Below, piece by piece: positions 1 to 40,000 of a stretch of 40,000 nt of DNA. The position numbers and the translations under genes were made by a program. The stretch spans positions 271,789 to 311,788 of the forward strand of contig JAXLSN010000009.1 in assembly GCA_046330595.1 (NCBI GenBank). Reading direction: 5' to 3'. The notes under the pieces are model-generated. The model did not search any database. It was not told where the DNA came from and saw only the letters and a list, made by a program, of their open reading frames with translations. The stretch's first letter is position 1; every line of letters begins with the position of its first letter. The DNA is from Nocardioidaceae bacterium (GTDB taxonomy: Bacteria > Actinomycetota > Actinomycetes > Propionibacteriales > Nocardioidaceae).

Positions 1-932
1 TGGGGCGCCATGAGCGACCAGTCGACATCACGCTGCAGCAGCCGGACGGCCTCGGGCAGGTCATCGGCGATGACATGCGCCACGGAGCCGATCACGGCGT
101 ACTCGTCGAAGGTCCACGTCGCGAACGTCGCCGGGAACGGCTCCCGCTGGATCCCGACCGGAACGATGGTGCCGCCCCGCGGAACAGCAGCGAACGCCGA
201 CTCGATGCCGGGCCGCGAGCCGCTCGCCTCGAAGATCACGTCGGGGCGCAGCTCGTGCTCGGCCAGGAAGTCCACCAGGCTCACCTCGCCGGAACGGAAG
301 GTCGCCGCCGCGCCGAGCCGCTTCGCCAGGTCCAGGCGTGCTGGGTCGAGGTCGGTCACGACCACGTGCGCGCCGAGCGCGGACGCGGCCACGGTGAGAT
401 AGCCACCGATCCCACCGACCCCGATGACCACGGCCACCTGGTCGGCACGGAGCCCGCTCCGTCGTACGGCGTGGACGGCGATGGCCATGGGCTGCGCCAT
501 CGCGAGCGTGTCGAACGCGAGCCCGGACCCGCTCACGTCGAGCAGCGTCGACGCCGGCACGACGGCATGGCCCGCCAGGCCTCCGTCGCGATGGAAACCG
601 ACCGTGTGATAGCTCAGGCAGAGGTTGGTCCTGCCCTCGACGCAGCGGGAGCAGGAGCCACACGAGACCCCGGCTCCACTCACCACCCGCGCCCCGACCG
701 ACAGTCCGCTGACACCGTCACCGACGGCCTCCACCACCCCGGTGAACTCGTGGCCGAGCACGACGGGGGGAGCTGCGAGCACCGGCCCGTGTGACCACTC
801 GGCGGCGTCACTGCCACAGATGCCGCACCCCATCACCTTGACCAGGACCTCGCCCGGACCGAGGGGCGCCAGGTCGCGTTCCTCGATCCGGACGTCGCCC
901 GCGGCATGGAGGACGGCGGCGCGGGCCCTCAT
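1..932 (-). CDS. Zn-dependent alcohol dehydrogenase, MDR superfamily (threonine/sorbitol/butanediol-dehydrogenase-like); 3' end lies beyond the window start
   Basis: Absent from the ORF track because there is no stop inside the window. Hand translation of the minus strand from ATG 932..930 gives MRARAAVLHAAGDVRIEERDLAPLGPGEVLVKVMGCGICGSDAAEW..LGHEFTGVVEAVG..CGSCSRCVEGRTNLC..VIGVGGIGGY. This shows the catalytic-Zn motif, the structural-Zn 4-Cys loop and a GxGxxG. ATGA overlap with the upstream stop (929-932). Confidence 0.85.
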   Translation of the reverse strand, partial: MRARAAVLHAAGDVRIEERDLAPLGPGEVLVKVMGCGICGSDAAEWSHGPVLAAPPVVLGHEFTGVVEAVGDGVSGLSVGARVVSGAGVSCGSCSRCVEGRTNLCLSYHTVGFHRDGGLAGHAVVPASTLLDVSGSGLAFDTLAMAQPMAIAVHAVRRSGLRADQVAVVIGVGGIGGYLTVAASALGAHVVVTDLDPARLDLAKRLGAAATFRSGEVSLVDFLAEHELRPDVIFEASGSRPGIESAFAAVPRGGTIVPVGIQREPFPATFATWTFDEYAVIGSVAHVIADDLPEAVRLLQRDVDWSLMAP

Positions 933-1281
933 CCGACCTCCGAGGTGAGCGCCTCGGCACCTGTCGGGCCAGGACTCGTCAGCACAGCACGCTCGACGGG
1001 CAGCTGCGCCGCCTCACGGCTCTCGATCATCCAGCTGAACCAGTCGGTGTAGGTCTGCTGGTGGGCGGCCGAGTCGAGATAGGCCGCGAGCCCGGCCTCG
1101 TCGTCCACGACGGCGGCCACGGCGTAGTCGGCGCCGGGTCGCAGTCGCAGGTTGGGGCCGCAGACATAGCTGCGCACCTCGGGGATGGCGCTCGCCATGG
1201 CGCGCAAGGCCGCGGTCAGTCCATCGACGTCCTCCTCCGTCACGCTCGGTTTCCAGGTGAAGGTGACCAGGTGCAGGATCA
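929..1281 (-). CDS. Dabb (stress-responsive alpha/beta-barrel) domain protein
   Basis: The ORF 929..1357 contains VILHLVTFTWKPSVTEEDVDGLTAALRAMASAIPEVRSY..DYAVAAVVDDEAGLAAYLDSAAHQ, typical of Dabb. The GTG at 1281 overlaps the upstream amidohydrolase stop (GTGA), so I prefer it to the listed ATG at 1357. Confidence 0.75.
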
Positions 1282-2706
1282 CGCGTCGTTCCTGTAGGTG
1301 TAGGGGTTCGGGATCGTCTCGTTCTCGGGGATCTCGGGGTGCATGCCCGCATCCCACTGGTCGCCGATCTTGCTGCGGACATAGTCGACCGACGCGGCCA
1401 CCGCGTCGCGGGCCGGGCCGACATCGAGGTCGATGCGGCGTCCGTCGTACTTGACCACCTTGCCGTCGACCACGACGGTGTGGATGTCGGCGGTGTTGGC
1501 CTGGTAGACGACGTGGACATAGGGGTTGAGGATCGGCGTCATCGCCGGTGACTGGTCATTCTTGATCAGCAGGAGGTCGGCCTTCTTGCCCACCGTGATG
1601 GAGCCGATGGTGTCGGCCATGCCCAGCGAGGTCGCGCCACCCATCGTGGCGGCCCGGACGATGTCCTCGGCCCGGAGCGCGTTGGCGTTGATGGTCTCGC
1701 CCTTGGCGTGGGCCTCGAGGTGGTCACGCGACCGGTCGGCGCTGAGGGTCGCCCGCATGGCCGAGAAGAAGTCGGCGCTCCACCAGACGCTGGTGTCCAT
1801 CGACAGTGAGAACGGGATGCCGTGCTTGCGGATCGCCCAGGTCGAGGGATAGCCCTGACCGGCACTCTGCTCGCTCTCGGTCGCCACCGACACGGTGCCG
1901 CCCGTGGCCGCGATCATGTTGTAGCTGTCGGCACTGAGGCTCGAGGCGTGGACGTAGGTCACGTCGGGCCCCATGCAGCCCGCGTCGTACATCCGGCGCA
2001 CCTGGTCGTCGCCGTTGGCTCCCCACACACCGGCGTGGGTGGTCACGCGCAGGCCCAGCTCGCGCGCGGCCCGGAAGGCGGCCTCCTCCTGGAAGGTCTC
2101 CGCGTCGGTCACGTCGAAGGCGACGTTGAGGGTCACCAGGTCGCTCCGCGTCGCGTTGCGCTCGACGAACGACCGGAACTCCGGCGAGGTCGCCCAGTCC
2201 CAGGGCGCGCCCATGTAGTTGCCGTAGGCCAGCACGAAGCGACCAGGGATCTCGCTGAAGGCCTGGAGCGCGGCCTCACCGTGGTCGGTGGTGCGCAGCC
2301 CGTGGGACCAGTCCAACGTGGTGGTGACGCCGGTGTCGACCGACTCGAGGGCGCTCAGCAGGTTGCCGGCATAGATGTCCTCGGGGCGGAAGATGTCGCC
2401 CCAGGTGAGGTAGTAGAAGACGAAGTACTGGCTCAGCGCCCAGTCGCCGCCATAGCCGCGCAGCGCTGTCTGCCACATGTGGCGGTGGGTGTCGACCATG
2501 CCGGGCATGAGGATCCCGCCGCTGCCGTCGATCTCGACGGCCCCCTCGGGCGCCTCGAGCCGAGGCCCCACCGCCGCGATCGTGTCGTCGACCACGAGGA
2601 CGTCGGCGTTCTCCAGGACGCCGGCCGAGTCGACGGTGATCACGGTGGCGTTACGGAAGACCAGCGGGCGGCCCGCCTCGAACGCGGGACGACTCGAGTC
2701 CGACAT
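1279..2706 (-). CDS. Metal-dependent amidohydrolase, ATZ/TRZ-deaminase/chlorohydrolase-like (paralog A1)
   Basis: ORF 1279..2745. The internal start MSDSSRPAFE at 2706 is preceded by a GGAGGG SD. HxH metal motif in PGMVDTHRHMWQTALRG; ~475 aa; paralogous to 7361..8746. Confidence 0.9.
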   Translation of the reverse strand: MSDSSRPAFEAGRPLVFRNATVITVDSAGVLENADVLVVDDTIAAVGPRLEAPEGAVEIDGSGGILMPGMVDTHRHMWQTALRGYGGDWALSQYFVFYYLTWGDIFRPEDIYAGNLLSALESVDTGVTTTLDWSHGLRTTDHGEAALQAFSEIPGRFVLAYGNYMGAPWDWATSPEFRSFVERNATRSDLVTLNVAFDVTDAETFQEEAAFRAARELGLRVTTHAGVWGANGDDQVRRMYDAGCMGPDVTYVHASSLSADSYNMIAATGGTVSVATESEQSAGQGYPSTWAIRKHGIPFSLSMDTSVWWSADFFSAMRATLSADRSRDHLEAHAKGETINANALRAEDIVRAATMGGATSLGMADTIGSITVGKKADLLLIKNDQSPAMTPILNPYVHVVYQANTADIHTVVVDGKVVKYDGRRIDLDVGPARDAVAASVDYVRSKIGDQWDAGMHPEIPENETIPNPYTYRNDA

Positions 2707-2806
2707 AGTGTTCCCTCCTGGTAGACGAATTAAGTGATACTGCACACACTACTGAACAGGCATCCTCCCGACTAGAGGGTGACCCCCATCACTTGCACCT
2801 GGGAGG

Positions 2807-3850
2807 ATGACAGCGATGACCGGACCTCGTGTGGCCGTCCTGGGCTCCGGCGCCAACGGCACCTCGATCGGGGTGGACCTGGCGTTGGCCGGCACCGACG
2901 TGACCCTGATCGAGCAGTGGCCGGCACACGTGGAGGCGATGCGCTCCGCGGGAGCACGGGTGCTGTCCGACGATGGTGAACAGGTCGCGCGCCCCCCGGT
3001 GCACCACCTGTGCGAGGTGGCCGAGATGCGGGAGCCGTTCGACATCGTCCTCATGGTGATGAAGGCCTATGACAGCCGGTGGGCCGCCGAGCTGATCTCC
3101 TCCGTGCTGGCCCCCGACGGGCTCCTCGTGGGCGTGCAGAACGGCATGACCGCGGACGTCATCGCCGAGGTGGTCGGACCGGACCGCACGCTGGGCTGCG
3201 TGATCGAGTGTTCGGCAGCGATGCACGACCCCGGCGTCGTACGTCGCTATACGCCGCCGTCCAGCGCCTGGTTCGCCGTCGGATCGCTGACGCCGGCCAC
3301 GGCGGGACGAGAGCACGAGGTCGCCGACCTGTTGCGCCACAGCGGCACCGTCGCCGGGATCGACGACATCCGCTCGGCGAAGTGGATGAAGCTGGTCAGC
3401 AACTGCTCGGTCCTCGCGCCCACCGCGTCGCTGGGCCTCCCCATGGCCGATGCGATCGACGTGCCCGGGTTCCGGGCGCTCATGGTCGCCGCCGGTGAGG
3501 AGGCGCTCGCGGTCGGACGAGCGGCCGGCTATGCGACGCTGCCGATCTTCGGCCTCGAGGCGGCGGACGTCGCCCGACCCGAGACGCTCGTCGACGTGAT
3601 GCTGGAGCGGCTCTATCGGCAGTTCGTGAAGCCGGGCGCCACCACCACGGTGCTCCACGACTGGGAGAAGGGCCGGCGCAGCGAGGCCGGCGACCTCAAC
3701 GGGCTCGTGTCCACCCTGGGCGGCGAACACGGCATCGCCACGCCCGTCAACGACGCCGTCTACGCGCTGGCGCGCGACATCGAGACCGGCCGCAGCCGAC
3801 CGTCGCCCGACCACGCCCCGCGACTCCTGGAGCGCACCGGGCTCGGGTGA
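2807..3850 (+). CDS. 2-dehydropantoate 2-reductase family oxidoreductase (ApbA/PanE-like), paralog 1
   Basis: 347-aa ORF with N-terminal Rossmann VAVLGSGANG, a conserved Lys region SAKWMKLVSN and Glu region HDWEKGRRSE. The GGGAGG at 2801-2806 fits the second ATG (2816) better than 2807. Confidence 0.85.
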   Translation: MTAMTGPRVAVLGSGANGTSIGVDLALAGTDVTLIEQWPAHVEAMRSAGARVLSDDGEQVARPPVHHLCEVAEMREPFDIVLMVMKAYDSRWAAELISSVLAPDGLLVGVQNGMTADVIAEVVGPDRTLGCVIECSAAMHDPGVVRRYTPPSSAWFAVGSLTPATAGREHEVADLLRHSGTVAGIDDIRSAKWMKLVSNCSVLAPTASLGLPMADAIDVPGFRALMVAAGEEALAVGRAAGYATLPIFGLEAADVARPETLVDVMLERLYRQFVKPGATTTVLHDWEKGRRSEAGDLNGLVSTLGGEHGIATPVNDAVYALARDIETGRSRPSPDHAPRLLERTGLG

Positions 3851-3855
3851 CCCGC

Positions 3856-4565
3856 TCAGGTGACGTTGACGGCCCGGTCCACGTTGAGGTTCTGCGCCGA
3901 CACCCCGTGGTTGTCCAGCAGGAACCGTGTCGCTCCCACGACGTCGGCCATCGTGGCGAGCTCACCGCCCGGCGTCCGGGCCTTGACGGCGTCGAGCGCC
4001 GCCAGCTTGTCCGCCCAGAACGGGCTGTCTCCGATGATCCCGGGATGGAGCGCGTTGACGCGGATCGGCGCGAGCTCCAGCGCCAAGGTCGTGACCATGC
4101 CCGTGACGCCGCCATTGATGGTCGACACGGTGGTCGAGCCGGGGTAGGGGGCATCCTTGGCGCGGCCCCCGAACAGCACGATCCCCGTCGACCGGTCGCG
4201 CACGAGGCGGTCGCCGAGGGCGTGGATCACCTCGGTGTAGCCCACCAACTTGAGGGTGACCAGGGCGATCGCGCCCGCCACGTCGTAGTCCTTCACGGTG
4301 TTGGCGTCGCGGTAGATGGCTGACAGCACCAAGCCGTTGACGGTGCCGACGTCGGCGAGGGCGGCGGCGATGGTGGCCGGCTCGGAGAGGTTGAGGGCCA
4401 GGCCGCTGACGGAGCCGTCGATCGTGGCGGCGACATCGCGCGTGCGCGCCTCGTCGCGGCCGGTGATGATGACGTGCTCGCCACGGGCGGCGGCGTCCTT
4501 GGCGATCTCCAGGCCGATGCCGGAGGTGCCGCCGACGACGATGACGGTGCGGGGGGTTCGCTCAT
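3856..4565 (-). CDS. Short-chain dehydrogenase/reductase-fold protein; 5' end out of frame with its only plausible start, and the classical YxxxK is not recognisable
   Basis: The SDR frame reads ..RTVIVVGGTSGIGLEIAKDAAARGEHVIITGRD..VNALHPGII.. down to the stop at 3856. An in-frame TAA lies just upstream of the Rossmann motif. The first in-frame start is the GTG at 4332 (the ORF-track start), which would delete the NAD(P) site. The ATG at 4565..4563 is one nucleotide out of frame, and a 6-G run (4551-4556, C6 on the coding strand) lies between it and the Rossmann motif. Confidence 0.7.
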
Positions 4566-4660
4566 GCTGAACTCTTTACCGGTGGGCTGGCCTGGGCTAC
4601 CAGGACGGGTGGCAAGACGGTTCGCGAGCGTCGAGCATCGGGACGGGCGCGCGGCCGGTG

Positions 4661-5677
4661 TCAGAGTCCTAGCAGGAGGTCGAGGTTGGCACTGCTGCGC
4701 GGCAGGTCGCCCCGCTCGATGCGGAGGGCGAGGTCCACGGTGTGGGCGTTGTACGGCGCCTTCTCGCCGGCCTTCTCCAGCACCCGGACCACCAGGCCGT
4801 TGACGTCCTCGACCTCGGCCCGACGGCCCTTCATCCAGTCCTGGAGCACCGTGGTCAGCGTGTCGGGGCGGGAGAACTTCTCGAGCACCTGCCCGAGCAG
4901 GTCCTCGGCGTACTGGTCGGGGCCGGTGACGTCGTCGTCGGCGAGGCCGAAGATGGGCACGAGCGTGCAGCCGTCGGCGATCGCGGCTCGCGCCGCCTCC
5001 TTGCCGCACTCGACCATGAACTCGTGCACGCCCGGGATGCGCACGGCCTCGGCGAGGGGCACGTCGAGGATCGCCGAGGGCACGAGCTCACCCGCGTTGG
5101 CGACCAGCTTCATCCACTTGGAGGAGCGGATGTCGGCAGAGATCTCGACGGTCCCGGCATGGCGGAGCACCGCGCGTACCTCCTCCTCGCGCCCGCGCGC
5201 CGCGTCGTCATAGGCACCGACCGCGAACCAGGAGTCTGCGGGCGCGTTCTGTCGGGTCACCACGCCGGGCTCGAACATGTTGGACGCCATCTCGATGACC
5301 GCGCCGATCGTGCGGTGCGGCCCGACGATCGAGGCGACGTCGTCGATGGTCATCCCGTTCTGCAGGCCGACCACCAGGCCATCGGGTGCCACCAGCGGCT
5401 TGATCAGCTCGACCGCCCACCGCGTGTCATAGGCCTTGACGAGCACGAACACGATGTCGAACGGCTCTCGCAGCGTCGCCACCTCGCACAGGTGCAGCGC
5501 TCGGACCTGGGTCACCTGGGTCTCATCGGGGAGCCGGACCTCGATCCCGGAGGCCCGCATGGCCTCCACGTGTGCCGGCCACTGCTCGATATAGGTGACA
5601 TCGAGCCCGGCACGCGTCAGGTCGGCCGCGATGGAGGCGCCTTGGGCGCCGGTGCCCACGAACGCGATGCGCGTCAC
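4661..5677 (-). CDS. 2-dehydropantoate 2-reductase family oxidoreductase (ApbA/PanE-like), paralog 2
   Basis: 338-aa ORF with IAFVGTGAQG, SSKWMKLVAN and QDWMKGRRAE. GTG start at 5677 with an AGGGAG SD 6 nt upstream. About half the residues are identical to 2807..3850 by eye. Confidence 0.85.
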   Translation of the reverse strand: MTRIAFVGTGAQGASIAADLTRAGLDVTYIEQWPAHVEAMRASGIEVRLPDETQVTQVRALHLCEVATLREPFDIVFVLVKAYDTRWAVELIKPLVAPDGLVVGLQNGMTIDDVASIVGPHRTIGAVIEMASNMFEPGVVTRQNAPADSWFAVGAYDDAARGREEEVRAVLRHAGTVEISADIRSSKWMKLVANAGELVPSAILDVPLAEAVRIPGVHEFMVECGKEAARAAIADGCTLVPIFGLADDDVTGPDQYAEDLLGQVLEKFSRPDTLTTVLQDWMKGRRAEVEDVNGLVVRVLEKAGEKAPYNAHTVDLALRIERGDLPRSSANLDLLLGL

Positions 5678-5877
5678 GGATCACTCCCTGCTGTCGGTGG
5701 CTGCCCGCCGCCCCGCGCGGACGATGGGTCGAGACGGCCACACCGTACATCTGGACTTCACACTGTGTACAGGATAGAAAGACACTCCTCGGCAACTTCC
5801 CCCGGTGGAACCCCGGTGCTCGCGGCACGAGGACTCCGCCGACGTTCATCTTCAGTGAATCCGTCAGGAGCGATGCC

Positions 5878-7245
5878 ATGGCCGCCACGACCCTCATCAG
5901 CAACGCCGCCGTCGTCACCATGGACCCGGCCCTCGGCGACTTCGAGCGCGCCGACATCCTGGTCCGGGACGGCACGATCGTCGCGGTCGGGCCCGGTCTG
6001 GCCGACGGAGGGACGATCGACGCGGAGGTCATCGACGCGTCGAGCATGATCGCGATGCCCGGCATGGTCGACACCCATCGCCACACCTGGCAGACCGCCC
6101 TGCGCGGCATCCTCGCCGACGGCAACATCCCCGACTACCTGCGCGGGATCTGGCCTCCAGATGGCGCCGCGCTACCGGCCCTGGTGACATGTATGTCGGC
6201 AACTACCTGGGCGCCCTCGACGCCATCAACTGCGGCGTCACCAGCATCGTCGACTACCGCCAACATCCTCGAGCCCGGACCACGCCCACGTCGGTCCAGG
6301 GACTCCTCGACGCCGGCATCCGGGGTCTCTACGCCCACGGCATGACCCCGGTCACCGAGAACACGTGGTCGGAGAGCAAGGGCGGCACCGTCGGAGGCGA
6401 CGGCAACCCGGCCAGCTATGCCACGCGCGAGCACCTGGCCCGTCAGATCAGGAACGACTACTTCTCCGCCGACGGCGTGCTCCGGTTCGGGATGGCACCC
6501 CAGGAGCTGGCGATCACCCCCGAGGGCGAGGTCGTCCGCGAGTACGCCCTGGCCCGCGAGCTCGGCGCCAGGATGACGCAGCACGCCAACCAGGTGATGG
6601 TCCGGCAGCTGTTCAAGGTCGTCGAGGCGCTGCACCGACTTCAGCCACCGGCGATTGCTCCGTTGCGCTGGTGCACTGCACGTTCAACACCCCCGAGGAG
6701 TGGGACCTGCTCGACGACAGCGGGGTGATGGTCTCGGTGTGCGCCGAGACCGAGATGCAGATGGGGATGGGCTACCCCGCCATCTCGGAGGTGACCCGAC
6801 ACACGCCCGGACCGAGCCTCGGGATCGACTGCGTCAGCGGCAACAGCGGCGACATGATCTCCCACAGCCGCCTCGTGCTCCAGGCCAGCCGCTACCGGGC
6901 CGACGAGCCCGGCTATCAGCAGTGGCTCGCCCCCCAGGTGATGTCCTGGACGACCAGGGACGCGCTGTCCTGGATCACGATCAACGGCGCCAAGGCAGCC
7001 GGCGTCGACGACGTTGCCGGCTCCCTCACGCCAGGCAAGCGGGCCGACATCGTCCTGCTCGAGATGGGCGGCGTCAGCCAGGCCGGGCTGGAACCGGCAC
7101 GACCCCGCCGGGGCGATCATCTCGCAGGCCCACGCCGGGTGCGTCGACACCGTCCAGCTCGATTTCGGCCGGGTACCGGTCAAGCGATGGCCGCCTGGTC
7201 CACGTCGAGGGCAGCCTCTGGTGCTGTGAGTTCACTGCTGCTTAA
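5878..7245 (+). pseudogene. Amidohydrolase paralog A2, multiply frameshifted and 3'-truncated
   Basis: Similarity to A1/A3 is recovered only by hopping frames. The segments are: 5878-6150 (..GMVDTHRHTWQTALRG..DYLRGI); 6152-6181 (GLQMAPRYRP); 6183-6257 (GDMYVGNYLGALDAINCGVTSIVDY); 6259-6276 (ANILEP); 6278-6292 (DHAHV); 6294-~6635 (VQGLLDAGIRGLYAHG..ELGARMTQHAN); ~6647-7090 (VALVHCTFNTPEEW..CAETEMQMGMGYP..GKRADIVLLE); 7092-~7184 (NRHDPAGAIISQAHAGCVDTV); 7186-7245 (DGRLVHVE, then a stop about 45 codons early). Confidence 0.8.
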
Positions 7246-7263
7246 CGAATTGATAACCAGCGC

Positions 7264-7292
7264 TTGACGACGTGAAGGGTGACTTCTAGTCT
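7264..7292 (+). promoter_or_regulatory. Candidate sigma-70-type promoter for amidohydrolase A3
   Basis: TTGACG (7264-7269), a 17-nt spacer, then TAGTCT (7287-7292, fits TANNNT), ~70 nt upstream of ATG 7361. Pattern match only. Confidence 0.3.
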
Positions 7293-7360
7293 CGTGCACA
7301 GCCGATGAACGTGATGCACGTCACCTCACCAGTCTCGACGCCGTACGAAGGAGACTCCCC

Positions 7361-8746
7361 ATGACCCAGCGCACGCTCCTCCATGGCGGCACGGTGATCA
7401 CGGCGGCCGCCGTGGGCGAGGTGCTCCCCGACACCGACATCCTCATCGGCACCGACGGGACCATCGAGGCCATCGGCCACGGGCTCACCGCCGAGGCCGA
7501 GGTGGTCGACGTCAGCGGTCGTGTCGTGCTCCCCGGCTTCGTGGACACCCACCGCCACACCTGGCAGTCGGTGGTGCGCAACGTCGCGTCGGACTGGTCG
7601 CTGACCGAGTACCTCGCAGGGCTTCACACCGGCCTGAGCAAGTACTTCCGTCCCGAGGACACCTACGCCGGCAACTACCTCGGCGCCCTCGAGGCGCTCG
7701 ACTCGGGCATCACGACGCTCGTCGACTGGTCGCACAACCTCGCTACACCCGCCCACGCCGACGCGGCCATCGCGGCCCTCAAGGACACCGGGATGCGCGC
7801 GGTCTTCGCGCACGGCGGCGGGTCCCGCCAGTGGGGAGCGCCGCTGCCCTCCCCGCACGACCACCCCGCCGCGGACGCTCGCCGCATCCGCGACCAGTAC
7901 TTCTCCGACAACACCGGCCTGGTGACGATGGCGCTCGCCCTGCGCGGCCCGCAGTTCACGACCCCCGAGGTCAACGCCCACGACTTCCGACTCGCCCAGG
8001 ACCTCGACCTGCGCGTGACCGTCCACGTCGGTGACGGCTACCGGGGCAAGTCCGGACCGATCCGCAAGCTGCGCGACGACGGGTTCCTCTCCGACCGCAC
8101 GACCTATGTGCACTGCTGCACGCTCGGCGACGACGAGCTGCAGATGATCGCCGACTCCGGCGGTACGGCGTCCTGCGCGCCCGACGTCGAGATGCAGATG
8201 GGTCACGGCTTCCCGGCAACCGGACGGCTGCTCAAGGCCGGCGTGCGGCCGACCTTCTCGATCGACGTGTGCTCCTCCAACGGAGGCGACATGTTCGGCA
8301 CGATGCGGACGGCGATCGGGATGCAGCGGGCCCTCGACAACGCCCCCGCGGTGGACACCGGCGAGGTGCTCGAGCGGATCGACCTGAGCTGCGGCGACGT
8401 CATCCAGTTCGCCACGCTCGACGGCGCCCATGCGGCCGGCCTCGACGCGGTCACAGGTTCTCTGGTCGTCGGCAAGGCCGCCGACATCGTCGTACTCGAT
8501 GACCGGTCGCTGGCGATGACGCCGCTCAACAACCCCCTCGGGGCGGTGGTCTACAACGCACACCCCGGGCTGGTGCGCGACGTCTTCGTGCAGGGCAACC
8601 GGGTCAAGCGGGACGGCGTGCTCGTCGGGGTCGACCTCGACCGGCTGCGTGCCATGGCCGTGACCTCGCGCGACTACATCGTCGGAGAGATGCCGGAGGC
8701 GCGCCTTGACGGGTCCTGGCATCCCGACCTCGCCACCCAGCAGTGA
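7361..8746 (+). CDS. Metal-dependent amidohydrolase, ATZ/TRZ-like (paralog A3, intact)
   Basis: 461-aa ORF with an AAGGAG SD upstream. PGFVDTHRHTWQSVVRN HxH motif; colinear with A1 over its full length. Confidence 0.9.
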   Translation: MTQRTLLHGGTVITAAAVGEVLPDTDILIGTDGTIEAIGHGLTAEAEVVDVSGRVVLPGFVDTHRHTWQSVVRNVASDWSLTEYLAGLHTGLSKYFRPEDTYAGNYLGALEALDSGITTLVDWSHNLATPAHADAAIAALKDTGMRAVFAHGGGSRQWGAPLPSPHDHPAADARRIRDQYFSDNTGLVTMALALRGPQFTTPEVNAHDFRLAQDLDLRVTVHVGDGYRGKSGPIRKLRDDGFLSDRTTYVHCCTLGDDELQMIADSGGTASCAPDVEMQMGHGFPATGRLLKAGVRPTFSIDVCSSNGGDMFGTMRTAIGMQRALDNAPAVDTGEVLERIDLSCGDVIQFATLDGAHAAGLDAVTGSLVVGKAADIVVLDDRSLAMTPLNNPLGAVVYNAHPGLVRDVFVQGNRVKRDGVLVGVDLDRLRAMAVTSRDYIVGEMPEARLDGSWHPDLATQQ

Positions 8747-8753
8747 GCCGGCC

Positions 8754-9800
8754 GTGACGACCACCGACCTGGTGGCCCGGCAGGCGCCGGCCAACCGACG
8801 CTCGCTGACCGCCGAGATCCTGTCGTGGCCCGGCACCCGGGCGCTGATCGCGGTCATCGCGCTGTTCGCGGTGAGCCCGCTGTTCGCCACCGGCAGTGTC
8901 AGCCGCATCGCCCTGCTGTCGATGCTGCCGTTCGCGGCCCTGACGGCGACGGTGGCGGTCGGCCAGACGCTGGTGATCCAGCAGGGTGGCCTCGATCTGT
9001 CGATCCCCGGAGCGGTCACCCTCGCCGCCCTCATCGTCGCCAAGTTCGGCGCCGACAGCTCCTGGGGCCTGCCGACCGCCGTGCTCGTGGCGATCCTCGG
9101 CACCTCCCTGTTCGGCCTGCTGAGCGGGCTGGTCATCGCGGTCTTCGGGCTGCCTCCCCTCGTGGTCACCATCGCGACCCAGGCCCTCCTGGTCGGGATG
9201 GTGCAGGCGGTGTCGGGCGGGTTCGGCGCCCAGGTCACCAAGGAGCTCAGCACCTTCGCCCTCAGCAAATGGGCCGGCATCCCCGTGCTGGCCGTGTTCG
9301 CGCTGATCCTGGTCGTGGCCGTCCACTTGGTCCTCAAGCTCACCAGGGTCGGTCGTCGCTTCGAGCTGGTCGGTGAGAACCCGCGAAGCGCCGCCAACAT
9401 CGGAATCCCGACCCGGCCCTACGTCGTGTCGGCGTACTGGCTGGCGAGCCTGCTCGCCGCCATCACCGGCGTCATGCTCGCCGGCCTGCTACGCAGCCCG
9501 ACGCTGACCGCCGGTGACAACTACCTGCTGCCGTCCATCGCCGCCGTGGTCCTCGGCGGCACCGCCCTGACCGGGGGGCGAGGCAGCGTGATCGGCACGG
9601 CTCTCGGTGCGCTCTTCCTGGCACAGCTCAGCCAGCTCGTGGCCACGTTCACGCAGGCGACCGCGGTGCAGAACATCGTCCAGGCGCTGATCATCGGCGT
9701 CGGGATCGTCGCTCAGCTCCAGCTGGGTGGCGCCTCGTCAAGGCTCCTCGGCCTTCTCGGGGCACACGCAAGTCCACGCCCAACCAACGACCGTCCCTGA
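8754..9800 (+). CDS. ABC transporter permease, CUT2/ribose-type (RbsC-like)
   Basis: ORF 8706..9800 is polytopic and hydrophobic, with TLVIQQGGLDLSIPG and LGGTALTGGRGSVIGT motifs typical of BPD_transp_2 permeases. The GTG at 8754, just after the A3 stop (8744-8746), is the likely start; the listed 8706 would overlap A3. Confidence 0.8.
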   Translation: MTTTDLVARQAPANRRSLTAEILSWPGTRALIAVIALFAVSPLFATGSVSRIALLSMLPFAALTATVAVGQTLVIQQGGLDLSIPGAVTLAALIVAKFGADSSWGLPTAVLVAILGTSLFGLLSGLVIAVFGLPPLVVTIATQALLVGMVQAVSGGFGAQVTKELSTFALSKWAGIPVLAVFALILVVAVHLVLKLTRVGRRFELVGENPRSAANIGIPTRPYVVSAYWLASLLAAITGVMLAGLLRSPTLTAGDNYLLPSIAAVVLGGTALTGGRGSVIGTALGALFLAQLSQLVATFTQATAVQNIVQALIIGVGIVAQLQLGGASSRLLGLLGAHASPRPTNDRP

Positions 9801-9813
9801 GGAGTTCCAGCTG

Positions 9814-10998
9814 ATGTTCCCACCCAACCGGGGGCTTCGCCCCACGGCTGCTGCGCTGACACTCGTCGGCGCGCTCGGCCTCGCAGCCTGCTCGTCCACG
9901 AACAGCTCAGGTGACTCGGGCACCGACACGGGCGACAGCTCCAGCAGCGCGCCCAACATCGCCGCGGGCACCGTCGGCCCTGTCGACCAGTTCGCCGACA
10001 TGGCATCGATCTGCGGCGACAAGCCCATGAAGGTCGGCGTCGTCGATGGCTATGGCACCAACTCCTGGTCCAAGACCGTCCTCGCCGAGATCCAGAGCGA
10101 GGCCGCCAAGTGCCCCGCCATCACCAGCGTCGAGTTCGCCGCCGGCGCGGGCGACCTCACCACCACGACCTCGGCCATCACCAGCATGGCCGCCAAGGGC
10201 GTGGACATCATCCTCGTGATCCCCGATGCCGGGCCCGGCAAGGCGCACGTGCCTGCCATGCGGCAGGCCACGCAAGCCGGCTCGATCGTGATCCCCTTCG
10301 CCTCCGACCCGGAGGGCACGGCTGGGACCGACTACCTCGACTACACCGACCAGGACCCGAAGTTCTCGGGCAAGACGTGGGCCCAGTGGGTCGCGGACCA
10401 GCTCGGGCCCGACGGCGGCAACGTCGTCTTCCTGGGCGGGCCGGCCGGTGCGGCCGTGTCGGTCCAGGAGTTCGAGGGCGTCAAGGAGGTGCTCGCGGAC
10501 AACCCGCAGCTCAACCTGTTGACCCCCGAGCCCGTCGTCACCAACTGGGACCCGGCCCAGGCCCAGGAGGCCATGGCCGGACTGCTCGCCAAGAACGACA
10601 AGATCGACGCGGTCATCGCCGACTACGGCGCCGTGGCTGCGGGCGTGATCCGGGCCTATGAGAGTGCGGGGATCTCGGTTCCGCTGCTCACCTCGACCGA
10701 CGACAACTCGCTCAGCTGTGGGTTCGACGGGATCAAGGCCGACAACCCGGACTACGAGTTGGCCACGGTGACGTCGCGCACCTGGATCGGCCGGGTGGCA
10801 CTGCGCAAGGCCGTCGCCCAGTTCCAGGGCAACGACGACCCGGAGCCCTCGATCTACCAGTTCGCCCTCGCCGAGGACTCCTCGGGCAGCACCGACGGTG
10901 CCAAGGCCCCGAGCGAGGCCTGCCTCAAGGACGCTCCGCCGGACGCGTCACCCTCATCGCTGCTGACCACCGACGAGTTCGCGAAGATCTTCAGCTGA
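9814..10998 (+). CDS. ABC substrate-binding lipoprotein (periplasmic-binding-protein type I, sugar-type)
   Basis: ATG 9814 has a GAGGAG SD 10 nt upstream. Signal peptide plus lipobox: MFPPNRGLRPTAAALTLVGALGLAAC, followed by a Ser/Gly/Thr/Asp-rich linker. The listed 9727 start lies inside the permease gene. Confidence 0.85.
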   Translation: MFPPNRGLRPTAAALTLVGALGLAACSSTNSSGDSGTDTGDSSSSAPNIAAGTVGPVDQFADMASICGDKPMKVGVVDGYGTNSWSKTVLAEIQSEAAKCPAITSVEFAAGAGDLTTTTSAITSMAAKGVDIILVIPDAGPGKAHVPAMRQATQAGSIVIPFASDPEGTAGTDYLDYTDQDPKFSGKTWAQWVADQLGPDGGNVVFLGGPAGAAVSVQEFEGVKEVLADNPQLNLLTPEPVVTNWDPAQAQEAMAGLLAKNDKIDAVIADYGAVAAGVIRAYESAGISVPLLTSTDDNSLSCGFDGIKADNPDYELATVTSRTWIGRVALRKAVAQFQGNDDPEPSIYQFALAEDSSGSTDGAKAPSEACLKDAPPDASPSSLLTTDEFAKIFS

Positions 10999-12478
10999 TG
11001 AACCGACCGACCAGCGACCCCGGCGTACCGCCGCTCGTCCTCACCGGGATCACGAAGACCTACCCGGGTGTCAAGGCACTCGACGGCGTGAGTGTCAGCG
11101 CCGCTCCGGGTCGGGTCCACGCGATCCTCGGTGGTGACGCCGGTGTCGACCCGGCATCGCCGCCGGCTCGGTCGTGCCCGACTCGGGCACGATCGGGCTG
11201 GCCGGCGAGGACTGCCCCCGCATCCGCACCCGTGAGGCCCGGGAGCGGGGGCTTGCCATCGTGTACCAGACCCCGGCGCTCGCACCCGCCCTCACCGTGG
11301 TCGATGCCGTGCTACTCCTCGTCCCGGCCGGGCTCCGACCGCCTCGCCGGGAGGCCACTGCCTGGCTCACGCAGCACTTCGCCGGGCTCGGGCTCGACAT
11401 CGACCCGGCGACGCCGGTCTCCCGGCTCACGCCGCGGGAGGCCCACCTGGTCGAGATCGCTGCCGCCCTTGCTGCCGAGCCCCGGGTGCTGGTCCTCGAC
11501 GAGCCGACGGAGGCCCTCGGCGCCGAGGAGACCCGCTGGCTCTTCGACCGGGTCGCCGAGCTGCTCGCTCGCGACGTCGCCGTCGTCTACATCACCCACC
11601 GGATCCCCGAGGTCATCGAGATCGCCACCGAGCTCACCGTGCTGCGCGACGGCAGGGTGGTCGGGCACGGCCAGGTCGCCGACTTCACGGCCGACCAGAT
11701 CGTGGAGCTGATCATCGGTCGCTCGTTGGAGACGACGTTCCCGGCCAAGGCCCTCGGCCCGGCGGAGTCGCCCCCCGTCCTCGAGGTGCGCAAGCTCACG
11801 GGCGCTGGCTTCTCCGATGTCTCCTTCACCGTCCACCCCGGCGAGATCGTGGGACTGGCCGGGGTCGAGGGCAACGGCCAACGCGAGCTGCTGCGGGCGC
11901 TGGCCGGCGGTGGCGCCTCGTCCGGGTCCCTGCTCCTGGGTGGACAGGAGACCAGCGTCCGCTCCTCGCGAGCAGCGCGACGTGCCGGCATCACCTTCCT
12001 TCCGGGGGACCGCCTCGGCGAGGCCATGTTCGGCAAGATGTCGGTGCGCGAGAACGTCGTCGCCGCCTCGATGAACACCGTCATGCCGACGGGGCTGGTC
12101 AACCGACCCCGCGAGTACCGCTACACCAGCGAGGCGATCGCCGGCCTCGCCGTCAAGACACCCACCCTGGAGACACCCGTCTCGTCGTTGTCGGGCGGCA
12201 GCCAGCAGAAGGTGCTGCTCGCGCGTGCGCGCATCGGCAACTCCCGGGTCGTCCTGGTGGAGGAGCCCACCCAGGGCGTCGACGCCGGGGCCAGGGTCGA
12301 GATCTATGCGTTCCTCCGCGAGATGGCCGACTCCGGCGTCGCCGTCGTGGTGTTGTCGACCGACGCCGTCGAGATCGAAGGCCTCTGCGACCGCGTCGTG
12401 GTCTTCTCCCGCGGGAAGGTGCAGGCGCTGCTCACCGGCGACCAGGTCACCGAGCGGTCCGTCACCGGCGCCGCCGTG
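10998..12478 (+). pseudogene. CUT2 ABC ATPase (RbsA/MglA-like, tandem NBD) with a disrupted NBD1 Walker A and no stop before the next permease
   Basis: The frame of ATG 10998 (TGATG coupling to the SBP stop) reads MNRP..LTGITKTYPGVKALDGVSVSAAPGRVHAILGGDAG. Homology then moves +1 (ST, 11146-11151) and +1 again (GIAAGSVVPDSGTI.. from 11153, i.e. ORF 11174..13552). No P-loop lysine is encoded in any frame. Downstream elements are present: Walker B VLVLDEPT, an NBD2 LSGGSQQK signature, and VLVEEPTQGVD. Confidence 0.7.
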
Positions 12479-13552
12479 ATGTCCACCGGCCACTCCGACG
12501 TGGTCGGTCACGCCCCCACCAAGAAGCCTCGCAGCCGGCTCCCCTTCGGACTGGGCAACGAGCTCAACGCCGGCCTCCTGCTCGTCCTGACGGCGATCCT
12601 CGCGATCGCCACGACCACCGTCGACAGCGCCTTCCTGAGTCCGCTCAACACCAGCCAGCTCCTGGCGGCGTCCTCGGTCCTCGTCCTTGCGGGGCTGGCC
12701 CAGCTGCTGGTGGTCATGACCGGGGGCATCGACCTGAGCCTCGGCTCGGTCGTGGCGCTGTCCGGCGTGGTGGTGTCGTTCTTCGGGCAGGCCGGACCGG
12801 CGTACTTCGCGCTCGGCGTCCTGCTCGCGCTGGGCTCCGGACTGCTGGTCGGTCTGGTCAACGGTGTCCTCGTGACGCGGCTCGGGCTCCCGCCGGTCAT
12901 CGCCACGCTGGTCACCTCCATCGCGGTGGTCGGAACGGCGCAGGTGATGCGCCCCTATCCCGACGGCAGCTCGACGCCCGAGATCATGACCGCGATCGGG
13001 ACGGCCATCGCCGGCATCCCCGTGGTCCTCATGGTCGCGGTGGGCCTGGCCGTCGCCGGCTGGTACGTCCTGTCGCGGACCGCGCTGGGACGCTCGTTCC
13101 GGGCCGCCGGCTCTGACCCTGTGAAGGCCAACCGCATGGGCGTCAGCGTTCCGACGATGCGGCTGCTCGCCGCCACGGCCGCCGGGGTCCTGGCCGCGCT
13201 CGCGGGCCTCGCGCTCTACTCACGCACCGGCATCGGTGACGCGAACACCGGGCAGGCGCTGACGTTGACCTCGGTGACGGCGATCGTCATCGCCGGCGCC
13301 AGCATCTTCGGCGGCTCGGGCTCCGCGCTCGCGGTCGCCGCGGCCGGCATCCTGCTGCAGACGATCACCAACTCGATCGCGTTCCTCAGCCTGGGCCTGG
13401 CCTGGCAGTTCTGGCTGCAGGGCATCTTCGTCCTCGCCGCCGCGATCCTGCCGATGGTGGCACGATGGCGCGCCCAGTCCCCTGGGGCCCGGACAACGTC
13501 CGCCCCCCAGCGGCGGCGCAGCGAGACCCCGGCCTCCGTCCCCACCGACTGA
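12479..13552 (+). CDS. ABC transporter permease, CUT2/ribose-type (second permease)
   Basis: This is the C-terminal 357 codons of ORF 11174..13552, starting MSTGHSDVVGHAPTKKPRSRLPFG.. It is polytopic, with VVMTGGIDLSLGS and AGASIFGGSGSA motifs. ATG 12479 is in frame with the ATPase; an out-of-frame TGA (12477-12479) forms a TGATG junction. Confidence 0.8.
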   Translation: MSTGHSDVVGHAPTKKPRSRLPFGLGNELNAGLLLVLTAILAIATTTVDSAFLSPLNTSQLLAASSVLVLAGLAQLLVVMTGGIDLSLGSVVALSGVVVSFFGQAGPAYFALGVLLALGSGLLVGLVNGVLVTRLGLPPVIATLVTSIAVVGTAQVMRPYPDGSSTPEIMTAIGTAIAGIPVVLMVAVGLAVAGWYVLSRTALGRSFRAAGSDPVKANRMGVSVPTMRLLAATAAGVLAALAGLALYSRTGIGDANTGQALTLTSVTAIVIAGASIFGGSGSALAVAAAGILLQTITNSIAFLSLGLAWQFWLQGIFVLAAAILPMVARWRAQSPGARTTSAPQRRRSETPASVPTD

Positions 13553-13555
13553 CCG

Positions 13556-13672
13556 CCGACCCGGCAGAACTTCTGCCGGGTGGATCCCAAGAGAACCCAT
13601 CGACCCGGCAGAACTTCTGCCGGGTCGATGTTCCATACCCTGCCGACCCGGCAGAACTTCTGCCGGGTCGAC
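13556..13672. repeat. Three tandem copies of a 27-nt palindromic (REP-like) element
   Basis: CGACCCGGCAGAACTTCTGCCGGGTCG occurs at 13601-13627 and 13644-13670, with a near-copy at 13557-13583. Spacing is 43-44 bp. It has 13-nt arms around a central C. It sits between the convergent stops at 13552 (+) and 13681 (-). Confidence 0.9.
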
Positions 13673-13680
13673 GCATGGGG

Positions 13681-14942
13681 TCAGGCGAGGATGCGGGCGG
13701 GGCCTCGAGGAGGCCCAGGAAGGTGCGCATCCAGTCGGCGGCGACGGCGCCGTCGACGCAGCGATGGTCGACGGCCAGCGTCACGCGCATCACCGTGGCG
13801 ACGGCGAGCTGACCGTCGTGGACCACCGGCTCCTGGCGGGCGGCGCCGACCGCGAGGATCGCTGCCTGGGGCGGGTTGATGATCGCGGCGAACTCCTCGG
13901 TCCCGAACATCCCTAGGTTGGTCACCGAGATGGTGCCGCCCTCGATCTCGGCCGGCTGGAGACGGCGTTCGCGGGCACGGGTGGCGAGCTCGCGGGTCGT
14001 GTCGGCGACGGCCGTGAGCGTCATCGACGTCACGTCGCGGAGGACGGGGGTCACCAGCCCATCGGGCGTGGCGACGGCGACCGCGACATCGACCCGGGCG
14101 AACTCCCGGACCGCGTCGCCGGTCCACTGCACGTTGAGGGCGGGCACCAAGGTGTGGGCCACGGCCACGGCTCGGACCACGAGGTCGTTGACCGACACCT
14201 TCACCCCACCACCGTCGTTGACCTCCTGCCGGAGCGCCAGCAGGCGGTCGACGCGGGCGGTGCCGCGCAGATAGAAGTGCGGTGTCGTCTGTTTGCTCTC
14301 GGTGAGCCGCCGAGCGATCGCCTGGCGCATCCGCGACGCCGGGACATCGGTGAACTCAGCGGCAACATCGGAGCCCACCCCGGCGGCCGCAGTCGCCCGA
14401 GTGGCGACGGCCGCAGGAGTGGGCGGCTCGGGGAGGGCTGGGACGGCCGCGGTCGACGGCTGCGCGCCGCGGGCCGCGATATGGGCGTCCACGTCGCGGC
14501 GACGGATCCGTCCGCCGGGACCGGTGCCGCGGACGTCGGCGAGGTCGACGCCCGCAGCGGCGGCGATCCGTCGCGCGAGCGGGCTGGTGAAGATCCGGGG
14601 CGCGGGGGTCGCGGGCGGCGTCTCGGCCTCGACGGCCGCGTCGGCGGGTCCCTCGTGGACCCCGAGCGATGCCAGCAGCGAGTCGACGGCATCGGCCGGC
14701 TCCTCACCATCGCCCCAGATCGCGATCGGGGTGCCGACCGCCACCTGCTGTCCCTCGGGCACGAGCACGCGCAGCAGCACGCCCGCCGCTTCGGCCTCGA
14801 TGTCGACGACGGCCTTCTCGGTCTCGACGGTGACGAGTGCGTCACCGGCGGCGTAGGGCATGTGGGGCTCGACCAGCCACGTGGCCAGCAGCGCCTCCGG
14901 CGTGTTGGCCGCGACCTCCGGCATGCGCAGGATCTCCGGCAC
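13681..14942 (-). CDS. Dihydrolipoamide acyltransferase (E2) of a 2-oxoacid/acetoin dehydrogenase complex; apparent 1-nt frameshift 4 codons before the natural stop
   Basis: GTG 14942 follows a GGGGAGGG SD, one nt after the E1 stop. Features: lipoyl domain ALVTVETEKAVVDIEA, E3/E1-binding segment SPLARRIAAAAGVDL, and catalytic DHRCVDGA. The literal frame runs on to 13386 through the REP hairpins and into the permease gene. Shifting frame at ~13695-13702 gives ..LLEAPARILA-stop at 13681. Confidence 0.8.
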
Positions 14943-14943
14943 C

Positions 14944-17136
14944 TCAGCCCTCCCCGTCCAGGGACGCCGCGATCCTGCGGAGCGCGGTGACCGCCTCCTC
15001 GGTGCGGGCGAAGGCCGCTCGCTCGAGCACCTTGCTGATGCTCGGTGAGGCCTCTCCCCCGTGGAGCCGTTCGACGGGAGCGTCGAGCCAGTCGAAGAGC
15101 CGCCGCGCGATCTCATCGCCGAGCCAGCCGCCGTACGACGTACCGCGCGCACCCTGCTCCGCGATGAGGACGACGTTGGTCTTCTGGACCGATGCCGTGA
15201 TGGTCTCCCAGTCGAGACTGGCCCGGTCGAGCCAGCGCAGGTCGATCACCTCCGCGTCGACCCCGGTCTCGGCGACGGCGTCGAGCACCGGCTGGGTCAT
15301 CGCCCCATAGGTCAGCACCGTCAGCGCCTCACCGGAGCGTCGGACCGCAGCGCGGCCGACCGGAAGGTAGTGGTCGAGGTCGTCGGGCAGACCGGGCCCC
15401 GTCGACGCATAGAGGTCGACGTGCTCCAGCACCACGACGGGGTCGTCGCACGCCAGGGCGGTGTTCATCAGCCCCACATAGTCGTACGGCGTGGAGGGGG
15501 CGACGATCCGCCATCCGGCGGAGGTGGCGAAGATACCCGCGGGATCCATCGAGTGCTGCGACCCATAGCCGGTCCCCATGGCGATCTTGCTGCGCAGGAC
15601 GAGCGGGACGGCCCCGGTGCCGCCGAACATGTGGCGTGCCTTGCCGATCTGGTTGAACAGCTGGTCGGCGGCCACCCACATGAAGTCGGCGTACATGAAC
15701 TCCACGACTGGGCGGAACCGGCCGTCGAGCGCCATCCCGCCACCCAGCCCGGTGAAGGCGTTCTCGGAGATCGGCGTGCCGAGCACCCGGTCGGGATAGG
15801 CGTCCTTGAGGCCCTTGGTGGCACCGTTGGTCCCGCCCGCGAGCCGATGGACGTCCTCCCCCATCACGACGATGCGGGGGTCGGTGGCCATCCGACGGTT
15901 CATCACCGCGGCGACGGCGTCGATGTACTTCACGTCCTGGAGGGCGTCCGTGTGATCGTCCTCGTCGGTGAAGGTCAGCTCGGCGAGCTCGCTGAGGTCA
16001 CCCCGGATGCCGGTGTCGACGAAACCGGGGTCGGGCCACTCCTCCGGCCGGATCCGGCGTTCGCCCGGCTTGCCGCCGGGCAGTGGCTCGAGGATGACCT
16101 CGCTGATCGCGGTCATGAGCTCCTTGGCGCTGGCGCGGGTGGCATCGACCTGCTCCTGGGTGAGGAGACCGCGGCGAACCAGGTGCCCGGCCGTCGTGTC
16201 GACAGGGTCGCGCCGACGCCACTCCGCCTCCTCCTCCTTGGTGCGGTAGCGGAACGCCGAGCCGGGGAACGGGCCGTTCTGGTGGAAGAACCGATAGACG
16301 TCGGCCTCGACGAGGGCCGGGCCGTTGCCGGACCGCAGGTGCTCCAGCGCCTCCTGCATGGCGAGGTGGACGGCCAGCGGGTCCATCCCGTCGACCTTCC
16401 ACGACCGGATCCCGAAGCCCGGCCCGCGCGCGGAGAGCCGGGTCTCAGCGGTCACCTCGTCGACGTTGGTCGAGACGGCGTAGCGGTTGTTCTCGACGAA
16501 GAAGCACAGCGGCAGCCGCCAGGCGGCGGCGAGGTTGAGGGTCTCGAGGGTGGAGCCGATGTTCATGGCCCCGTCGCCGAAGTAGGTCACCGCGACGGCG
16601 TCGGTCGCCGCCATCCGGTGGCTGAACGCCGATCCGGCGGCGAGGGGGACGCCGCCGCCGACGATGGCGTTGGTGCCGATGGCACCAGCCTGGAGCCACT
16701 GCAGGTGCATGCTGCCGCCGCGCCCGTGACTGAACCCGCGGTCCAGGCCGCAGATCTCCCGGAGCGTCCGCAGCATCGCCTCGCGGACGTCGGCCGGCCA
16801 CGCTTGGGTCGGGTCGAGCCCCTCGGGGTGCAGGTGGGCGAGGACCTTGGCCAGGAACTGGTGGTGGCCGCGGTGGGAGCCGTTGACCGTGTCGGCCGAG
16901 GTCAAGGAGATGCACGATCCGACGGCGCCGCCCTCCTGCCCGATGCTGGAGTGCGCAGGTCCGTGCACCAGCCCGGCAGCGGCGAGCTCGAGGACCAGCT
17001 CCTCGAACGTCCGGATCAGCACCAGCTGGCTGAACATCGCGGTCAACAGATCCGGTGCGGCGGCGTCCCAGTCCTCGGCCGTGACGACCAGCTCGGTCCA
17101 CTCGGCAGCCGCGTCGAGGTGATGGCGCGTCGGCAT
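14944..17136 (-). CDS. TPP-dependent 2-oxoacid/acetoin dehydrogenase E1 component, fused alpha-beta subunits
   Basis: ATG 17136 has an AAGGAGG SD. 730 aa. Alpha part carries the TPP motif YFGDGAMNIGSTLETLNLAAAWRLPLCFFVENNRYA; beta part has GEDV..GGTNGATKGL..PISENAFTGLGGGMAL..EFMYADF. The listed 952-aa ORF over-extends the N-terminus. Confidence 0.9.
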   Translation of the reverse strand: MPTRHHLDAAAEWTELVVTAEDWDAAAPDLLTAMFSQLVLIRTFEELVLELAAAGLVHGPAHSSIGQEGGAVGSCISLTSADTVNGSHRGHHQFLAKVLAHLHPEGLDPTQAWPADVREAMLRTLREICGLDRGFSHGRGGSMHLQWLQAGAIGTNAIVGGGVPLAAGSAFSHRMAATDAVAVTYFGDGAMNIGSTLETLNLAAAWRLPLCFFVENNRYAVSTNVDEVTAETRLSARGPGFGIRSWKVDGMDPLAVHLAMQEALEHLRSGNGPALVEADVYRFFHQNGPFPGSAFRYRTKEEEAEWRRRDPVDTTAGHLVRRGLLTQEQVDATRASAKELMTAISEVILEPLPGGKPGERRIRPEEWPDPGFVDTGIRGDLSELAELTFTDEDDHTDALQDVKYIDAVAAVMNRRMATDPRIVVMGEDVHRLAGGTNGATKGLKDAYPDRVLGTPISENAFTGLGGGMALDGRFRPVVEFMYADFMWVAADQLFNQIGKARHMFGGTGAVPLVLRSKIAMGTGYGSQHSMDPAGIFATSAGWRIVAPSTPYDYVGLMNTALACDDPVVVLEHVDLYASTGPGLPDDLDHYLPVGRAAVRRSGEALTVLTYGAMTQPVLDAVAETGVDAEVIDLRWLDRASLDWETITASVQKTNVVLIAEQGARGTSYGGWLGDEIARRLFDWLDAPVERLHGGEASPSISKVLERAAFARTEEAVTALRRIAASLDGEG

Positions 17137-17179
17137 CGCTGCGGTCCCTCCTTGCGTTCGGTCCGCCCAGCGTGGCAGA

Positions 17180-17254
17180 GATTGGATCCAATCGCAACCG
17201 ATGGTCTGGCGATCTGCCAGTGAATGCGCCACACTGAGGCAAGGTTGGATCCAC
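17180..17254. promoter_or_regulatory. Two GGATCC-centred palindromic sites in the divergent E1 / VOC-GntR intergenic region (candidate GntR operator)
   Basis: GATTGGATCCAATC (17180-17193) is a perfect 14-bp palindrome. TTGGATCCAC (17245-17254) is a second site. The centres are 63 bp apart. Both are AT-containing motifs in GC-rich DNA. Confidence 0.4.
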
Positions 17255-17268
17255 ACAGGGGGTTGTTC

Positions 17269-17781
17269 ATGTCGCTGCCGGGCCTGCAGAGGCTGGACCA
17301 CATCGGCTTCACCGTCCCCGACCTTGAGGCGGCCCACACCTGGCTGGTCGACGTCCTGGGTTGCGAGTTCATGTATGCCCTCGGGCCGTTCCGGTCCGAC
17401 GACGACTGGATGAGCGAGCACCTGAACGTCGACCCCCGCACCGTCATGCGCGAGCTGCGCTTCTATCGCTGCGGCGGGCAAGCCGTGTTCGAGGTCTTTG
17501 CGTACGACGCCGCCGAGCGCCGGACCGACCCGCCCCGCAACAGCGACGTCGGCGGTCACCACGTCGCGCTGTACGTCGACGACCTGGACGCCGCGGTCGC
17601 CTACCTCCACGACCGCGGCGTCCAGGTGCTCGGCGACCCGACAGTCAGCCGCGGCCCGTCCGAGGGCCAGCGTTGGGTCTACTTCCTCAGCCCCTGGGGC
17701 ATGCAGTTCGAGCTGGTCTCCTATCCTGACGGCAAGGCGTTCGACCACGACCCGGACCGCTTCAGGGGGACAGCGACGTGA
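17269..17781 (+). CDS. VOC-family (glyoxalase/bleomycin-resistance/extradiol-dioxygenase fold) protein
   Basis: ATG 17269 has an AGGGGG SD. MSLPGLQRLDHIGFTVPDLEAAHTWLVDVLG..GGHHVALYVDDLDAAVAYL..GMQFELVSYP is a typical VOC beta-alpha-beta-beta-beta pattern. The listed 17224 start is less likely. Confidence 0.8.
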   Translation: MSLPGLQRLDHIGFTVPDLEAAHTWLVDVLGCEFMYALGPFRSDDDWMSEHLNVDPRTVMRELRFYRCGGQAVFEVFAYDAAERRTDPPRNSDVGGHHVALYVDDLDAAVAYLHDRGVQVLGDPTVSRGPSEGQRWVYFLSPWGMQFELVSYPDGKAFDHDPDRFRGTAT

Positions 17782-18461
17782 CTGAGGCTGCCCCGGCTCC
17801 ACCGGCCCCCGACGAGGCCGGCGTCTCGAGCCAACGCATCGCGGCTCGGCTCCGGGAGGAGGTCCTCTCCGGGCAGATCCCGCCCGGCACGTGGCTGCGC
17901 CAGGACGACATCGCCGCCCGGCTCGGCACGAGCCGGCTCCCGGTCCGCGAGGCGCTGCGCATCCTCGAGACCGAGGGCCTGGCCGAGCTGCTGCCCAACC
18001 GAGGCGCGCGCGTGCCCGTGCTCGACCTCGACGAGGTCAACACGCTCTACCGCATGCGTGAGCGCCTCGAGCCGCTCACCCTCATCCTGAGTCTGGAGCA
18101 CCTCACCGACGAGCAGGTCGACGAGATGGCCCACATCCAGCACCTCATCGAGAGCTCCCCTGACACCGCCCACTTCCTGGCCCTCGACCGCGACTTCCAC
18201 ATGGCGTCCTATGCGGCCTGCCCGAGCGAGCAGCTGTTGGCGACCACGATCCGGCTGTGGAACTCCACCCAGCACTACCGCCGCGCGTTCATGACGCTGG
18301 CGGGCACCGACCGGATGTCGGTGGTCAACGCCGAGCACCACCTGATCCTCGACGCGGTTCGGCGGCGCGACCCCGAGGACGCGGAGCGATTCCTAGCGGG
18401 CCACATCCGCAGGACCCGGGTCGAGCTGACTCTGCATCCTGAGCTGTTCGTCGCCGGTTGA
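17778..18461 (+). CDS. GntR-family transcriptional regulator, FadR/FCD subfamily
   Basis: GTG 17778 overlaps the VOC stop (GTGA). wHTH: IAARLGTSRLPVREALRILETEGLAELLPNRGARV. The C-terminal helical FCD-like domain carries His residues (HFLALDRDFH, AEHHLIL). Confidence 0.9.
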   Translation: MTEAAPAPPAPDEAGVSSQRIAARLREEVLSGQIPPGTWLRQDDIAARLGTSRLPVREALRILETEGLAELLPNRGARVPVLDLDEVNTLYRMRERLEPLTLILSLEHLTDEQVDEMAHIQHLIESSPDTAHFLALDRDFHMASYAACPSEQLLATTIRLWNSTQHYRRAFMTLAGTDRMSVVNAEHHLILDAVRRRDPEDAERFLAGHIRRTRVELTLHPELFVAG

Positions 18462-18474
18462 CCGGCGTCGCCGC

Positions 18475-19797
18475 TCATCCGACGTACGACCGCGCCATGA
18501 CGGCGAGCTTGCGGCCGGTGGTCACCTCGCTCCACACCGCGAGCGCGGTGCCGTCGTCCATGGCGGCGAGCCTCGCGTGCCCGTCAGGGGTCGCCTCACG
18601 CGAGAGCCACCCGGGCGCCGACCAGGTGCCGTCGCTGGCCAGGAGCGCCGCCCGTACGCCGTCACCCAGCGCTCCCGGGCCGGCCGACCGGGTCCAGACA
18701 AGGATCGCCTGGCCGGAGGGGTCCATCGCGACGCTCCAGTCGTTGACGTACGACGCGGCGCCGGTCACGGTGACGGGTCCGCTCCATCCGTCCGACGGGT
18801 CCCACTGTGCGGCCAACACCGAGGCCGAGCCGGGGCCGGCGAAGGTCACCAGAACCCGGCCGGACGGCGCACCGGTCACCCGCACCGGGAACTCGCTGAA
18901 TGCCCGGTGCCGCCAGAGCATGCGCGGCGGGCGCCACGCCCCGTCACCCTGGGCTCGCAGCGCGGTGACCGCCCAGCGGCCGTCGGGCCGGCGGGCGTCC
19001 CAGGCGACGGTCGTGCGGTTGGCCTGGTCGACGAAGACCCCGGCGGGACCGGGGGCCGGCGGTCCGACGTCACGCAGCTGCTGGAGCACGGTCGGGTCAC
19101 CCCAGGCCGACCCACGGGGCTGCCGGACGGCCACCCACCCCACGCGCAGGCCGTCGTCGGCGGAGGTGACGACCTGCTGGGCCACGACGGCCGCGAGCCC
19201 GCCGTCTCCGATGGCCACCTGCAGCCGCTCGGCGTGGGGCAGCCTCAGCGTCGTCGACCACCCGCCGTCGAGGAAGCCCCGGGAGACCTGGCCGCGCGTG
19301 TTCCACCGCCACGCGAGCACCGCGTCGCCGGATCCGTTCACGGCCAGGTCCTCGACGCCCAGGCTGCCGGTGGCTCGTTCGGCGACGACGACCGGGTCGC
19401 CCCAAACCCCGGCCGGGCCGAGCGTCCGTCCCACGATGGCGGCCGGACCGCCGTCGGGGTGCTGGGCCCAGGCCACGAGGAGCCGGCCGCCGGGGTCATA
19501 GGCCGCGACCGCCGAGCCCGCGTCGTTGCCGATCGTGATCGCGCCGGCCCAGGTGTCGCCGGCAGGGCGGAGCGCGACGCGCACGTCGCCGCCGCGCACC
19601 CACACGACCGCTTGGTCGCCGAGCGGCGAGACCGCCGCCTCCGACGCGACCATCCCCCGGCCCGCGCGGGACAGCCCCACGGCTGGCTCCCAGCCCGCCG
19701 GCGCCACCGCCCCCGGAGCCCCCGATGCCGCCGGGACCAGCACCGCGGTCGTCACCACCGCCGCAGCGGTGAGCATGCGCGACATCATCGAGAACAT
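18475..19797 (-). CDS. Secreted hypothetical protein with ~8 Trp-containing repeats (beta-propeller-like)
   Basis: 440-aa ORF. Signal peptide MFSMMSRMLTAAAVVTTAVLVPAASGA. Recurrent blade-like motif: AVVWVRGG, LLVAWAQH, AVLAWRWN, RVGWVAVR, TTVAWDAR, VLVTFAGP, AILVWTRS, ALAVWSEV. Seven of these are followed by W-x-x-P/small motifs (VWGDPVVV, AWGDPTVL, GWSGPVTV..). Confidence 0.7.
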   Translation of the reverse strand: MFSMMSRMLTAAAVVTTAVLVPAASGAPGAVAPAGWEPAVGLSRAGRGMVASEAAVSPLGDQAVVWVRGGDVRVALRPAGDTWAGAITIGNDAGSAVAAYDPGGRLLVAWAQHPDGGPAAIVGRTLGPAGVWGDPVVVAERATGSLGVEDLAVNGSGDAVLAWRWNTRGQVSRGFLDGGWSTTLRLPHAERLQVAIGDGGLAAVVAQQVVTSADDGLRVGWVAVRQPRGSAWGDPTVLQQLRDVGPPAPGPAGVFVDQANRTTVAWDARRPDGRWAVTALRAQGDGAWRPPRMLWRHRAFSEFPVRVTGAPSGRVLVTFAGPGSASVLAAQWDPSDGWSGPVTVTGAASYVNDWSVAMDPSGQAILVWTRSAGPGALGDGVRAALLASDGTWSAPGWLSREATPDGHARLAAMDDGTALAVWSEVTTGRKLAVMARSYVG

Positions 19798-19945
19798 GGT
19801 GGCCTCCCCGTGCCGCGGCGGAGCCGCCCGGGCGGCGACCCCGCCGTGACTGCTTCTCCATGGTCGGTCGGACCTGGGCCCAGCGTGCTAGGACGATGAT
19901 CACCACGGGGGTGTTCCGTGCGGCACAGCCGCAGGATGACCGGCG

Positions 19946-20683
19946 TCAGAGCAGCCGGCCGACGGCGGTCAGGACGGCGTCACGGACCTCGTCGAGCGTG
20001 ACGCCCGGGACCGCGTCGGCGACGCAGCCGACGGTCTCGGGCCGCAGGTCGAGCCCCATCAGGGGGTACGCCGCCGCCAGCGCGGCACGAGCACGGTCGG
20101 CGCCGCGGACCATGATCACGGCGCTGAACAGGAAGCCGCCACGGGTGATCCGCTGCCCCGTCCCGACCAGCTTGGACCGACCGGAGTCGTTGACGCTGAA
20201 CTCGCCCTCGCAGTACTCCCCCGGCACCCGACCGACCCGAGCGTCGACGCCGAGCCCGACGAGCGCCTCGGCCAGCGCCTCGCCGAGCAGCGAGAACCGT
20301 TCCTGGATGTGGAGCCTCGGCTGGTCGTGACCGGACAGGAGGTGGAGCACGAGGGAGCCCTCGTCATAGACGGCCAGCCGGCCGCCGACGGGCCGGAGAT
20401 GCGGCGCGAACCCGTGTGCGGCCACCGCCTCGGCGGCGGCCGGATAACCCGCGTTGAGCCGGTCGCGTCGGCTGAACGCGGCGGTGGCCGGGGGAACGGC
20501 GACGACGAGCTCGGCGATGCTGGCCGGGGTGAGCCCCCGGGCGCGGGCGTGGGCGGCCTCGAGATCGGCGACCAGGGCCGAGGCCGCGTCACCGTCGAGG
20601 AGGTGGAGCGGGCGGTCACCCAGCGGACTGGTCACGCGGGGAGCGACCCTCGAAGCGGGGCGATCACGCCACCATCCCACCAT
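19946..20683 (-). CDS. Lipoate-protein ligase / octanoyltransferase family (LplA-like, BPL_LplA_LipB catalytic domain) protein
   Basis: 245-aa ORF. PGEYCEGEFSVNDSGRSKLVGTGQRI matches the LplA-family lysine/active-site segment. Start uncertain (ATG 20683 or GTG 20635). Confidence 0.7.
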   Translation of the reverse strand: MVGWWRDRPASRVAPRVTSPLGDRPLHLLDGDAASALVADLEAAHARARGLTPASIAELVVAVPPATAAFSRRDRLNAGYPAAAEAVAAHGFAPHLRPVGGRLAVYDEGSLVLHLLSGHDQPRLHIQERFSLLGEALAEALVGLGVDARVGRVPGEYCEGEFSVNDSGRSKLVGTGQRITRGGFLFSAVIMVRGADRARAALAAAYPLMGLDLRPETVGCVADAVPGVTLDEVRDAVLTAVGRLL

Positions 20684-20776
20684 GACGACGCCACGAGGAG
20701 CGCCGTTGGGCCCGGCTCGTCGGCGGGCCTAGACTCTGGCGCGCCCACCCAGGCGTGACCCGAGGAGCGCCCTGCG

Positions 20777-20854
20777 ATGACCGACGTCGACACGTTCATG
20801 ACCGATGTCGTCTCCGCCGAGATCCTCATCGCCGACCAGCCGGTGTCGCGATGA
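20777..20854 (+). CDS. Possible 25-codon upstream ORF translationally coupled to the kinase gene
   Basis: ATG 20777 has a GAGGAG SD (20762-20767) 9 nt upstream. It encodes MTDVDTFMTDVVSAEILIADQPVSR. 23 of 25 third positions are G/C. The stop TGA 20852-20854 overlaps the kinase ATG 20851 (ATGA), and the kinase has no SD of its own. Confidence 0.3.
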   Translation: MTDVDTFMTDVVSAEILIADQPVSR

Positions 20855-22293
20855 CACCGATCCTGGCCATCGACCAAGGGACGTCCGGCACCAAGGCGAT
20901 CGTCGTCGACGAGGCGGGCACGGTGCTCTCGCTGGCCGAGGTGGGCCTGCAGCCGCGCTACCTCGACGGAGGTGGCGTCGAGCAGGACCCCCAGGCGATG
21001 CTCGACTCCGTCCTCGTGGCGGGGCGTCGCGCTGTCGCCGAGGCCGGCGTACGCATCGGTGCCGTGGCGCTGGCCAACCAGGGCGAGACCGTGCTCGCCT
21101 GGGACCGAGCGACCGGGGCGCCGCTCTCGCCGGCGATCGTGTGGCAGGACAGCCGCGCCGAGACGGTGTGCGCCGCGCGACGTGACCGCGCCGACCGGGT
21201 GGCGGCACTGACCGGGCTCGTCCTCGACCCTTACTTCTCCGCCCCCAAGATGCGGTGGCTGCGGGACAACGTCACCACCGAGGGCGTCGTCACCACCAGC
21301 GACACGTGGCTGGTGCACCGGCTCTGCGGTGCCTTCGTCACCGACACCTCGACCGCCAGTCGCTCGCTGATCCTCGACCTCGACCGGCGGGTGTGGTCCG
21401 ACGAGCTCGTCGACGTCTTCGGCCTCGGCGCCGAGGCGCTGCCAGACGTGGTCGCCAGCGACGAGGTCGTCGGCGAGACCGACCTGTTCGGCGACACCGT
21501 TCCGGTGGCGGGACTGATCGTCGACCAGCAGGCCGCCCTGCTCGCCGAAGGCTGCCTCGAGGCCGGGACCGCCAAGTGCACGTTCGGGACCGGCGCGTTC
21601 CTGCTCGCTCAGCTGGGCCCGCGCCCCGCCCGGTCCTCGGCCGGTCTCACGACCTCGGTGGCCTGGGACCTGCGTGGCGGTGCCGACTACTGCGTCGATG
21701 GCCAGGTCTACACCGCGGCCTCCGCCATCCGCTGGGCCATCGATCTGGGGCTGGTCTCTGCCGCCGACCAGCTCGACCCGGTCGCCGAGACCGTCGACTC
21801 CAGTGACGGCGTGCTGTGCGTCCCCGCCCTGGCCGGGCTCGCCGCACCGTGGTGGGACGCCCAGGCGACCGCGGCGCTGACCGGGATGACGCTCAGCTCC
21901 GGGCGTGGCCACCTGGTGCGCGCGCTGCTCGAGGGGATCGCCGCCCAGGTGGCGTCGTTGACCGCGCTGGTCGGCGACGACCTCGGTACGCCGCTCACGC
22001 GGCTGCGCGTCGACGGCGGGCTGACGCGCTCGCAGGTGCTGATGCAGGCCCAGGCCGATCTCGCCCAGCTGCCCGTGGACGTCTATCCCTCGGCCCATGC
22101 CACACCGCTCGGAGCGGCCGCCTGTGCCCGGCTGGCCCTCGACCCAGGCCTGGGCATCGCCGAGGCCGTCGGGCCCTGGACGCCGGAGCGGACCTTCGAG
22201 CCCACCTGGAGCGCCGACCGCGCCGCCGACCAGCTGAGCCGGTGGCGGGCCGCCGCCGCGTCAGCCTCACTGAGTCAAGGCGGTCGGGCGTGA
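20851..22293 (+). CDS. glpK: FGGY-family carbohydrate kinase, glycerol-kinase-like
   Basis: MTPILAIDQGTSGTKAIVVD.., NQGETVLAWDRATGAPLSPAIVWQDSRA, LDPYFSAPKMRWL, CTFGTGAFLL: a GlpK-subfamily pattern. The listed 20755 start adds a non-homologous Arg-rich leader. Confidence 0.8.
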   Translation: MTPILAIDQGTSGTKAIVVDEAGTVLSLAEVGLQPRYLDGGGVEQDPQAMLDSVLVAGRRAVAEAGVRIGAVALANQGETVLAWDRATGAPLSPAIVWQDSRAETVCAARRDRADRVAALTGLVLDPYFSAPKMRWLRDNVTTEGVVTTSDTWLVHRLCGAFVTDTSTASRSLILDLDRRVWSDELVDVFGLGAEALPDVVASDEVVGETDLFGDTVPVAGLIVDQQAALLAEGCLEAGTAKCTFGTGAFLLAQLGPRPARSSAGLTTSVAWDLRGGADYCVDGQVYTAASAIRWAIDLGLVSAADQLDPVAETVDSSDGVLCVPALAGLAAPWWDAQATAALTGMTLSSGRGHLVRALLEGIAAQVASLTALVGDDLGTPLTRLRVDGGLTRSQVLMQAQADLAQLPVDVYPSAHATPLGAAACARLALDPGLGIAEAVGPWTPERTFEPTWSADRAADQLSRWRAAAASASLSQGGRA

Positions 22294-23699
22294 CGGGCTC
22301 CCCCGTCCTCGACGGTGAGGTCGACGTCGCGGTGATCGGGGCGGGCGTCGTCGGCTCCGCCATCGCCCGCGACCTCGCCGGCACCCACCTGTCCGTCGCG
22401 GTGCTCGAGGCCCGCAACGACGTCGGCGACGGCACCAGCAAGGCCAACACCGGCATCCTGCACACCGGCTTCGACGCCAAGCCCGGCACCCTCGAGTCCC
22501 GCTTGGTGGCGCGCGGCTATGACCTGCTCCGCGACTATGCCGACGCGACCGGGATCCCGATCGAGACCACCGGGGCCCTGCTGGTCGCGTGGACCCAGGA
22601 GGAGCTCGACACCCTGCCGTCCCTGCGCGACAAGGCGGTCGCCAACGGCTATGACCGCTGCGAGCTGGTCGACGCCGCGTCCGTCTATGCCCGGGTCCCT
22701 GCGCTCGCACCGGGGGCCCTCCGCGGGCTGACGGTCCCCGACGAGTCGATCACCTGCACCTGGACGGCCACGCTCGCCCTCGCCACCGACGCCGTACGGC
22801 GCGGGGCGCGCCTGCTGCGCGACCACCCGGTGACCGGTGCGAGCCCCGACCCACGGGGCGGCTGGCTGCTCGAGACCCCCCACGGGCTGGTCCGGGCCCG
22901 CTGGGTCGTCAACGCCGCCGGGCTCGGCGCCGACCAGGTGGACCGCCTCACCGGACACGACCGCTTCACCGTCACCCCGCGACGCGGCGAGCTGTTCGTC
23001 TTCGACAAGCTGGCCCGACCGATGGTGCCCGTCATCGTGCTGCCGGTGCCGTCCAAGGTCGGCAAGGGTGTGCTGGTCAGCCCCACGATCTATGGCAACG
23101 TCATGCTCGGCCCGACCGCCGAGGACCTCGACGACAAGACGATGACCGCGACCTCGGAGGAGGGCTTCGCGTTCCTGCTCGACAAGGGCGCCCGACTGAT
23201 GCCGACCCTGCTGGAGGAGGAGGTGACGGCGACCTACGCGGGGCTGCGTGCGGCCATCGACGCCGACGACTACCTCATCGACCTCGACGCCGCGCGACGC
23301 TACGTCCTCGTCGGCGGCATCCGGTCCACCGGGCTCACGGCCAGCATGGCGATCGCCCAGCACGTCGTCGGCCTGCTCGCCTCGGGCAGCGACCTCGACC
23401 TCTCCCCGCGAACGGAGCTGCCCGACCCGCCCCGGATGCCCAACCTGGGCGAGGCCGGACTGCGCCCCTACCAGGACCCCGAGCTGATCGCGGCCGACCC
23501 CGACTATGGCCGCGTCGTCTGCTTCTGTGAGCGCGTCACCGCCGGTGAGCTGCGCGACGCCCTCGCGTCGACGATCCCGCCCGCCGACCTCGATGGCCTG
23601 CGCCGTCGCACCCGCGTCATGAACGGCCGCTGCCAGGGCTTCTTCTGTGGGGCCAACACCCGGGTGCTCCTCGAGGCCCGTGGGGAGGAGGCGCGATGA
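22290..23699 (+). CDS. FAD-dependent oxidoreductase, glycerol-3-phosphate dehydrogenase/oxidase-like, with a C-terminal BFD-like [2Fe-2S] domain
   Basis: GTG 22290 overlaps the kinase stop (GTGA). Dinucleotide fold VAVIGAGVVGSAIARDL. C-terminal CFCERVTAGEL..NGRCQGFFC four-Cys motif. The listed ORF 21816..23699 over-extends into the kinase gene. Confidence 0.8.
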   Translation: MTGSPVLDGEVDVAVIGAGVVGSAIARDLAGTHLSVAVLEARNDVGDGTSKANTGILHTGFDAKPGTLESRLVARGYDLLRDYADATGIPIETTGALLVAWTQEELDTLPSLRDKAVANGYDRCELVDAASVYARVPALAPGALRGLTVPDESITCTWTATLALATDAVRRGARLLRDHPVTGASPDPRGGWLLETPHGLVRARWVVNAAGLGADQVDRLTGHDRFTVTPRRGELFVFDKLARPMVPVIVLPVPSKVGKGVLVSPTIYGNVMLGPTAEDLDDKTMTATSEEGFAFLLDKGARLMPTLLEEEVTATYAGLRAAIDADDYLIDLDAARRYVLVGGIRSTGLTASMAIAQHVVGLLASGSDLDLSPRTELPDPPRMPNLGEAGLRPYQDPELIAADPDYGRVVCFCERVTAGELRDALASTIPPADLDGLRRRTRVMNGRCQGFFCGANTRVLLEARGEEAR

Positions 23700-24955
23700 C
23701 CACCCCCACCCGTTCCGCCGGGCTGGCCGTCGAGCACGTCCCCGTCGTCATCGTCGGCGGTGGCCCCGCTGGGCTCACGGCCGCGGCGGCCCTCGCCGAG
23801 ACCGGCGTACTGCTGCTCGAGCGGGAGGCCGAGACCGGCGGCATCCCGCGCCACAGCGACCACCCCGGCTTCGGGCTGCGCGACCTGCACCGCGCGGTGT
23901 CCGGGCCGGCCTATGCCCGGCGGCTCACGGCGCTGGCGCGCGATGCGGGCGCGCGCCTGGAGACCGAGGCACAGGTCACCGGCTGGGACGGCCCGCGCCG
24001 CCTCCTGGTCACCTCCCCACGTGGCCGGCGGATCGTCGAGGCCGAGGCCGTCGTCCTCGCGACCGGTGCCCGCGAGCGGCCCCGACCGGCTCGTCGGATC
24101 CCGGGCGACCGTCCCGACGGCATCTATACGACCGGGCAGCTGCAGCAGCTGGTCCACGTGCACCAGCTCCCCGTGGGTTCGCGCGCCGTGGTCGTCGGTG
24201 CCGAGCTGGTCAGCTGGTCGGCCGTGATGACCCTGCGCGAGGCGGGCTGCCGCACCGTCGCGATGACGACGCCGTACGACCGGGCGGAGTCCTATGCCGC
24301 CGTCCGCGCCCTGGGTCGGACCGCCCTGCGCGTCCCGGTGTGGACCCGCACCCGGGTCGTGAGCATCCACGGTCGGCAGCGGGTCGAGTCGGTGGTGGTC
24401 GAGGACGTCGACACCGGCCAGCGCCGCACCATCCCCTGCGACACCGTCGTCACGACCGGCGACTGGATCCCCGACCACGAGCTGGCCCGACTGGCCTCGC
24501 TCGACCTCGACCCCGGCACTCTCGGGCCGGTCGTCGACGCCGGCCTGCGCACGAGTGCGCCCGGGGTGTTCGCGATCGGCAACCTGGTCCACCCCGTCGA
24601 CACCGCCGACGCCGCCGCGCTCGACGGACGGCACGTCGCCGACGTCGTACGCCGCTGCGTCACCGCGGCAGGCCGTGACGCACAGTCCCGCCTCGAGGTC
24701 AGGGCGGGCGACGGCTTCCGGTGGGTGAGCCCGCAGCGGATCGACCCAGGCGCGGATCCCTCCCGTGGCAAGGTCCTGCTGTGGCCGGACCGCTTCGTCC
24801 GGCTGCCCCGGGTGCGGGTCATCCAGGACGGCTCGGTGCTGGCCGAACGCCGGCTCCCCTGGCCCGCCGCACCCGGCCGGGTCTTCCGGGTCCCCGCGTC
24901 ACTGCTCGCCGCCGCCTCCCCCGCCGGCGGCCCCGTCACCCTCACCCTCGCCTGA
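23696..24955 (+). CDS. NAD(P)/FAD-dependent oxidoreductase (pyridine-nucleotide-disulfide-oxidoreductase fold) with an uncharacterised C-terminal extension
   Basis: ATGA overlap with the upstream stop. VVIVGGGPAGLTAAAAL, a second fold AVVVGAELVSWSA, and GVFAIGNLVHP. About 100 C-terminal residues have no motif I recognise. Confidence 0.8.
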   Translation: MTTPTRSAGLAVEHVPVVIVGGGPAGLTAAAALAETGVLLLEREAETGGIPRHSDHPGFGLRDLHRAVSGPAYARRLTALARDAGARLETEAQVTGWDGPRRLLVTSPRGRRIVEAEAVVLATGARERPRPARRIPGDRPDGIYTTGQLQQLVHVHQLPVGSRAVVVGAELVSWSAVMTLREAGCRTVAMTTPYDRAESYAAVRALGRTALRVPVWTRTRVVSIHGRQRVESVVVEDVDTGQRRTIPCDTVVTTGDWIPDHELARLASLDLDPGTLGPVVDAGLRTSAPGVFAIGNLVHPVDTADAAALDGRHVADVVRRCVTAAGRDAQSRLEVRAGDGFRWVSPQRIDPGADPSRGKVLLWPDRFVRLPRVRVIQDGSVLAERRLPWPAAPGRVFRVPASLLAAASPAGGPVTLTLA

Positions 24956-24993
24956 CCAGCGCGGTGGTCGCCCGACGCACGGCGCCCATTTCT

Positions 24994-25026
24994 CGCCGAG
25001 TCGTCACAAGATGTGACGACTCGGCG
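24994..25026. terminator. Perfect 15-bp stem / 3-nt loop hairpin at a convergent junction (candidate bidirectional terminator)
   Basis: CGCCGAGTCGTCACA-AGA-TGTGACGACTCGGCG, 39 nt after the stop at 24955. It has no clear U-tract (ATTTCT lies on its 5' flank, which reads AGAAAT after the hairpin on the other strand). Confidence 0.5.
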
Positions 25027-25071
25027 CGAGTTCCATCCCCAACCGGGCCGGGTTCTCCACAGATTCGAGGC

Positions 25072-25140
25072 CGACCCGGCAGAACTTCTGCCGGGTCGAC
25101 ACTGAGTGCGCGCTCACCCGGCAGAACTTCTGCCGGGTCG
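25072..25140. repeat. Two more copies of the 27-nt palindromic (REP-like) element
   Basis: CGACCCGGCAGAACTTCTGCCGGGTCG at 25072-25098; CACCCGGCAGAACTTCTGCCGGGTCG at 25115-25140. Spacing is 43 bp. It ends 3 nt before the large-subunit stop (25143). The core is identical to the 13.6-kb copies. Confidence 0.9.
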
Positions 25141-25142
25141 GC

Positions 25143-26663
25143 TCACAGGTCGTTGCCGGCGTAGGACTGGTTGAAGCTCTTGTTGGTGAGGGGGAAGTCC
25201 GGGACGATCGTGTCCTTCAGCGCCACGGGCAGGGCGGGCCAGTTGAAGAACGACGGGTCGACGACCTTGCAGCGCGTCACGAGCCCGTCGCGGATCTCGA
25301 CGCGGTGCACCAGCGTCCCGCGCCAGGCCTCCACGACACCGAGGCCCGCCCCCGAGCCCGCGACGGGGAGCTCGACCGGGCTGCCGACCGTGGCACCGCC
25401 CGCCGCCGAGGCGGTGACCCCCCGGCCCATGACAACGCCGGTGAGCTCGGCGATCAGATCCGCCGACTGCTGGGCCTCGCGGGCGCGCACCAGGAAGCGC
25501 GCCATGACGTCGCCGGTCGTCTCCATGACCGGTTGGAACTCCGGGCCGAGGTCGTGGAACGGGTGGTCGCGACGGGCATCGACGTCGACACCGCTGGCGC
25601 GGGCGACATAGCCGAGCGTTCCCATGGCGTGGGCTTGCTCGTGGGGCAGCACCGACGTGGCGGTGAGCCGGTCGACCACGACGTGGTTGCCGAGCGCGAT
25701 AGCGACGATCTCGGCGAGCTCAGCAGCGACCGACGCGACGAGCTCGAGGTCAGGCAACTGACGCAGCTGCGTCGAGCCGATGCCGATGGCCCCGCGCAGC
25801 AGCCGGTGGCCGGTGACCGCCCGGTGGTGTCGCAACAGCCGTTCGCGGAGCGCCTGGGCATGGGCGTTGACGATGCCATAGCCGACGTCGTTGACGATCG
25901 CCCCCAGGTCGGCCACGTGGTTGTGGAGCCGCTCCATCTCCAAGAGCAGGGCCCGCAGCGCCGTGTCGACATCTCCCACCGGCACGCCGAGAGCCTGCTC
26001 CACCGCCATGACATAGGCGAGTGAGTGGCCGACCGCGGTGTCGCCGCTGATCCGCTCGGCGAGCTCGATCCCGGCCTCGGGAGCACGGCCCTCGAAGAGC
26101 TTCTCGACCCCACGGTGGACGAACCACAGCCGGGCCTTCATCCGGACGATCGTCTCCCCGACGACAGAGAACCGGAAGTGGCCGGGCTCGATCAGCCCCG
26201 CGTGCACCGGCCCGACCGGGATCTCATAGACACCGTCGCCACCGACCTCGACGAACGGGAACGAGCCCGTGTCGGCCTCGAACGTCGGGTCGGGGGTCGC
26301 GTCACGTCGCATCGGGTAGTAGCCGCTGGGCCAGTGGCCATGGCGGACCAGGCGCCGGGCCAGCGGGTGGCCGAGCGGGGTCACGCCATAGAGGTCGCGG
26401 ACCTCGCGCTCGAACCGGCCGGCCGCATAGGAGAGGTCGGCCATCGTCGGCACACCGTCGGCGTCGTCGGGCACGGTGATGGCCAGCTCGTGGGGCTGCT
26501 CCCCTGGAACAAGGAACGTGTGGACGATCCGGACGCCGCCGCCGTCGTGGTGGCCTGCGGCCAGCGCGAGCCGGGCACCCCGGTCGAGCAGGGCACCGGC
26601 CTCGGCCCGCAGCGTCGCCGCGGTGACCTCGCGAGGCTCGGGGAGCGGCGTCGGGGCGCTCAC
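25143..26663 (-). CDS. Fused NuoC-NuoD / HycE-like large subunit of a group-4-hydrogenase-related complex, lacking the NiFe cysteine ligands
   Basis: 506 aa. NuoC-like N-terminal part (AAGRFEREVRDLYGVTPLGHP). Large-subunit core VGPVHAGLIEPGHFRF..FVHRGVEKL. The L1 position reads ERISGDTAVGHS (SGDT at 26048..26037) where CGxC is expected. The C-terminus reads KSFNQSYAGNDL where DPCxxCxxR is expected. ATGA overlap with the upstream gene. Confidence 0.9.
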   Translation of the reverse strand: MSAPTPLPEPREVTAATLRAEAGALLDRGARLALAAGHHDGGGVRIVHTFLVPGEQPHELAITVPDDADGVPTMADLSYAAGRFEREVRDLYGVTPLGHPLARRLVRHGHWPSGYYPMRRDATPDPTFEADTGSFPFVEVGGDGVYEIPVGPVHAGLIEPGHFRFSVVGETIVRMKARLWFVHRGVEKLFEGRAPEAGIELAERISGDTAVGHSLAYVMAVEQALGVPVGDVDTALRALLLEMERLHNHVADLGAIVNDVGYGIVNAHAQALRERLLRHHRAVTGHRLLRGAIGIGSTQLRQLPDLELVASVAAELAEIVAIALGNHVVVDRLTATSVLPHEQAHAMGTLGYVARASGVDVDARRDHPFHDLGPEFQPVMETTGDVMARFLVRAREAQQSADLIAELTGVVMGRGVTASAAGGATVGSPVELPVAGSGAGLGVVEAWRGTLVHRVEIRDGLVTRCKVVDPSFFNWPALPVALKDTIVPDFPLTNKSFNQSYAGNDL

Positions 26664-28102
26664 GCGGCACCTCCGAGTACGGCGACCGCGGCCGCCAGCA
26701 CGTCGTGGAGCGGCCAGACCAACGCCCCGAGGAGGGCCACCACCCCGAGCGCCACCCCGGTCACGAGCCGCTGGCCCGGCGTCGAAGGGTCCGGACCCGC
26801 GACCGCCTCGACCAGGGTCGAGTGGCCATGCCTCGTCAGCGTCATGGACAGCGTGTGACGGGCGAGGCCGGCGAACACGACCAGCAGGAGGGCCGCCGTG
26901 GCGCCGGCGACGAGCGGCAGGCCGCGCTGGAAGCCGGCGATGACGATGGCGGCCTCGGTCAGGAACAGCCCGAAGGGCGGGAAGCCCAGCAGGGCGCTCG
27001 TCCCGGCGAGCCAGGGGCGGGCGAGACTCGGGTGGGTGTCGAGCAAGGAGTGCACCCGACCGATCTCGTGGGTGCCGGTCGCTCGGAGGAGCCGTCCCGA
27101 CACGACGAAGAGACTCGCCTTGGCCAGCCCGTGGCCCAGGATGTGGAGCAGCACGGCCGCGGTCGCGAGCGGACCTCCGATGGCGGCGCCGATGGCGACG
27201 ATCCCCATGTGCTCGATGCTGGAGTAGGCCAGCAGCCGCTTATAGCTGCGCTGCGTGAGCATCAAGGCGGCGGCCGCGGCCAGCGACAGCAGCCCGGCGA
27301 CGACCAACAGCGTGCGCATCAGGTCGGGGCCGAGCACGTGGTCGCTGATCGCCTTGACCCGCAGGATCCCCGAGAAGGCGACGGACAGCAGCACGCCGGA
27401 CATCAGCCCGGAGACCTGGGCCGGTGCCTGGCTGTGGGCGTCGGGGAGCCAGCTGTGCATCGGGGCGAGCCCGGCCTTGGTGGCCAGACCGAGCGCCGTG
27501 AGCGCCAGCCCGACGCGGGCGGTGTCGACCGCGAGTGCGTTGCTGCTCGACAGCGCCGCCCAGGAGAGGGTGGCGAGGTCACCGCTGGCGGCATAGACGA
27601 GCACGAGCCCGAGGAAGGCGATGGCGACGCCGACCGAGCCGAGGACGACGTACTTCCAGGCGGCCTCGAGCGCGGCACGGCCGCCGCCATAGGCGACCAG
27701 GAAGGCGGTGGCGATCGTCGTCGCCTCGACGGCGACCCACAAGACGCCGAGGTTGTCGGCGAGTACGGCGAGCGTCATGGCCGCCAGGAAGAGGCTCATC
27801 AGCGCGGAGAACCGGCCATCTACGCGGTCGTTGGTCGCACCCCAGGTGGCGACGACCGCCACGGCGCCGACCACCGTCACCATGAACGTCGTGAGCGCGT
27901 CGACACGCAGCAGCCCGCCCGCGGCGGTGACCACGTCGGCGGATGTCGCCGGCAGCATCGCCATCGTGGCGACGCCGGCGGCGAGGACGACGGCGGCGGC
28001 CGCCGCCGGGACGTGACCGACCCAGGGATCGTGGCGACGCAGCAGCGACACCACCGCCAGCACGACGGGGATGACGAGCACGGCCCAGACCAGGAGCGTC
28101 AT
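26660..28102 (-). CDS. NuoN/NuoM-type antiporter-like membrane subunit (HyfF/HycQ-like)
   Basis: Start MTLLVWAVLV at 28102 (TGATG junction with the upstream stop). KAGLAPMHSWLPDAHSQAP and KRLLAYSSIEHMG motifs. The listed 675-aa ORF over-extends the N-terminus in a region occupied by the HyfE-like gene. Confidence 0.85.
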   Translation of the reverse strand: MTLLVWAVLVIPVVLAVVSLLRRHDPWVGHVPAAAAAVVLAAGVATMAMLPATSADVVTAAGGLLRVDALTTFMVTVVGAVAVVATWGATNDRVDGRFSALMSLFLAAMTLAVLADNLGVLWVAVEATTIATAFLVAYGGGRAALEAAWKYVVLGSVGVAIAFLGLVLVYAASGDLATLSWAALSSSNALAVDTARVGLALTALGLATKAGLAPMHSWLPDAHSQAPAQVSGLMSGVLLSVAFSGILRVKAISDHVLGPDLMRTLLVVAGLLSLAAAAALMLTQRSYKRLLAYSSIEHMGIVAIGAAIGGPLATAAVLLHILGHGLAKASLFVVSGRLLRATGTHEIGRVHSLLDTHPSLARPWLAGTSALLGFPPFGLFLTEAAIVIAGFQRGLPLVAGATAALLLVVFAGLARHTLSMTLTRHGHSTLVEAVAGPDPSTPGQRLVTGVALGVVALLGALVWPLHDVLAAAVAVLGGAA

Positions 28103-28761
28103 CAGTCCCTCAGCTCCGCCAGGTCGCTGAGGTCGGTCGTCCCGAACGTGGCCCGGATCCGCAGCGCCAAGATCACCAGGATCGCGACCACGAGCAGGAC
28201 GTCCGCCAGGACGCCGAGCTCCACCACGGCCGGCAGACCGCCGGCGGTGAGCAGCGCCGTCGCGCTGATGCCGTTGTCGACCGTCACGAACCCGACCACC
28301 TGACCCATCGCCTGCCGACGCGTGGCCAGCACCAGGAAGCCGATCAGCACGACGGCGATCCCGATCGGTACGGCGGTGCCGAGCTCGCTCCCCTGGGTCG
28401 ACTCGATGGGCCGCGTCACCAGGTAGGCGACCGTCGTGAGCAGCGCGGCCAGCAGCATGCCCGAGGTCGGGTTGACCAGGGGCGCGGTCTCCTGGTCGAC
28501 CTGGGTCCGGTCGGCGCCCCACCGGAGCAGGGCCGGGATGACGATCGCCTTGACGACGGTCAGGGTGAGTCCGACCAGCAACGGTTCGAGGCCACCCTCG
28601 TCGCTGGCGATGACCAGGGCGATACCGCCCAGGCAGGCACCCTGGATCGCCAGCAGCAGCACCGACCCCGACAGGGAGCGACGCCACAGCAGCAGCACGG
28701 CCGTGAGCAGGAGACCGCCGGTGGCGGCGGCCAGCAGCTGGGCCAGGAACGGCGAGGTCAC
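28102..28761 (-). CDS. Hydrogenase-4 component E-like / NuoK-related membrane subunit (HyfE/HycP-like)
   Basis: 219-aa polytopic ORF. GTG 28761 is preceded by a GAGGAGGAG SD. It sits between the HycD-like and HyfF-like genes, as in hyf/hyc-type clusters. Confidence 0.75.
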   Translation of the reverse strand: MTSPFLAQLLAAATGGLLLTAVLLLWRRSLSGSVLLLAIQGACLGGIALVIASDEGGLEPLLVGLTLTVVKAIVIPALLRWGADRTQVDQETAPLVNPTSGMLLAALLTTVAYLVTRPIESTQGSELGTAVPIGIAVVLIGFLVLATRRQAMGQVVGFVTVDNGISATALLTAGGLPAVVELGVLADVLLVVAILVILALRIRATFGTTDLSDLAELRD

Positions 28762-28771
28762 GGTCTCCTCC

Positions 28772-29722
28772 TCACAGGCTCAGGTAGGACGCGGTCACGG
28801 ACAGGAAGGCGAGCACGAACGACGCGGCGAGCAGCTCGGGCACCCGGAAGAGCCGCACCTTGGCGAGGAAGACCTCGGCCACGGCCAGCAGGCCGGCGAC
28901 CACGGTCACCTTGAGCGCGAGGACGGCGGCCCCCACGACGAAGGCACCGGCGCCGGCAGCGGAGGCGACGCCCCATGGTGCGGCGAGGTTGGCCACGAGG
29001 CCGACGAGGCCGACCAGCCGCAGCCAGGACGACAGCTCGACCCAGCCCAGGTCGCGGCCGGACACCTCGAGCACCATCGCCTCGTGCACCATCGTCAGCT
29101 CCAGATGGGTGCTCGGGTTGTCGACCGGCAGCCGCCCGGTCTCGGCGACGACAACGACGGCGAGGGCGACCAGGGCGAGCGCGCTGGCGGGGCTGATGAT
29201 CGTCCCGGGCTCGTCGATGCGAGCCTGCATGATCGTCGAGAGCGTCGAGGCGCCGACCGGGATCGAGAGGGCATAGACGGCGACGAGGACGGTCGGCTCG
29301 ACGAGAGCGGCGATCATCATGTGGCGGCTCGAGCCCATCCCCCCGAACGCCGACCCTGCGTCGAGACCGAGCAGGGCGATGGCCACCGAGCCCAGCAGCA
29401 GGACCGACACGACGACGAACAGGTCGTCGGGGACCGCGGGCAGGCTGACGGTGCTGACCAACGGGAGCAGCGCGATGAGCAGGACGCCGGCAGCCATCAG
29501 GATCGGCGGCATCGCGGCACCGAACAGGGTGCCGGCCGAGGTCAACGGCGCCTTGCGCGCCAGCTTGCGCAGGTCGCGGTAGGGCTGCCAGACACCGGCG
29601 CCGGCGCGCCCCTCCAGCCGGGACCGGATCTGGCGCATCACGCCGATCACGAACGGCGCCATGGCCGTGACGACCAGGGTCTGGAGGGCGATGGCCAGCA
29701 ACGCGGCGGTCGTCGGGTTCAT
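28772..29722 (-). CDS. NuoH/HycD-like membrane subunit
   Basis: Start MNPTTAALLAIALQTLVV at 29722 (ATGA overlap with the upstream stop at 29719). 316 aa. Internal motifs RLEGRAGAGVWQPYRDLRKL and VAETGRLPVDNPSTHLELTM are typical of HycD/NuoH. The listed 577-aa ORF has a spurious Arg/Pro-rich N-terminus. Confidence 0.85.
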   Translation of the reverse strand: MNPTTAALLAIALQTLVVTAMAPFVIGVMRQIRSRLEGRAGAGVWQPYRDLRKLARKAPLTSAGTLFGAAMPPILMAAGVLLIALLPLVSTVSLPAVPDDLFVVVSVLLLGSVAIALLGLDAGSAFGGMGSSRHMMIAALVEPTVLVAVYALSIPVGASTLSTIMQARIDEPGTIISPASALALVALAVVVVAETGRLPVDNPSTHLELTMVHEAMVLEVSGRDLGWVELSSWLRLVGLVGLVANLAAPWGVASAAGAGAFVVGAAVLALKVTVVAGLLAVAEVFLAKVRLFRVPELLAASFVLAFLSVTASYLSL

Positions 29723-31710
29723 CGCAGCACCCCGACGAGGACGGCGACGAGGGCCGCGAAGGAGAACCCGACGTAGCGGTGGATGCTGCCGTTCTGGACC
29801 CGCCGGGCGAGGTCGCCCAGCGCCTTGAGCAGGCGGACGACGGGCCGATAGAGCCGGTTCTCGACGACGTCGCTGACCCGCTGGGTGAACGACATCGCCT
29901 CGATGACATAGGCGGACTCGCCGGCCCGGGTGACCTGGAGGTCGCGGGTCGGTGAGAGCGCGTCGCCGAAGACGCGCACGAGCGGCTCGGCGTACGACGT
30001 CGCGGTGTACTGCATCCGCGGGCTGGTGCGCACGCCGCCGCAGCCCCACCCGAGGTCGACGTGGACCCGGGGGACCCGCATCGCGAGGAGGACGACCACG
30101 ACCACGATCGGCGCGGACAGGACGATGCCGAGCAGCGCGAGGGCGATGGGGTCGAGGGAGGCGTCGACGGTCGGGAGGGACAGCCCGGCGACTCCGTGGG
30201 AGGCCAGCGCTCCGGGGATGATGCGGTCGACGACGCCGGCGGTGGCGCCGGGGGCGACGCCCAGGCCGATGACCGCGGCCGCCATCGCGAGCAGCGCCAG
30301 TCGCATCGATGCCGGCCCCTCGTGGGCGAGCTGGGCGCCGACGCTGCGCGGCCGGGCGAGTGCGGCGATCCCGAACGCCTTGGTGAAGGTGAGCAGCGCC
30401 AGCCCGGCGGTGAGCGCCACGACGCCCATCACCGCCGGCAGCAGCGCCGTGGTGAGCCGGTCGGTGCGAGCGTCGGCGTGGATGAGCGACTGGAGCAGCA
30501 CCCACTCGGCGATGAACCCGCCGGTGACGGGCAGCGCGGCCGCGCCGAGGGCGCCGACGCCGAAGGCGATCGTGGTGACCGGCATCTGCCGCGCCAGCCC
30601 GCCGAGCCGGTCGAGGTCACGCTCACCGGTGGCGTGGAGGATCGAGCCGGCCGCGAGGAACAGCACCGCCTTGAACGCCGCGTGACTGATCGTGAGCAAC
30701 AGCGCCGCCGACATCGCGGTCGCGGCGACGCCGCCCGCGGTGTCGCGGGTCAGCTGGGCGAGACCCACCGCGGCCAGGATCAGCCCGACGTTCTCGGTCG
30801 TGGAGTAGGCCAGCAGCCGCTTGAGGTCGGAGGCCACGGCGGCGTGGAGGATGCCATAGACGGCGCTCGGGAGGGCCAGCGCGAGCAGGAGGAGCGCCCA
30901 CCAGGTGGGGCCGTCGGGCAGCAGCGTGGTGGTGGTGAGCACGATGCCGAAGACGCCCATCTTGACCATCACGGCGCTCATCAGCGCGGACACGTGGGAG
31001 GGCGCCTCGGGGTGGGCCCGAGGGAGCCACACATGCAGCGGGACGACCCCGGCCTTGGCGCCGAAGCCCAGCACCAGCAACACGAAGGCGACGCTGGCTC
31101 CGGTGCCGCTGGCGGGCGCCTCGGCCATCGCCGCGAACGACGTGTCGCCGGCCCGCTCGGTGAGGATCCCGAGTCCGGCCGCGACGAACAGGAAGCTGAG
31201 GTGGGTCATGACGGCATACCAGAGCCCGGCGCGGCGCACCGTGGGCCGGAGCCGGTGCTCGGCGAGCACCAGGACGGTGGACCCGACGGCCATCACCTCC
31301 CAGGCGAGCAGGAACGTGATCGCGTCGGCCGCCACCGGGACCAGCTGGAGCCCGAGCACGAACGCGGCGTACGCCGACCAGGCGGTGCACGACGCCGCCG
31401 CCCCGTGGGCATAGCCGATGCCATAGACCGACGCGACGGTGGCGACGACGCCGGCGAGCAGGGTGAACAGCCCGCCCAACGGCGTGCCGGCCACGCCCAG
31501 GGCGAGCCCGGGCAGGGCGGTGTCGACGCGGAGTGCGTCACCAGCACCGGTCAGGGCTACGGCGCCGGTGACGCACCCCGCGACCCCCAGGCCCGCCGTG
31601 ACGAGACCGGCCGCGAGGTTGCGGCGCCGGTCTCCTGCCAGCACGGCGGCGAGGACTGCGAGGACAGCGAGGGCGAGCTGGGCCCACAGGGCCCCCTGGA
31701 ACGTGGTCAT
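29719..31710 (-). CDS. NuoL-type antiporter-like membrane subunit (HyfB/HycC-like)
   Basis: Start MTTFQGALWAQLAL at 31710 (ATGA overlap with the NuoB-like stop at 31707). KAGVVPLHVWLPRAHPEAPSHVSALMS and KRLLAYSTTENVG. About 663 aa with a long C-terminal extension. Confidence 0.85.
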   Translation of the reverse strand: MTTFQGALWAQLALAVLAVLAAVLAGDRRRNLAAGLVTAGLGVAGCVTGAVALTGAGDALRVDTALPGLALGVAGTPLGGLFTLLAGVVATVASVYGIGYAHGAAASCTAWSAYAAFVLGLQLVPVAADAITFLLAWEVMAVGSTVLVLAEHRLRPTVRRAGLWYAVMTHLSFLFVAAGLGILTERAGDTSFAAMAEAPASGTGASVAFVLLVLGFGAKAGVVPLHVWLPRAHPEAPSHVSALMSAVMVKMGVFGIVLTTTTLLPDGPTWWALLLLALALPSAVYGILHAAVASDLKRLLAYSTTENVGLILAAVGLAQLTRDTAGGVAATAMSAALLLTISHAAFKAVLFLAAGSILHATGERDLDRLGGLARQMPVTTIAFGVGALGAAALPVTGGFIAEWVLLQSLIHADARTDRLTTALLPAVMGVVALTAGLALLTFTKAFGIAALARPRSVGAQLAHEGPASMRLALLAMAAAVIGLGVAPGATAGVVDRIIPGALASHGVAGLSLPTVDASLDPIALALLGIVLSAPIVVVVVLLAMRVPRVHVDLGWGCGGVRTSPRMQYTATSYAEPLVRVFGDALSPTRDLQVTRAGESAYVIEAMSFTQRVSDVVENRLYRPVVRLLKALGDLARRVQNGSIHRYVGFSFAALVAVLVGVLR

Positions 31711-32192
31711 CGGCCGGTCACGGTCCTGAGCGCGGCGATGATGGCGTCCGGTTCGGGAGGACAACCGGGCACCCGAAGGTCGACGTCGACGACGTCCTCG
31801 GCAGCGCCACGCACCCCGGTGCCGCCGTGGAAGAGGCCGCAGTCGACGGCACAGTCACCGACCGCGACGACGCGCCGCGGCTGGGGCGTGGCCTCGACGG
31901 TGCGGCGCAGCGGCTCGGCCATGTTGTGGGTGACGACGCCCGTCACGAGCACCACGTCGGCGTGGCGGGGTGAGGCGACGAGGCGGGCGCCGTAGCGCTC
32001 GGCGTCATAGACGGGGCCGAAGCAGGCGCCGACCTCGATCTCGCACCCGTTGCAGGAGCCGGCATCGACGTGGCGGACCTGCACGCTGCCACCGAAGACG
32101 GCCGCGTCGGGCGAGGCGTCGGGGCGGTCGGGCGCGGGGTCCGCCAGGCGTCCGAGCCGCAGGATGCGCCGGGCCAGCCGGCCGGGGTTCAT
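31707..32192 (-). CDS. NuoB / hydrogenase small-subunit-like [4Fe-4S] protein
   Basis: 161 aa. The four cluster cysteines are retained: GSCNGCE, VGDCAVDCG and VPGCPP. ATGA overlap with the ArsR stop. Confidence 0.9.
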   Translation of the reverse strand: MNPGRLARRILRLGRLADPAPDRPDASPDAAVFGGSVQVRHVDAGSCNGCEIEVGACFGPVYDAERYGARLVASPRHADVVLVTGVVTHNMAEPLRRTVEATPQPRRVVAVGDCAVDCGLFHGGTGVRGAAEDVVDVDLRVPGCPPEPDAIIAALRTVTGR

Positions 32193-32536
32193 CGGGCGCC
32201 ACCGGCGGGCGCGGAGGCGGGCTCGTGGCCCTCGTCGGCGAGCTCGCGCAACAGCCGGCGCGCGGCCGCGAGCATCTCGACGACCTCGGCGCTCACCAGG
32301 CTATAGACGACCTGCCCGCCGGTGCGCTGCTGCCGCACGAGGCCGGTACGACGCAGCACGGCGAGGTGCTGGGACAGCCCCGCCTGCTCGACCTCGATGT
32401 GACCGAGCAGCTCGTGCACGGCGTGGGGGCGCTCGCAGAGCAGCTCGAGCACGCGGATGCGGACGGGGTGGCCGAGCGACTTGAAGAGCTCGGCCTTGCG
32501 CTCGTAGATGGGCGCCCCACTCACTGACATTCGCAC
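32189..32536 (-). CDS. ArsR/SmtB-family transcriptional regulator, first gene of the hydrogenase-like operon
   Basis: LFKSLGHPVRIRVLELLCERPHAVHELLGHIEVEQAGLSQHLAVLRRTGLV is a canonical ArsR wHTH. Start at GTG 32536 or ATG 32530. Confidence 0.9.
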   Translation of the reverse strand: MRMSVSGAPIYERKAELFKSLGHPVRIRVLELLCERPHAVHELLGHIEVEQAGLSQHLAVLRRTGLVRQQRTGGQVVYSLVSAEVVEMLAAARRLLRELADEGHEPASAPAGGAR

Positions 32537-32554
32537 TTGCGAAGATTCGCATAT
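32530..32554. promoter_or_regulatory. Candidate ArsR operator: TTCGCA-CT-TGCGAA palindrome plus an extra TTCGCA half-site
   Basis: TTCGCACTTGCGAA at 32530-32543 overlaps the ArsR start codon(s). TTCGCATAT at 32546-32554 repeats the half-site. Confidence 0.35.
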
Positions 32555-32655
32555 CGTTGTTGTCCGGTCAATGTGAGGCCGGTCGTCCTGTCGCTCCCGT
32601 CACATCGCGCGATGACTTGGGTGCGTTCCGCGGCCATCGGCCTAGACTCGACGGC

Positions 32656-34110
32656 GTGTCGGGGTCGGCGCTCACAGCACCCCACGTGCGCGACGTGGTC
32701 GCGCGGTCGTGGCGCCGATCGGCCGCCCAGGGGGCGTCGCGGACCACCGGTGACCGGCTCCCGCGCGTGCTCGACACCGCGACCCTCGACGCCACCCGCG
32801 ACGCCAACCCGGTGGCGGGCCTGATGCCGGTGGTGCGCACGCTCCTCGACGGCGGCACCAAGGCCGCCGGCGCGGCGTTCGCCGTCTCCGACGCCACCGG
32901 CACCCTGCTCTGGCTGGGGGGTGACCGGAGGTCACTGCGCGGGTTGGAGCGCATCAACTTCGTCGAAGGAGCGGACTGGTCGGAGCGCTCCGTCGGCACC
33001 AACGCCCCCGGGACCGCGCTCGCGACCGGCCACCCGGTCCAGGTCATCGGCGCCGAGCACTACCACGAGGCGGTGCGCACGTGGTCGTGCGTCGCCGCCC
33101 CGGTGCGCGACCCGGATGCGGGTGGCATCGCCGCCACCGTGGACATCACCGGACACGACGACGTCAGCAGCCCGTTGGCACTGTCGCTCGCCACCACGAC
33201 GGCCCACACCCTCGAGAGCGAGCTCCGGCACTCGTGGACCATCCGCGACGCGCGCACCCGGGCCCGCTTCAAGCAGGCCCACGGTCGCGCCAACCCCTCG
33301 CTCGCCCTGGTCTCCCCCGCCGGCCGGGTGCTCGTCGCCCCGGAGGGCAGCGGCCTGGGCGAACGGATCCGGGTGCCGCAGGGCATGCTGGGACACGACG
33401 TCCTGGTCAACCAGCGGCGGCTGCCGCTCGAGCCCTTCGGCGACGAGGGCTACGGCGTGCTCCACCTACGTGGCGGGGACACGGTGTCCGGGCCGGGCCT
33501 GACAGCGCCGTTGCGCCTGCTCGATGCCGAGCCCGACCTCCGGGTCCTCGGCGTCGACCGGGCCGCCGTCATGGTCGACGGGCAGCCGCTCCGGCTCTCC
33601 CTGCGCCACAGCGAGATCCTGGTGCTGTTGCTCGACGCCACCGAAGGGCTCTCGGCCCACGAGCTCGCGGTCGAGCTGTGTGAGGACGAGCGCTCGTCGG
33701 TCGCGATCCGCGCCGAGGTCGGCCGGCTCCGCACCCGGGTCGGCGCCGGCCTGCTGTCGTCCCATCCCTATGGGCTGACCAGTCCCCTGGTCACCGACGT
33801 CGAGATCGTGCGCGCCGCGCTCGCCCGGGGCGACGTCGCCCTCGCCCTCGACCACTACGCCGGCCCGCTGCTGCCGCACTCGAGCGCGCCGGGCATCGTC
33901 GAGCGCCGCGAGGAGCTTGCCCAGCAGATGCGCGGCGCCGTCGTCGGGTCGGCCGACGGGGTGGTGCTGCGACGGTGGGTCGACCGACCGTGCGGCCGCG
34001 ACGACGTCCACGCCTGGCACGCCCTCGCACACGCCCTGCCACCCGGGTCGGCACAGCGGGCGGCCGCCGACCAGCGCGCCCGCGGCCTCGACGCCGAGCT
34101 GGGCCGCTAG
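32656..34110 (+). CDS. Transcriptional regulator: AcoR-type N-terminal GAF domain fused to a SARP-like winged-helix + BTAD module
   Basis: [68 protein letters not shown] matches the AcoR/GAF sensory pattern. [45 protein letters not shown] matches an OmpR-type wHTH. There is a helical BTAD-like tail. The GTG 32656 start lies 7 nt after a TAGACT -10-like box; the listed 32557 is possible. Confidence 0.7.
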
Positions 34111-34247
34111 CCGACTGCGCCCCCTCCCTGGCGCCGTACCGAGCGCTGCTACCCCTTCGCTACCCCTGCGTCCCTAGCGTCGGTGCCGTCCTCCATCCGA
34201 GCTCGCAGGCCGGGCCCAGATCACGTTCACAGGAGAAGGGAACGACG

Positions 34248-35768
<1,521 letters not shown>

Positions 35769-35946
35769 GAGACGTCAGCGCTCGCTGGCGCCAGAGGCCT
35801 CGGAGCGGTCGCCCGAGTAGGACCGGATCCCCATCGGGGAGAAGGCACTAGGCCGCTCCGAGGCGGCGCACCCCCACCTGCGGCCGCCCCGCCCATCCCT
35901 GCCGGGACGGCCGCGCCATCCCACCACCCATGAGAAGGCGAGAACC

Positions 35947-36960
35947 ATGAAGGCAGCCGTCGTCAAGGACTTCAGCAGCCCGCTGGAGGTCACCGAGCTC
36001 CCCACCCCCGAGCCCGGCCCCGGACAGATCCTGGTCCGGATGGAGGCCTCCGGCCTGTGCCACACCGACATCCACGCCGCTCGCGGCGACTGGCCGGTCA
36101 AGCCGACCCCACCGTTCATCCCCGGCCACGAAGGCATCGGCCTGGTCGAGGCGGTCGGCCCCGGCGTCACCGAGCGAGCCGTCGGAGACCGGGTATCGAT
36201 CGCGTGGCTGGGCTCGGCCTGCGGTCACTGTCGCTACTGCATCTCCGGCTGGGAGACGCTGTGCGAGCAGCAGACCAACAGCGGCTATGGCGTCAACGGC
36301 GCCTGGGCCGAGTACGCCGTCGCGTCGGCGGCGTACTCGGTGGTCGTGCCCTCCAACGTGCTGCCGTTCGAGGCTGCGCCGCTCACCTGCGCGGGCGTCA
36401 CGACCTACAAGGCCGTCAAGGTCGCCGGCGTCCAGCCCGCCGAGCGGGTCGCGGTGTTCGGCATCGGCGGACTCGGCCACCTGGCCCTGCAATATGCCCG
36501 CATCGCCGGCGGCTTCGTGACCGCCGTGGACGTCGAGGAACCCAAGCTCGACCTCGCGCTCAGCCTCGGCGCCGACCACGTCGTCAACGCGCGGCACCAG
36601 GATCCGGTGGCGCGGATCAAGGACGAGATGGGCGGCGTCGATGTCGCGATCGTCCTCGCCGCGAGCTCGCAGGTCTTCGACCAGGCGCTGCGCAGCCTGC
36701 GCCGCGGTGGTCGCCTCGTCTGTGTGGCGCTCCCGGCGGACGGCACGCTCAACGTGCCGATCTTCGAGACCGTCCTCGGCGGCCTGTCGGTCATCGGGTC
36801 CATCGTGGGCACCCGCAACGACCTCACCGAGGTCTTCGACCTGCACGCCGCCGGCCGCACCCAGGTGATCGCCCAGCCGCGCAGCCTCGACGACGTCAAC
36901 GACTGCATCGAGGAGGTGCTGTCCGGCCAGGTGCCGGCCCGACTGGTGTTCGACTTCTGA
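35947..36960 (+). CDS. Zn-dependent alcohol dehydrogenase, AdhP/AdhA-type
   Basis: 337 aa. GLCHTDIH, GHEGIGLVEAVG, structural-Zn CGHCRYCISGWETLC, GIGGLGH Rossmann. GAGAAGG SD upstream. Confidence 0.95.
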   Translation: MKAAVVKDFSSPLEVTELPTPEPGPGQILVRMEASGLCHTDIHAARGDWPVKPTPPFIPGHEGIGLVEAVGPGVTERAVGDRVSIAWLGSACGHCRYCISGWETLCEQQTNSGYGVNGAWAEYAVASAAYSVVVPSNVLPFEAAPLTCAGVTTYKAVKVAGVQPAERVAVFGIGGLGHLALQYARIAGGFVTAVDVEEPKLDLALSLGADHVVNARHQDPVARIKDEMGGVDVAIVLAASSQVFDQALRSLRRGGRLVCVALPADGTLNVPIFETVLGGLSVIGSIVGTRNDLTEVFDLHAAGRTQVIAQPRSLDDVNDCIEEVLSGQVPARLVFDF

Positions 36961-36983
36961 TCGGTCGGCCCGGTCAGCGACGC

Positions 36984-37022
36984 ACTCCGGGGGAGGTCGG
37001 CGGAGCCGGTCTCCCCCGGAGT
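36984..37022. terminator. 12-bp stem hairpin between convergent adh and AbfB-domain genes (candidate bidirectional terminator)
   Basis: ACTCCGGGGGAG (36984-36995) pairs with CTCCCCCGGAGT (37011-37022) across a 15-nt loop. The flanks GCGACG / CGTCGC extend the stem imperfectly. Confidence 0.5.
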
Positions 37023-37045
37023 CTCGCTCGTCGCGCCGGCCCGGG

Positions 37046-37489
37046 TCAGTCGGCGGCTGCGGGGGCCTCGCGCTGGTAGTAGGTGGCGTCCTTGCGGAAG
37101 ATCTCGTCGTCGGGGCCCGCGGCCGGCTCGGCCCACAGGTGCAGGTCGCGATGCCGGATGAACCGGTCAGGGAAGTTCGCCGACTGGAACGAGATCCCCT
37201 CGGGGTCGGCGAGCCCGGGGACGACCCGGAACGACGAGTCGCGCAGGAACAGCTCGATGTCACCCTCGCGCCCCTGGAGGAAGACCCGGAAGTCGGAGTG
37301 GCGCAGGCAGAACATCGGGAAGTTGACCGACCGGAGTGCGAAGGTGCCGTCACGGCGGTCCTCCAGGCGCCAGGCGAAGTCGTCGTCGGGGACGCCACCA
37401 CCCTTCTGCGCCAGCTCGCCCATGAACTCCGAGTGCCGGATGAACCACCCGGGCATGTTGTGGGACTCGAAGTTCAACTTGACGGCCAT
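37046..37489 (-). CDS. Stand-alone AbfB-type (arabinofuranosidase-B carbohydrate-binding, beta-trefoil) domain protein
   Basis: Start MAVKLNFESHN at 37489. There are three trefoil-like subrepeats: FESHNMPGWFIRHSEF, LRSVNFPMFCLRHSDF, FQSANFPDRFIRHRDL. No signal peptide. The listed ORF extends to 37873, but that extension is rejected (see the rejected list). Confidence 0.7.
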   Translation of the reverse strand: MAVKLNFESHNMPGWFIRHSEFMGELAQKGGGVPDDDFAWRLEDRRDGTFALRSVNFPMFCLRHSDFRVFLQGREGDIELFLRDSSFRVVPGLADPEGISFQSANFPDRFIRHRDLHLWAEPAAGPDDEIFRKDATYYQREAPAAAD

Positions 37490-37562
37490 AGCCGTATTCC
37501 AGCGGAGTGGGGGCCGGTTGTCACTCTCAGCGGGCCGCTGAGCGAGTGAAGGTTCTCTCACT

Positions 37563-37790
37563 GGGTTGTGGCCGCACCCCGACCACAACCGGCTCAGGTC
37601 CGTTCCTCGATTGTGGCCGCACCTCGACCACATCCGGGTCAGGTCCGCTCCCGGGTTGTGGCCGCACCCCGACCACATCCGGGTCAGGTCCGCTCCCGGG
37701 TTGTGGCCGCACCCCGACCACATCCGGGTCAGGCCGGCTCCCCGGTTGTGGTCGCACCCCGACCACAACCAGGCTCCATTCCTGTCGCTG
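37563..37790. repeat. Five tandem 45-bp repeats, each with an internal hairpin (MIRU/VNTR-like intergenic array)
   Basis: Units start at 37566, 37611, 37656, 37701 and 37746, so the period is exactly 45. Consensus: TTGTGGCCGCACCCCGACCACATCCGGGTCAGGTCCGCTCCCGGG. Units 2-4 are nearly identical; units 1 and 5 diverge in the second half. Inverted repeat (GG)TTGTGG-N11-CCACA(ACC). Confidence 0.9.
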
Positions 37791-37805
37791 CTGATGGCGG
37801 AACCA

Positions 37806-38465
37806 TCAGCGCAGCGGCACCGGCACCCGCTCGGCGAGGTCGGCCGCGGAGATGCCGAAGGTCTCGCGGACAACCGCCCCGTCGGGGCCGAGGTCGATGA
37901 CAGCGTGGTCGGTATAGAGGCGGTCGACGCAGCCGACGCCGGTGAGCGGATAGCTGCAGGCGTCGACCAGCTTGGACGAGCCGTCCTTGGCGAACAGCGT
38001 CATCATCACGAAGATCTGCTTGGCCCCGATCGCGAGGTCCATGGCGCCGCCGACGGCCGGGATCGCGTCGGGGGCGCCGGTGTGCCAGTTGGCGAGGTCG
38101 CCGGTCGCCGAGACCTGGAAGGCGCCGAGCACGCACACGTCGAGGTGACCGCCACGCATCATCGCGAACGAGTCGGCGTGGTGGAAGTACGACGCCCCGG
38201 GCAGCTCGGTGACCGGGGACTTGCCGGCGTTGGTCAGGTCGGGGTCGATCTGGTCGCCCACGGCTGCCGGTCCCATGCCGAGCATGCCGTTCTCGGTGTG
38301 GAGGACGACACCGGAGTCAGCGGCCAGGTGGTCGGCCACGAGGGTCGGCTGCCCGATGCCGAGATTGACATAGGAGTCGCGCGGGATGTCGCGAGCGATC
38401 AGTGCCGCGATCTCGTCACGGCCGAGCGGACCACGGTCGAGGTGCTCCACGAGCGCGGCGTTCAC
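37806..38465 (-). CDS. 3-oxoacid CoA-transferase subunit B
   Basis: GTG 38465 overlaps the subunit A stop (GTGA). VNAALVEHLDRGPLGRDEIAALIARDIPRDSYVNLGIGQP..LHTENGMLGMG (catalytic Glu motif)..ATGDLANW..VGGAMDL. 219 aa. The listed 533-aa ORF N-terminus is spurious. Confidence 0.9.
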   Translation of the reverse strand: MNAALVEHLDRGPLGRDEIAALIARDIPRDSYVNLGIGQPTLVADHLAADSGVVLHTENGMLGMGPAAVGDQIDPDLTNAGKSPVTELPGASYFHHADSFAMMRGGHLDVCVLGAFQVSATGDLANWHTGAPDAIPAVGGAMDLAIGAKQIFVMMTLFAKDGSSKLVDACSYPLTGVGCVDRLYTDHAVIDLGPDGAVVRETFGISAADLAERVPVPLR

Positions 38466-39142
38466 GCAGCACCCCCGGTCGCCGATGAGACCGCAACGAC
38501 GCGGTCGACATAGATCCCGGGGGTGACGACCACCTCGGGATCGATCCCACCGGCCTCGACGACCTCGCCGACCTGGACGACGGTCGTGGTGGCCGCGGTC
38601 GCCATGACCGGCCCGAAGTTGCGGGCGGTCTTGCGATAGACCAGGTTGCCCCGACGGTCGGCGACGTGGGCCTTGATGAGCGCCACGTCGCCCTTGATCG
38701 GGTGTTCCAACACATAGGTCCGGCCGTCGATCACCCGCGTCTCCTTGCCTTCGGCCAGCGGCGTCCCCACGCCGGTGGGGCAGAAGAACGCCCCGATCCC
38801 GGCACCGGCGGCGCGCAGTCGCTCGGCGAGGTTGCCCTGGGGCACCACCTCGAGCTCGATGCGCCCGGCGAGGTAGAGCCCGTCGAAGACCCACGAGTCC
38901 GCCTGCCGCGGGAAGGAGCACACGACCTTGCGGACCCGGCCCTTCGCCAGCAGCGCGGCCAGACCGGTGTCGCCGTTGCCGGCGTTGTTGGACACGACCG
39001 TGAGGTCGGTCGCCCCCTGTCGGATGAGGGCGTCGATGAGGTCGACCGGCATCCCGGCCATGCCGAAGCCGCCGACGAGGACGGTCGAGCCGTCCTCGAT
39101 CCCGGACACCGCCTCGTCGACGGAGGCGCAAATGGTCGTCAC
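38462..39142 (-). CDS. 3-oxoacid CoA-transferase subunit A
   Basis: 226 aa. DGSTVLVGGFGMAGMPVDLIDALI..TVVSNNAG..FPRQADS..PQGNLAERLRAAGAGIGAFFCPTGVGT. ATGA overlap with the thiolase stop. Confidence 0.9.
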   Translation of the reverse strand: MTTICASVDEAVSGIEDGSTVLVGGFGMAGMPVDLIDALIRQGATDLTVVSNNAGNGDTGLAALLAKGRVRKVVCSFPRQADSWVFDGLYLAGRIELEVVPQGNLAERLRAAGAGIGAFFCPTGVGTPLAEGKETRVIDGRTYVLEHPIKGDVALIKAHVADRRGNLVYRKTARNFGPVMATAATTTVVQVGEVVEAGGIDPEVVVTPGIYVDRVVAVSSATGGAA

Positions 39143-40000
39143 GGCCGGTCACCCGACACGTTCTCGACGACCATCGCAAGGCCCTGGCCGACACCGATGC
39201 AGATCGCGGCCACGCCCCAGCGCTCCCCCGACTCGCGCAGGCGGGCGACCAGCGTGCCGAGGATCCGGCCGCCGGAGGCACCGAGCGGGTGGCCGATCGC
39301 GATCGCGCCGCCACGGGCGTTGACGATCTCGGGATCGACCCCCCACGCGTCGATGCAGGCGAGCGACTGGACGGCGAACGCCTCGTTGAGCTCGACCGCA
39401 CCGACATCGGCCCAGCCGATGCCGGCGCGGGCTAGCGCCCGGTCCGCCGCCTCCACCGGAGCGATGCCGAACCGCTGCGGCTCGAGCGCCGCCGCGCCAC
39501 GACCGGCGATCCGGGCGAGCGGCGCGAGCCCGATCAGGTCCGACGCCGACTCCGTCCCGAGCAGCACGGCGGACGCGCCGTCGTTGAGCGGCGAGGCGTT
39601 GCCGGCCGTGATCGTCCCGTCGGGCCGGAACGACGGCTTCAGCCCGGCCAGCGCCTCGGGAGTCGAGCCGTCGCGGATGCCCTCGTCGCGGGCCAGGTCG
39701 ACGCCCGGCACCGCCACAACAAGATCGTCATAGAAGCCCTCGGCCCACGCGGCGGCCGAGCGCGCATGCGACTGCGCGGCGAACGCGTCCTGCCGCTCGC
39801 GCGAGATGGCGAGCTCGTCGGCCAGCTGCTCGTTGGACTCCCCCAGCGAGACCGTCCACTCCCGCGGCATCCGGGCATTCACCAGTCGCCACCCGAGCGT
39901 CGTGGACACCGCGGTCACGTCCCCGGCCGGGAAACCCCGAGCCGGCTTGGGCAGCACCCACGGCGCCCGCGTCATCGACTCGACCCCGCCGGCGAGCGCC
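39139..40000 (-). CDS. Acetyl-CoA C-acyl/acetyltransferase (thiolase II, PcaF/FadA-like); 5' end beyond the window end
   Basis: C-terminal thiolase signatures NEAFAVQ, NARGGAIAIGHPLGASGGR and AAICIGVGQGLAM. The frame stays open upstream of the listed Met to the window edge (..LAGGVESMTRAPW). Confidence 0.9.
   Translation of the reverse strand, partial: ALAGGVESMTRAPWVLPKPARGFPAGDVTAVSTTLGWRLVNARMPREWTVSLGESNEQLADELAISRERQDAFAAQSHARSAAAWAEGFYDDLVVAVPGVDLARDEGIRDGSTPEALAGLKPSFRPDGTITAGNASPLNDGASAVLLGTESASDLIGLAPLARIAGRGAAALEPQRFGIAPVEAADRALARAGIGWADVGAVELNEAFAVQSLACIDAWGVDPEIVNARGGAIAIGHPLGASGGRILGTLVARLRESGERWGVAAICIGVGQGLAMVVENVSGDRP

Follow-up and report, generated by a model that had tools for sequence, protein, structure and literature searches.

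An ArsR-headed operon encoding a six-subunit complex-I and membrane-hydrogenase relative without a nickel–iron site in a Nocardioidaceae bacterium

Seven genes on the minus strand of the window (the whole stretch of 40,000 nucleotides analysed) form one operon, which encodes an ArsR regulator and a complex of six subunits that is related to complex I and to membrane hydrogenases but lacks a nickel–iron site. The complex is a typical member of the Ehr/Hyq family, of the mycobacterial 'hyc' type. This family is widespread, already named and repeatedly described, and is thus less rare than the original prediction implied.

Operon layout and family membership

The features of the operon are the following:

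32538..32551, no strand: perfect palindrome TGCGAA-TC-TTCGCA, candidate operator, in an AT-richer stretch just upstream of the arsR start
32189..32536, minus strand: arsR, ArsR/SmtB-family regulator of the Rv0081 type, 115 aa (HTH_5, HTH_metalloreg, 6jmi)
31707..32192, minus strand: small subunit, HycG/HyfI/MbhJ/NuoB-like, one [4Fe-4S] site, 161 aa (Oxidored_q6, PDB matches)
32130..32192, minus strand: first 21 residues of the small subunit, MNPGRLARRILRLGRLADPAP, probably a remnant of the HycF/HyfH N-terminal helix (alignment via intermediates)
31761..32054, minus strand: codons of the small-subunit cluster ligands C47, C50 (hydrogenase-type CxxC), C114 and C144 (alignment)
29719..31710, minus strand: HyfB-like antiporter-type subunit, 663 aa (Proton_antipo_M 7.5e-53)
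28772..29722, minus strand: HycD/HyfC/NuoH-like coupling subunit, 316 aa (NADHdh 6.3e-27)
28102..28761, minus strand: HyfE-like (NuoK/J-related) subunit, 219 aa (NCBIfam HyfE 9.6e-26)
26660..28102, minus strand: HyfF-like antiporter-type subunit, 480 aa (Proton_antipo_M 9.7e-47)
25143..26663, minus strand: fused NuoC-NuoD/HycE-HyfG-like large subunit without Ni-Fe ligands, 506 aa (Pfam, PDB)
26025..26057, minus strand: ERISGDTAVGH, residues 203-213 of the large subunit, in place of the hydrogenase L1 motif RxCGxCxxxH (HycE alignment)
25146..25184, minus strand: C-terminal NKSFNQSYAGNDL-COOH, residues 494-506 of the large subunit, in place of DPCxxCxxR (HycE alignment)

The predicted chain of seven minus-strand genes (25143-32536) was confirmed, with overlaps of 4, 4, 4, 1 and 4 nt and one 10-nt gap. 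ATGA overlaps link arsR to the small-subunit gene, the latter to the HyfB-like gene and this one to the HycD-like gene. After the gap, hyfE is preceded by a GGAGGAG Shine-Dalgarno sequence, and it is joined by TGATG (1 nt) to the HyfF-like gene, which overlaps the large-subunit gene by GTGA. The decay that the original prediction had considered was not found, all seven reading frames being intact with a GC3 of 0.90-0.95.

Searches with Pfam and NCBIfam models, as had been proposed, and against the PDB bore out the predicted subunit identities and the kinship with complex I and group 4 hydrogenases. In E. coli, the protein closest to each subunit belongs to Hyf/Hyc rather than to Nuo, so the names NuoL, NuoN and NuoH given originally are the weaker naming. 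For the small, HycD-like and large subunits, identity to Rhizobium Hyq exceeds that to E. coli Hyf/Hyc. In a neighbour-joining tree, also suggested beforehand, the SGD-type large subunits form a single clade beside HycE/HyfG, with NuoCD as the outgroup. Loci of Nitrospira, ammonia-oxidising archaea and CPR bacteria termed Ehr in the literature belong to this same clade, in agreement with the Ehr label, and the mycobacterial proteins annotated 'formate hydrogenase HycE' are family members too. The gene order equals that of Rv0081-Rv0087 in M. tuberculosis, as the original prediction had stated (M. tuberculosis gene list in PMC6901956).

Relatives were found in more than 600 species genomes. The six-gene cassette recurs in identical order in 49 of the 81 related loci, far more often than expected by chance, and the other orders correspond to contig ends or to a B-last permutation. 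The only gene family found to be conserved next to these loci is that of ArsR, whose gene immediately precedes the cassette, in the same orientation, in 29 of the 81. The neighbourhood survey, envisaged as a way to the missing electron-input module, revealed no conserved redox partner gene beside the 81 loci, and no ferredoxin, flavodoxin or other carrier gene linked to the complex. Likewise, none of the 38 open reading frames scanned in the window was found to encode HycF/NuoI, a formate dehydrogenase, a Hyp protein or an endopeptidase. The partners reported as missing are thus indeed not there as separate genes, but simple absence does not describe the case of HycF/NuoI.

Membrane subunits, cluster ligands and the cysteine-free pocket

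The HyfB-like subunit matches NCBIfam hydrogenase 4 subunit B at 3e-153, under the cut-off of that model, and is 34% identical to E. coli HyfB; its residues E138, K219, H343, K347 and E402 are kept in all 61 homologues. In the HyfF-like subunit (41% identity to E. coli HyfF), E126 and K209 are shared by all 72 homologues and E383 by 68 of them; the central Lys is replaced by S/N, as also happens in HyfF. For the HycD-like subunit, the top PDB match is HycD (7z0s_D, 2.3e-27) and the identity to the Rhizobium Hyq counterpart is 41%. The charged residues of its TM5-6 loop are conserved (R39, E142, E194, R197, D201, E208, E214 and E219), and H206 stands where HycD and NuoH have Glu. In the HyfE-like subunit, which scores 2e-5 with Pfam Oxidored_q2, below the gathering score, the conserved E181, D187 and D210 correspond to HyfE E178, D184 and D207. 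The conservation of these residues in all four membrane subunits suggests ion translocation.

The small subunit was identified by Pfam Oxidored_q6 (3.5e-29), with MbhJ (7e-34) and HycG (1e-31) as top PDB matches. Its identity amounts to 43-45% with E. coli HycG/HyfI and to 57% with Rhizobium HyqI. Its four cysteines align to HycG C48/C51/C115/C145 and NuoB C63/C64/C129/C158, and their retention here and in 63-68 of 70 family members argues for redox competence. In a monophyletic subclade of CPR bacteria and allies (L062, L064, L065, L068, L073 and L077), the four positions are occupied by T/S/D, C/E, D/G and D. Since this subclade retains the large-subunit pocket and the antiporter residues, the core function of the family may dispense with electron transfer.

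Basal relatives have a small subunit with a fused HycF-like 2x[4Fe-4S] domain (Pfam Fer4 x2 + Oxidored_q6), while most other members retain only the HycF-type N-terminal helix; this pattern points to ferredoxin ancestry. In the window, MNPGRLARRILRLGRLADPAP aligns with HycF MFTFIKKVIKTGTATSSYPLEP through intermediate sequences, and the N-terminus is probably a remnant of the HycF/HyfH (NuoI-type) N-terminal helix. When a profile of bona fide HycF-type N-termini was applied to 60 small subunits of the family that lack the fusion, 24 exceeded the 1% shuffle threshold. The nearest relative, L001, scored 7.4, and since the window's small subunit scored only 1.0 bit, the homology of its own helix to HycF is a transitive inference. 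Judged from these alignments, the lack of HycF/NuoI appears to be a lineage deletion of a domain that is fused in relatives and has left a vestigial N-terminal helix.

The large subunit contains the Pfam domains Complex1_30kDa, NiFeSe_Hases and Complex1_49kDa, and HycE (7z0s_E) is the top match both in sequence (8e-52) and in fold (TM 0.76). A protein of a Nocardioidaceae MAG matches it with 100% identity, and its Rhizobium Hyq counterpart with 37%. As predicted, the Ni-Fe ligands are lost: HycE C241, C244, C531 and C534 align to S206, T209, S500 and G503, and HycE I243 to D208. The replacement motifs are near-invariant from Actinomycetota to Thaumarchaeota and CPR. ER[IV]SGD[TS]xxxH extends over the 81 loci (at least 8 phyla) and to Rhizobium HyqG, and the second pocket motif is the C-terminal NKSFNxSY[AS]GNDL-COOH. 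All complete large subunits among the 81 loci end in ...G[NHTSC]D[LRMV]. HycE D536 corresponds to D505, and R537, after which HycE is cleaved, to the final residue, L506; the large subunit stops at the mature-HycE C-terminus. Other hydrogenase-type elements left are E159-P-G-H-F-R, R204 and H213. The AlphaFold monomer is unreliable precisely in the pocket region, with pLDDT below 50 at residues 133-175 and 474-506. Because the substituted positions are near-invariant and the genes intact, with GC3 of at least 0.90, the pocket is best read as remodelled and functional rather than decayed.

Possible function and alternative explanations

The operon is tentatively interpreted, with a confidence a little short of even, as an ArsR autorepressor plus a reversible, ion-translocating, menaquinone-linked oxidoreductase active under oxygen limitation. 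The complex would have arisen from a Hyf-type (group 4) membrane hydrogenase through loss of parts, and is made of HyfB and HyfF antiporter-like subunits, HyfE, a HycD/NuoH-like coupling subunit, a single-[4Fe-4S] small subunit and the fused NuoC-NuoD/HycE-like subunit. The Ni-Fe cysteines would have been swapped for a strictly conserved polar pocket (S206, D208, T209, D259, N494, K495, S500, Y501 and the C-terminal carboxylate). Electrons would move over the single cluster between a low-potential couple in the cytoplasm and the menaquinone pool, which would bind at the HycD/small/large subunit interface. The shift in charge at cluster and pocket would be relayed along the conserved Glu/Lys chain of the four membrane subunits. 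Oxygen limitation or reductive stress would switch the complex on, as in M. tuberculosis and Azorhizobium. Gene content, intact frames, cluster ligands, conserved coupling residues, family membership and the lack of a linked partner gene were observed directly; quinone use, partner, direction and coupling ion are the elements that we infer. The favoured candidate for the cytoplasmic couple, conceivable if somewhat unlikely, is a soluble carrier of the ferredoxin type, which would dock where loss of the HycF ferredoxin domain has exposed a face; H+/H2 at the pocket, by analogy with the claim for Hyq, is a less probable choice. Against the menaquinone-linked oxidoreductase stand the cluster-less subclade, the lack of a linked carrier gene and the absence of the complex I quinone ligands: Nqo4 His38 (E. 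coli NuoCD H224) is I158 and Tyr87 (Y273) is G207, both invariant across the family.

The complex could also be a true hydrogenase, a reversible H2:menaquinone oxidoreductase with a non-Ni-Fe centre in the cysteine-free pocket, evolving H2 from an over-reduced quinone pool aided by proton-motive force or recycling it. The original statement that no substrate has been demonstrated overlooked the six-subunit, CxxC-less 'endo-hydrogenase' hyqRBCEFGI of the alphaproteobacterium Azorhizobium caulinodans, for which deletion mutants gave evidence of hyq-dependent H2 recycling and evolution (PMC2650096, PMC3357923). In the absence of hyq, the very high H2 evolution under microaerobic conditions dropped by about 80% and diazotrophic growth was slower; expression is NifA-dependent, and the authors themselves state that HyqG has neither CxxC motif (PMC3357923, PMC2650096). 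Rhizobium HyqG and the window large subunit have a common SGD[ST]/...SYSGHDL signature, and very strong purifying selection acts on the pocket, which retains hydrogenase-type elements. However, the H2 evidence consists of whole-cell physiology, and the literature search found no Hyq papers beyond those of a single laboratory. In addition, the four metal-binding cysteines are gone, the window has no hyp or protease gene, neither Ni-Fe ligands nor hyp genes speak for H2 chemistry here, the hydrogenase literature regards Cys-less Ehr as unreactive with H2, and the subclade without cluster ligands retains this pocket. We consider a true hydrogenase unlikely. Formate hydrogenlyase, as in the mycobacterial annotation, is very improbable and fails on its defining features: the databases so name homologues, the top sequence and fold matches are E. 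coli FHL subunits and growth on formate raises the abundance of the Ehr subunits in Geobacter, but Ni-Fe ligands are lacking, the HycB/HycF wire, formate dehydrogenase, hyp and hycI are absent from the window and unconserved beside the 81 loci, and scores fall far short of the NCBIfam equivalog cut-offs.

A non-redox role, in which the six subunits translocate cations and protons in the manner of Mrp or undergo conformational work driven by pmf, is rather improbable. In that case the peripheral arm with its polar pocket would be a cap for proton/ion loading or for regulation, while the cluster would have a structural or redox-sensing task. Such a role fits the stepwise FeS loss (from two HycF-type clusters to one, to none, and then loss of the proximal-cluster ligands) with antiporter residues and pocket invariant throughout, the absence of a conserved redox partner gene at the 81 loci and the presence of the family in CPR bacteria, reported to be without respiratory chains. 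The pocket groups D208, D259, K495, N494 and Ser/Thr are also hard O/N donors or charged groups, typical of ion/water sites. On the other hand, the cluster cysteines are strictly retained in the window's clade and most others, MrpB/C/E/F/G-type subunits are absent, basal members still have a ferredoxin-type input domain, and the phenotypes and regulation of hyq and rv0082-87 indicate redox physiology. Finally, a functionless, decaying hydrogenase remnant could account for the loss of catalytic cysteines and accessory subunits, but it is hardly credible for seven intact, translationally coupled genes with a strong codon signal and is refuted by the conservation of the substituted positions across phyla and of the cassette in the species genomes mentioned above.

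The ArsR regulator and the upstream palindrome

The regulator was recognised by Pfam HTH_5 (1.5e-10) and NCBIfam HTH_metalloreg (78 bits, exceeding the cut-off), and Rv0081 (6jmi) is by far its nearest solved relative (1.1e-23; runner-up, 4.6e-11), in line with the mycobacterial gene order. An alternative ATG start is present at 32530. In M. tuberculosis, rv0082-87 are under the control of the hypoxia-linked Rv0081 (bioRxiv 10.1101/465575, PMC6901956), and autorepression of Rv0081 via an inverted repeat has been reported (bioRxiv 10.1101/465575). The palindrome next to the arsR start is a putative operator for such autorepression, and the closest relative, L001, has the near-identical sequence ATGCGAATCTGCGCATGTGCG upstream of its arsR.

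Organization of the operon and its relatives

The seven minus-strand ORFs of the original prediction were all found, uninterrupted and with the limits proposed for them.

Genes of the operon
32536-32189, minus strand: arsR
32192-31707, minus strand: small subunit
31710-29719, minus strand: HyfB-like subunit
29722-28772, minus strand: HycD/NuoH-like subunit
28761-28102, minus strand: HyfE-like subunit
28102-26660, minus strand: HyfF-like subunit
26663-25143, minus strand: fused NuoC-NuoD/HycE-like large subunit

The junctions are, in order, ATGA, ATGA, ATGA, a 10-nt gap with GGAGGAG, TGATG and GTGA. GC3 is 0.90-0.95 in each of the seven genes, the G+C content of the window being 70-75%, and a convergent gene lies downstream of the large-subunit gene. 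A pseudogene reading was rejected on its defining tests. As had been predicted, hyp, formate dehydrogenase and endopeptidase genes are missing: a Pfam scan of 38 other ORFs across the 40-kb window returned none of them and no ferredoxin subunit. Further nuo-like genes beyond the six structural ones were also absent from the window.

The identity of every operon protein is supported by Pfam and NCBIfam. No structural subunit reached its NCBIfam equivalog cut-off (HyfB-like subunit, 512 bits vs. 667; NuoD model on the large subunit, 153 vs. 360), which places the structural proteins outside the curated Hyf, Hyc and Nuo families. The best E. coli relative of each subunit is a Hyf/Hyc protein and not a Nuo protein: the small subunit is 43-45% identical to HycG/HyfI and 36% to NuoB, and the large subunit 33% to HycE/HyfG and 25% to NuoCD, with 34% for HyfB, 31% for HycD/HyfC and 41% for HyfF in the respective membrane subunits. 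Best sequence matches in the Protein Data Bank were HycE (8e-52) and HycD (2e-27) of formate hydrogenlyase and, for the small subunit, MbhJ (7e-34) and HycG (1e-31). The copy searched contained no Ehr- or Hyq-type complex.

E. coli Hyf (HyfA-J, hydrogenase 4/FHL-2) and Hyc (hydrogenase 3/FHL-1, 7Z0S) are thus the nearest E. coli and solved relatives, sharing the hydrogenase-type CxxC of the small subunit and the EPGHFR loop of the large one. Unlike the window complex, they combine four Ni-Fe cysteines and a protease-cleaved C-terminal extension with the ferredoxin subunits HycF/HyfH and HycB/HyfA, with HyfD and with formate dehydrogenase and hyp genes. A formate hydrogenlyase reading was rejected, since neither HycB/HycF-type subunits nor a formate dehydrogenase occur in the window or in the conserved surroundings of 81 related loci. 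Respiratory complex I and photosynthetic NDH-1 share homologous NuoB, C, D, H, K-like and L/M/N-like cores and conserved Glu/Lys proton-transfer residues, but NuoA, J, I, E, F and G are missing here (six structural genes against 11-14 subunits), their tandem CC is a CxxC in the window small subunit, and the similarity is below that to Hyf/Hyc. Pyrococcus MBS/MBX (6U8Y) is far more distant (MbsL, 1e-15 vs. 8e-52 for HycE) and its MBS form has 13 subunits, among them Mrp-type ones and a ferredoxin acceptor resembling NuoI. These group-4-derived complexes gave up Ni-Fe chemistry while still conserving energy, and are a precedent for catalysis at or near the proximal cluster. With the Mrp antiporter, which is itself devoid of a peripheral redox arm, only two MrpA/D-like (PF00361) subunits are shared, MrpB, C, E, F and G being lacking.

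The window presents a six-subunit cassette, a large subunit with the family signature and without CxxC, and a four-cysteine small subunit, which are the features of Ehr/Hyq complexes. The gene order, earlier said to mirror M. tuberculosis Rv0081-Rv0087, does equal the published list (PMC6901956): ArsR, small subunit, HyfB-like, HycD, HycP (HyfE-like), HycQ (HyfF-like) and HycE. The link was drawn through Rv0081 (PDB) and the relatives in M. persicum, M. kansasii and M. marinum in place of the Rv0082-87 sequences themselves. The window ArsR matches the Rv0081 crystal structure 6jmi at 1.1e-23 (next PDB match, 4.6e-11), mycobacterial large subunits are 55-58% identical to that of the window and share its motifs, and the order recurs in M. 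persicum, Mycolicibacter and other mycobacteria (five loci: L013, L015, L018, L024 and L025). Databases name the large subunits of M. marinum, M. kansasii and M. gordonae 'formate hydrogenase HycE'. The window differs from the M. tuberculosis locus in having no Rv0088-like gene after the large subunit and unrelated flanks.

The original prediction had left out Hyq. HyqG carries the same motifs and falls in the same clade. Azorhizobium caulinodans hyqRBCEFGI encodes six structural subunits, and HyqG, of 504 residues, lacks both CxxC motifs; deletion mutants showed slower diazotrophic growth and lost about 80% of a very high microaerobic H2 output, and a reversible H2:quinone oxidoreductase was proposed by the authors, who admitted that the catalytic site was unknown (PMC2650096, PMC3357923). 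HyqI has four cysteines for one [4Fe-4S] cluster (Sprecher et al.), and no Hyq literature was found from outside the original laboratory. The hyq operon of R. johnstonii 3841 pRL11 was recovered by tblastn, and its subunits are 29-57% identical to the window proteins, above the identity of the latter to E. coli Hyf. The six structural types are identical in the two systems (HyfB, HyfC/HycD, HyfE, HyfF, a fused NuoC-D large subunit and a four-cysteine small subunit), but in Hyq the order is B-C-E-F-G-I, with the small subunit last, and an Xre-type HTH protein controlled by NifA takes the place of ArsR as regulator. The quinone of the Hyq host is ubiquinone, and that of an actinobacterium menaquinone.

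In papers on Margulisbacteria, comammox Nitrospira, ammonia-oxidising archaea and CPR bacteria, 'Ehr' denotes Cys-less group-4-like complexes of unknown function. Like the window complex, these have group-4-like large subunits without CxxC; the Nitrospira, Thaumarchaeota and CPR loci sampled carry the same motifs and cassette, while Geobacter Ehr is likened by label alone. Ehr-labelled lineages mostly differ in the order L-H-E-N-CD-B, and some have a ferredoxin domain fused to the small subunit.

Two family-specific search patterns, IEPGHFRF and VYEIPVGP[VI], matched at least 600 stretches in a collection with one genome for each species. The 81 loci analyzed came from Actinomycetota, Chloroflexota, Rokubacteria/Methylomirabilota, Nitrospirota, Acidobacteriota, Methylococcales, Thaumarchaeota, Methanosarcinales and CPR bacteria. 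The cassette was complete in 60 related loci and on Rhizobium pRL11, with the order small-HyfB-HycD-HyfE-HyfF-large in 49 of the 81 loci and HyfB-HycD-HyfE-HyfF-large-small in 11, the remainder being cut by contig ends. The synteny survey proposed with the original prediction was run by all-against-all clustering of the ORFs that lie up to 6 kb from the cassette in its flanks. The sole conserved family was ArsR with its antisense ORFs (38 loci, directly upstream on the same strand in 29), and no electron-input module was linked to the cassette within these flanks at any of the 81 loci.

Cassettes were also found on rhizobial, Azospirillum, Burkholderia and Cupriavidus replicons, and one 58% identical to that of the window lies on Rhodococcus sp. 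ZPP plasmid pRZP3 (locus L086, 2990-10278). Since the Rhodococcus linear-plasmid cassettes (L086 and a further hit, H2) lack a preceding ArsR and adjoin three integrase genes and an IS110 transposase, horizontal movement of the cassette is suggested. These plasmid cassettes are consistent with the horizontal acquisition of rv0082-87 reported for M. tuberculosis (PMC3087520). In a neighbour-joining tree with NuoCD as the outgroup, all large subunits with the SGD[ST] motif, including HyqG, formed one clade beside HycE/HyfG; with the few outside references in this tree, the position of the clade relative to the individual hydrogenase subgroups is provisional. Two variants of the cassette were noted: a Nitrospirota MAG (L076) carries two complete copies in tandem (4907-12013 and 12313-19748), and three loci (L037, L053 and L063) have an additional HyfB-like gene and so seven structural genes.

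The former Ni-Fe site of the large subunit

HMMER and MAFFT alignments placed the HycE ligands C241, C244, C531 and C534 opposite S206, T209, S500 and G503 of the 506-residue large subunit, and HycE I243 opposite D208. The cysteines that define a group 4 [NiFe]-hydrogenase, which lie in an N-terminal RxCGxCxxxH and a C-terminal DPCxxCxx[HR] motif, are likewise missing in all 81 relatives. The protein stops at L506, without a C-terminal extension, opposite HycE R537, which we take to be the last residue of the mature protein after HycI cleavage, so that a protease would not be needed.

The window motifs at the two halves of the site are ERISGDTAVGH and NKSFNQSYAGNDL. They are essentially invariant, as ERISGDTA[VI]GH and NKSFNQSYAGNDL, in 28 close homologues (62-72% identity), and persist across the 81 loci as ER[IV]SGD[TS]xxxH and NKS[FL]xxSY[AS]G[NHT]D[LR]-COOH. 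Residues S206, D208, D259, N494, K495, S500 and G503 are invariant in the family and unlike HycE/HyfG, while the E159-P-G-H-F-R loop, R204 and H213 are kept as in hydrogenases. HyqG agrees with the window protein in length (about 504 aa), in the loss of both CxxC motifs, in the SGD[ST] motif and in the ...NKSFNxSYSG[NH]DL C-terminus; in Rhizobium the motifs are GRTSGDSTVAY and CNKSFNCSYSGHDL, and the protein ends in ...LCNKSFNCSYSGHDL. It differs in that positions -13 and -7 from the C-terminus carry additional conserved cysteines, against T and Q in the window. As read from these alignments, the Ni-Fe site is rebuilt with hard, polar and charged side chains and not decayed, because the replacement motifs are essentially invariant in close homologues and persist throughout the loci; the two-motif signature is diagnostic and shows the site to be rebuilt, not abandoned.

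The quinone ligands of complex I are not kept: I158 stands opposite H38 of T. thermophilus Nqo4 (H224 of E. coli NuoCD) and G207 opposite Y87 (Y273), both being invariant in the family. D259 corresponds to Nqo4 D139; it was rejected as a complex-I-specific feature, since MbhL too has Asp there.

The AlphaFold2 monomer of the large subunit (25146-26663) had a pLDDT of 79 and a pTM of 0.84, with HycE in 7Z0S as the closest fold (TM 0.76). The model was confident except for residues 133-175 and 474-506 (pLDDT < 50), which presumably order only against the small and HycD-like subunits. The same two segments, which hold the EPGHFR loop and the C-terminal motif, are the most conserved of the protein and make up the pocket at the former Ni-Fe site.

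Cluster ligands and ion-translocating residues

The window small subunit has the four cysteines for one [4Fe-4S] cluster, as in Ehr/Hyq complexes: C47, C50, C114 and C144 align with C48, C51, C115 and C145 of HycG and with C63, C64, C129 and C158 of NuoB. Two extra cysteines were noted, C118 (31839-31841) and C57 (32022-32024); the former, within GDCAVDCG, is common to 33 of 70 relatives and is Gly in the rest.

Charged residues of the membrane subunits are conserved. E138, K219, H343, K347 and E402 of the HyfB-like subunit are invariant in 61 of 61 homologues, E126 and K209 of the HyfF-like subunit occur in 72 of 72 and E383 in 68 of 72, and the HyfE-like subunit keeps E181, D187 and D210. 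The TM5-6 loop of the HycD-like subunit retains its acidic and basic residues, bar one family-specific Glu-to-His change (H206). The apparatus that conformationally coupled ion translocation is expected to require is thus intact, and we infer that the complex would translocate ions.

Many small-subunit N-termini of the family resemble that of E. coli HycF/HyfH, for example VFRIIKKSLKTGVVTGRYPQ in locus L052 against MFTFIKKVIKTGTATSSYPLEP in HycF. In Vicinamibacteria (L053, L060 and L063) there is a genuine fusion of a HycF-like N-segment, two CxxCxxCxxxCP motifs (Pfam Fer4 x2) and Oxidored_q6, and one degenerate cluster motif is left in L072, in Acidobacteriaceae (L071 and L074) and in Thaumarchaeota (L078 and L081).

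Fused small-subunit ORFs, by locus
L053, 11531-12388
L060, 2004-2855
L063, ending at 12039
L072, 3793-4683
L071, 11307-12125
L074, 11254-12054
L078, 3253-4083
L081, 11359-12168

These Acidobacteriota and Thaumarchaeota proteins are best read as intermediates between Hyf-type complexes and the six-subunit form of the window. A profile built solely from bona fide HycF-type N-termini, with its threshold at the 1% level of 1,200 shuffles, scored 24 of 60 non-fused family small subunits above threshold (top real score, 35.8 bits; top of the shuffles, 7.1) and gave no score for E. coli HycG, HyfI or NuoB. The window segment reached 1.0 bit only, its nearest relative 7.4 and other actinobacteria 9-12, so a HycF vestige in the window small subunit would follow transitively, through its relatives. 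The predicted lack of a HycF/NuoI-type subunit thus stands as regards a separate gene in the window, but has to be amended for the probable N-terminal vestige and the fused homologues of relatives.

At the other extreme, a monophyletic clade of six loci, L062, L064 (Saccharibacteria), L065 (Daviesbacteria), L068, L073 and L077, has the proximal-cluster ligands replaced (T/S/D, C/E, D/G and D; PGDPP instead of PGCPP), a difference that sets this CPR-type Ehr clade apart from the window.

Small-subunit genes without cluster ligands, by locus
L064, 4373-4753
L065, 4404-4784

The clade retains the SGD[ST] and SYSGNDL motifs of the large subunit and the antiporter Glu/Lys residues, and its complexes are probably without any iron-sulfur cluster. 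The family spans two extra clusters, one, none (as in the window) and the loss of the cluster ligands themselves, a range of which no description was found in the literature searched. Members from two extra clusters to none are natural variants that bear on the need for electron transfer in the core function.

Regulator, possible function and other genes of the window

A perfect palindrome, TGCGAATCTTCGCA (32538-32551), lies immediately 5' of the window arsR and is kept in the nearest relative, L001. A sigma-70 promoter scan gave no match, as expected at 72% GC, and its sole 'terminator' match was this palindrome. Rv0081 is reported to have no metal sites or cysteines and to repress its own expression via an inverted repeat (bioRxiv 10.1101/465575).

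The reading tentatively preferred, at somewhat less than an even chance, is a reversible ion-translocating oxidoreductase between the menaquinone pool and a cytoplasmic low-potential couple. Its single [4Fe-4S] cluster would carry the electrons between the two, and oxygen limitation would release the ArsR repressor and switch the operon on. The cytoplasmic partner might be a soluble ferredoxin-type carrier docking at the former HycF-domain site, a possible but rather doubtful assignment that the ferredoxin-domain ancestry supports. H+/H2 reacting at the pocket is an unlikely partner, its one support being the Hyq genetics. The chief evidence against the preferred reading is that complex I quinone ligands are missing, that a linked carrier gene is lacking and that the cluster-less clade retains the pocket. 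These points together keep alive the quite unlikely reading of a non-redox ion translocator.

It is improbable, though it would be of consequence, that the cysteine-free pocket acts as a catalytic or cofactor site not recognised before, which would be formed by Ser206, Asp208, Thr209, Asp259, Asn494, Lys495, Ser500, Tyr501 and the C-terminal carboxylate. Ehr/Hyq, including the window complex and Rv0082-87, would in that case constitute a new class of energy-coupled enzyme compatible with oxygen, and its members might be non-Ni-Fe hydrogenases, as Hyq genetics suggests, or use another small molecule. Ehr/Hyq is among the few complex-I relatives without an accepted substrate, a real and long-standing question. 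Family hosts include M. tuberculosis (with hypoxia-linked control), nitrifiers, methanotrophs, rhizobia, soil actinobacteria and CPR bacteria, and Hyq, the sole member with functional genetics, belongs with the mycobacterial and 'Ehr' complexes in one family. The window locus is one more ordinary actinobacterial member of this named and widely reported family; it is not a discovery in itself and gives no special handle on function beyond that of hundreds of genomes.

The 38 other ORFs scanned include amidohydrolases, an ABC sugar transporter, a 2-oxoacid dehydrogenase E1/E2 pair, lipoate ligase, glycerol kinase, FAD oxidoreductases, a DhaR-like regulator, aldehyde and alcohol dehydrogenases, CoA-transferase and thiolase. 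The 2-oxoacid (acetoin-type) dehydrogenase cluster extends over 13389-20728; some of its ORF calls are uncertain, since the E1 ORF overlaps plus-strand glyoxalase and GntR ORFs (17224-18458).

Genes of the 2-oxoacid dehydrogenase cluster and the ORF divergent from the operon
13389-15152, minus strand: E2
14947-17802, minus strand: fused E1 alpha-beta, 952 aa
18478-19887, minus strand: 470-aa ORF without family match
19949-20728, minus strand: lipoate-protein ligase-like gene
32557-34107, plus strand: 517-aa ORF, divergent from the operon, without Pfam match, N-terminal part similar to the DhaR sensor region (NCBIfam, 2.6e-17)

Genes for 3-oxoacid CoA-transferase and thiolase occur in the window (38465-39999, minus strand) and in locus L085 (12711-15319), a few kb from both the window operon and the Rhizobium pRL11 hyq operon. 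These families showed no conservation across the 81 loci, and the proximity is probably a coincidence. The 517-aa ORF precedes genes for an aldehyde dehydrogenase (about 34.3-35.8 kb) and a Zn-alcohol dehydrogenase (35947-36960). It was rejected as a partner of the complex, being DhaR-like in its N-terminal part, adjoining these dehydrogenase genes and not conserved beside other loci; it probably regulates its dehydrogenase neighbours and does not belong to the complex.

What the first reader, a model, noticed from the sequence alone, without database searches (positions are those of the whole stretch)
25146..26048. All four NiFe-ligand cysteine positions are substituted in the large subunit, while the small subunit keeps its 4-Cys cluster
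Group 4 large subunits carry an N-terminal R-x-C-G-x-C-x3-H motif and a C-terminal D-P-C-x-x-C-x-x-R/H motif. Here the first site reads E-R-I-S-G-D-T-A-V-G-H (codons AGC GGC GAC ACC at 26048..26037). The extreme C-terminus reads F-N-Q-S-Y-A-G-N-D-L-stop (25175..25146). That is Cys->Ser, Cys->Thr, Cys->Ser and Cys->Gly, with the surrounding scaffold (GPVHAGLIEPGHFRF, HRGVEKL, GHSLAY..AVE) still hydrogenase-like rather than NuoD-like. The NuoB-like partner retains GSCNGCE / GDCA / GCPP. The pattern points to an electron-transfer site that is neither NiFe nor an obvious quinone pocket.
Basis: partly seen in the sequence, partly recalled or inferred. Interest (0 to 1): 0.7.

Follow-up and report, generated by a model that had tools for sequence, protein, structure and literature searches.

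The report
Hydrogenase-like membrane complex lacking nickel site
This is a six-gene membrane complex that looks like a hydrogen-producing enzyme but has lost all four cysteines that hold the nickel-iron centre; it belongs to a known but functionally unsolved family (Ehr/Hyq, reported also in the tuberculosis bacterium), so it is a further member, not a new kind.

Summary
The 506-aa NuoC/NuoD-fused large subunit (25143-26663, minus strand) aligns best with E. coli HycE. It reads S206, T209, S500 and G503 where HycE has its four NiFe cysteines. Its NuoB-like partner keeps four cluster cysteines.

This is not decay. In 80 genomic loci at 57-72% identity, S-G-D-T..H and S-Y-A-G-N-D-L-stop are almost invariant while their codons vary. 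The only cysteine in the large subunit is not conserved.

The gene sits in a strictly syntenic six-gene operon: NuoB-like, HyfB-like, HycD-like, HyfE-like, HyfF-like, large subunit. An ArsR-type regulator gene leads it. Relatives were confirmed at 496 sites in a one-genome-per-species collection, nearly all Actinomycetota among the 80 examined.

This matches the published Ehr class. The gene order equals M. tuberculosis Rv0081-Rv0087, which has been called EHR. The rhizobial Hyq complex carries the same SGD/SYxG motif at 39% identity.

The classical complex I quinone ligands are absent, and no ferredoxin-type subunit is encoded.

Verdict: a new member of a known kind, mis-annotated as a nickel-dependent hydrogenase. 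Its function is unresolved. My best guess is redox-linked ion translocation through the single cluster.

The parts
32189..32536 (-). ArsR/SmtB-type HTH regulator (115 aa) and first gene of the operon. Its stop overlaps the start of the NuoB-like gene.
   Evidence: Pfam HTH_5 1.5e-10. NCBIfam ArsR/SmtB metalloregulator 78 bits, above the 55-bit cut-off. A homologue lies on the same strand within 250 bp upstream of the NuoB-like gene in 46 of the 80 related loci (layout).
31707..32192 (-). NuoB/HycG/MbhJ-like small subunit (161 aa) with one predicted [4Fe-4S] cluster. The ligands are C47 (32052-32054), C50 (32043-32045), C114 (31851-31853) and C144 (31761-31763).
   Evidence: Pfam Oxidored_q6 3.5e-29. 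Best solved relatives are MbhJ 7e-34 and HycG 1e-31, with all four Cys aligned. Conservation in related loci is shown.
29719..31764 (-). HyfB/NuoL-like antiporter-type membrane subunit (681 aa).
   Evidence: Pfam Proton_antipo_M 8e-53. NCBIfam 'hydrogenase 4 subunit B' 512 bits, full length but below the 667-bit cut-off.
28772..29722 (-). HycD/NuoH-like membrane anchor (316 aa). The ATG at 29722 overlaps the HyfB-like stop.
   Evidence: Pfam NADHdh 4e-26. Start choice. Best solved relative is FHL HycD 2.3e-27, against complex I ND1 3.5e-4.
28102..28761 (-). HyfE/HycP-like small membrane subunit (219 aa).
   Evidence: Weak Pfam Oxidored_q2 (NuoK) hit, 24.6 bits, below the 26.1-bit cut-off. Coding-type GC3 of 0.95. 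Syntenic in 73 of 80 loci.
26660..28102 (-). HyfF/HycQ/NuoN-like antiporter-type subunit (480 aa). The ATG at 28102 overlaps the HyfE-like stop.
   Evidence: Pfam Proton_antipo_M 2.3e-46 and NCBIfam 'hydrogenase 4 subunit F' 276 bits, below cut-off. The alignment to MbhH shows that the Glu of 'VAVEATT' and the Lys of 'ATKAGLAPMHSWLPDAH' are retained.
25143..26663 (-). Large subunit: a NuoC-NuoD fusion, HycE-like, 506 aa, with no NiFe ligands.
   Evidence: Pfam Complex1_30kDa, NiFeSe_Hases and Complex1_49kDa. HycE 8.2e-52. AF2 model pTM 0.85, with Foldseek top hit 7z0s_E at TM 0.77.
26025..26057 (-). Former L1 NiFe motif, now E-R-I-S-G-D-T-A-V-G-H (aa 203-213). Cys1 is Ser206 and Cys2 is Thr209, with an invariant Asp208 between them.
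25146..25172 (-). Former L2 NiFe motif, now N-Q-S-Y-A-G-N-D-L at the exact C-terminus (aa 498-506). Cys3 is Ser500 and Cys4 is Gly503. There is no C-terminal extension.
26169..26213 (-). Loop G-P-V-H-A-G-L-I-E-P-G-H-F-R-F (aa 151-165). The same loop is shared with the four-Cys relatives.
   Evidence: H154 and H162 are kept in 80/80 loci and E159 in 77/80. The motif is the same in both Cys-less and four-Cys representatives.
25117..25137 (-). GC-rich hairpin 6 nt after the stop codon. It is the probable end of the operon transcript.
   Evidence: RNA fold -27.9 kcal/mol, z = -4.06 against shuffles. It has no T-run, so the simple terminator scan missed it.
32539..32550 (-). Palindrome GCGAATCTTCGC just upstream of the ArsR start. 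It is a candidate operator.
   Evidence: Sequence. Identical or related TGCGAA/TTCGCA-type AT-rich repeats lie upstream of the regulator in many related loci. Binding was not tested.

Best explanation
This is an Ehr/Hyq-type complex, that is, an 'energy-converting hydrogenase-related' complex. It has six subunits descended from a group 4 (Hyf/Hyc-like) [NiFe]-hydrogenase, and its large subunit can no longer bind a Cys-ligated NiFe centre. It is therefore not a standard hydrogenase, and the database name 'nickel-dependent hydrogenase large subunit' is wrong. The stated confidence refers to these points.

Shown here: the four Cys are replaced by Ser, Thr, Ser and Gly, with a gained, invariant Asp between the first two. 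These residues are under purifying selection. One [4Fe-4S] site is kept in the NuoB-like subunit. The HycD-like anchor, the HyfE-like subunit and two antiporter-like subunits are intact. No ferredoxin-type (HycF/NuoI) subunit is encoded.

Inferred mechanism, which I put at about 35-40%: the single cluster exchanges electrons with a membrane or soluble carrier, most plausibly menaquinone/menaquinol entering the cavity between the HycD-like, NuoB-like and large subunits. The remodelled polar pocket (S206, D208, T209, H213, S500, Y501, with E159) handles the coupled protons. The resulting charge change drives, or is driven by, H+/Na+ movement through the HyfB-like and HyfF-like subunits. The partner on the other side of the cluster is not encoded in the operon and remains unknown.
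For: Register and substitutions.

Conservation: the 120 closest homologues carry ER[IV]SGDT..H and N[QL]SYAGNDL-stop. The 80 genomic loci show near-invariant residues with varying codons.

No conserved Cys in the large subunit.

The small subunit's 4-Cys site is aligned to MbhJ and HycG and is conserved.

The six-gene order is strict in every complete locus among 80. No other conserved neighbour was found. Relatives were confirmed at 496 sites in a one-genome-per-species collection.

No CxxCxxCxxxC motif occurs in any frame of the 40 kb window.

Among 150 representatives clustered at 50% identity, most carry SGD[T/S/N/E] with SY[A/S]G. The 19 proteins that keep at least three of the four Cys (17 keep all four) form one clade. 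All 5 sampled members of that clade have a 2x[4Fe-4S] gene or domain beside the small subunit.

Literature: Ehr is defined by the loss of the CxxC motifs. M. tuberculosis Rv0081-Rv0087 is called EHR and 'not a functional hydrogenase', and its gene order equals the window's. Hyq has six subunits, HyqG lacks both CxxC motifs, and HyqI keeps 4 Cys. The Rhizobium Hyq-type large subunit is 39% identical and reads SGDS / SYSG.

Membrane arm: key residues of the antiporter-like subunit are kept, and the HycD-like loop 'ETGRLPVD' is kept.
Against: No electron donor or acceptor is identified. Nothing in the operon or its variable flanks suggests one.

The classical quinone ligands of NuoD (Thermus His38 and Tyr87) align with I158 and G207. 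The anchor resembles FHL HycD far more than complex I ND1. A quinone site is therefore not indicated by sequence.

In vivo genetics on the Cys-less Hyq complex of Azorhizobium links it to H2 uptake and evolution. If that is correct, 'not a hydrogenase' would be too strong.

The AF2 monomer model has low confidence exactly at the pocket loops (residues 132-175 and 476-506), so no pocket geometry could be examined.

Orthology with Rv0087 rests on the literature and on gene order. No Mycobacterium sequence could be retrieved.
Confidence: 0.8

Rival explanations
1. It is still an H2-converting enzyme. H2/H+ chemistry would take place at a non-canonical, Cys-free site next to the [4Fe-4S] cluster, with electrons passing to or from quinone, as proposed for the Hyq 'endo-hydrogenase'.
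For: The Hyq complex has the same six-subunit composition and the same SGD/SYxG motif. Its deletion alters H2 recycling and H2 evolution in A. caulinodans in vivo. The pocket residues are as strongly conserved as a catalytic site would be.
Against: No known hydrogenase works without a Cys-ligated metal site. The Hyq evidence is genetic and physiological and does not come from purified enzyme. The Hyq authors themselves call a NiFe centre 'uncertain, if not unlikely'. The three Cys they found conserved in HyqG are A, T and Q in the window protein, which has no conserved Cys at all. The M. tuberculosis homologue is reported to lack NiFe maturation genes. No hyp or nickel-transport genes lie in the window.
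Confidence: 0.1
2. It is a redox-independent, or merely redox-gated, Mrp-like cation/proton antiporter. The peripheral arm and its cluster would be structural or regulatory remnants.
For: There are two antiporter-like subunits and a NuoK/MrpC-like subunit. No electron-input module and no ferredoxin subunit are present. The complex holds only one redox centre.
Against: The cluster ligands and about 15 pocket residues are near-invariant across 57-72% identity. That is more constraint than a plug would be expected to need. The whole NuoB/C/D/H module is retained in every locus.
Confidence: 0.2
3. It is a decaying, non-functional remnant of a formate hydrogenlyase-type hydrogenase.
For: All catalytic ligands are lost, and so is the ferredoxin subunit.
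Against: All six reading frames are intact and overlap at their start and stop codons. Relatives were confirmed at 496 sites with strict synteny. The replacement residues are invariant while their codons vary.
Confidence: 0.01
4. It is a minimal complex I paralogue with a classical NuoD-type quinone site.
For: Profile libraries place it near NuoD/NuoCD: Pfam Complex1_49kDa 1.4e-25, and NCBIfam NuoD 153 bits, which is below the 360-bit cut-off. PGAP names it 'NADH-quinone oxidoreductase subunit C'.
Against: His38 and Tyr87 of Thermus Nqo4 align with I158 and G207. The small subunit has CxxC, not the tandem CC that I recall as typical of complex I NuoB (the CC point is from memory). The best pairwise matches of all tested subunits are FHL and Mbh, not complex I. 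Homologues of NuoA, I, J and E-G are missing.
Confidence: 0.04

Closest known systems
Ehr complexes (energy-converting hydrogenase-related; Marreiros et al. 2013, as cited in PMC4758237, PMC10284858, PMC4378227 and PMC6349859)
   Same: The large subunit is group-4-like but lacks both CxxC NiFe motifs. It comes with NuoH-like, HyfB-like and HyfE-like membrane subunits in a cluster of about six syntenic genes. The function is unknown.
   Different: The published examples read here come from Nitrospira, Sulfobacillus, Margulisbacteria and similar groups. The present clade is actinobacterial, puts the NuoB-like gene first, and is led by an ArsR-type regulator. Some proposed Ehr complexes are coupled to a neighbouring FdhA with NuoE/F-like genes. 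No such neighbour occurs here.
M. tuberculosis Rv0081-Rv0087 (regulator, two 'oxidoreductases', hycD, hycP, hycQ, hycE)
   Same: The published gene order is identical: regulator, Rv0082, Rv0083, hycD, hycP, hycQ, hycE. [quoted passage not shown] A 56%-identical operon with the same order occurs in another member of Mycobacteriales, on a Rhodococcus plasmid.
   Different: Direct sequence comparison with Rv0087 could not be made. The hypoxia-linked regulation through Rv0081 is known only for M. tuberculosis.
Hyq 'endo-hydrogenase' of Azorhizobium caulinodans and other diazotrophs (hyqRBCEFGI)
   Same: It has six structural subunits with the same homologies. HyqG lacks both CxxC motifs, and HyqI keeps 4 Cys. 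The Rhizobium Hyq-type large subunit is 39% identical over 458 aa, reads G-R-T-S-G-D-S-T-V-A-Y and N-C-S-Y-S-G-H-D-L-stop, and ends at the same position. No ferredoxin subunit is present.
   Different: In Hyq the small-subunit gene is last rather than first. The A. caulinodans operon requires NifA, and the Rhizobium cluster examined has a different HTH regulator. The three Cys conserved in HyqG (258, 491, 497) are absent here. Hyq has an H2-related phenotype, and none has been tested for this clade.
Four-Cys relatives of Hyf/group 4 type (e.g. P0171, P0174, P0189) and E. coli formate hydrogenlyase HycE/HycG/HycD
   Same: These are the best solved matches for the large, small and anchor subunits. 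The four-Cys relatives share GP[IV]HAG[IV]IEPGHFRF, the ..CY.C.DR-type C-terminus ending at the same residue, and the gene order hyfB-C-E-F-G.
   Different: They keep CGxC and CYxC, and they encode a 2x[4Fe-4S] ferredoxin-like subunit or domain next to the small subunit. This was seen in 5 of 5 sampled. The window complex has neither.
Respiratory complex I Q-module (NuoB, NuoCD, NuoH)
   Same: The fold is the same (Foldseek TM 0.70-0.74 to NuoCD). A single terminal [4Fe-4S] cluster sits in the NuoB-like subunit, and antiporter-like pumps are attached.
   Different: The quinone ligands His38 and Tyr87 are absent. The small subunit has CxxC instead of CC. NuoI, NuoA/J and the NADH module are missing.

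Membership tests
[NiFe]-hydrogenase, group 4 (catalytically competent) | N-terminal L1 motif RxCGxCxxxH with two Cys ligands | tested here: not met
   It reads R-I-S-G-D-T-A-V-G-H. The alignment to HycE 7z0s_E puts S206 and T209 on the two Cys. This holds in all 80 related loci, where position 206 is Ser in 77 and Thr in 3, and position 209 is Thr in 79 and Ala in 1.
[NiFe]-hydrogenase, group 4 (catalytically competent) | C-terminal L2 motif DPCxxCxxR/H with two Cys ligands | tested here: not met
   It reads N-Q-S-Y-A-G-N-D-L-stop. S500 and G503 lie on the two Cys of HycE and are invariant in 80/80 loci.
[NiFe]-hydrogenase, group 4 (catalytically competent) | Small subunit with a proximal [4Fe-4S] cluster (4 Cys) | tested here: met
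   C47, C50, C114 and C144 align with the MbhJ and HycG ligands and are conserved.
[NiFe]-hydrogenase, group 4 (catalytically competent) | 2x[4Fe-4S] ferredoxin-like subunit (HycF/MbhN/EchF/NuoI type) in the complex | tested here: not met
   No CxxCxxCxxxC motif occurs in any frame of the window. None lies in the operon of the 80 loci. It is present in 5/5 sampled four-Cys relatives. A copy encoded elsewhere in the genome cannot be excluded.
[NiFe]-hydrogenase, group 4 (catalytically competent) | Hyp maturation genes and nickel supply in the genome; Ni in the enzyme | not testable with these tools
   None lie in the 40 kb window. The rest of the 444 kb contig and of the genome was not available. 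The literature says M. tuberculosis lacks them.
Complex I NuoD/NuoB quinone module | Quinone-ligand His (Thermus Nqo4 H38) and Tyr (Y87) in the large subunit | tested here: not met
   In the gap-free first alignment block to 2fug_4, the chain position equals the query position minus 120. H38 therefore falls on I158 and Y87 on G207. G207 is invariant.
Complex I NuoD/NuoB quinone module | Presence of NuoI, NuoA, NuoJ and an electron-input module | tested here: not met
   The operon has only six structural genes, and no conserved neighbours were found.
Ehr / Hyq class | Group-4-like large subunit lacking both NiFe Cys motifs | tested here: met
.
Ehr / Hyq class | NuoB-like small subunit retaining the 4-Cys cluster site | tested here: met
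   The same is stated for HyqI.
Ehr / Hyq class | Cluster of about six genes with NuoH-like, HyfB-like, HyfE-like and HyfF-like membrane subunits | tested here: met
   Compare Sulfobacillus and Hyq.
Ehr / Hyq class | Sequence homology to a published member | tested here: met
   It is 39% identical (E = 7e-85) to the Rhizobium Hyq-type large subunit over 458 aa, with the same SGD/SYxG motif. R. leguminosarum is listed among the Hyq carriers.
M. tuberculosis Rv0081-Rv0087 type | Gene order: regulator, NuoB-like, HyfB-like, hycD, hycP, hycQ, hycE | tested here: met
   The window order matches the order in the Mycobrowser-based table of PMC6901956.
M. tuberculosis Rv0081-Rv0087 type | Direct sequence orthology to Rv0087, and the same SGDT / SYAG motif in Rv0087 | not tested
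   No Mycobacterium sequence was obtained. It was not among the best 80 genome loci or among the best 120 hits to the Rhodococcus homologue.

The most novel reading that the evidence does not exclude
The invariant oxygen-rich pocket beside the [4Fe-4S] cluster is a new kind of catalytic site. It comprises Ser206, Asp208, Thr209, Ser500 and Tyr501, with the fixed C-terminal Asn-Asp-Leu carboxylate. It would be either metal-free or would hold a non-Cys-ligated metal. It would carry out H2/H+ chemistry (as the Hyq genetics hints) or another small-molecule redox reaction coupled to ion pumping. It would operate across many Actinomycetota and, by the reported homology, in M. tuberculosis.
Probability: 0.08. 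Interest if true: 0.9.

Novelty: new member of a known kind. Interest (0 to 1): 0.3.

Why it matters
As a discovery it is modest, because the class (Ehr/Hyq) and its defining loss of the NiFe cysteines are already published.

It matters in three practical ways.

(1) Annotation. This protein and its relatives are labelled 'nickel-dependent hydrogenase large subunit', 'formate hydrogenase' or 'Ni,Fe-hydrogenase III large subunit'. They hit Pfam NiFeSe_Hases. Surveys of H2 metabolism in soil and wastewater Actinomycetota will therefore over-count hydrogenases.

(2) The family is large and conserved, and its function is an open question that reaches the hypoxia-linked Rv0081-Rv0087 operon of M. 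tuberculosis.

(3) The analysis gives concrete handles for that question: an invariant SGD[T/S]...SY[A/S]G pocket with a gained Asp, no conserved Cys at all in the actinobacterial large subunit, no ferredoxin subunit in this clade, and culturable carriers for genetics.

Tried and rejected
1. Mis-registration or cysteines elsewhere: rejected. There is one non-conserved Cys in 506 aa.

2. Pseudogene or decay: rejected by conservation and codon variation.

3. Selenocysteine or a recoded stop at the ligand positions: rejected. The codons are AGC, ACC, TCC and GGC.

4. A conserved partner gene that would name the substrate (FdhF, NuoEFG, Hyp, CODH): I clustered all flank ORFs of 80 loci. Nothing outside the six genes and the regulator recurs in more than about 7 loci.

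5. A strict 'Cys-less means ferredoxin-less' rule: rejected as absolute. The Cys-less P0138 has a Fer4 domain fused to its small subunit.

6. Pocket geometry from AF2: not possible. The tool returns no coordinates, and the pocket loops have pLDDT below 50 in the monomer model.

7. Direct retrieval of Rv0087: it failed twice. The cluster look-up gave no Mycobacterium names either.

8. Reading Marreiros 2013, He 2011 and Cook 2014: none is held in the library.

9. A search for a solved structure or biochemical study of an Ehr complex: none was found in the library.

10. The simple terminator and promoter scan found nothing. The hairpin was found by folding instead.
Full report
**1. What is in the sequence**

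The window is 71.7% G+C. The large-subunit protein is identical to an NCBI entry from a Nocardioidaceae metagenome-assembled genome, where it is named 'nickel-dependent hydrogenase large subunit'.

The region 25143-32536 on the minus strand holds seven genes that abut or overlap one another:
- an ArsR/SmtB-type regulator (32189-32536)
- a NuoB-like small subunit (31707-32192)
- a HyfB/NuoL-like subunit (29719-31764)
- a HycD/NuoH-like subunit (28772-29722)
- a HyfE-like subunit (28102-28761)
- a HyfF/NuoN-like subunit (26660-28102)
- a 506-aa NuoC-NuoD fusion (25143-26663)

A stable hairpin follows the last stop codon (-27.9 kcal/mol, z = -4.06).

**2. Check of the observation**

The register does not rest on motif spotting. 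The phmmer alignment to the solved E. coli HycE (7z0s_E, E = 8.2e-52) puts S206 and T209 on the CGIC cysteines, and S500 and G503 on the CYSC cysteines.

The large subunit contains a single cysteine, C465. It is valine in 68 of 80 related loci. Equivalent ligands cannot be hiding elsewhere.

The NuoB-like protein has GSCNGCE, GDCA and GCPP. All four cysteines align with those of MbhJ and HycG.

**3. More than chance**

The 120 closest database homologues (61-100% identity) all read ER[IV]SGDT..H and N[QL]SYAGNDL-stop, apart from one that begins with Gly.

In 80 genomic loci at 57-72% identity:
- S206 is kept in 77/80, G207 and D208 in 80/80, T209 in 79/80, and H213 in 80/80.
- S500, Y501, A502 and G503 are kept in 80/80.
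- N504, D505 and L506 are kept in 78-79.

Synonymous codons vary at every one of these positions. Ser206 is encoded by AGY in 71 loci and TCC in 6, and Gly207 uses all four codons. This is purifying selection on the new residues, not drift after loss of function.

Three of the four replacements (AGC, TCC, GGC) are one base away from TGC.

**4. Surroundings and distribution**

The six structural genes occur in the same order in every complete locus among the 80 fetched. An ArsR-type gene lies directly upstream in 46 of them. In total, 496 matched stretches in a one-genome-per-species collection encode a relative. The 80 examined are nearly all Actinomycetota and include Nocardioides, Streptomyces, Amycolatopsis, Nonomuraea, Arthrobacter, Cryobacterium and Acidimicrobiia.

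Clustering all flank ORFs found no other gene that recurs in more than about 7 loci. The window's own flanks hold ordinary catabolic genes: 2-oxoacid dehydrogenase, glycerol kinase with an FAD-dependent (DAO-family) oxidoreductase that is probably glycerol-3-phosphate dehydrogenase, aldehyde and alcohol dehydrogenases, and an ABC transporter. There are no hyp, nickel-transport or formate dehydrogenase genes.

No CxxCxxCxxxC motif exists in any of the six frames of the window. The complex therefore has no HycF/NuoI-type subunit encoded nearby, and only one predicted iron-sulfur cluster.

**5. Wider family**

A search of 1.84 billion cluster representatives gave 798 proteins at E <= 1e-30. Among the best 150, most carry SGD[T/S/N/E] together with SY[A/S]G and end at the same residue. 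A minority at 37-42% identity keep CGxC and [EN]LCY[AS]CxDR.

In a neighbour-joining tree of 96 full-length sequences, the 19 proteins that keep at least three of the four cysteines (17 keep all four) form one clade (crude method, midpoint root). A few proteins keep only the first cysteine (CGDS..; P0186, P0222, P0236, P0238, P0262).

Both kinds share GP[IV]HAG[ILV]IEPGHFRF. The loop next to the active site was therefore kept when the metal ligands were lost.

Gene neighbourhoods differ:
- All five sampled four-Cys relatives have a 2x[4Fe-4S] gene, or such a domain fused to the small subunit.
- The window clade, a Binatia relative with the same regulator-first order, a one-Cys intermediate and the rhizobial cluster have none.
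- The rule is not absolute. The Cys-less P0138 has a Fer4 domain fused to its small subunit.

**6. Comparison with what is known**

The literature held here defines Ehr complexes as group-4-related complexes whose large subunits lack the NiFe-binding CxxC motifs and whose function is unknown. Examples come from Nitrospira, Sulfobacillus with 'six syntenic genes', and Margulisbacteria and relatives, with a review mention.

[quoted passage not shown] Its published gene order (regulator, two oxidoreductases, hycD, hycP, hycQ, hycE) equals the window's. A Rhodococcus plasmid, also from Mycobacteriales, carries a 56%-identical copy in the same order. I could not obtain Rv0087 itself, so that orthology is inferred.

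Rhizobial, Azospirillum and Burkholderia plasmids carry 38-42% identical homologues. The Rhizobium cluster examined is ordered HTH-hyfB-nuoH-hyfE-hyfF-nuoCD-nuoB. This is the Hyq type. The Rhizobium large subunit reads GRTSGDSTVAY and NCSYSGHDL-stop.

For A. caulinodans Hyq, the authors report that HyqG lacks both CxxC motifs, that HyqI keeps four Cys, and that deletion affects H2 recycling and H2 evolution in vivo. They infer an H2:quinone oxidoreductase while calling a NiFe centre 'uncertain, if not unlikely'. The three Cys they found conserved in HyqG correspond to A, T and Q in the window protein.

**7. Hydrogenase-like or NuoD-like?**

Pairwise evidence favours the hydrogenase side:
- Large subunit: HycE 180 bits, MbhL 124, Aquifex NuoCD 98, Thermus Nqo4 92.
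- Small subunit: MbhJ 120 and HycG 113 bits, against about 83 for complex I NuoB homologues.
- Anchor: HycD 2.3e-27, against ND1 3.5e-4.
- Structure: the AF2 model (pTM 0.85) matches HycE best at TM 0.77 and NuoCD at 0.70-0.74.

Profile libraries are ambivalent. Pfam reports both Complex1_49kDa and NiFeSe_Hases, and the NCBIfam NuoD match is far below its cut-off.

The two classical quinone ligands of Thermus Nqo4, His38 and Tyr87 (established knowledge of complex I), fall on I158 and the invariant G207 in a gap-free alignment block.

**8. How it most likely works**

Shown:
- a conserved polar pocket replaces the NiFe site
- one conserved [4Fe-4S] site remains
- the anchor, the HyfE-like subunit and two antiporter-like subunits are intact, with the Glu and Lys residues kept
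- no ferredoxin subunit is encoded

Inferred: the cluster still carries electrons, because its ligands are conserved as strictly as the pocket. The pocket still handles protons, because the adjacent loop with E159 is unchanged from the four-Cys relatives. Charge changes there are coupled to the antiporter-like subunits, as in Mbh, FHL and complex I.

I put about 35-40% on a quinone-linked, redox-coupled ion translocator with an unidentified second partner. I put about 20% on a redox-gated or redox-independent antiporter, and about 10% on genuine H2 chemistry at a non-canonical site. The remainder is unknown.

Against the quinone idea: the classical ligands are absent, and the anchor is HycD-like.

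**9. Verdict**

Novelty: a new member of a known kind.

Useful by-products are the mis-annotation, the precise conserved motif with a gained Asp, the absence of any conserved Cys in the actinobacterial large subunit, and a list of culturable carriers for experiments.

Noticed in passing
window 32539-32550 (minus strand), and upstream of the ArsR-type gene in L002, L005, L011 and others: A perfect palindrome GCGAATCTTCGC lies directly upstream of the regulator's start, followed by a further GTGCGAA. L005 and L011 carry the identical palindrome within TATGCGAATCTTCGCATGTGCG, and L002 has TATGCGAACATTCGCATGTGCG. More distant loci have other AT-rich TTGC..GCAA-type repeats at the same place. This is a candidate autoregulatory operator.
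   Followed up: partly
window 25117-25137 (minus strand): A 10-bp GC-rich inverted repeat begins 6 nt after the large-subunit stop. It folds at -27.9 kcal/mol (z = -4.06) and has no T-run. It is the likely transcript end of the operon.
   Followed up: yes
window 31839-31841 (Cys118 of the NuoB-like subunit): There is an extra cysteine four residues after the cluster ligand C114 (GDCAVDCG). It is conserved in 56 of 70 related loci and is absent from MbhJ and HycG at that position. Its role is unknown.
   Followed up: partly
window 32557-34110 (+): A 517-aa ORF runs divergently from the operon. It has a clear coding-type codon bias (GC3 0.92) but no Pfam hit even at E = 0.1. It has no counterpart next to the operon in any of the 80 related loci.
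   Followed up: partly
window 18458-19899, both strands: Three long overlapping ORFs lie here: 347 and 440 aa on the plus strand, and 440 aa on the minus strand. None has a Pfam hit. The minus-strand ORF 18475-19797 has the most gene-like codon-position GC pattern (0.76/0.62/0.92).
   Followed up: partly
database names of P0001, P0350, P0359, P0316 and the JGI entries: Cys-less members are variously named 'nickel-dependent hydrogenase large subunit', 'formate hydrogenase', 'hydrogenase large subunit', 'Ni,Fe-hydrogenase III large subunit' or 'NADH-quinone oxidoreductase subunit C'. None of these names fits a protein without NiFe or quinone ligands.
   Followed up: yes
P0186, P0222, P0236, P0238, P0262 (representatives); L088: These are apparent intermediates that keep only the first of the four cysteines (CGDS...). 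They already have the Asp and the SY/AYxG C-terminus. P0186 sits in a Hyq-order cluster without a ferredoxin gene.
   Followed up: partly
L091 8143-8835 (next to P0138): A Cys-less large subunit (ERVSGDETVAN / NLSYAGNDL) is paired with a 230-aa small subunit that has a Fer4 2x[4Fe-4S] domain fused to the NuoB-like domain. Loss of the NiFe ligands and loss of the ferredoxin module are therefore separable events.
   Followed up: partly
window 20755-24955 (+): An FGGY-family carbohydrate (probably glycerol) kinase, a DAO-type FAD-dependent oxidoreductase (probably glycerol-3-phosphate dehydrogenase) with a C-terminal BFD-like [2Fe-2S] domain, and a pyridine-nucleotide-disulphide oxidoreductase converge on the 3' end of the operon. 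The listed ORFs 20755-22293 and 21816-23699 overlap by about 480 bp, so the second probably starts later (its DAO domain begins at residue 170).
   Followed up: no
L081 (Rhodococcus sp. ZPP plasmid pRZP3) 10636-19275: On this linear plasmid the six-gene operon is flanked by an IS110 transposase and three integrase/recombinase genes. This suggests the module can move horizontally.
   Followed up: no
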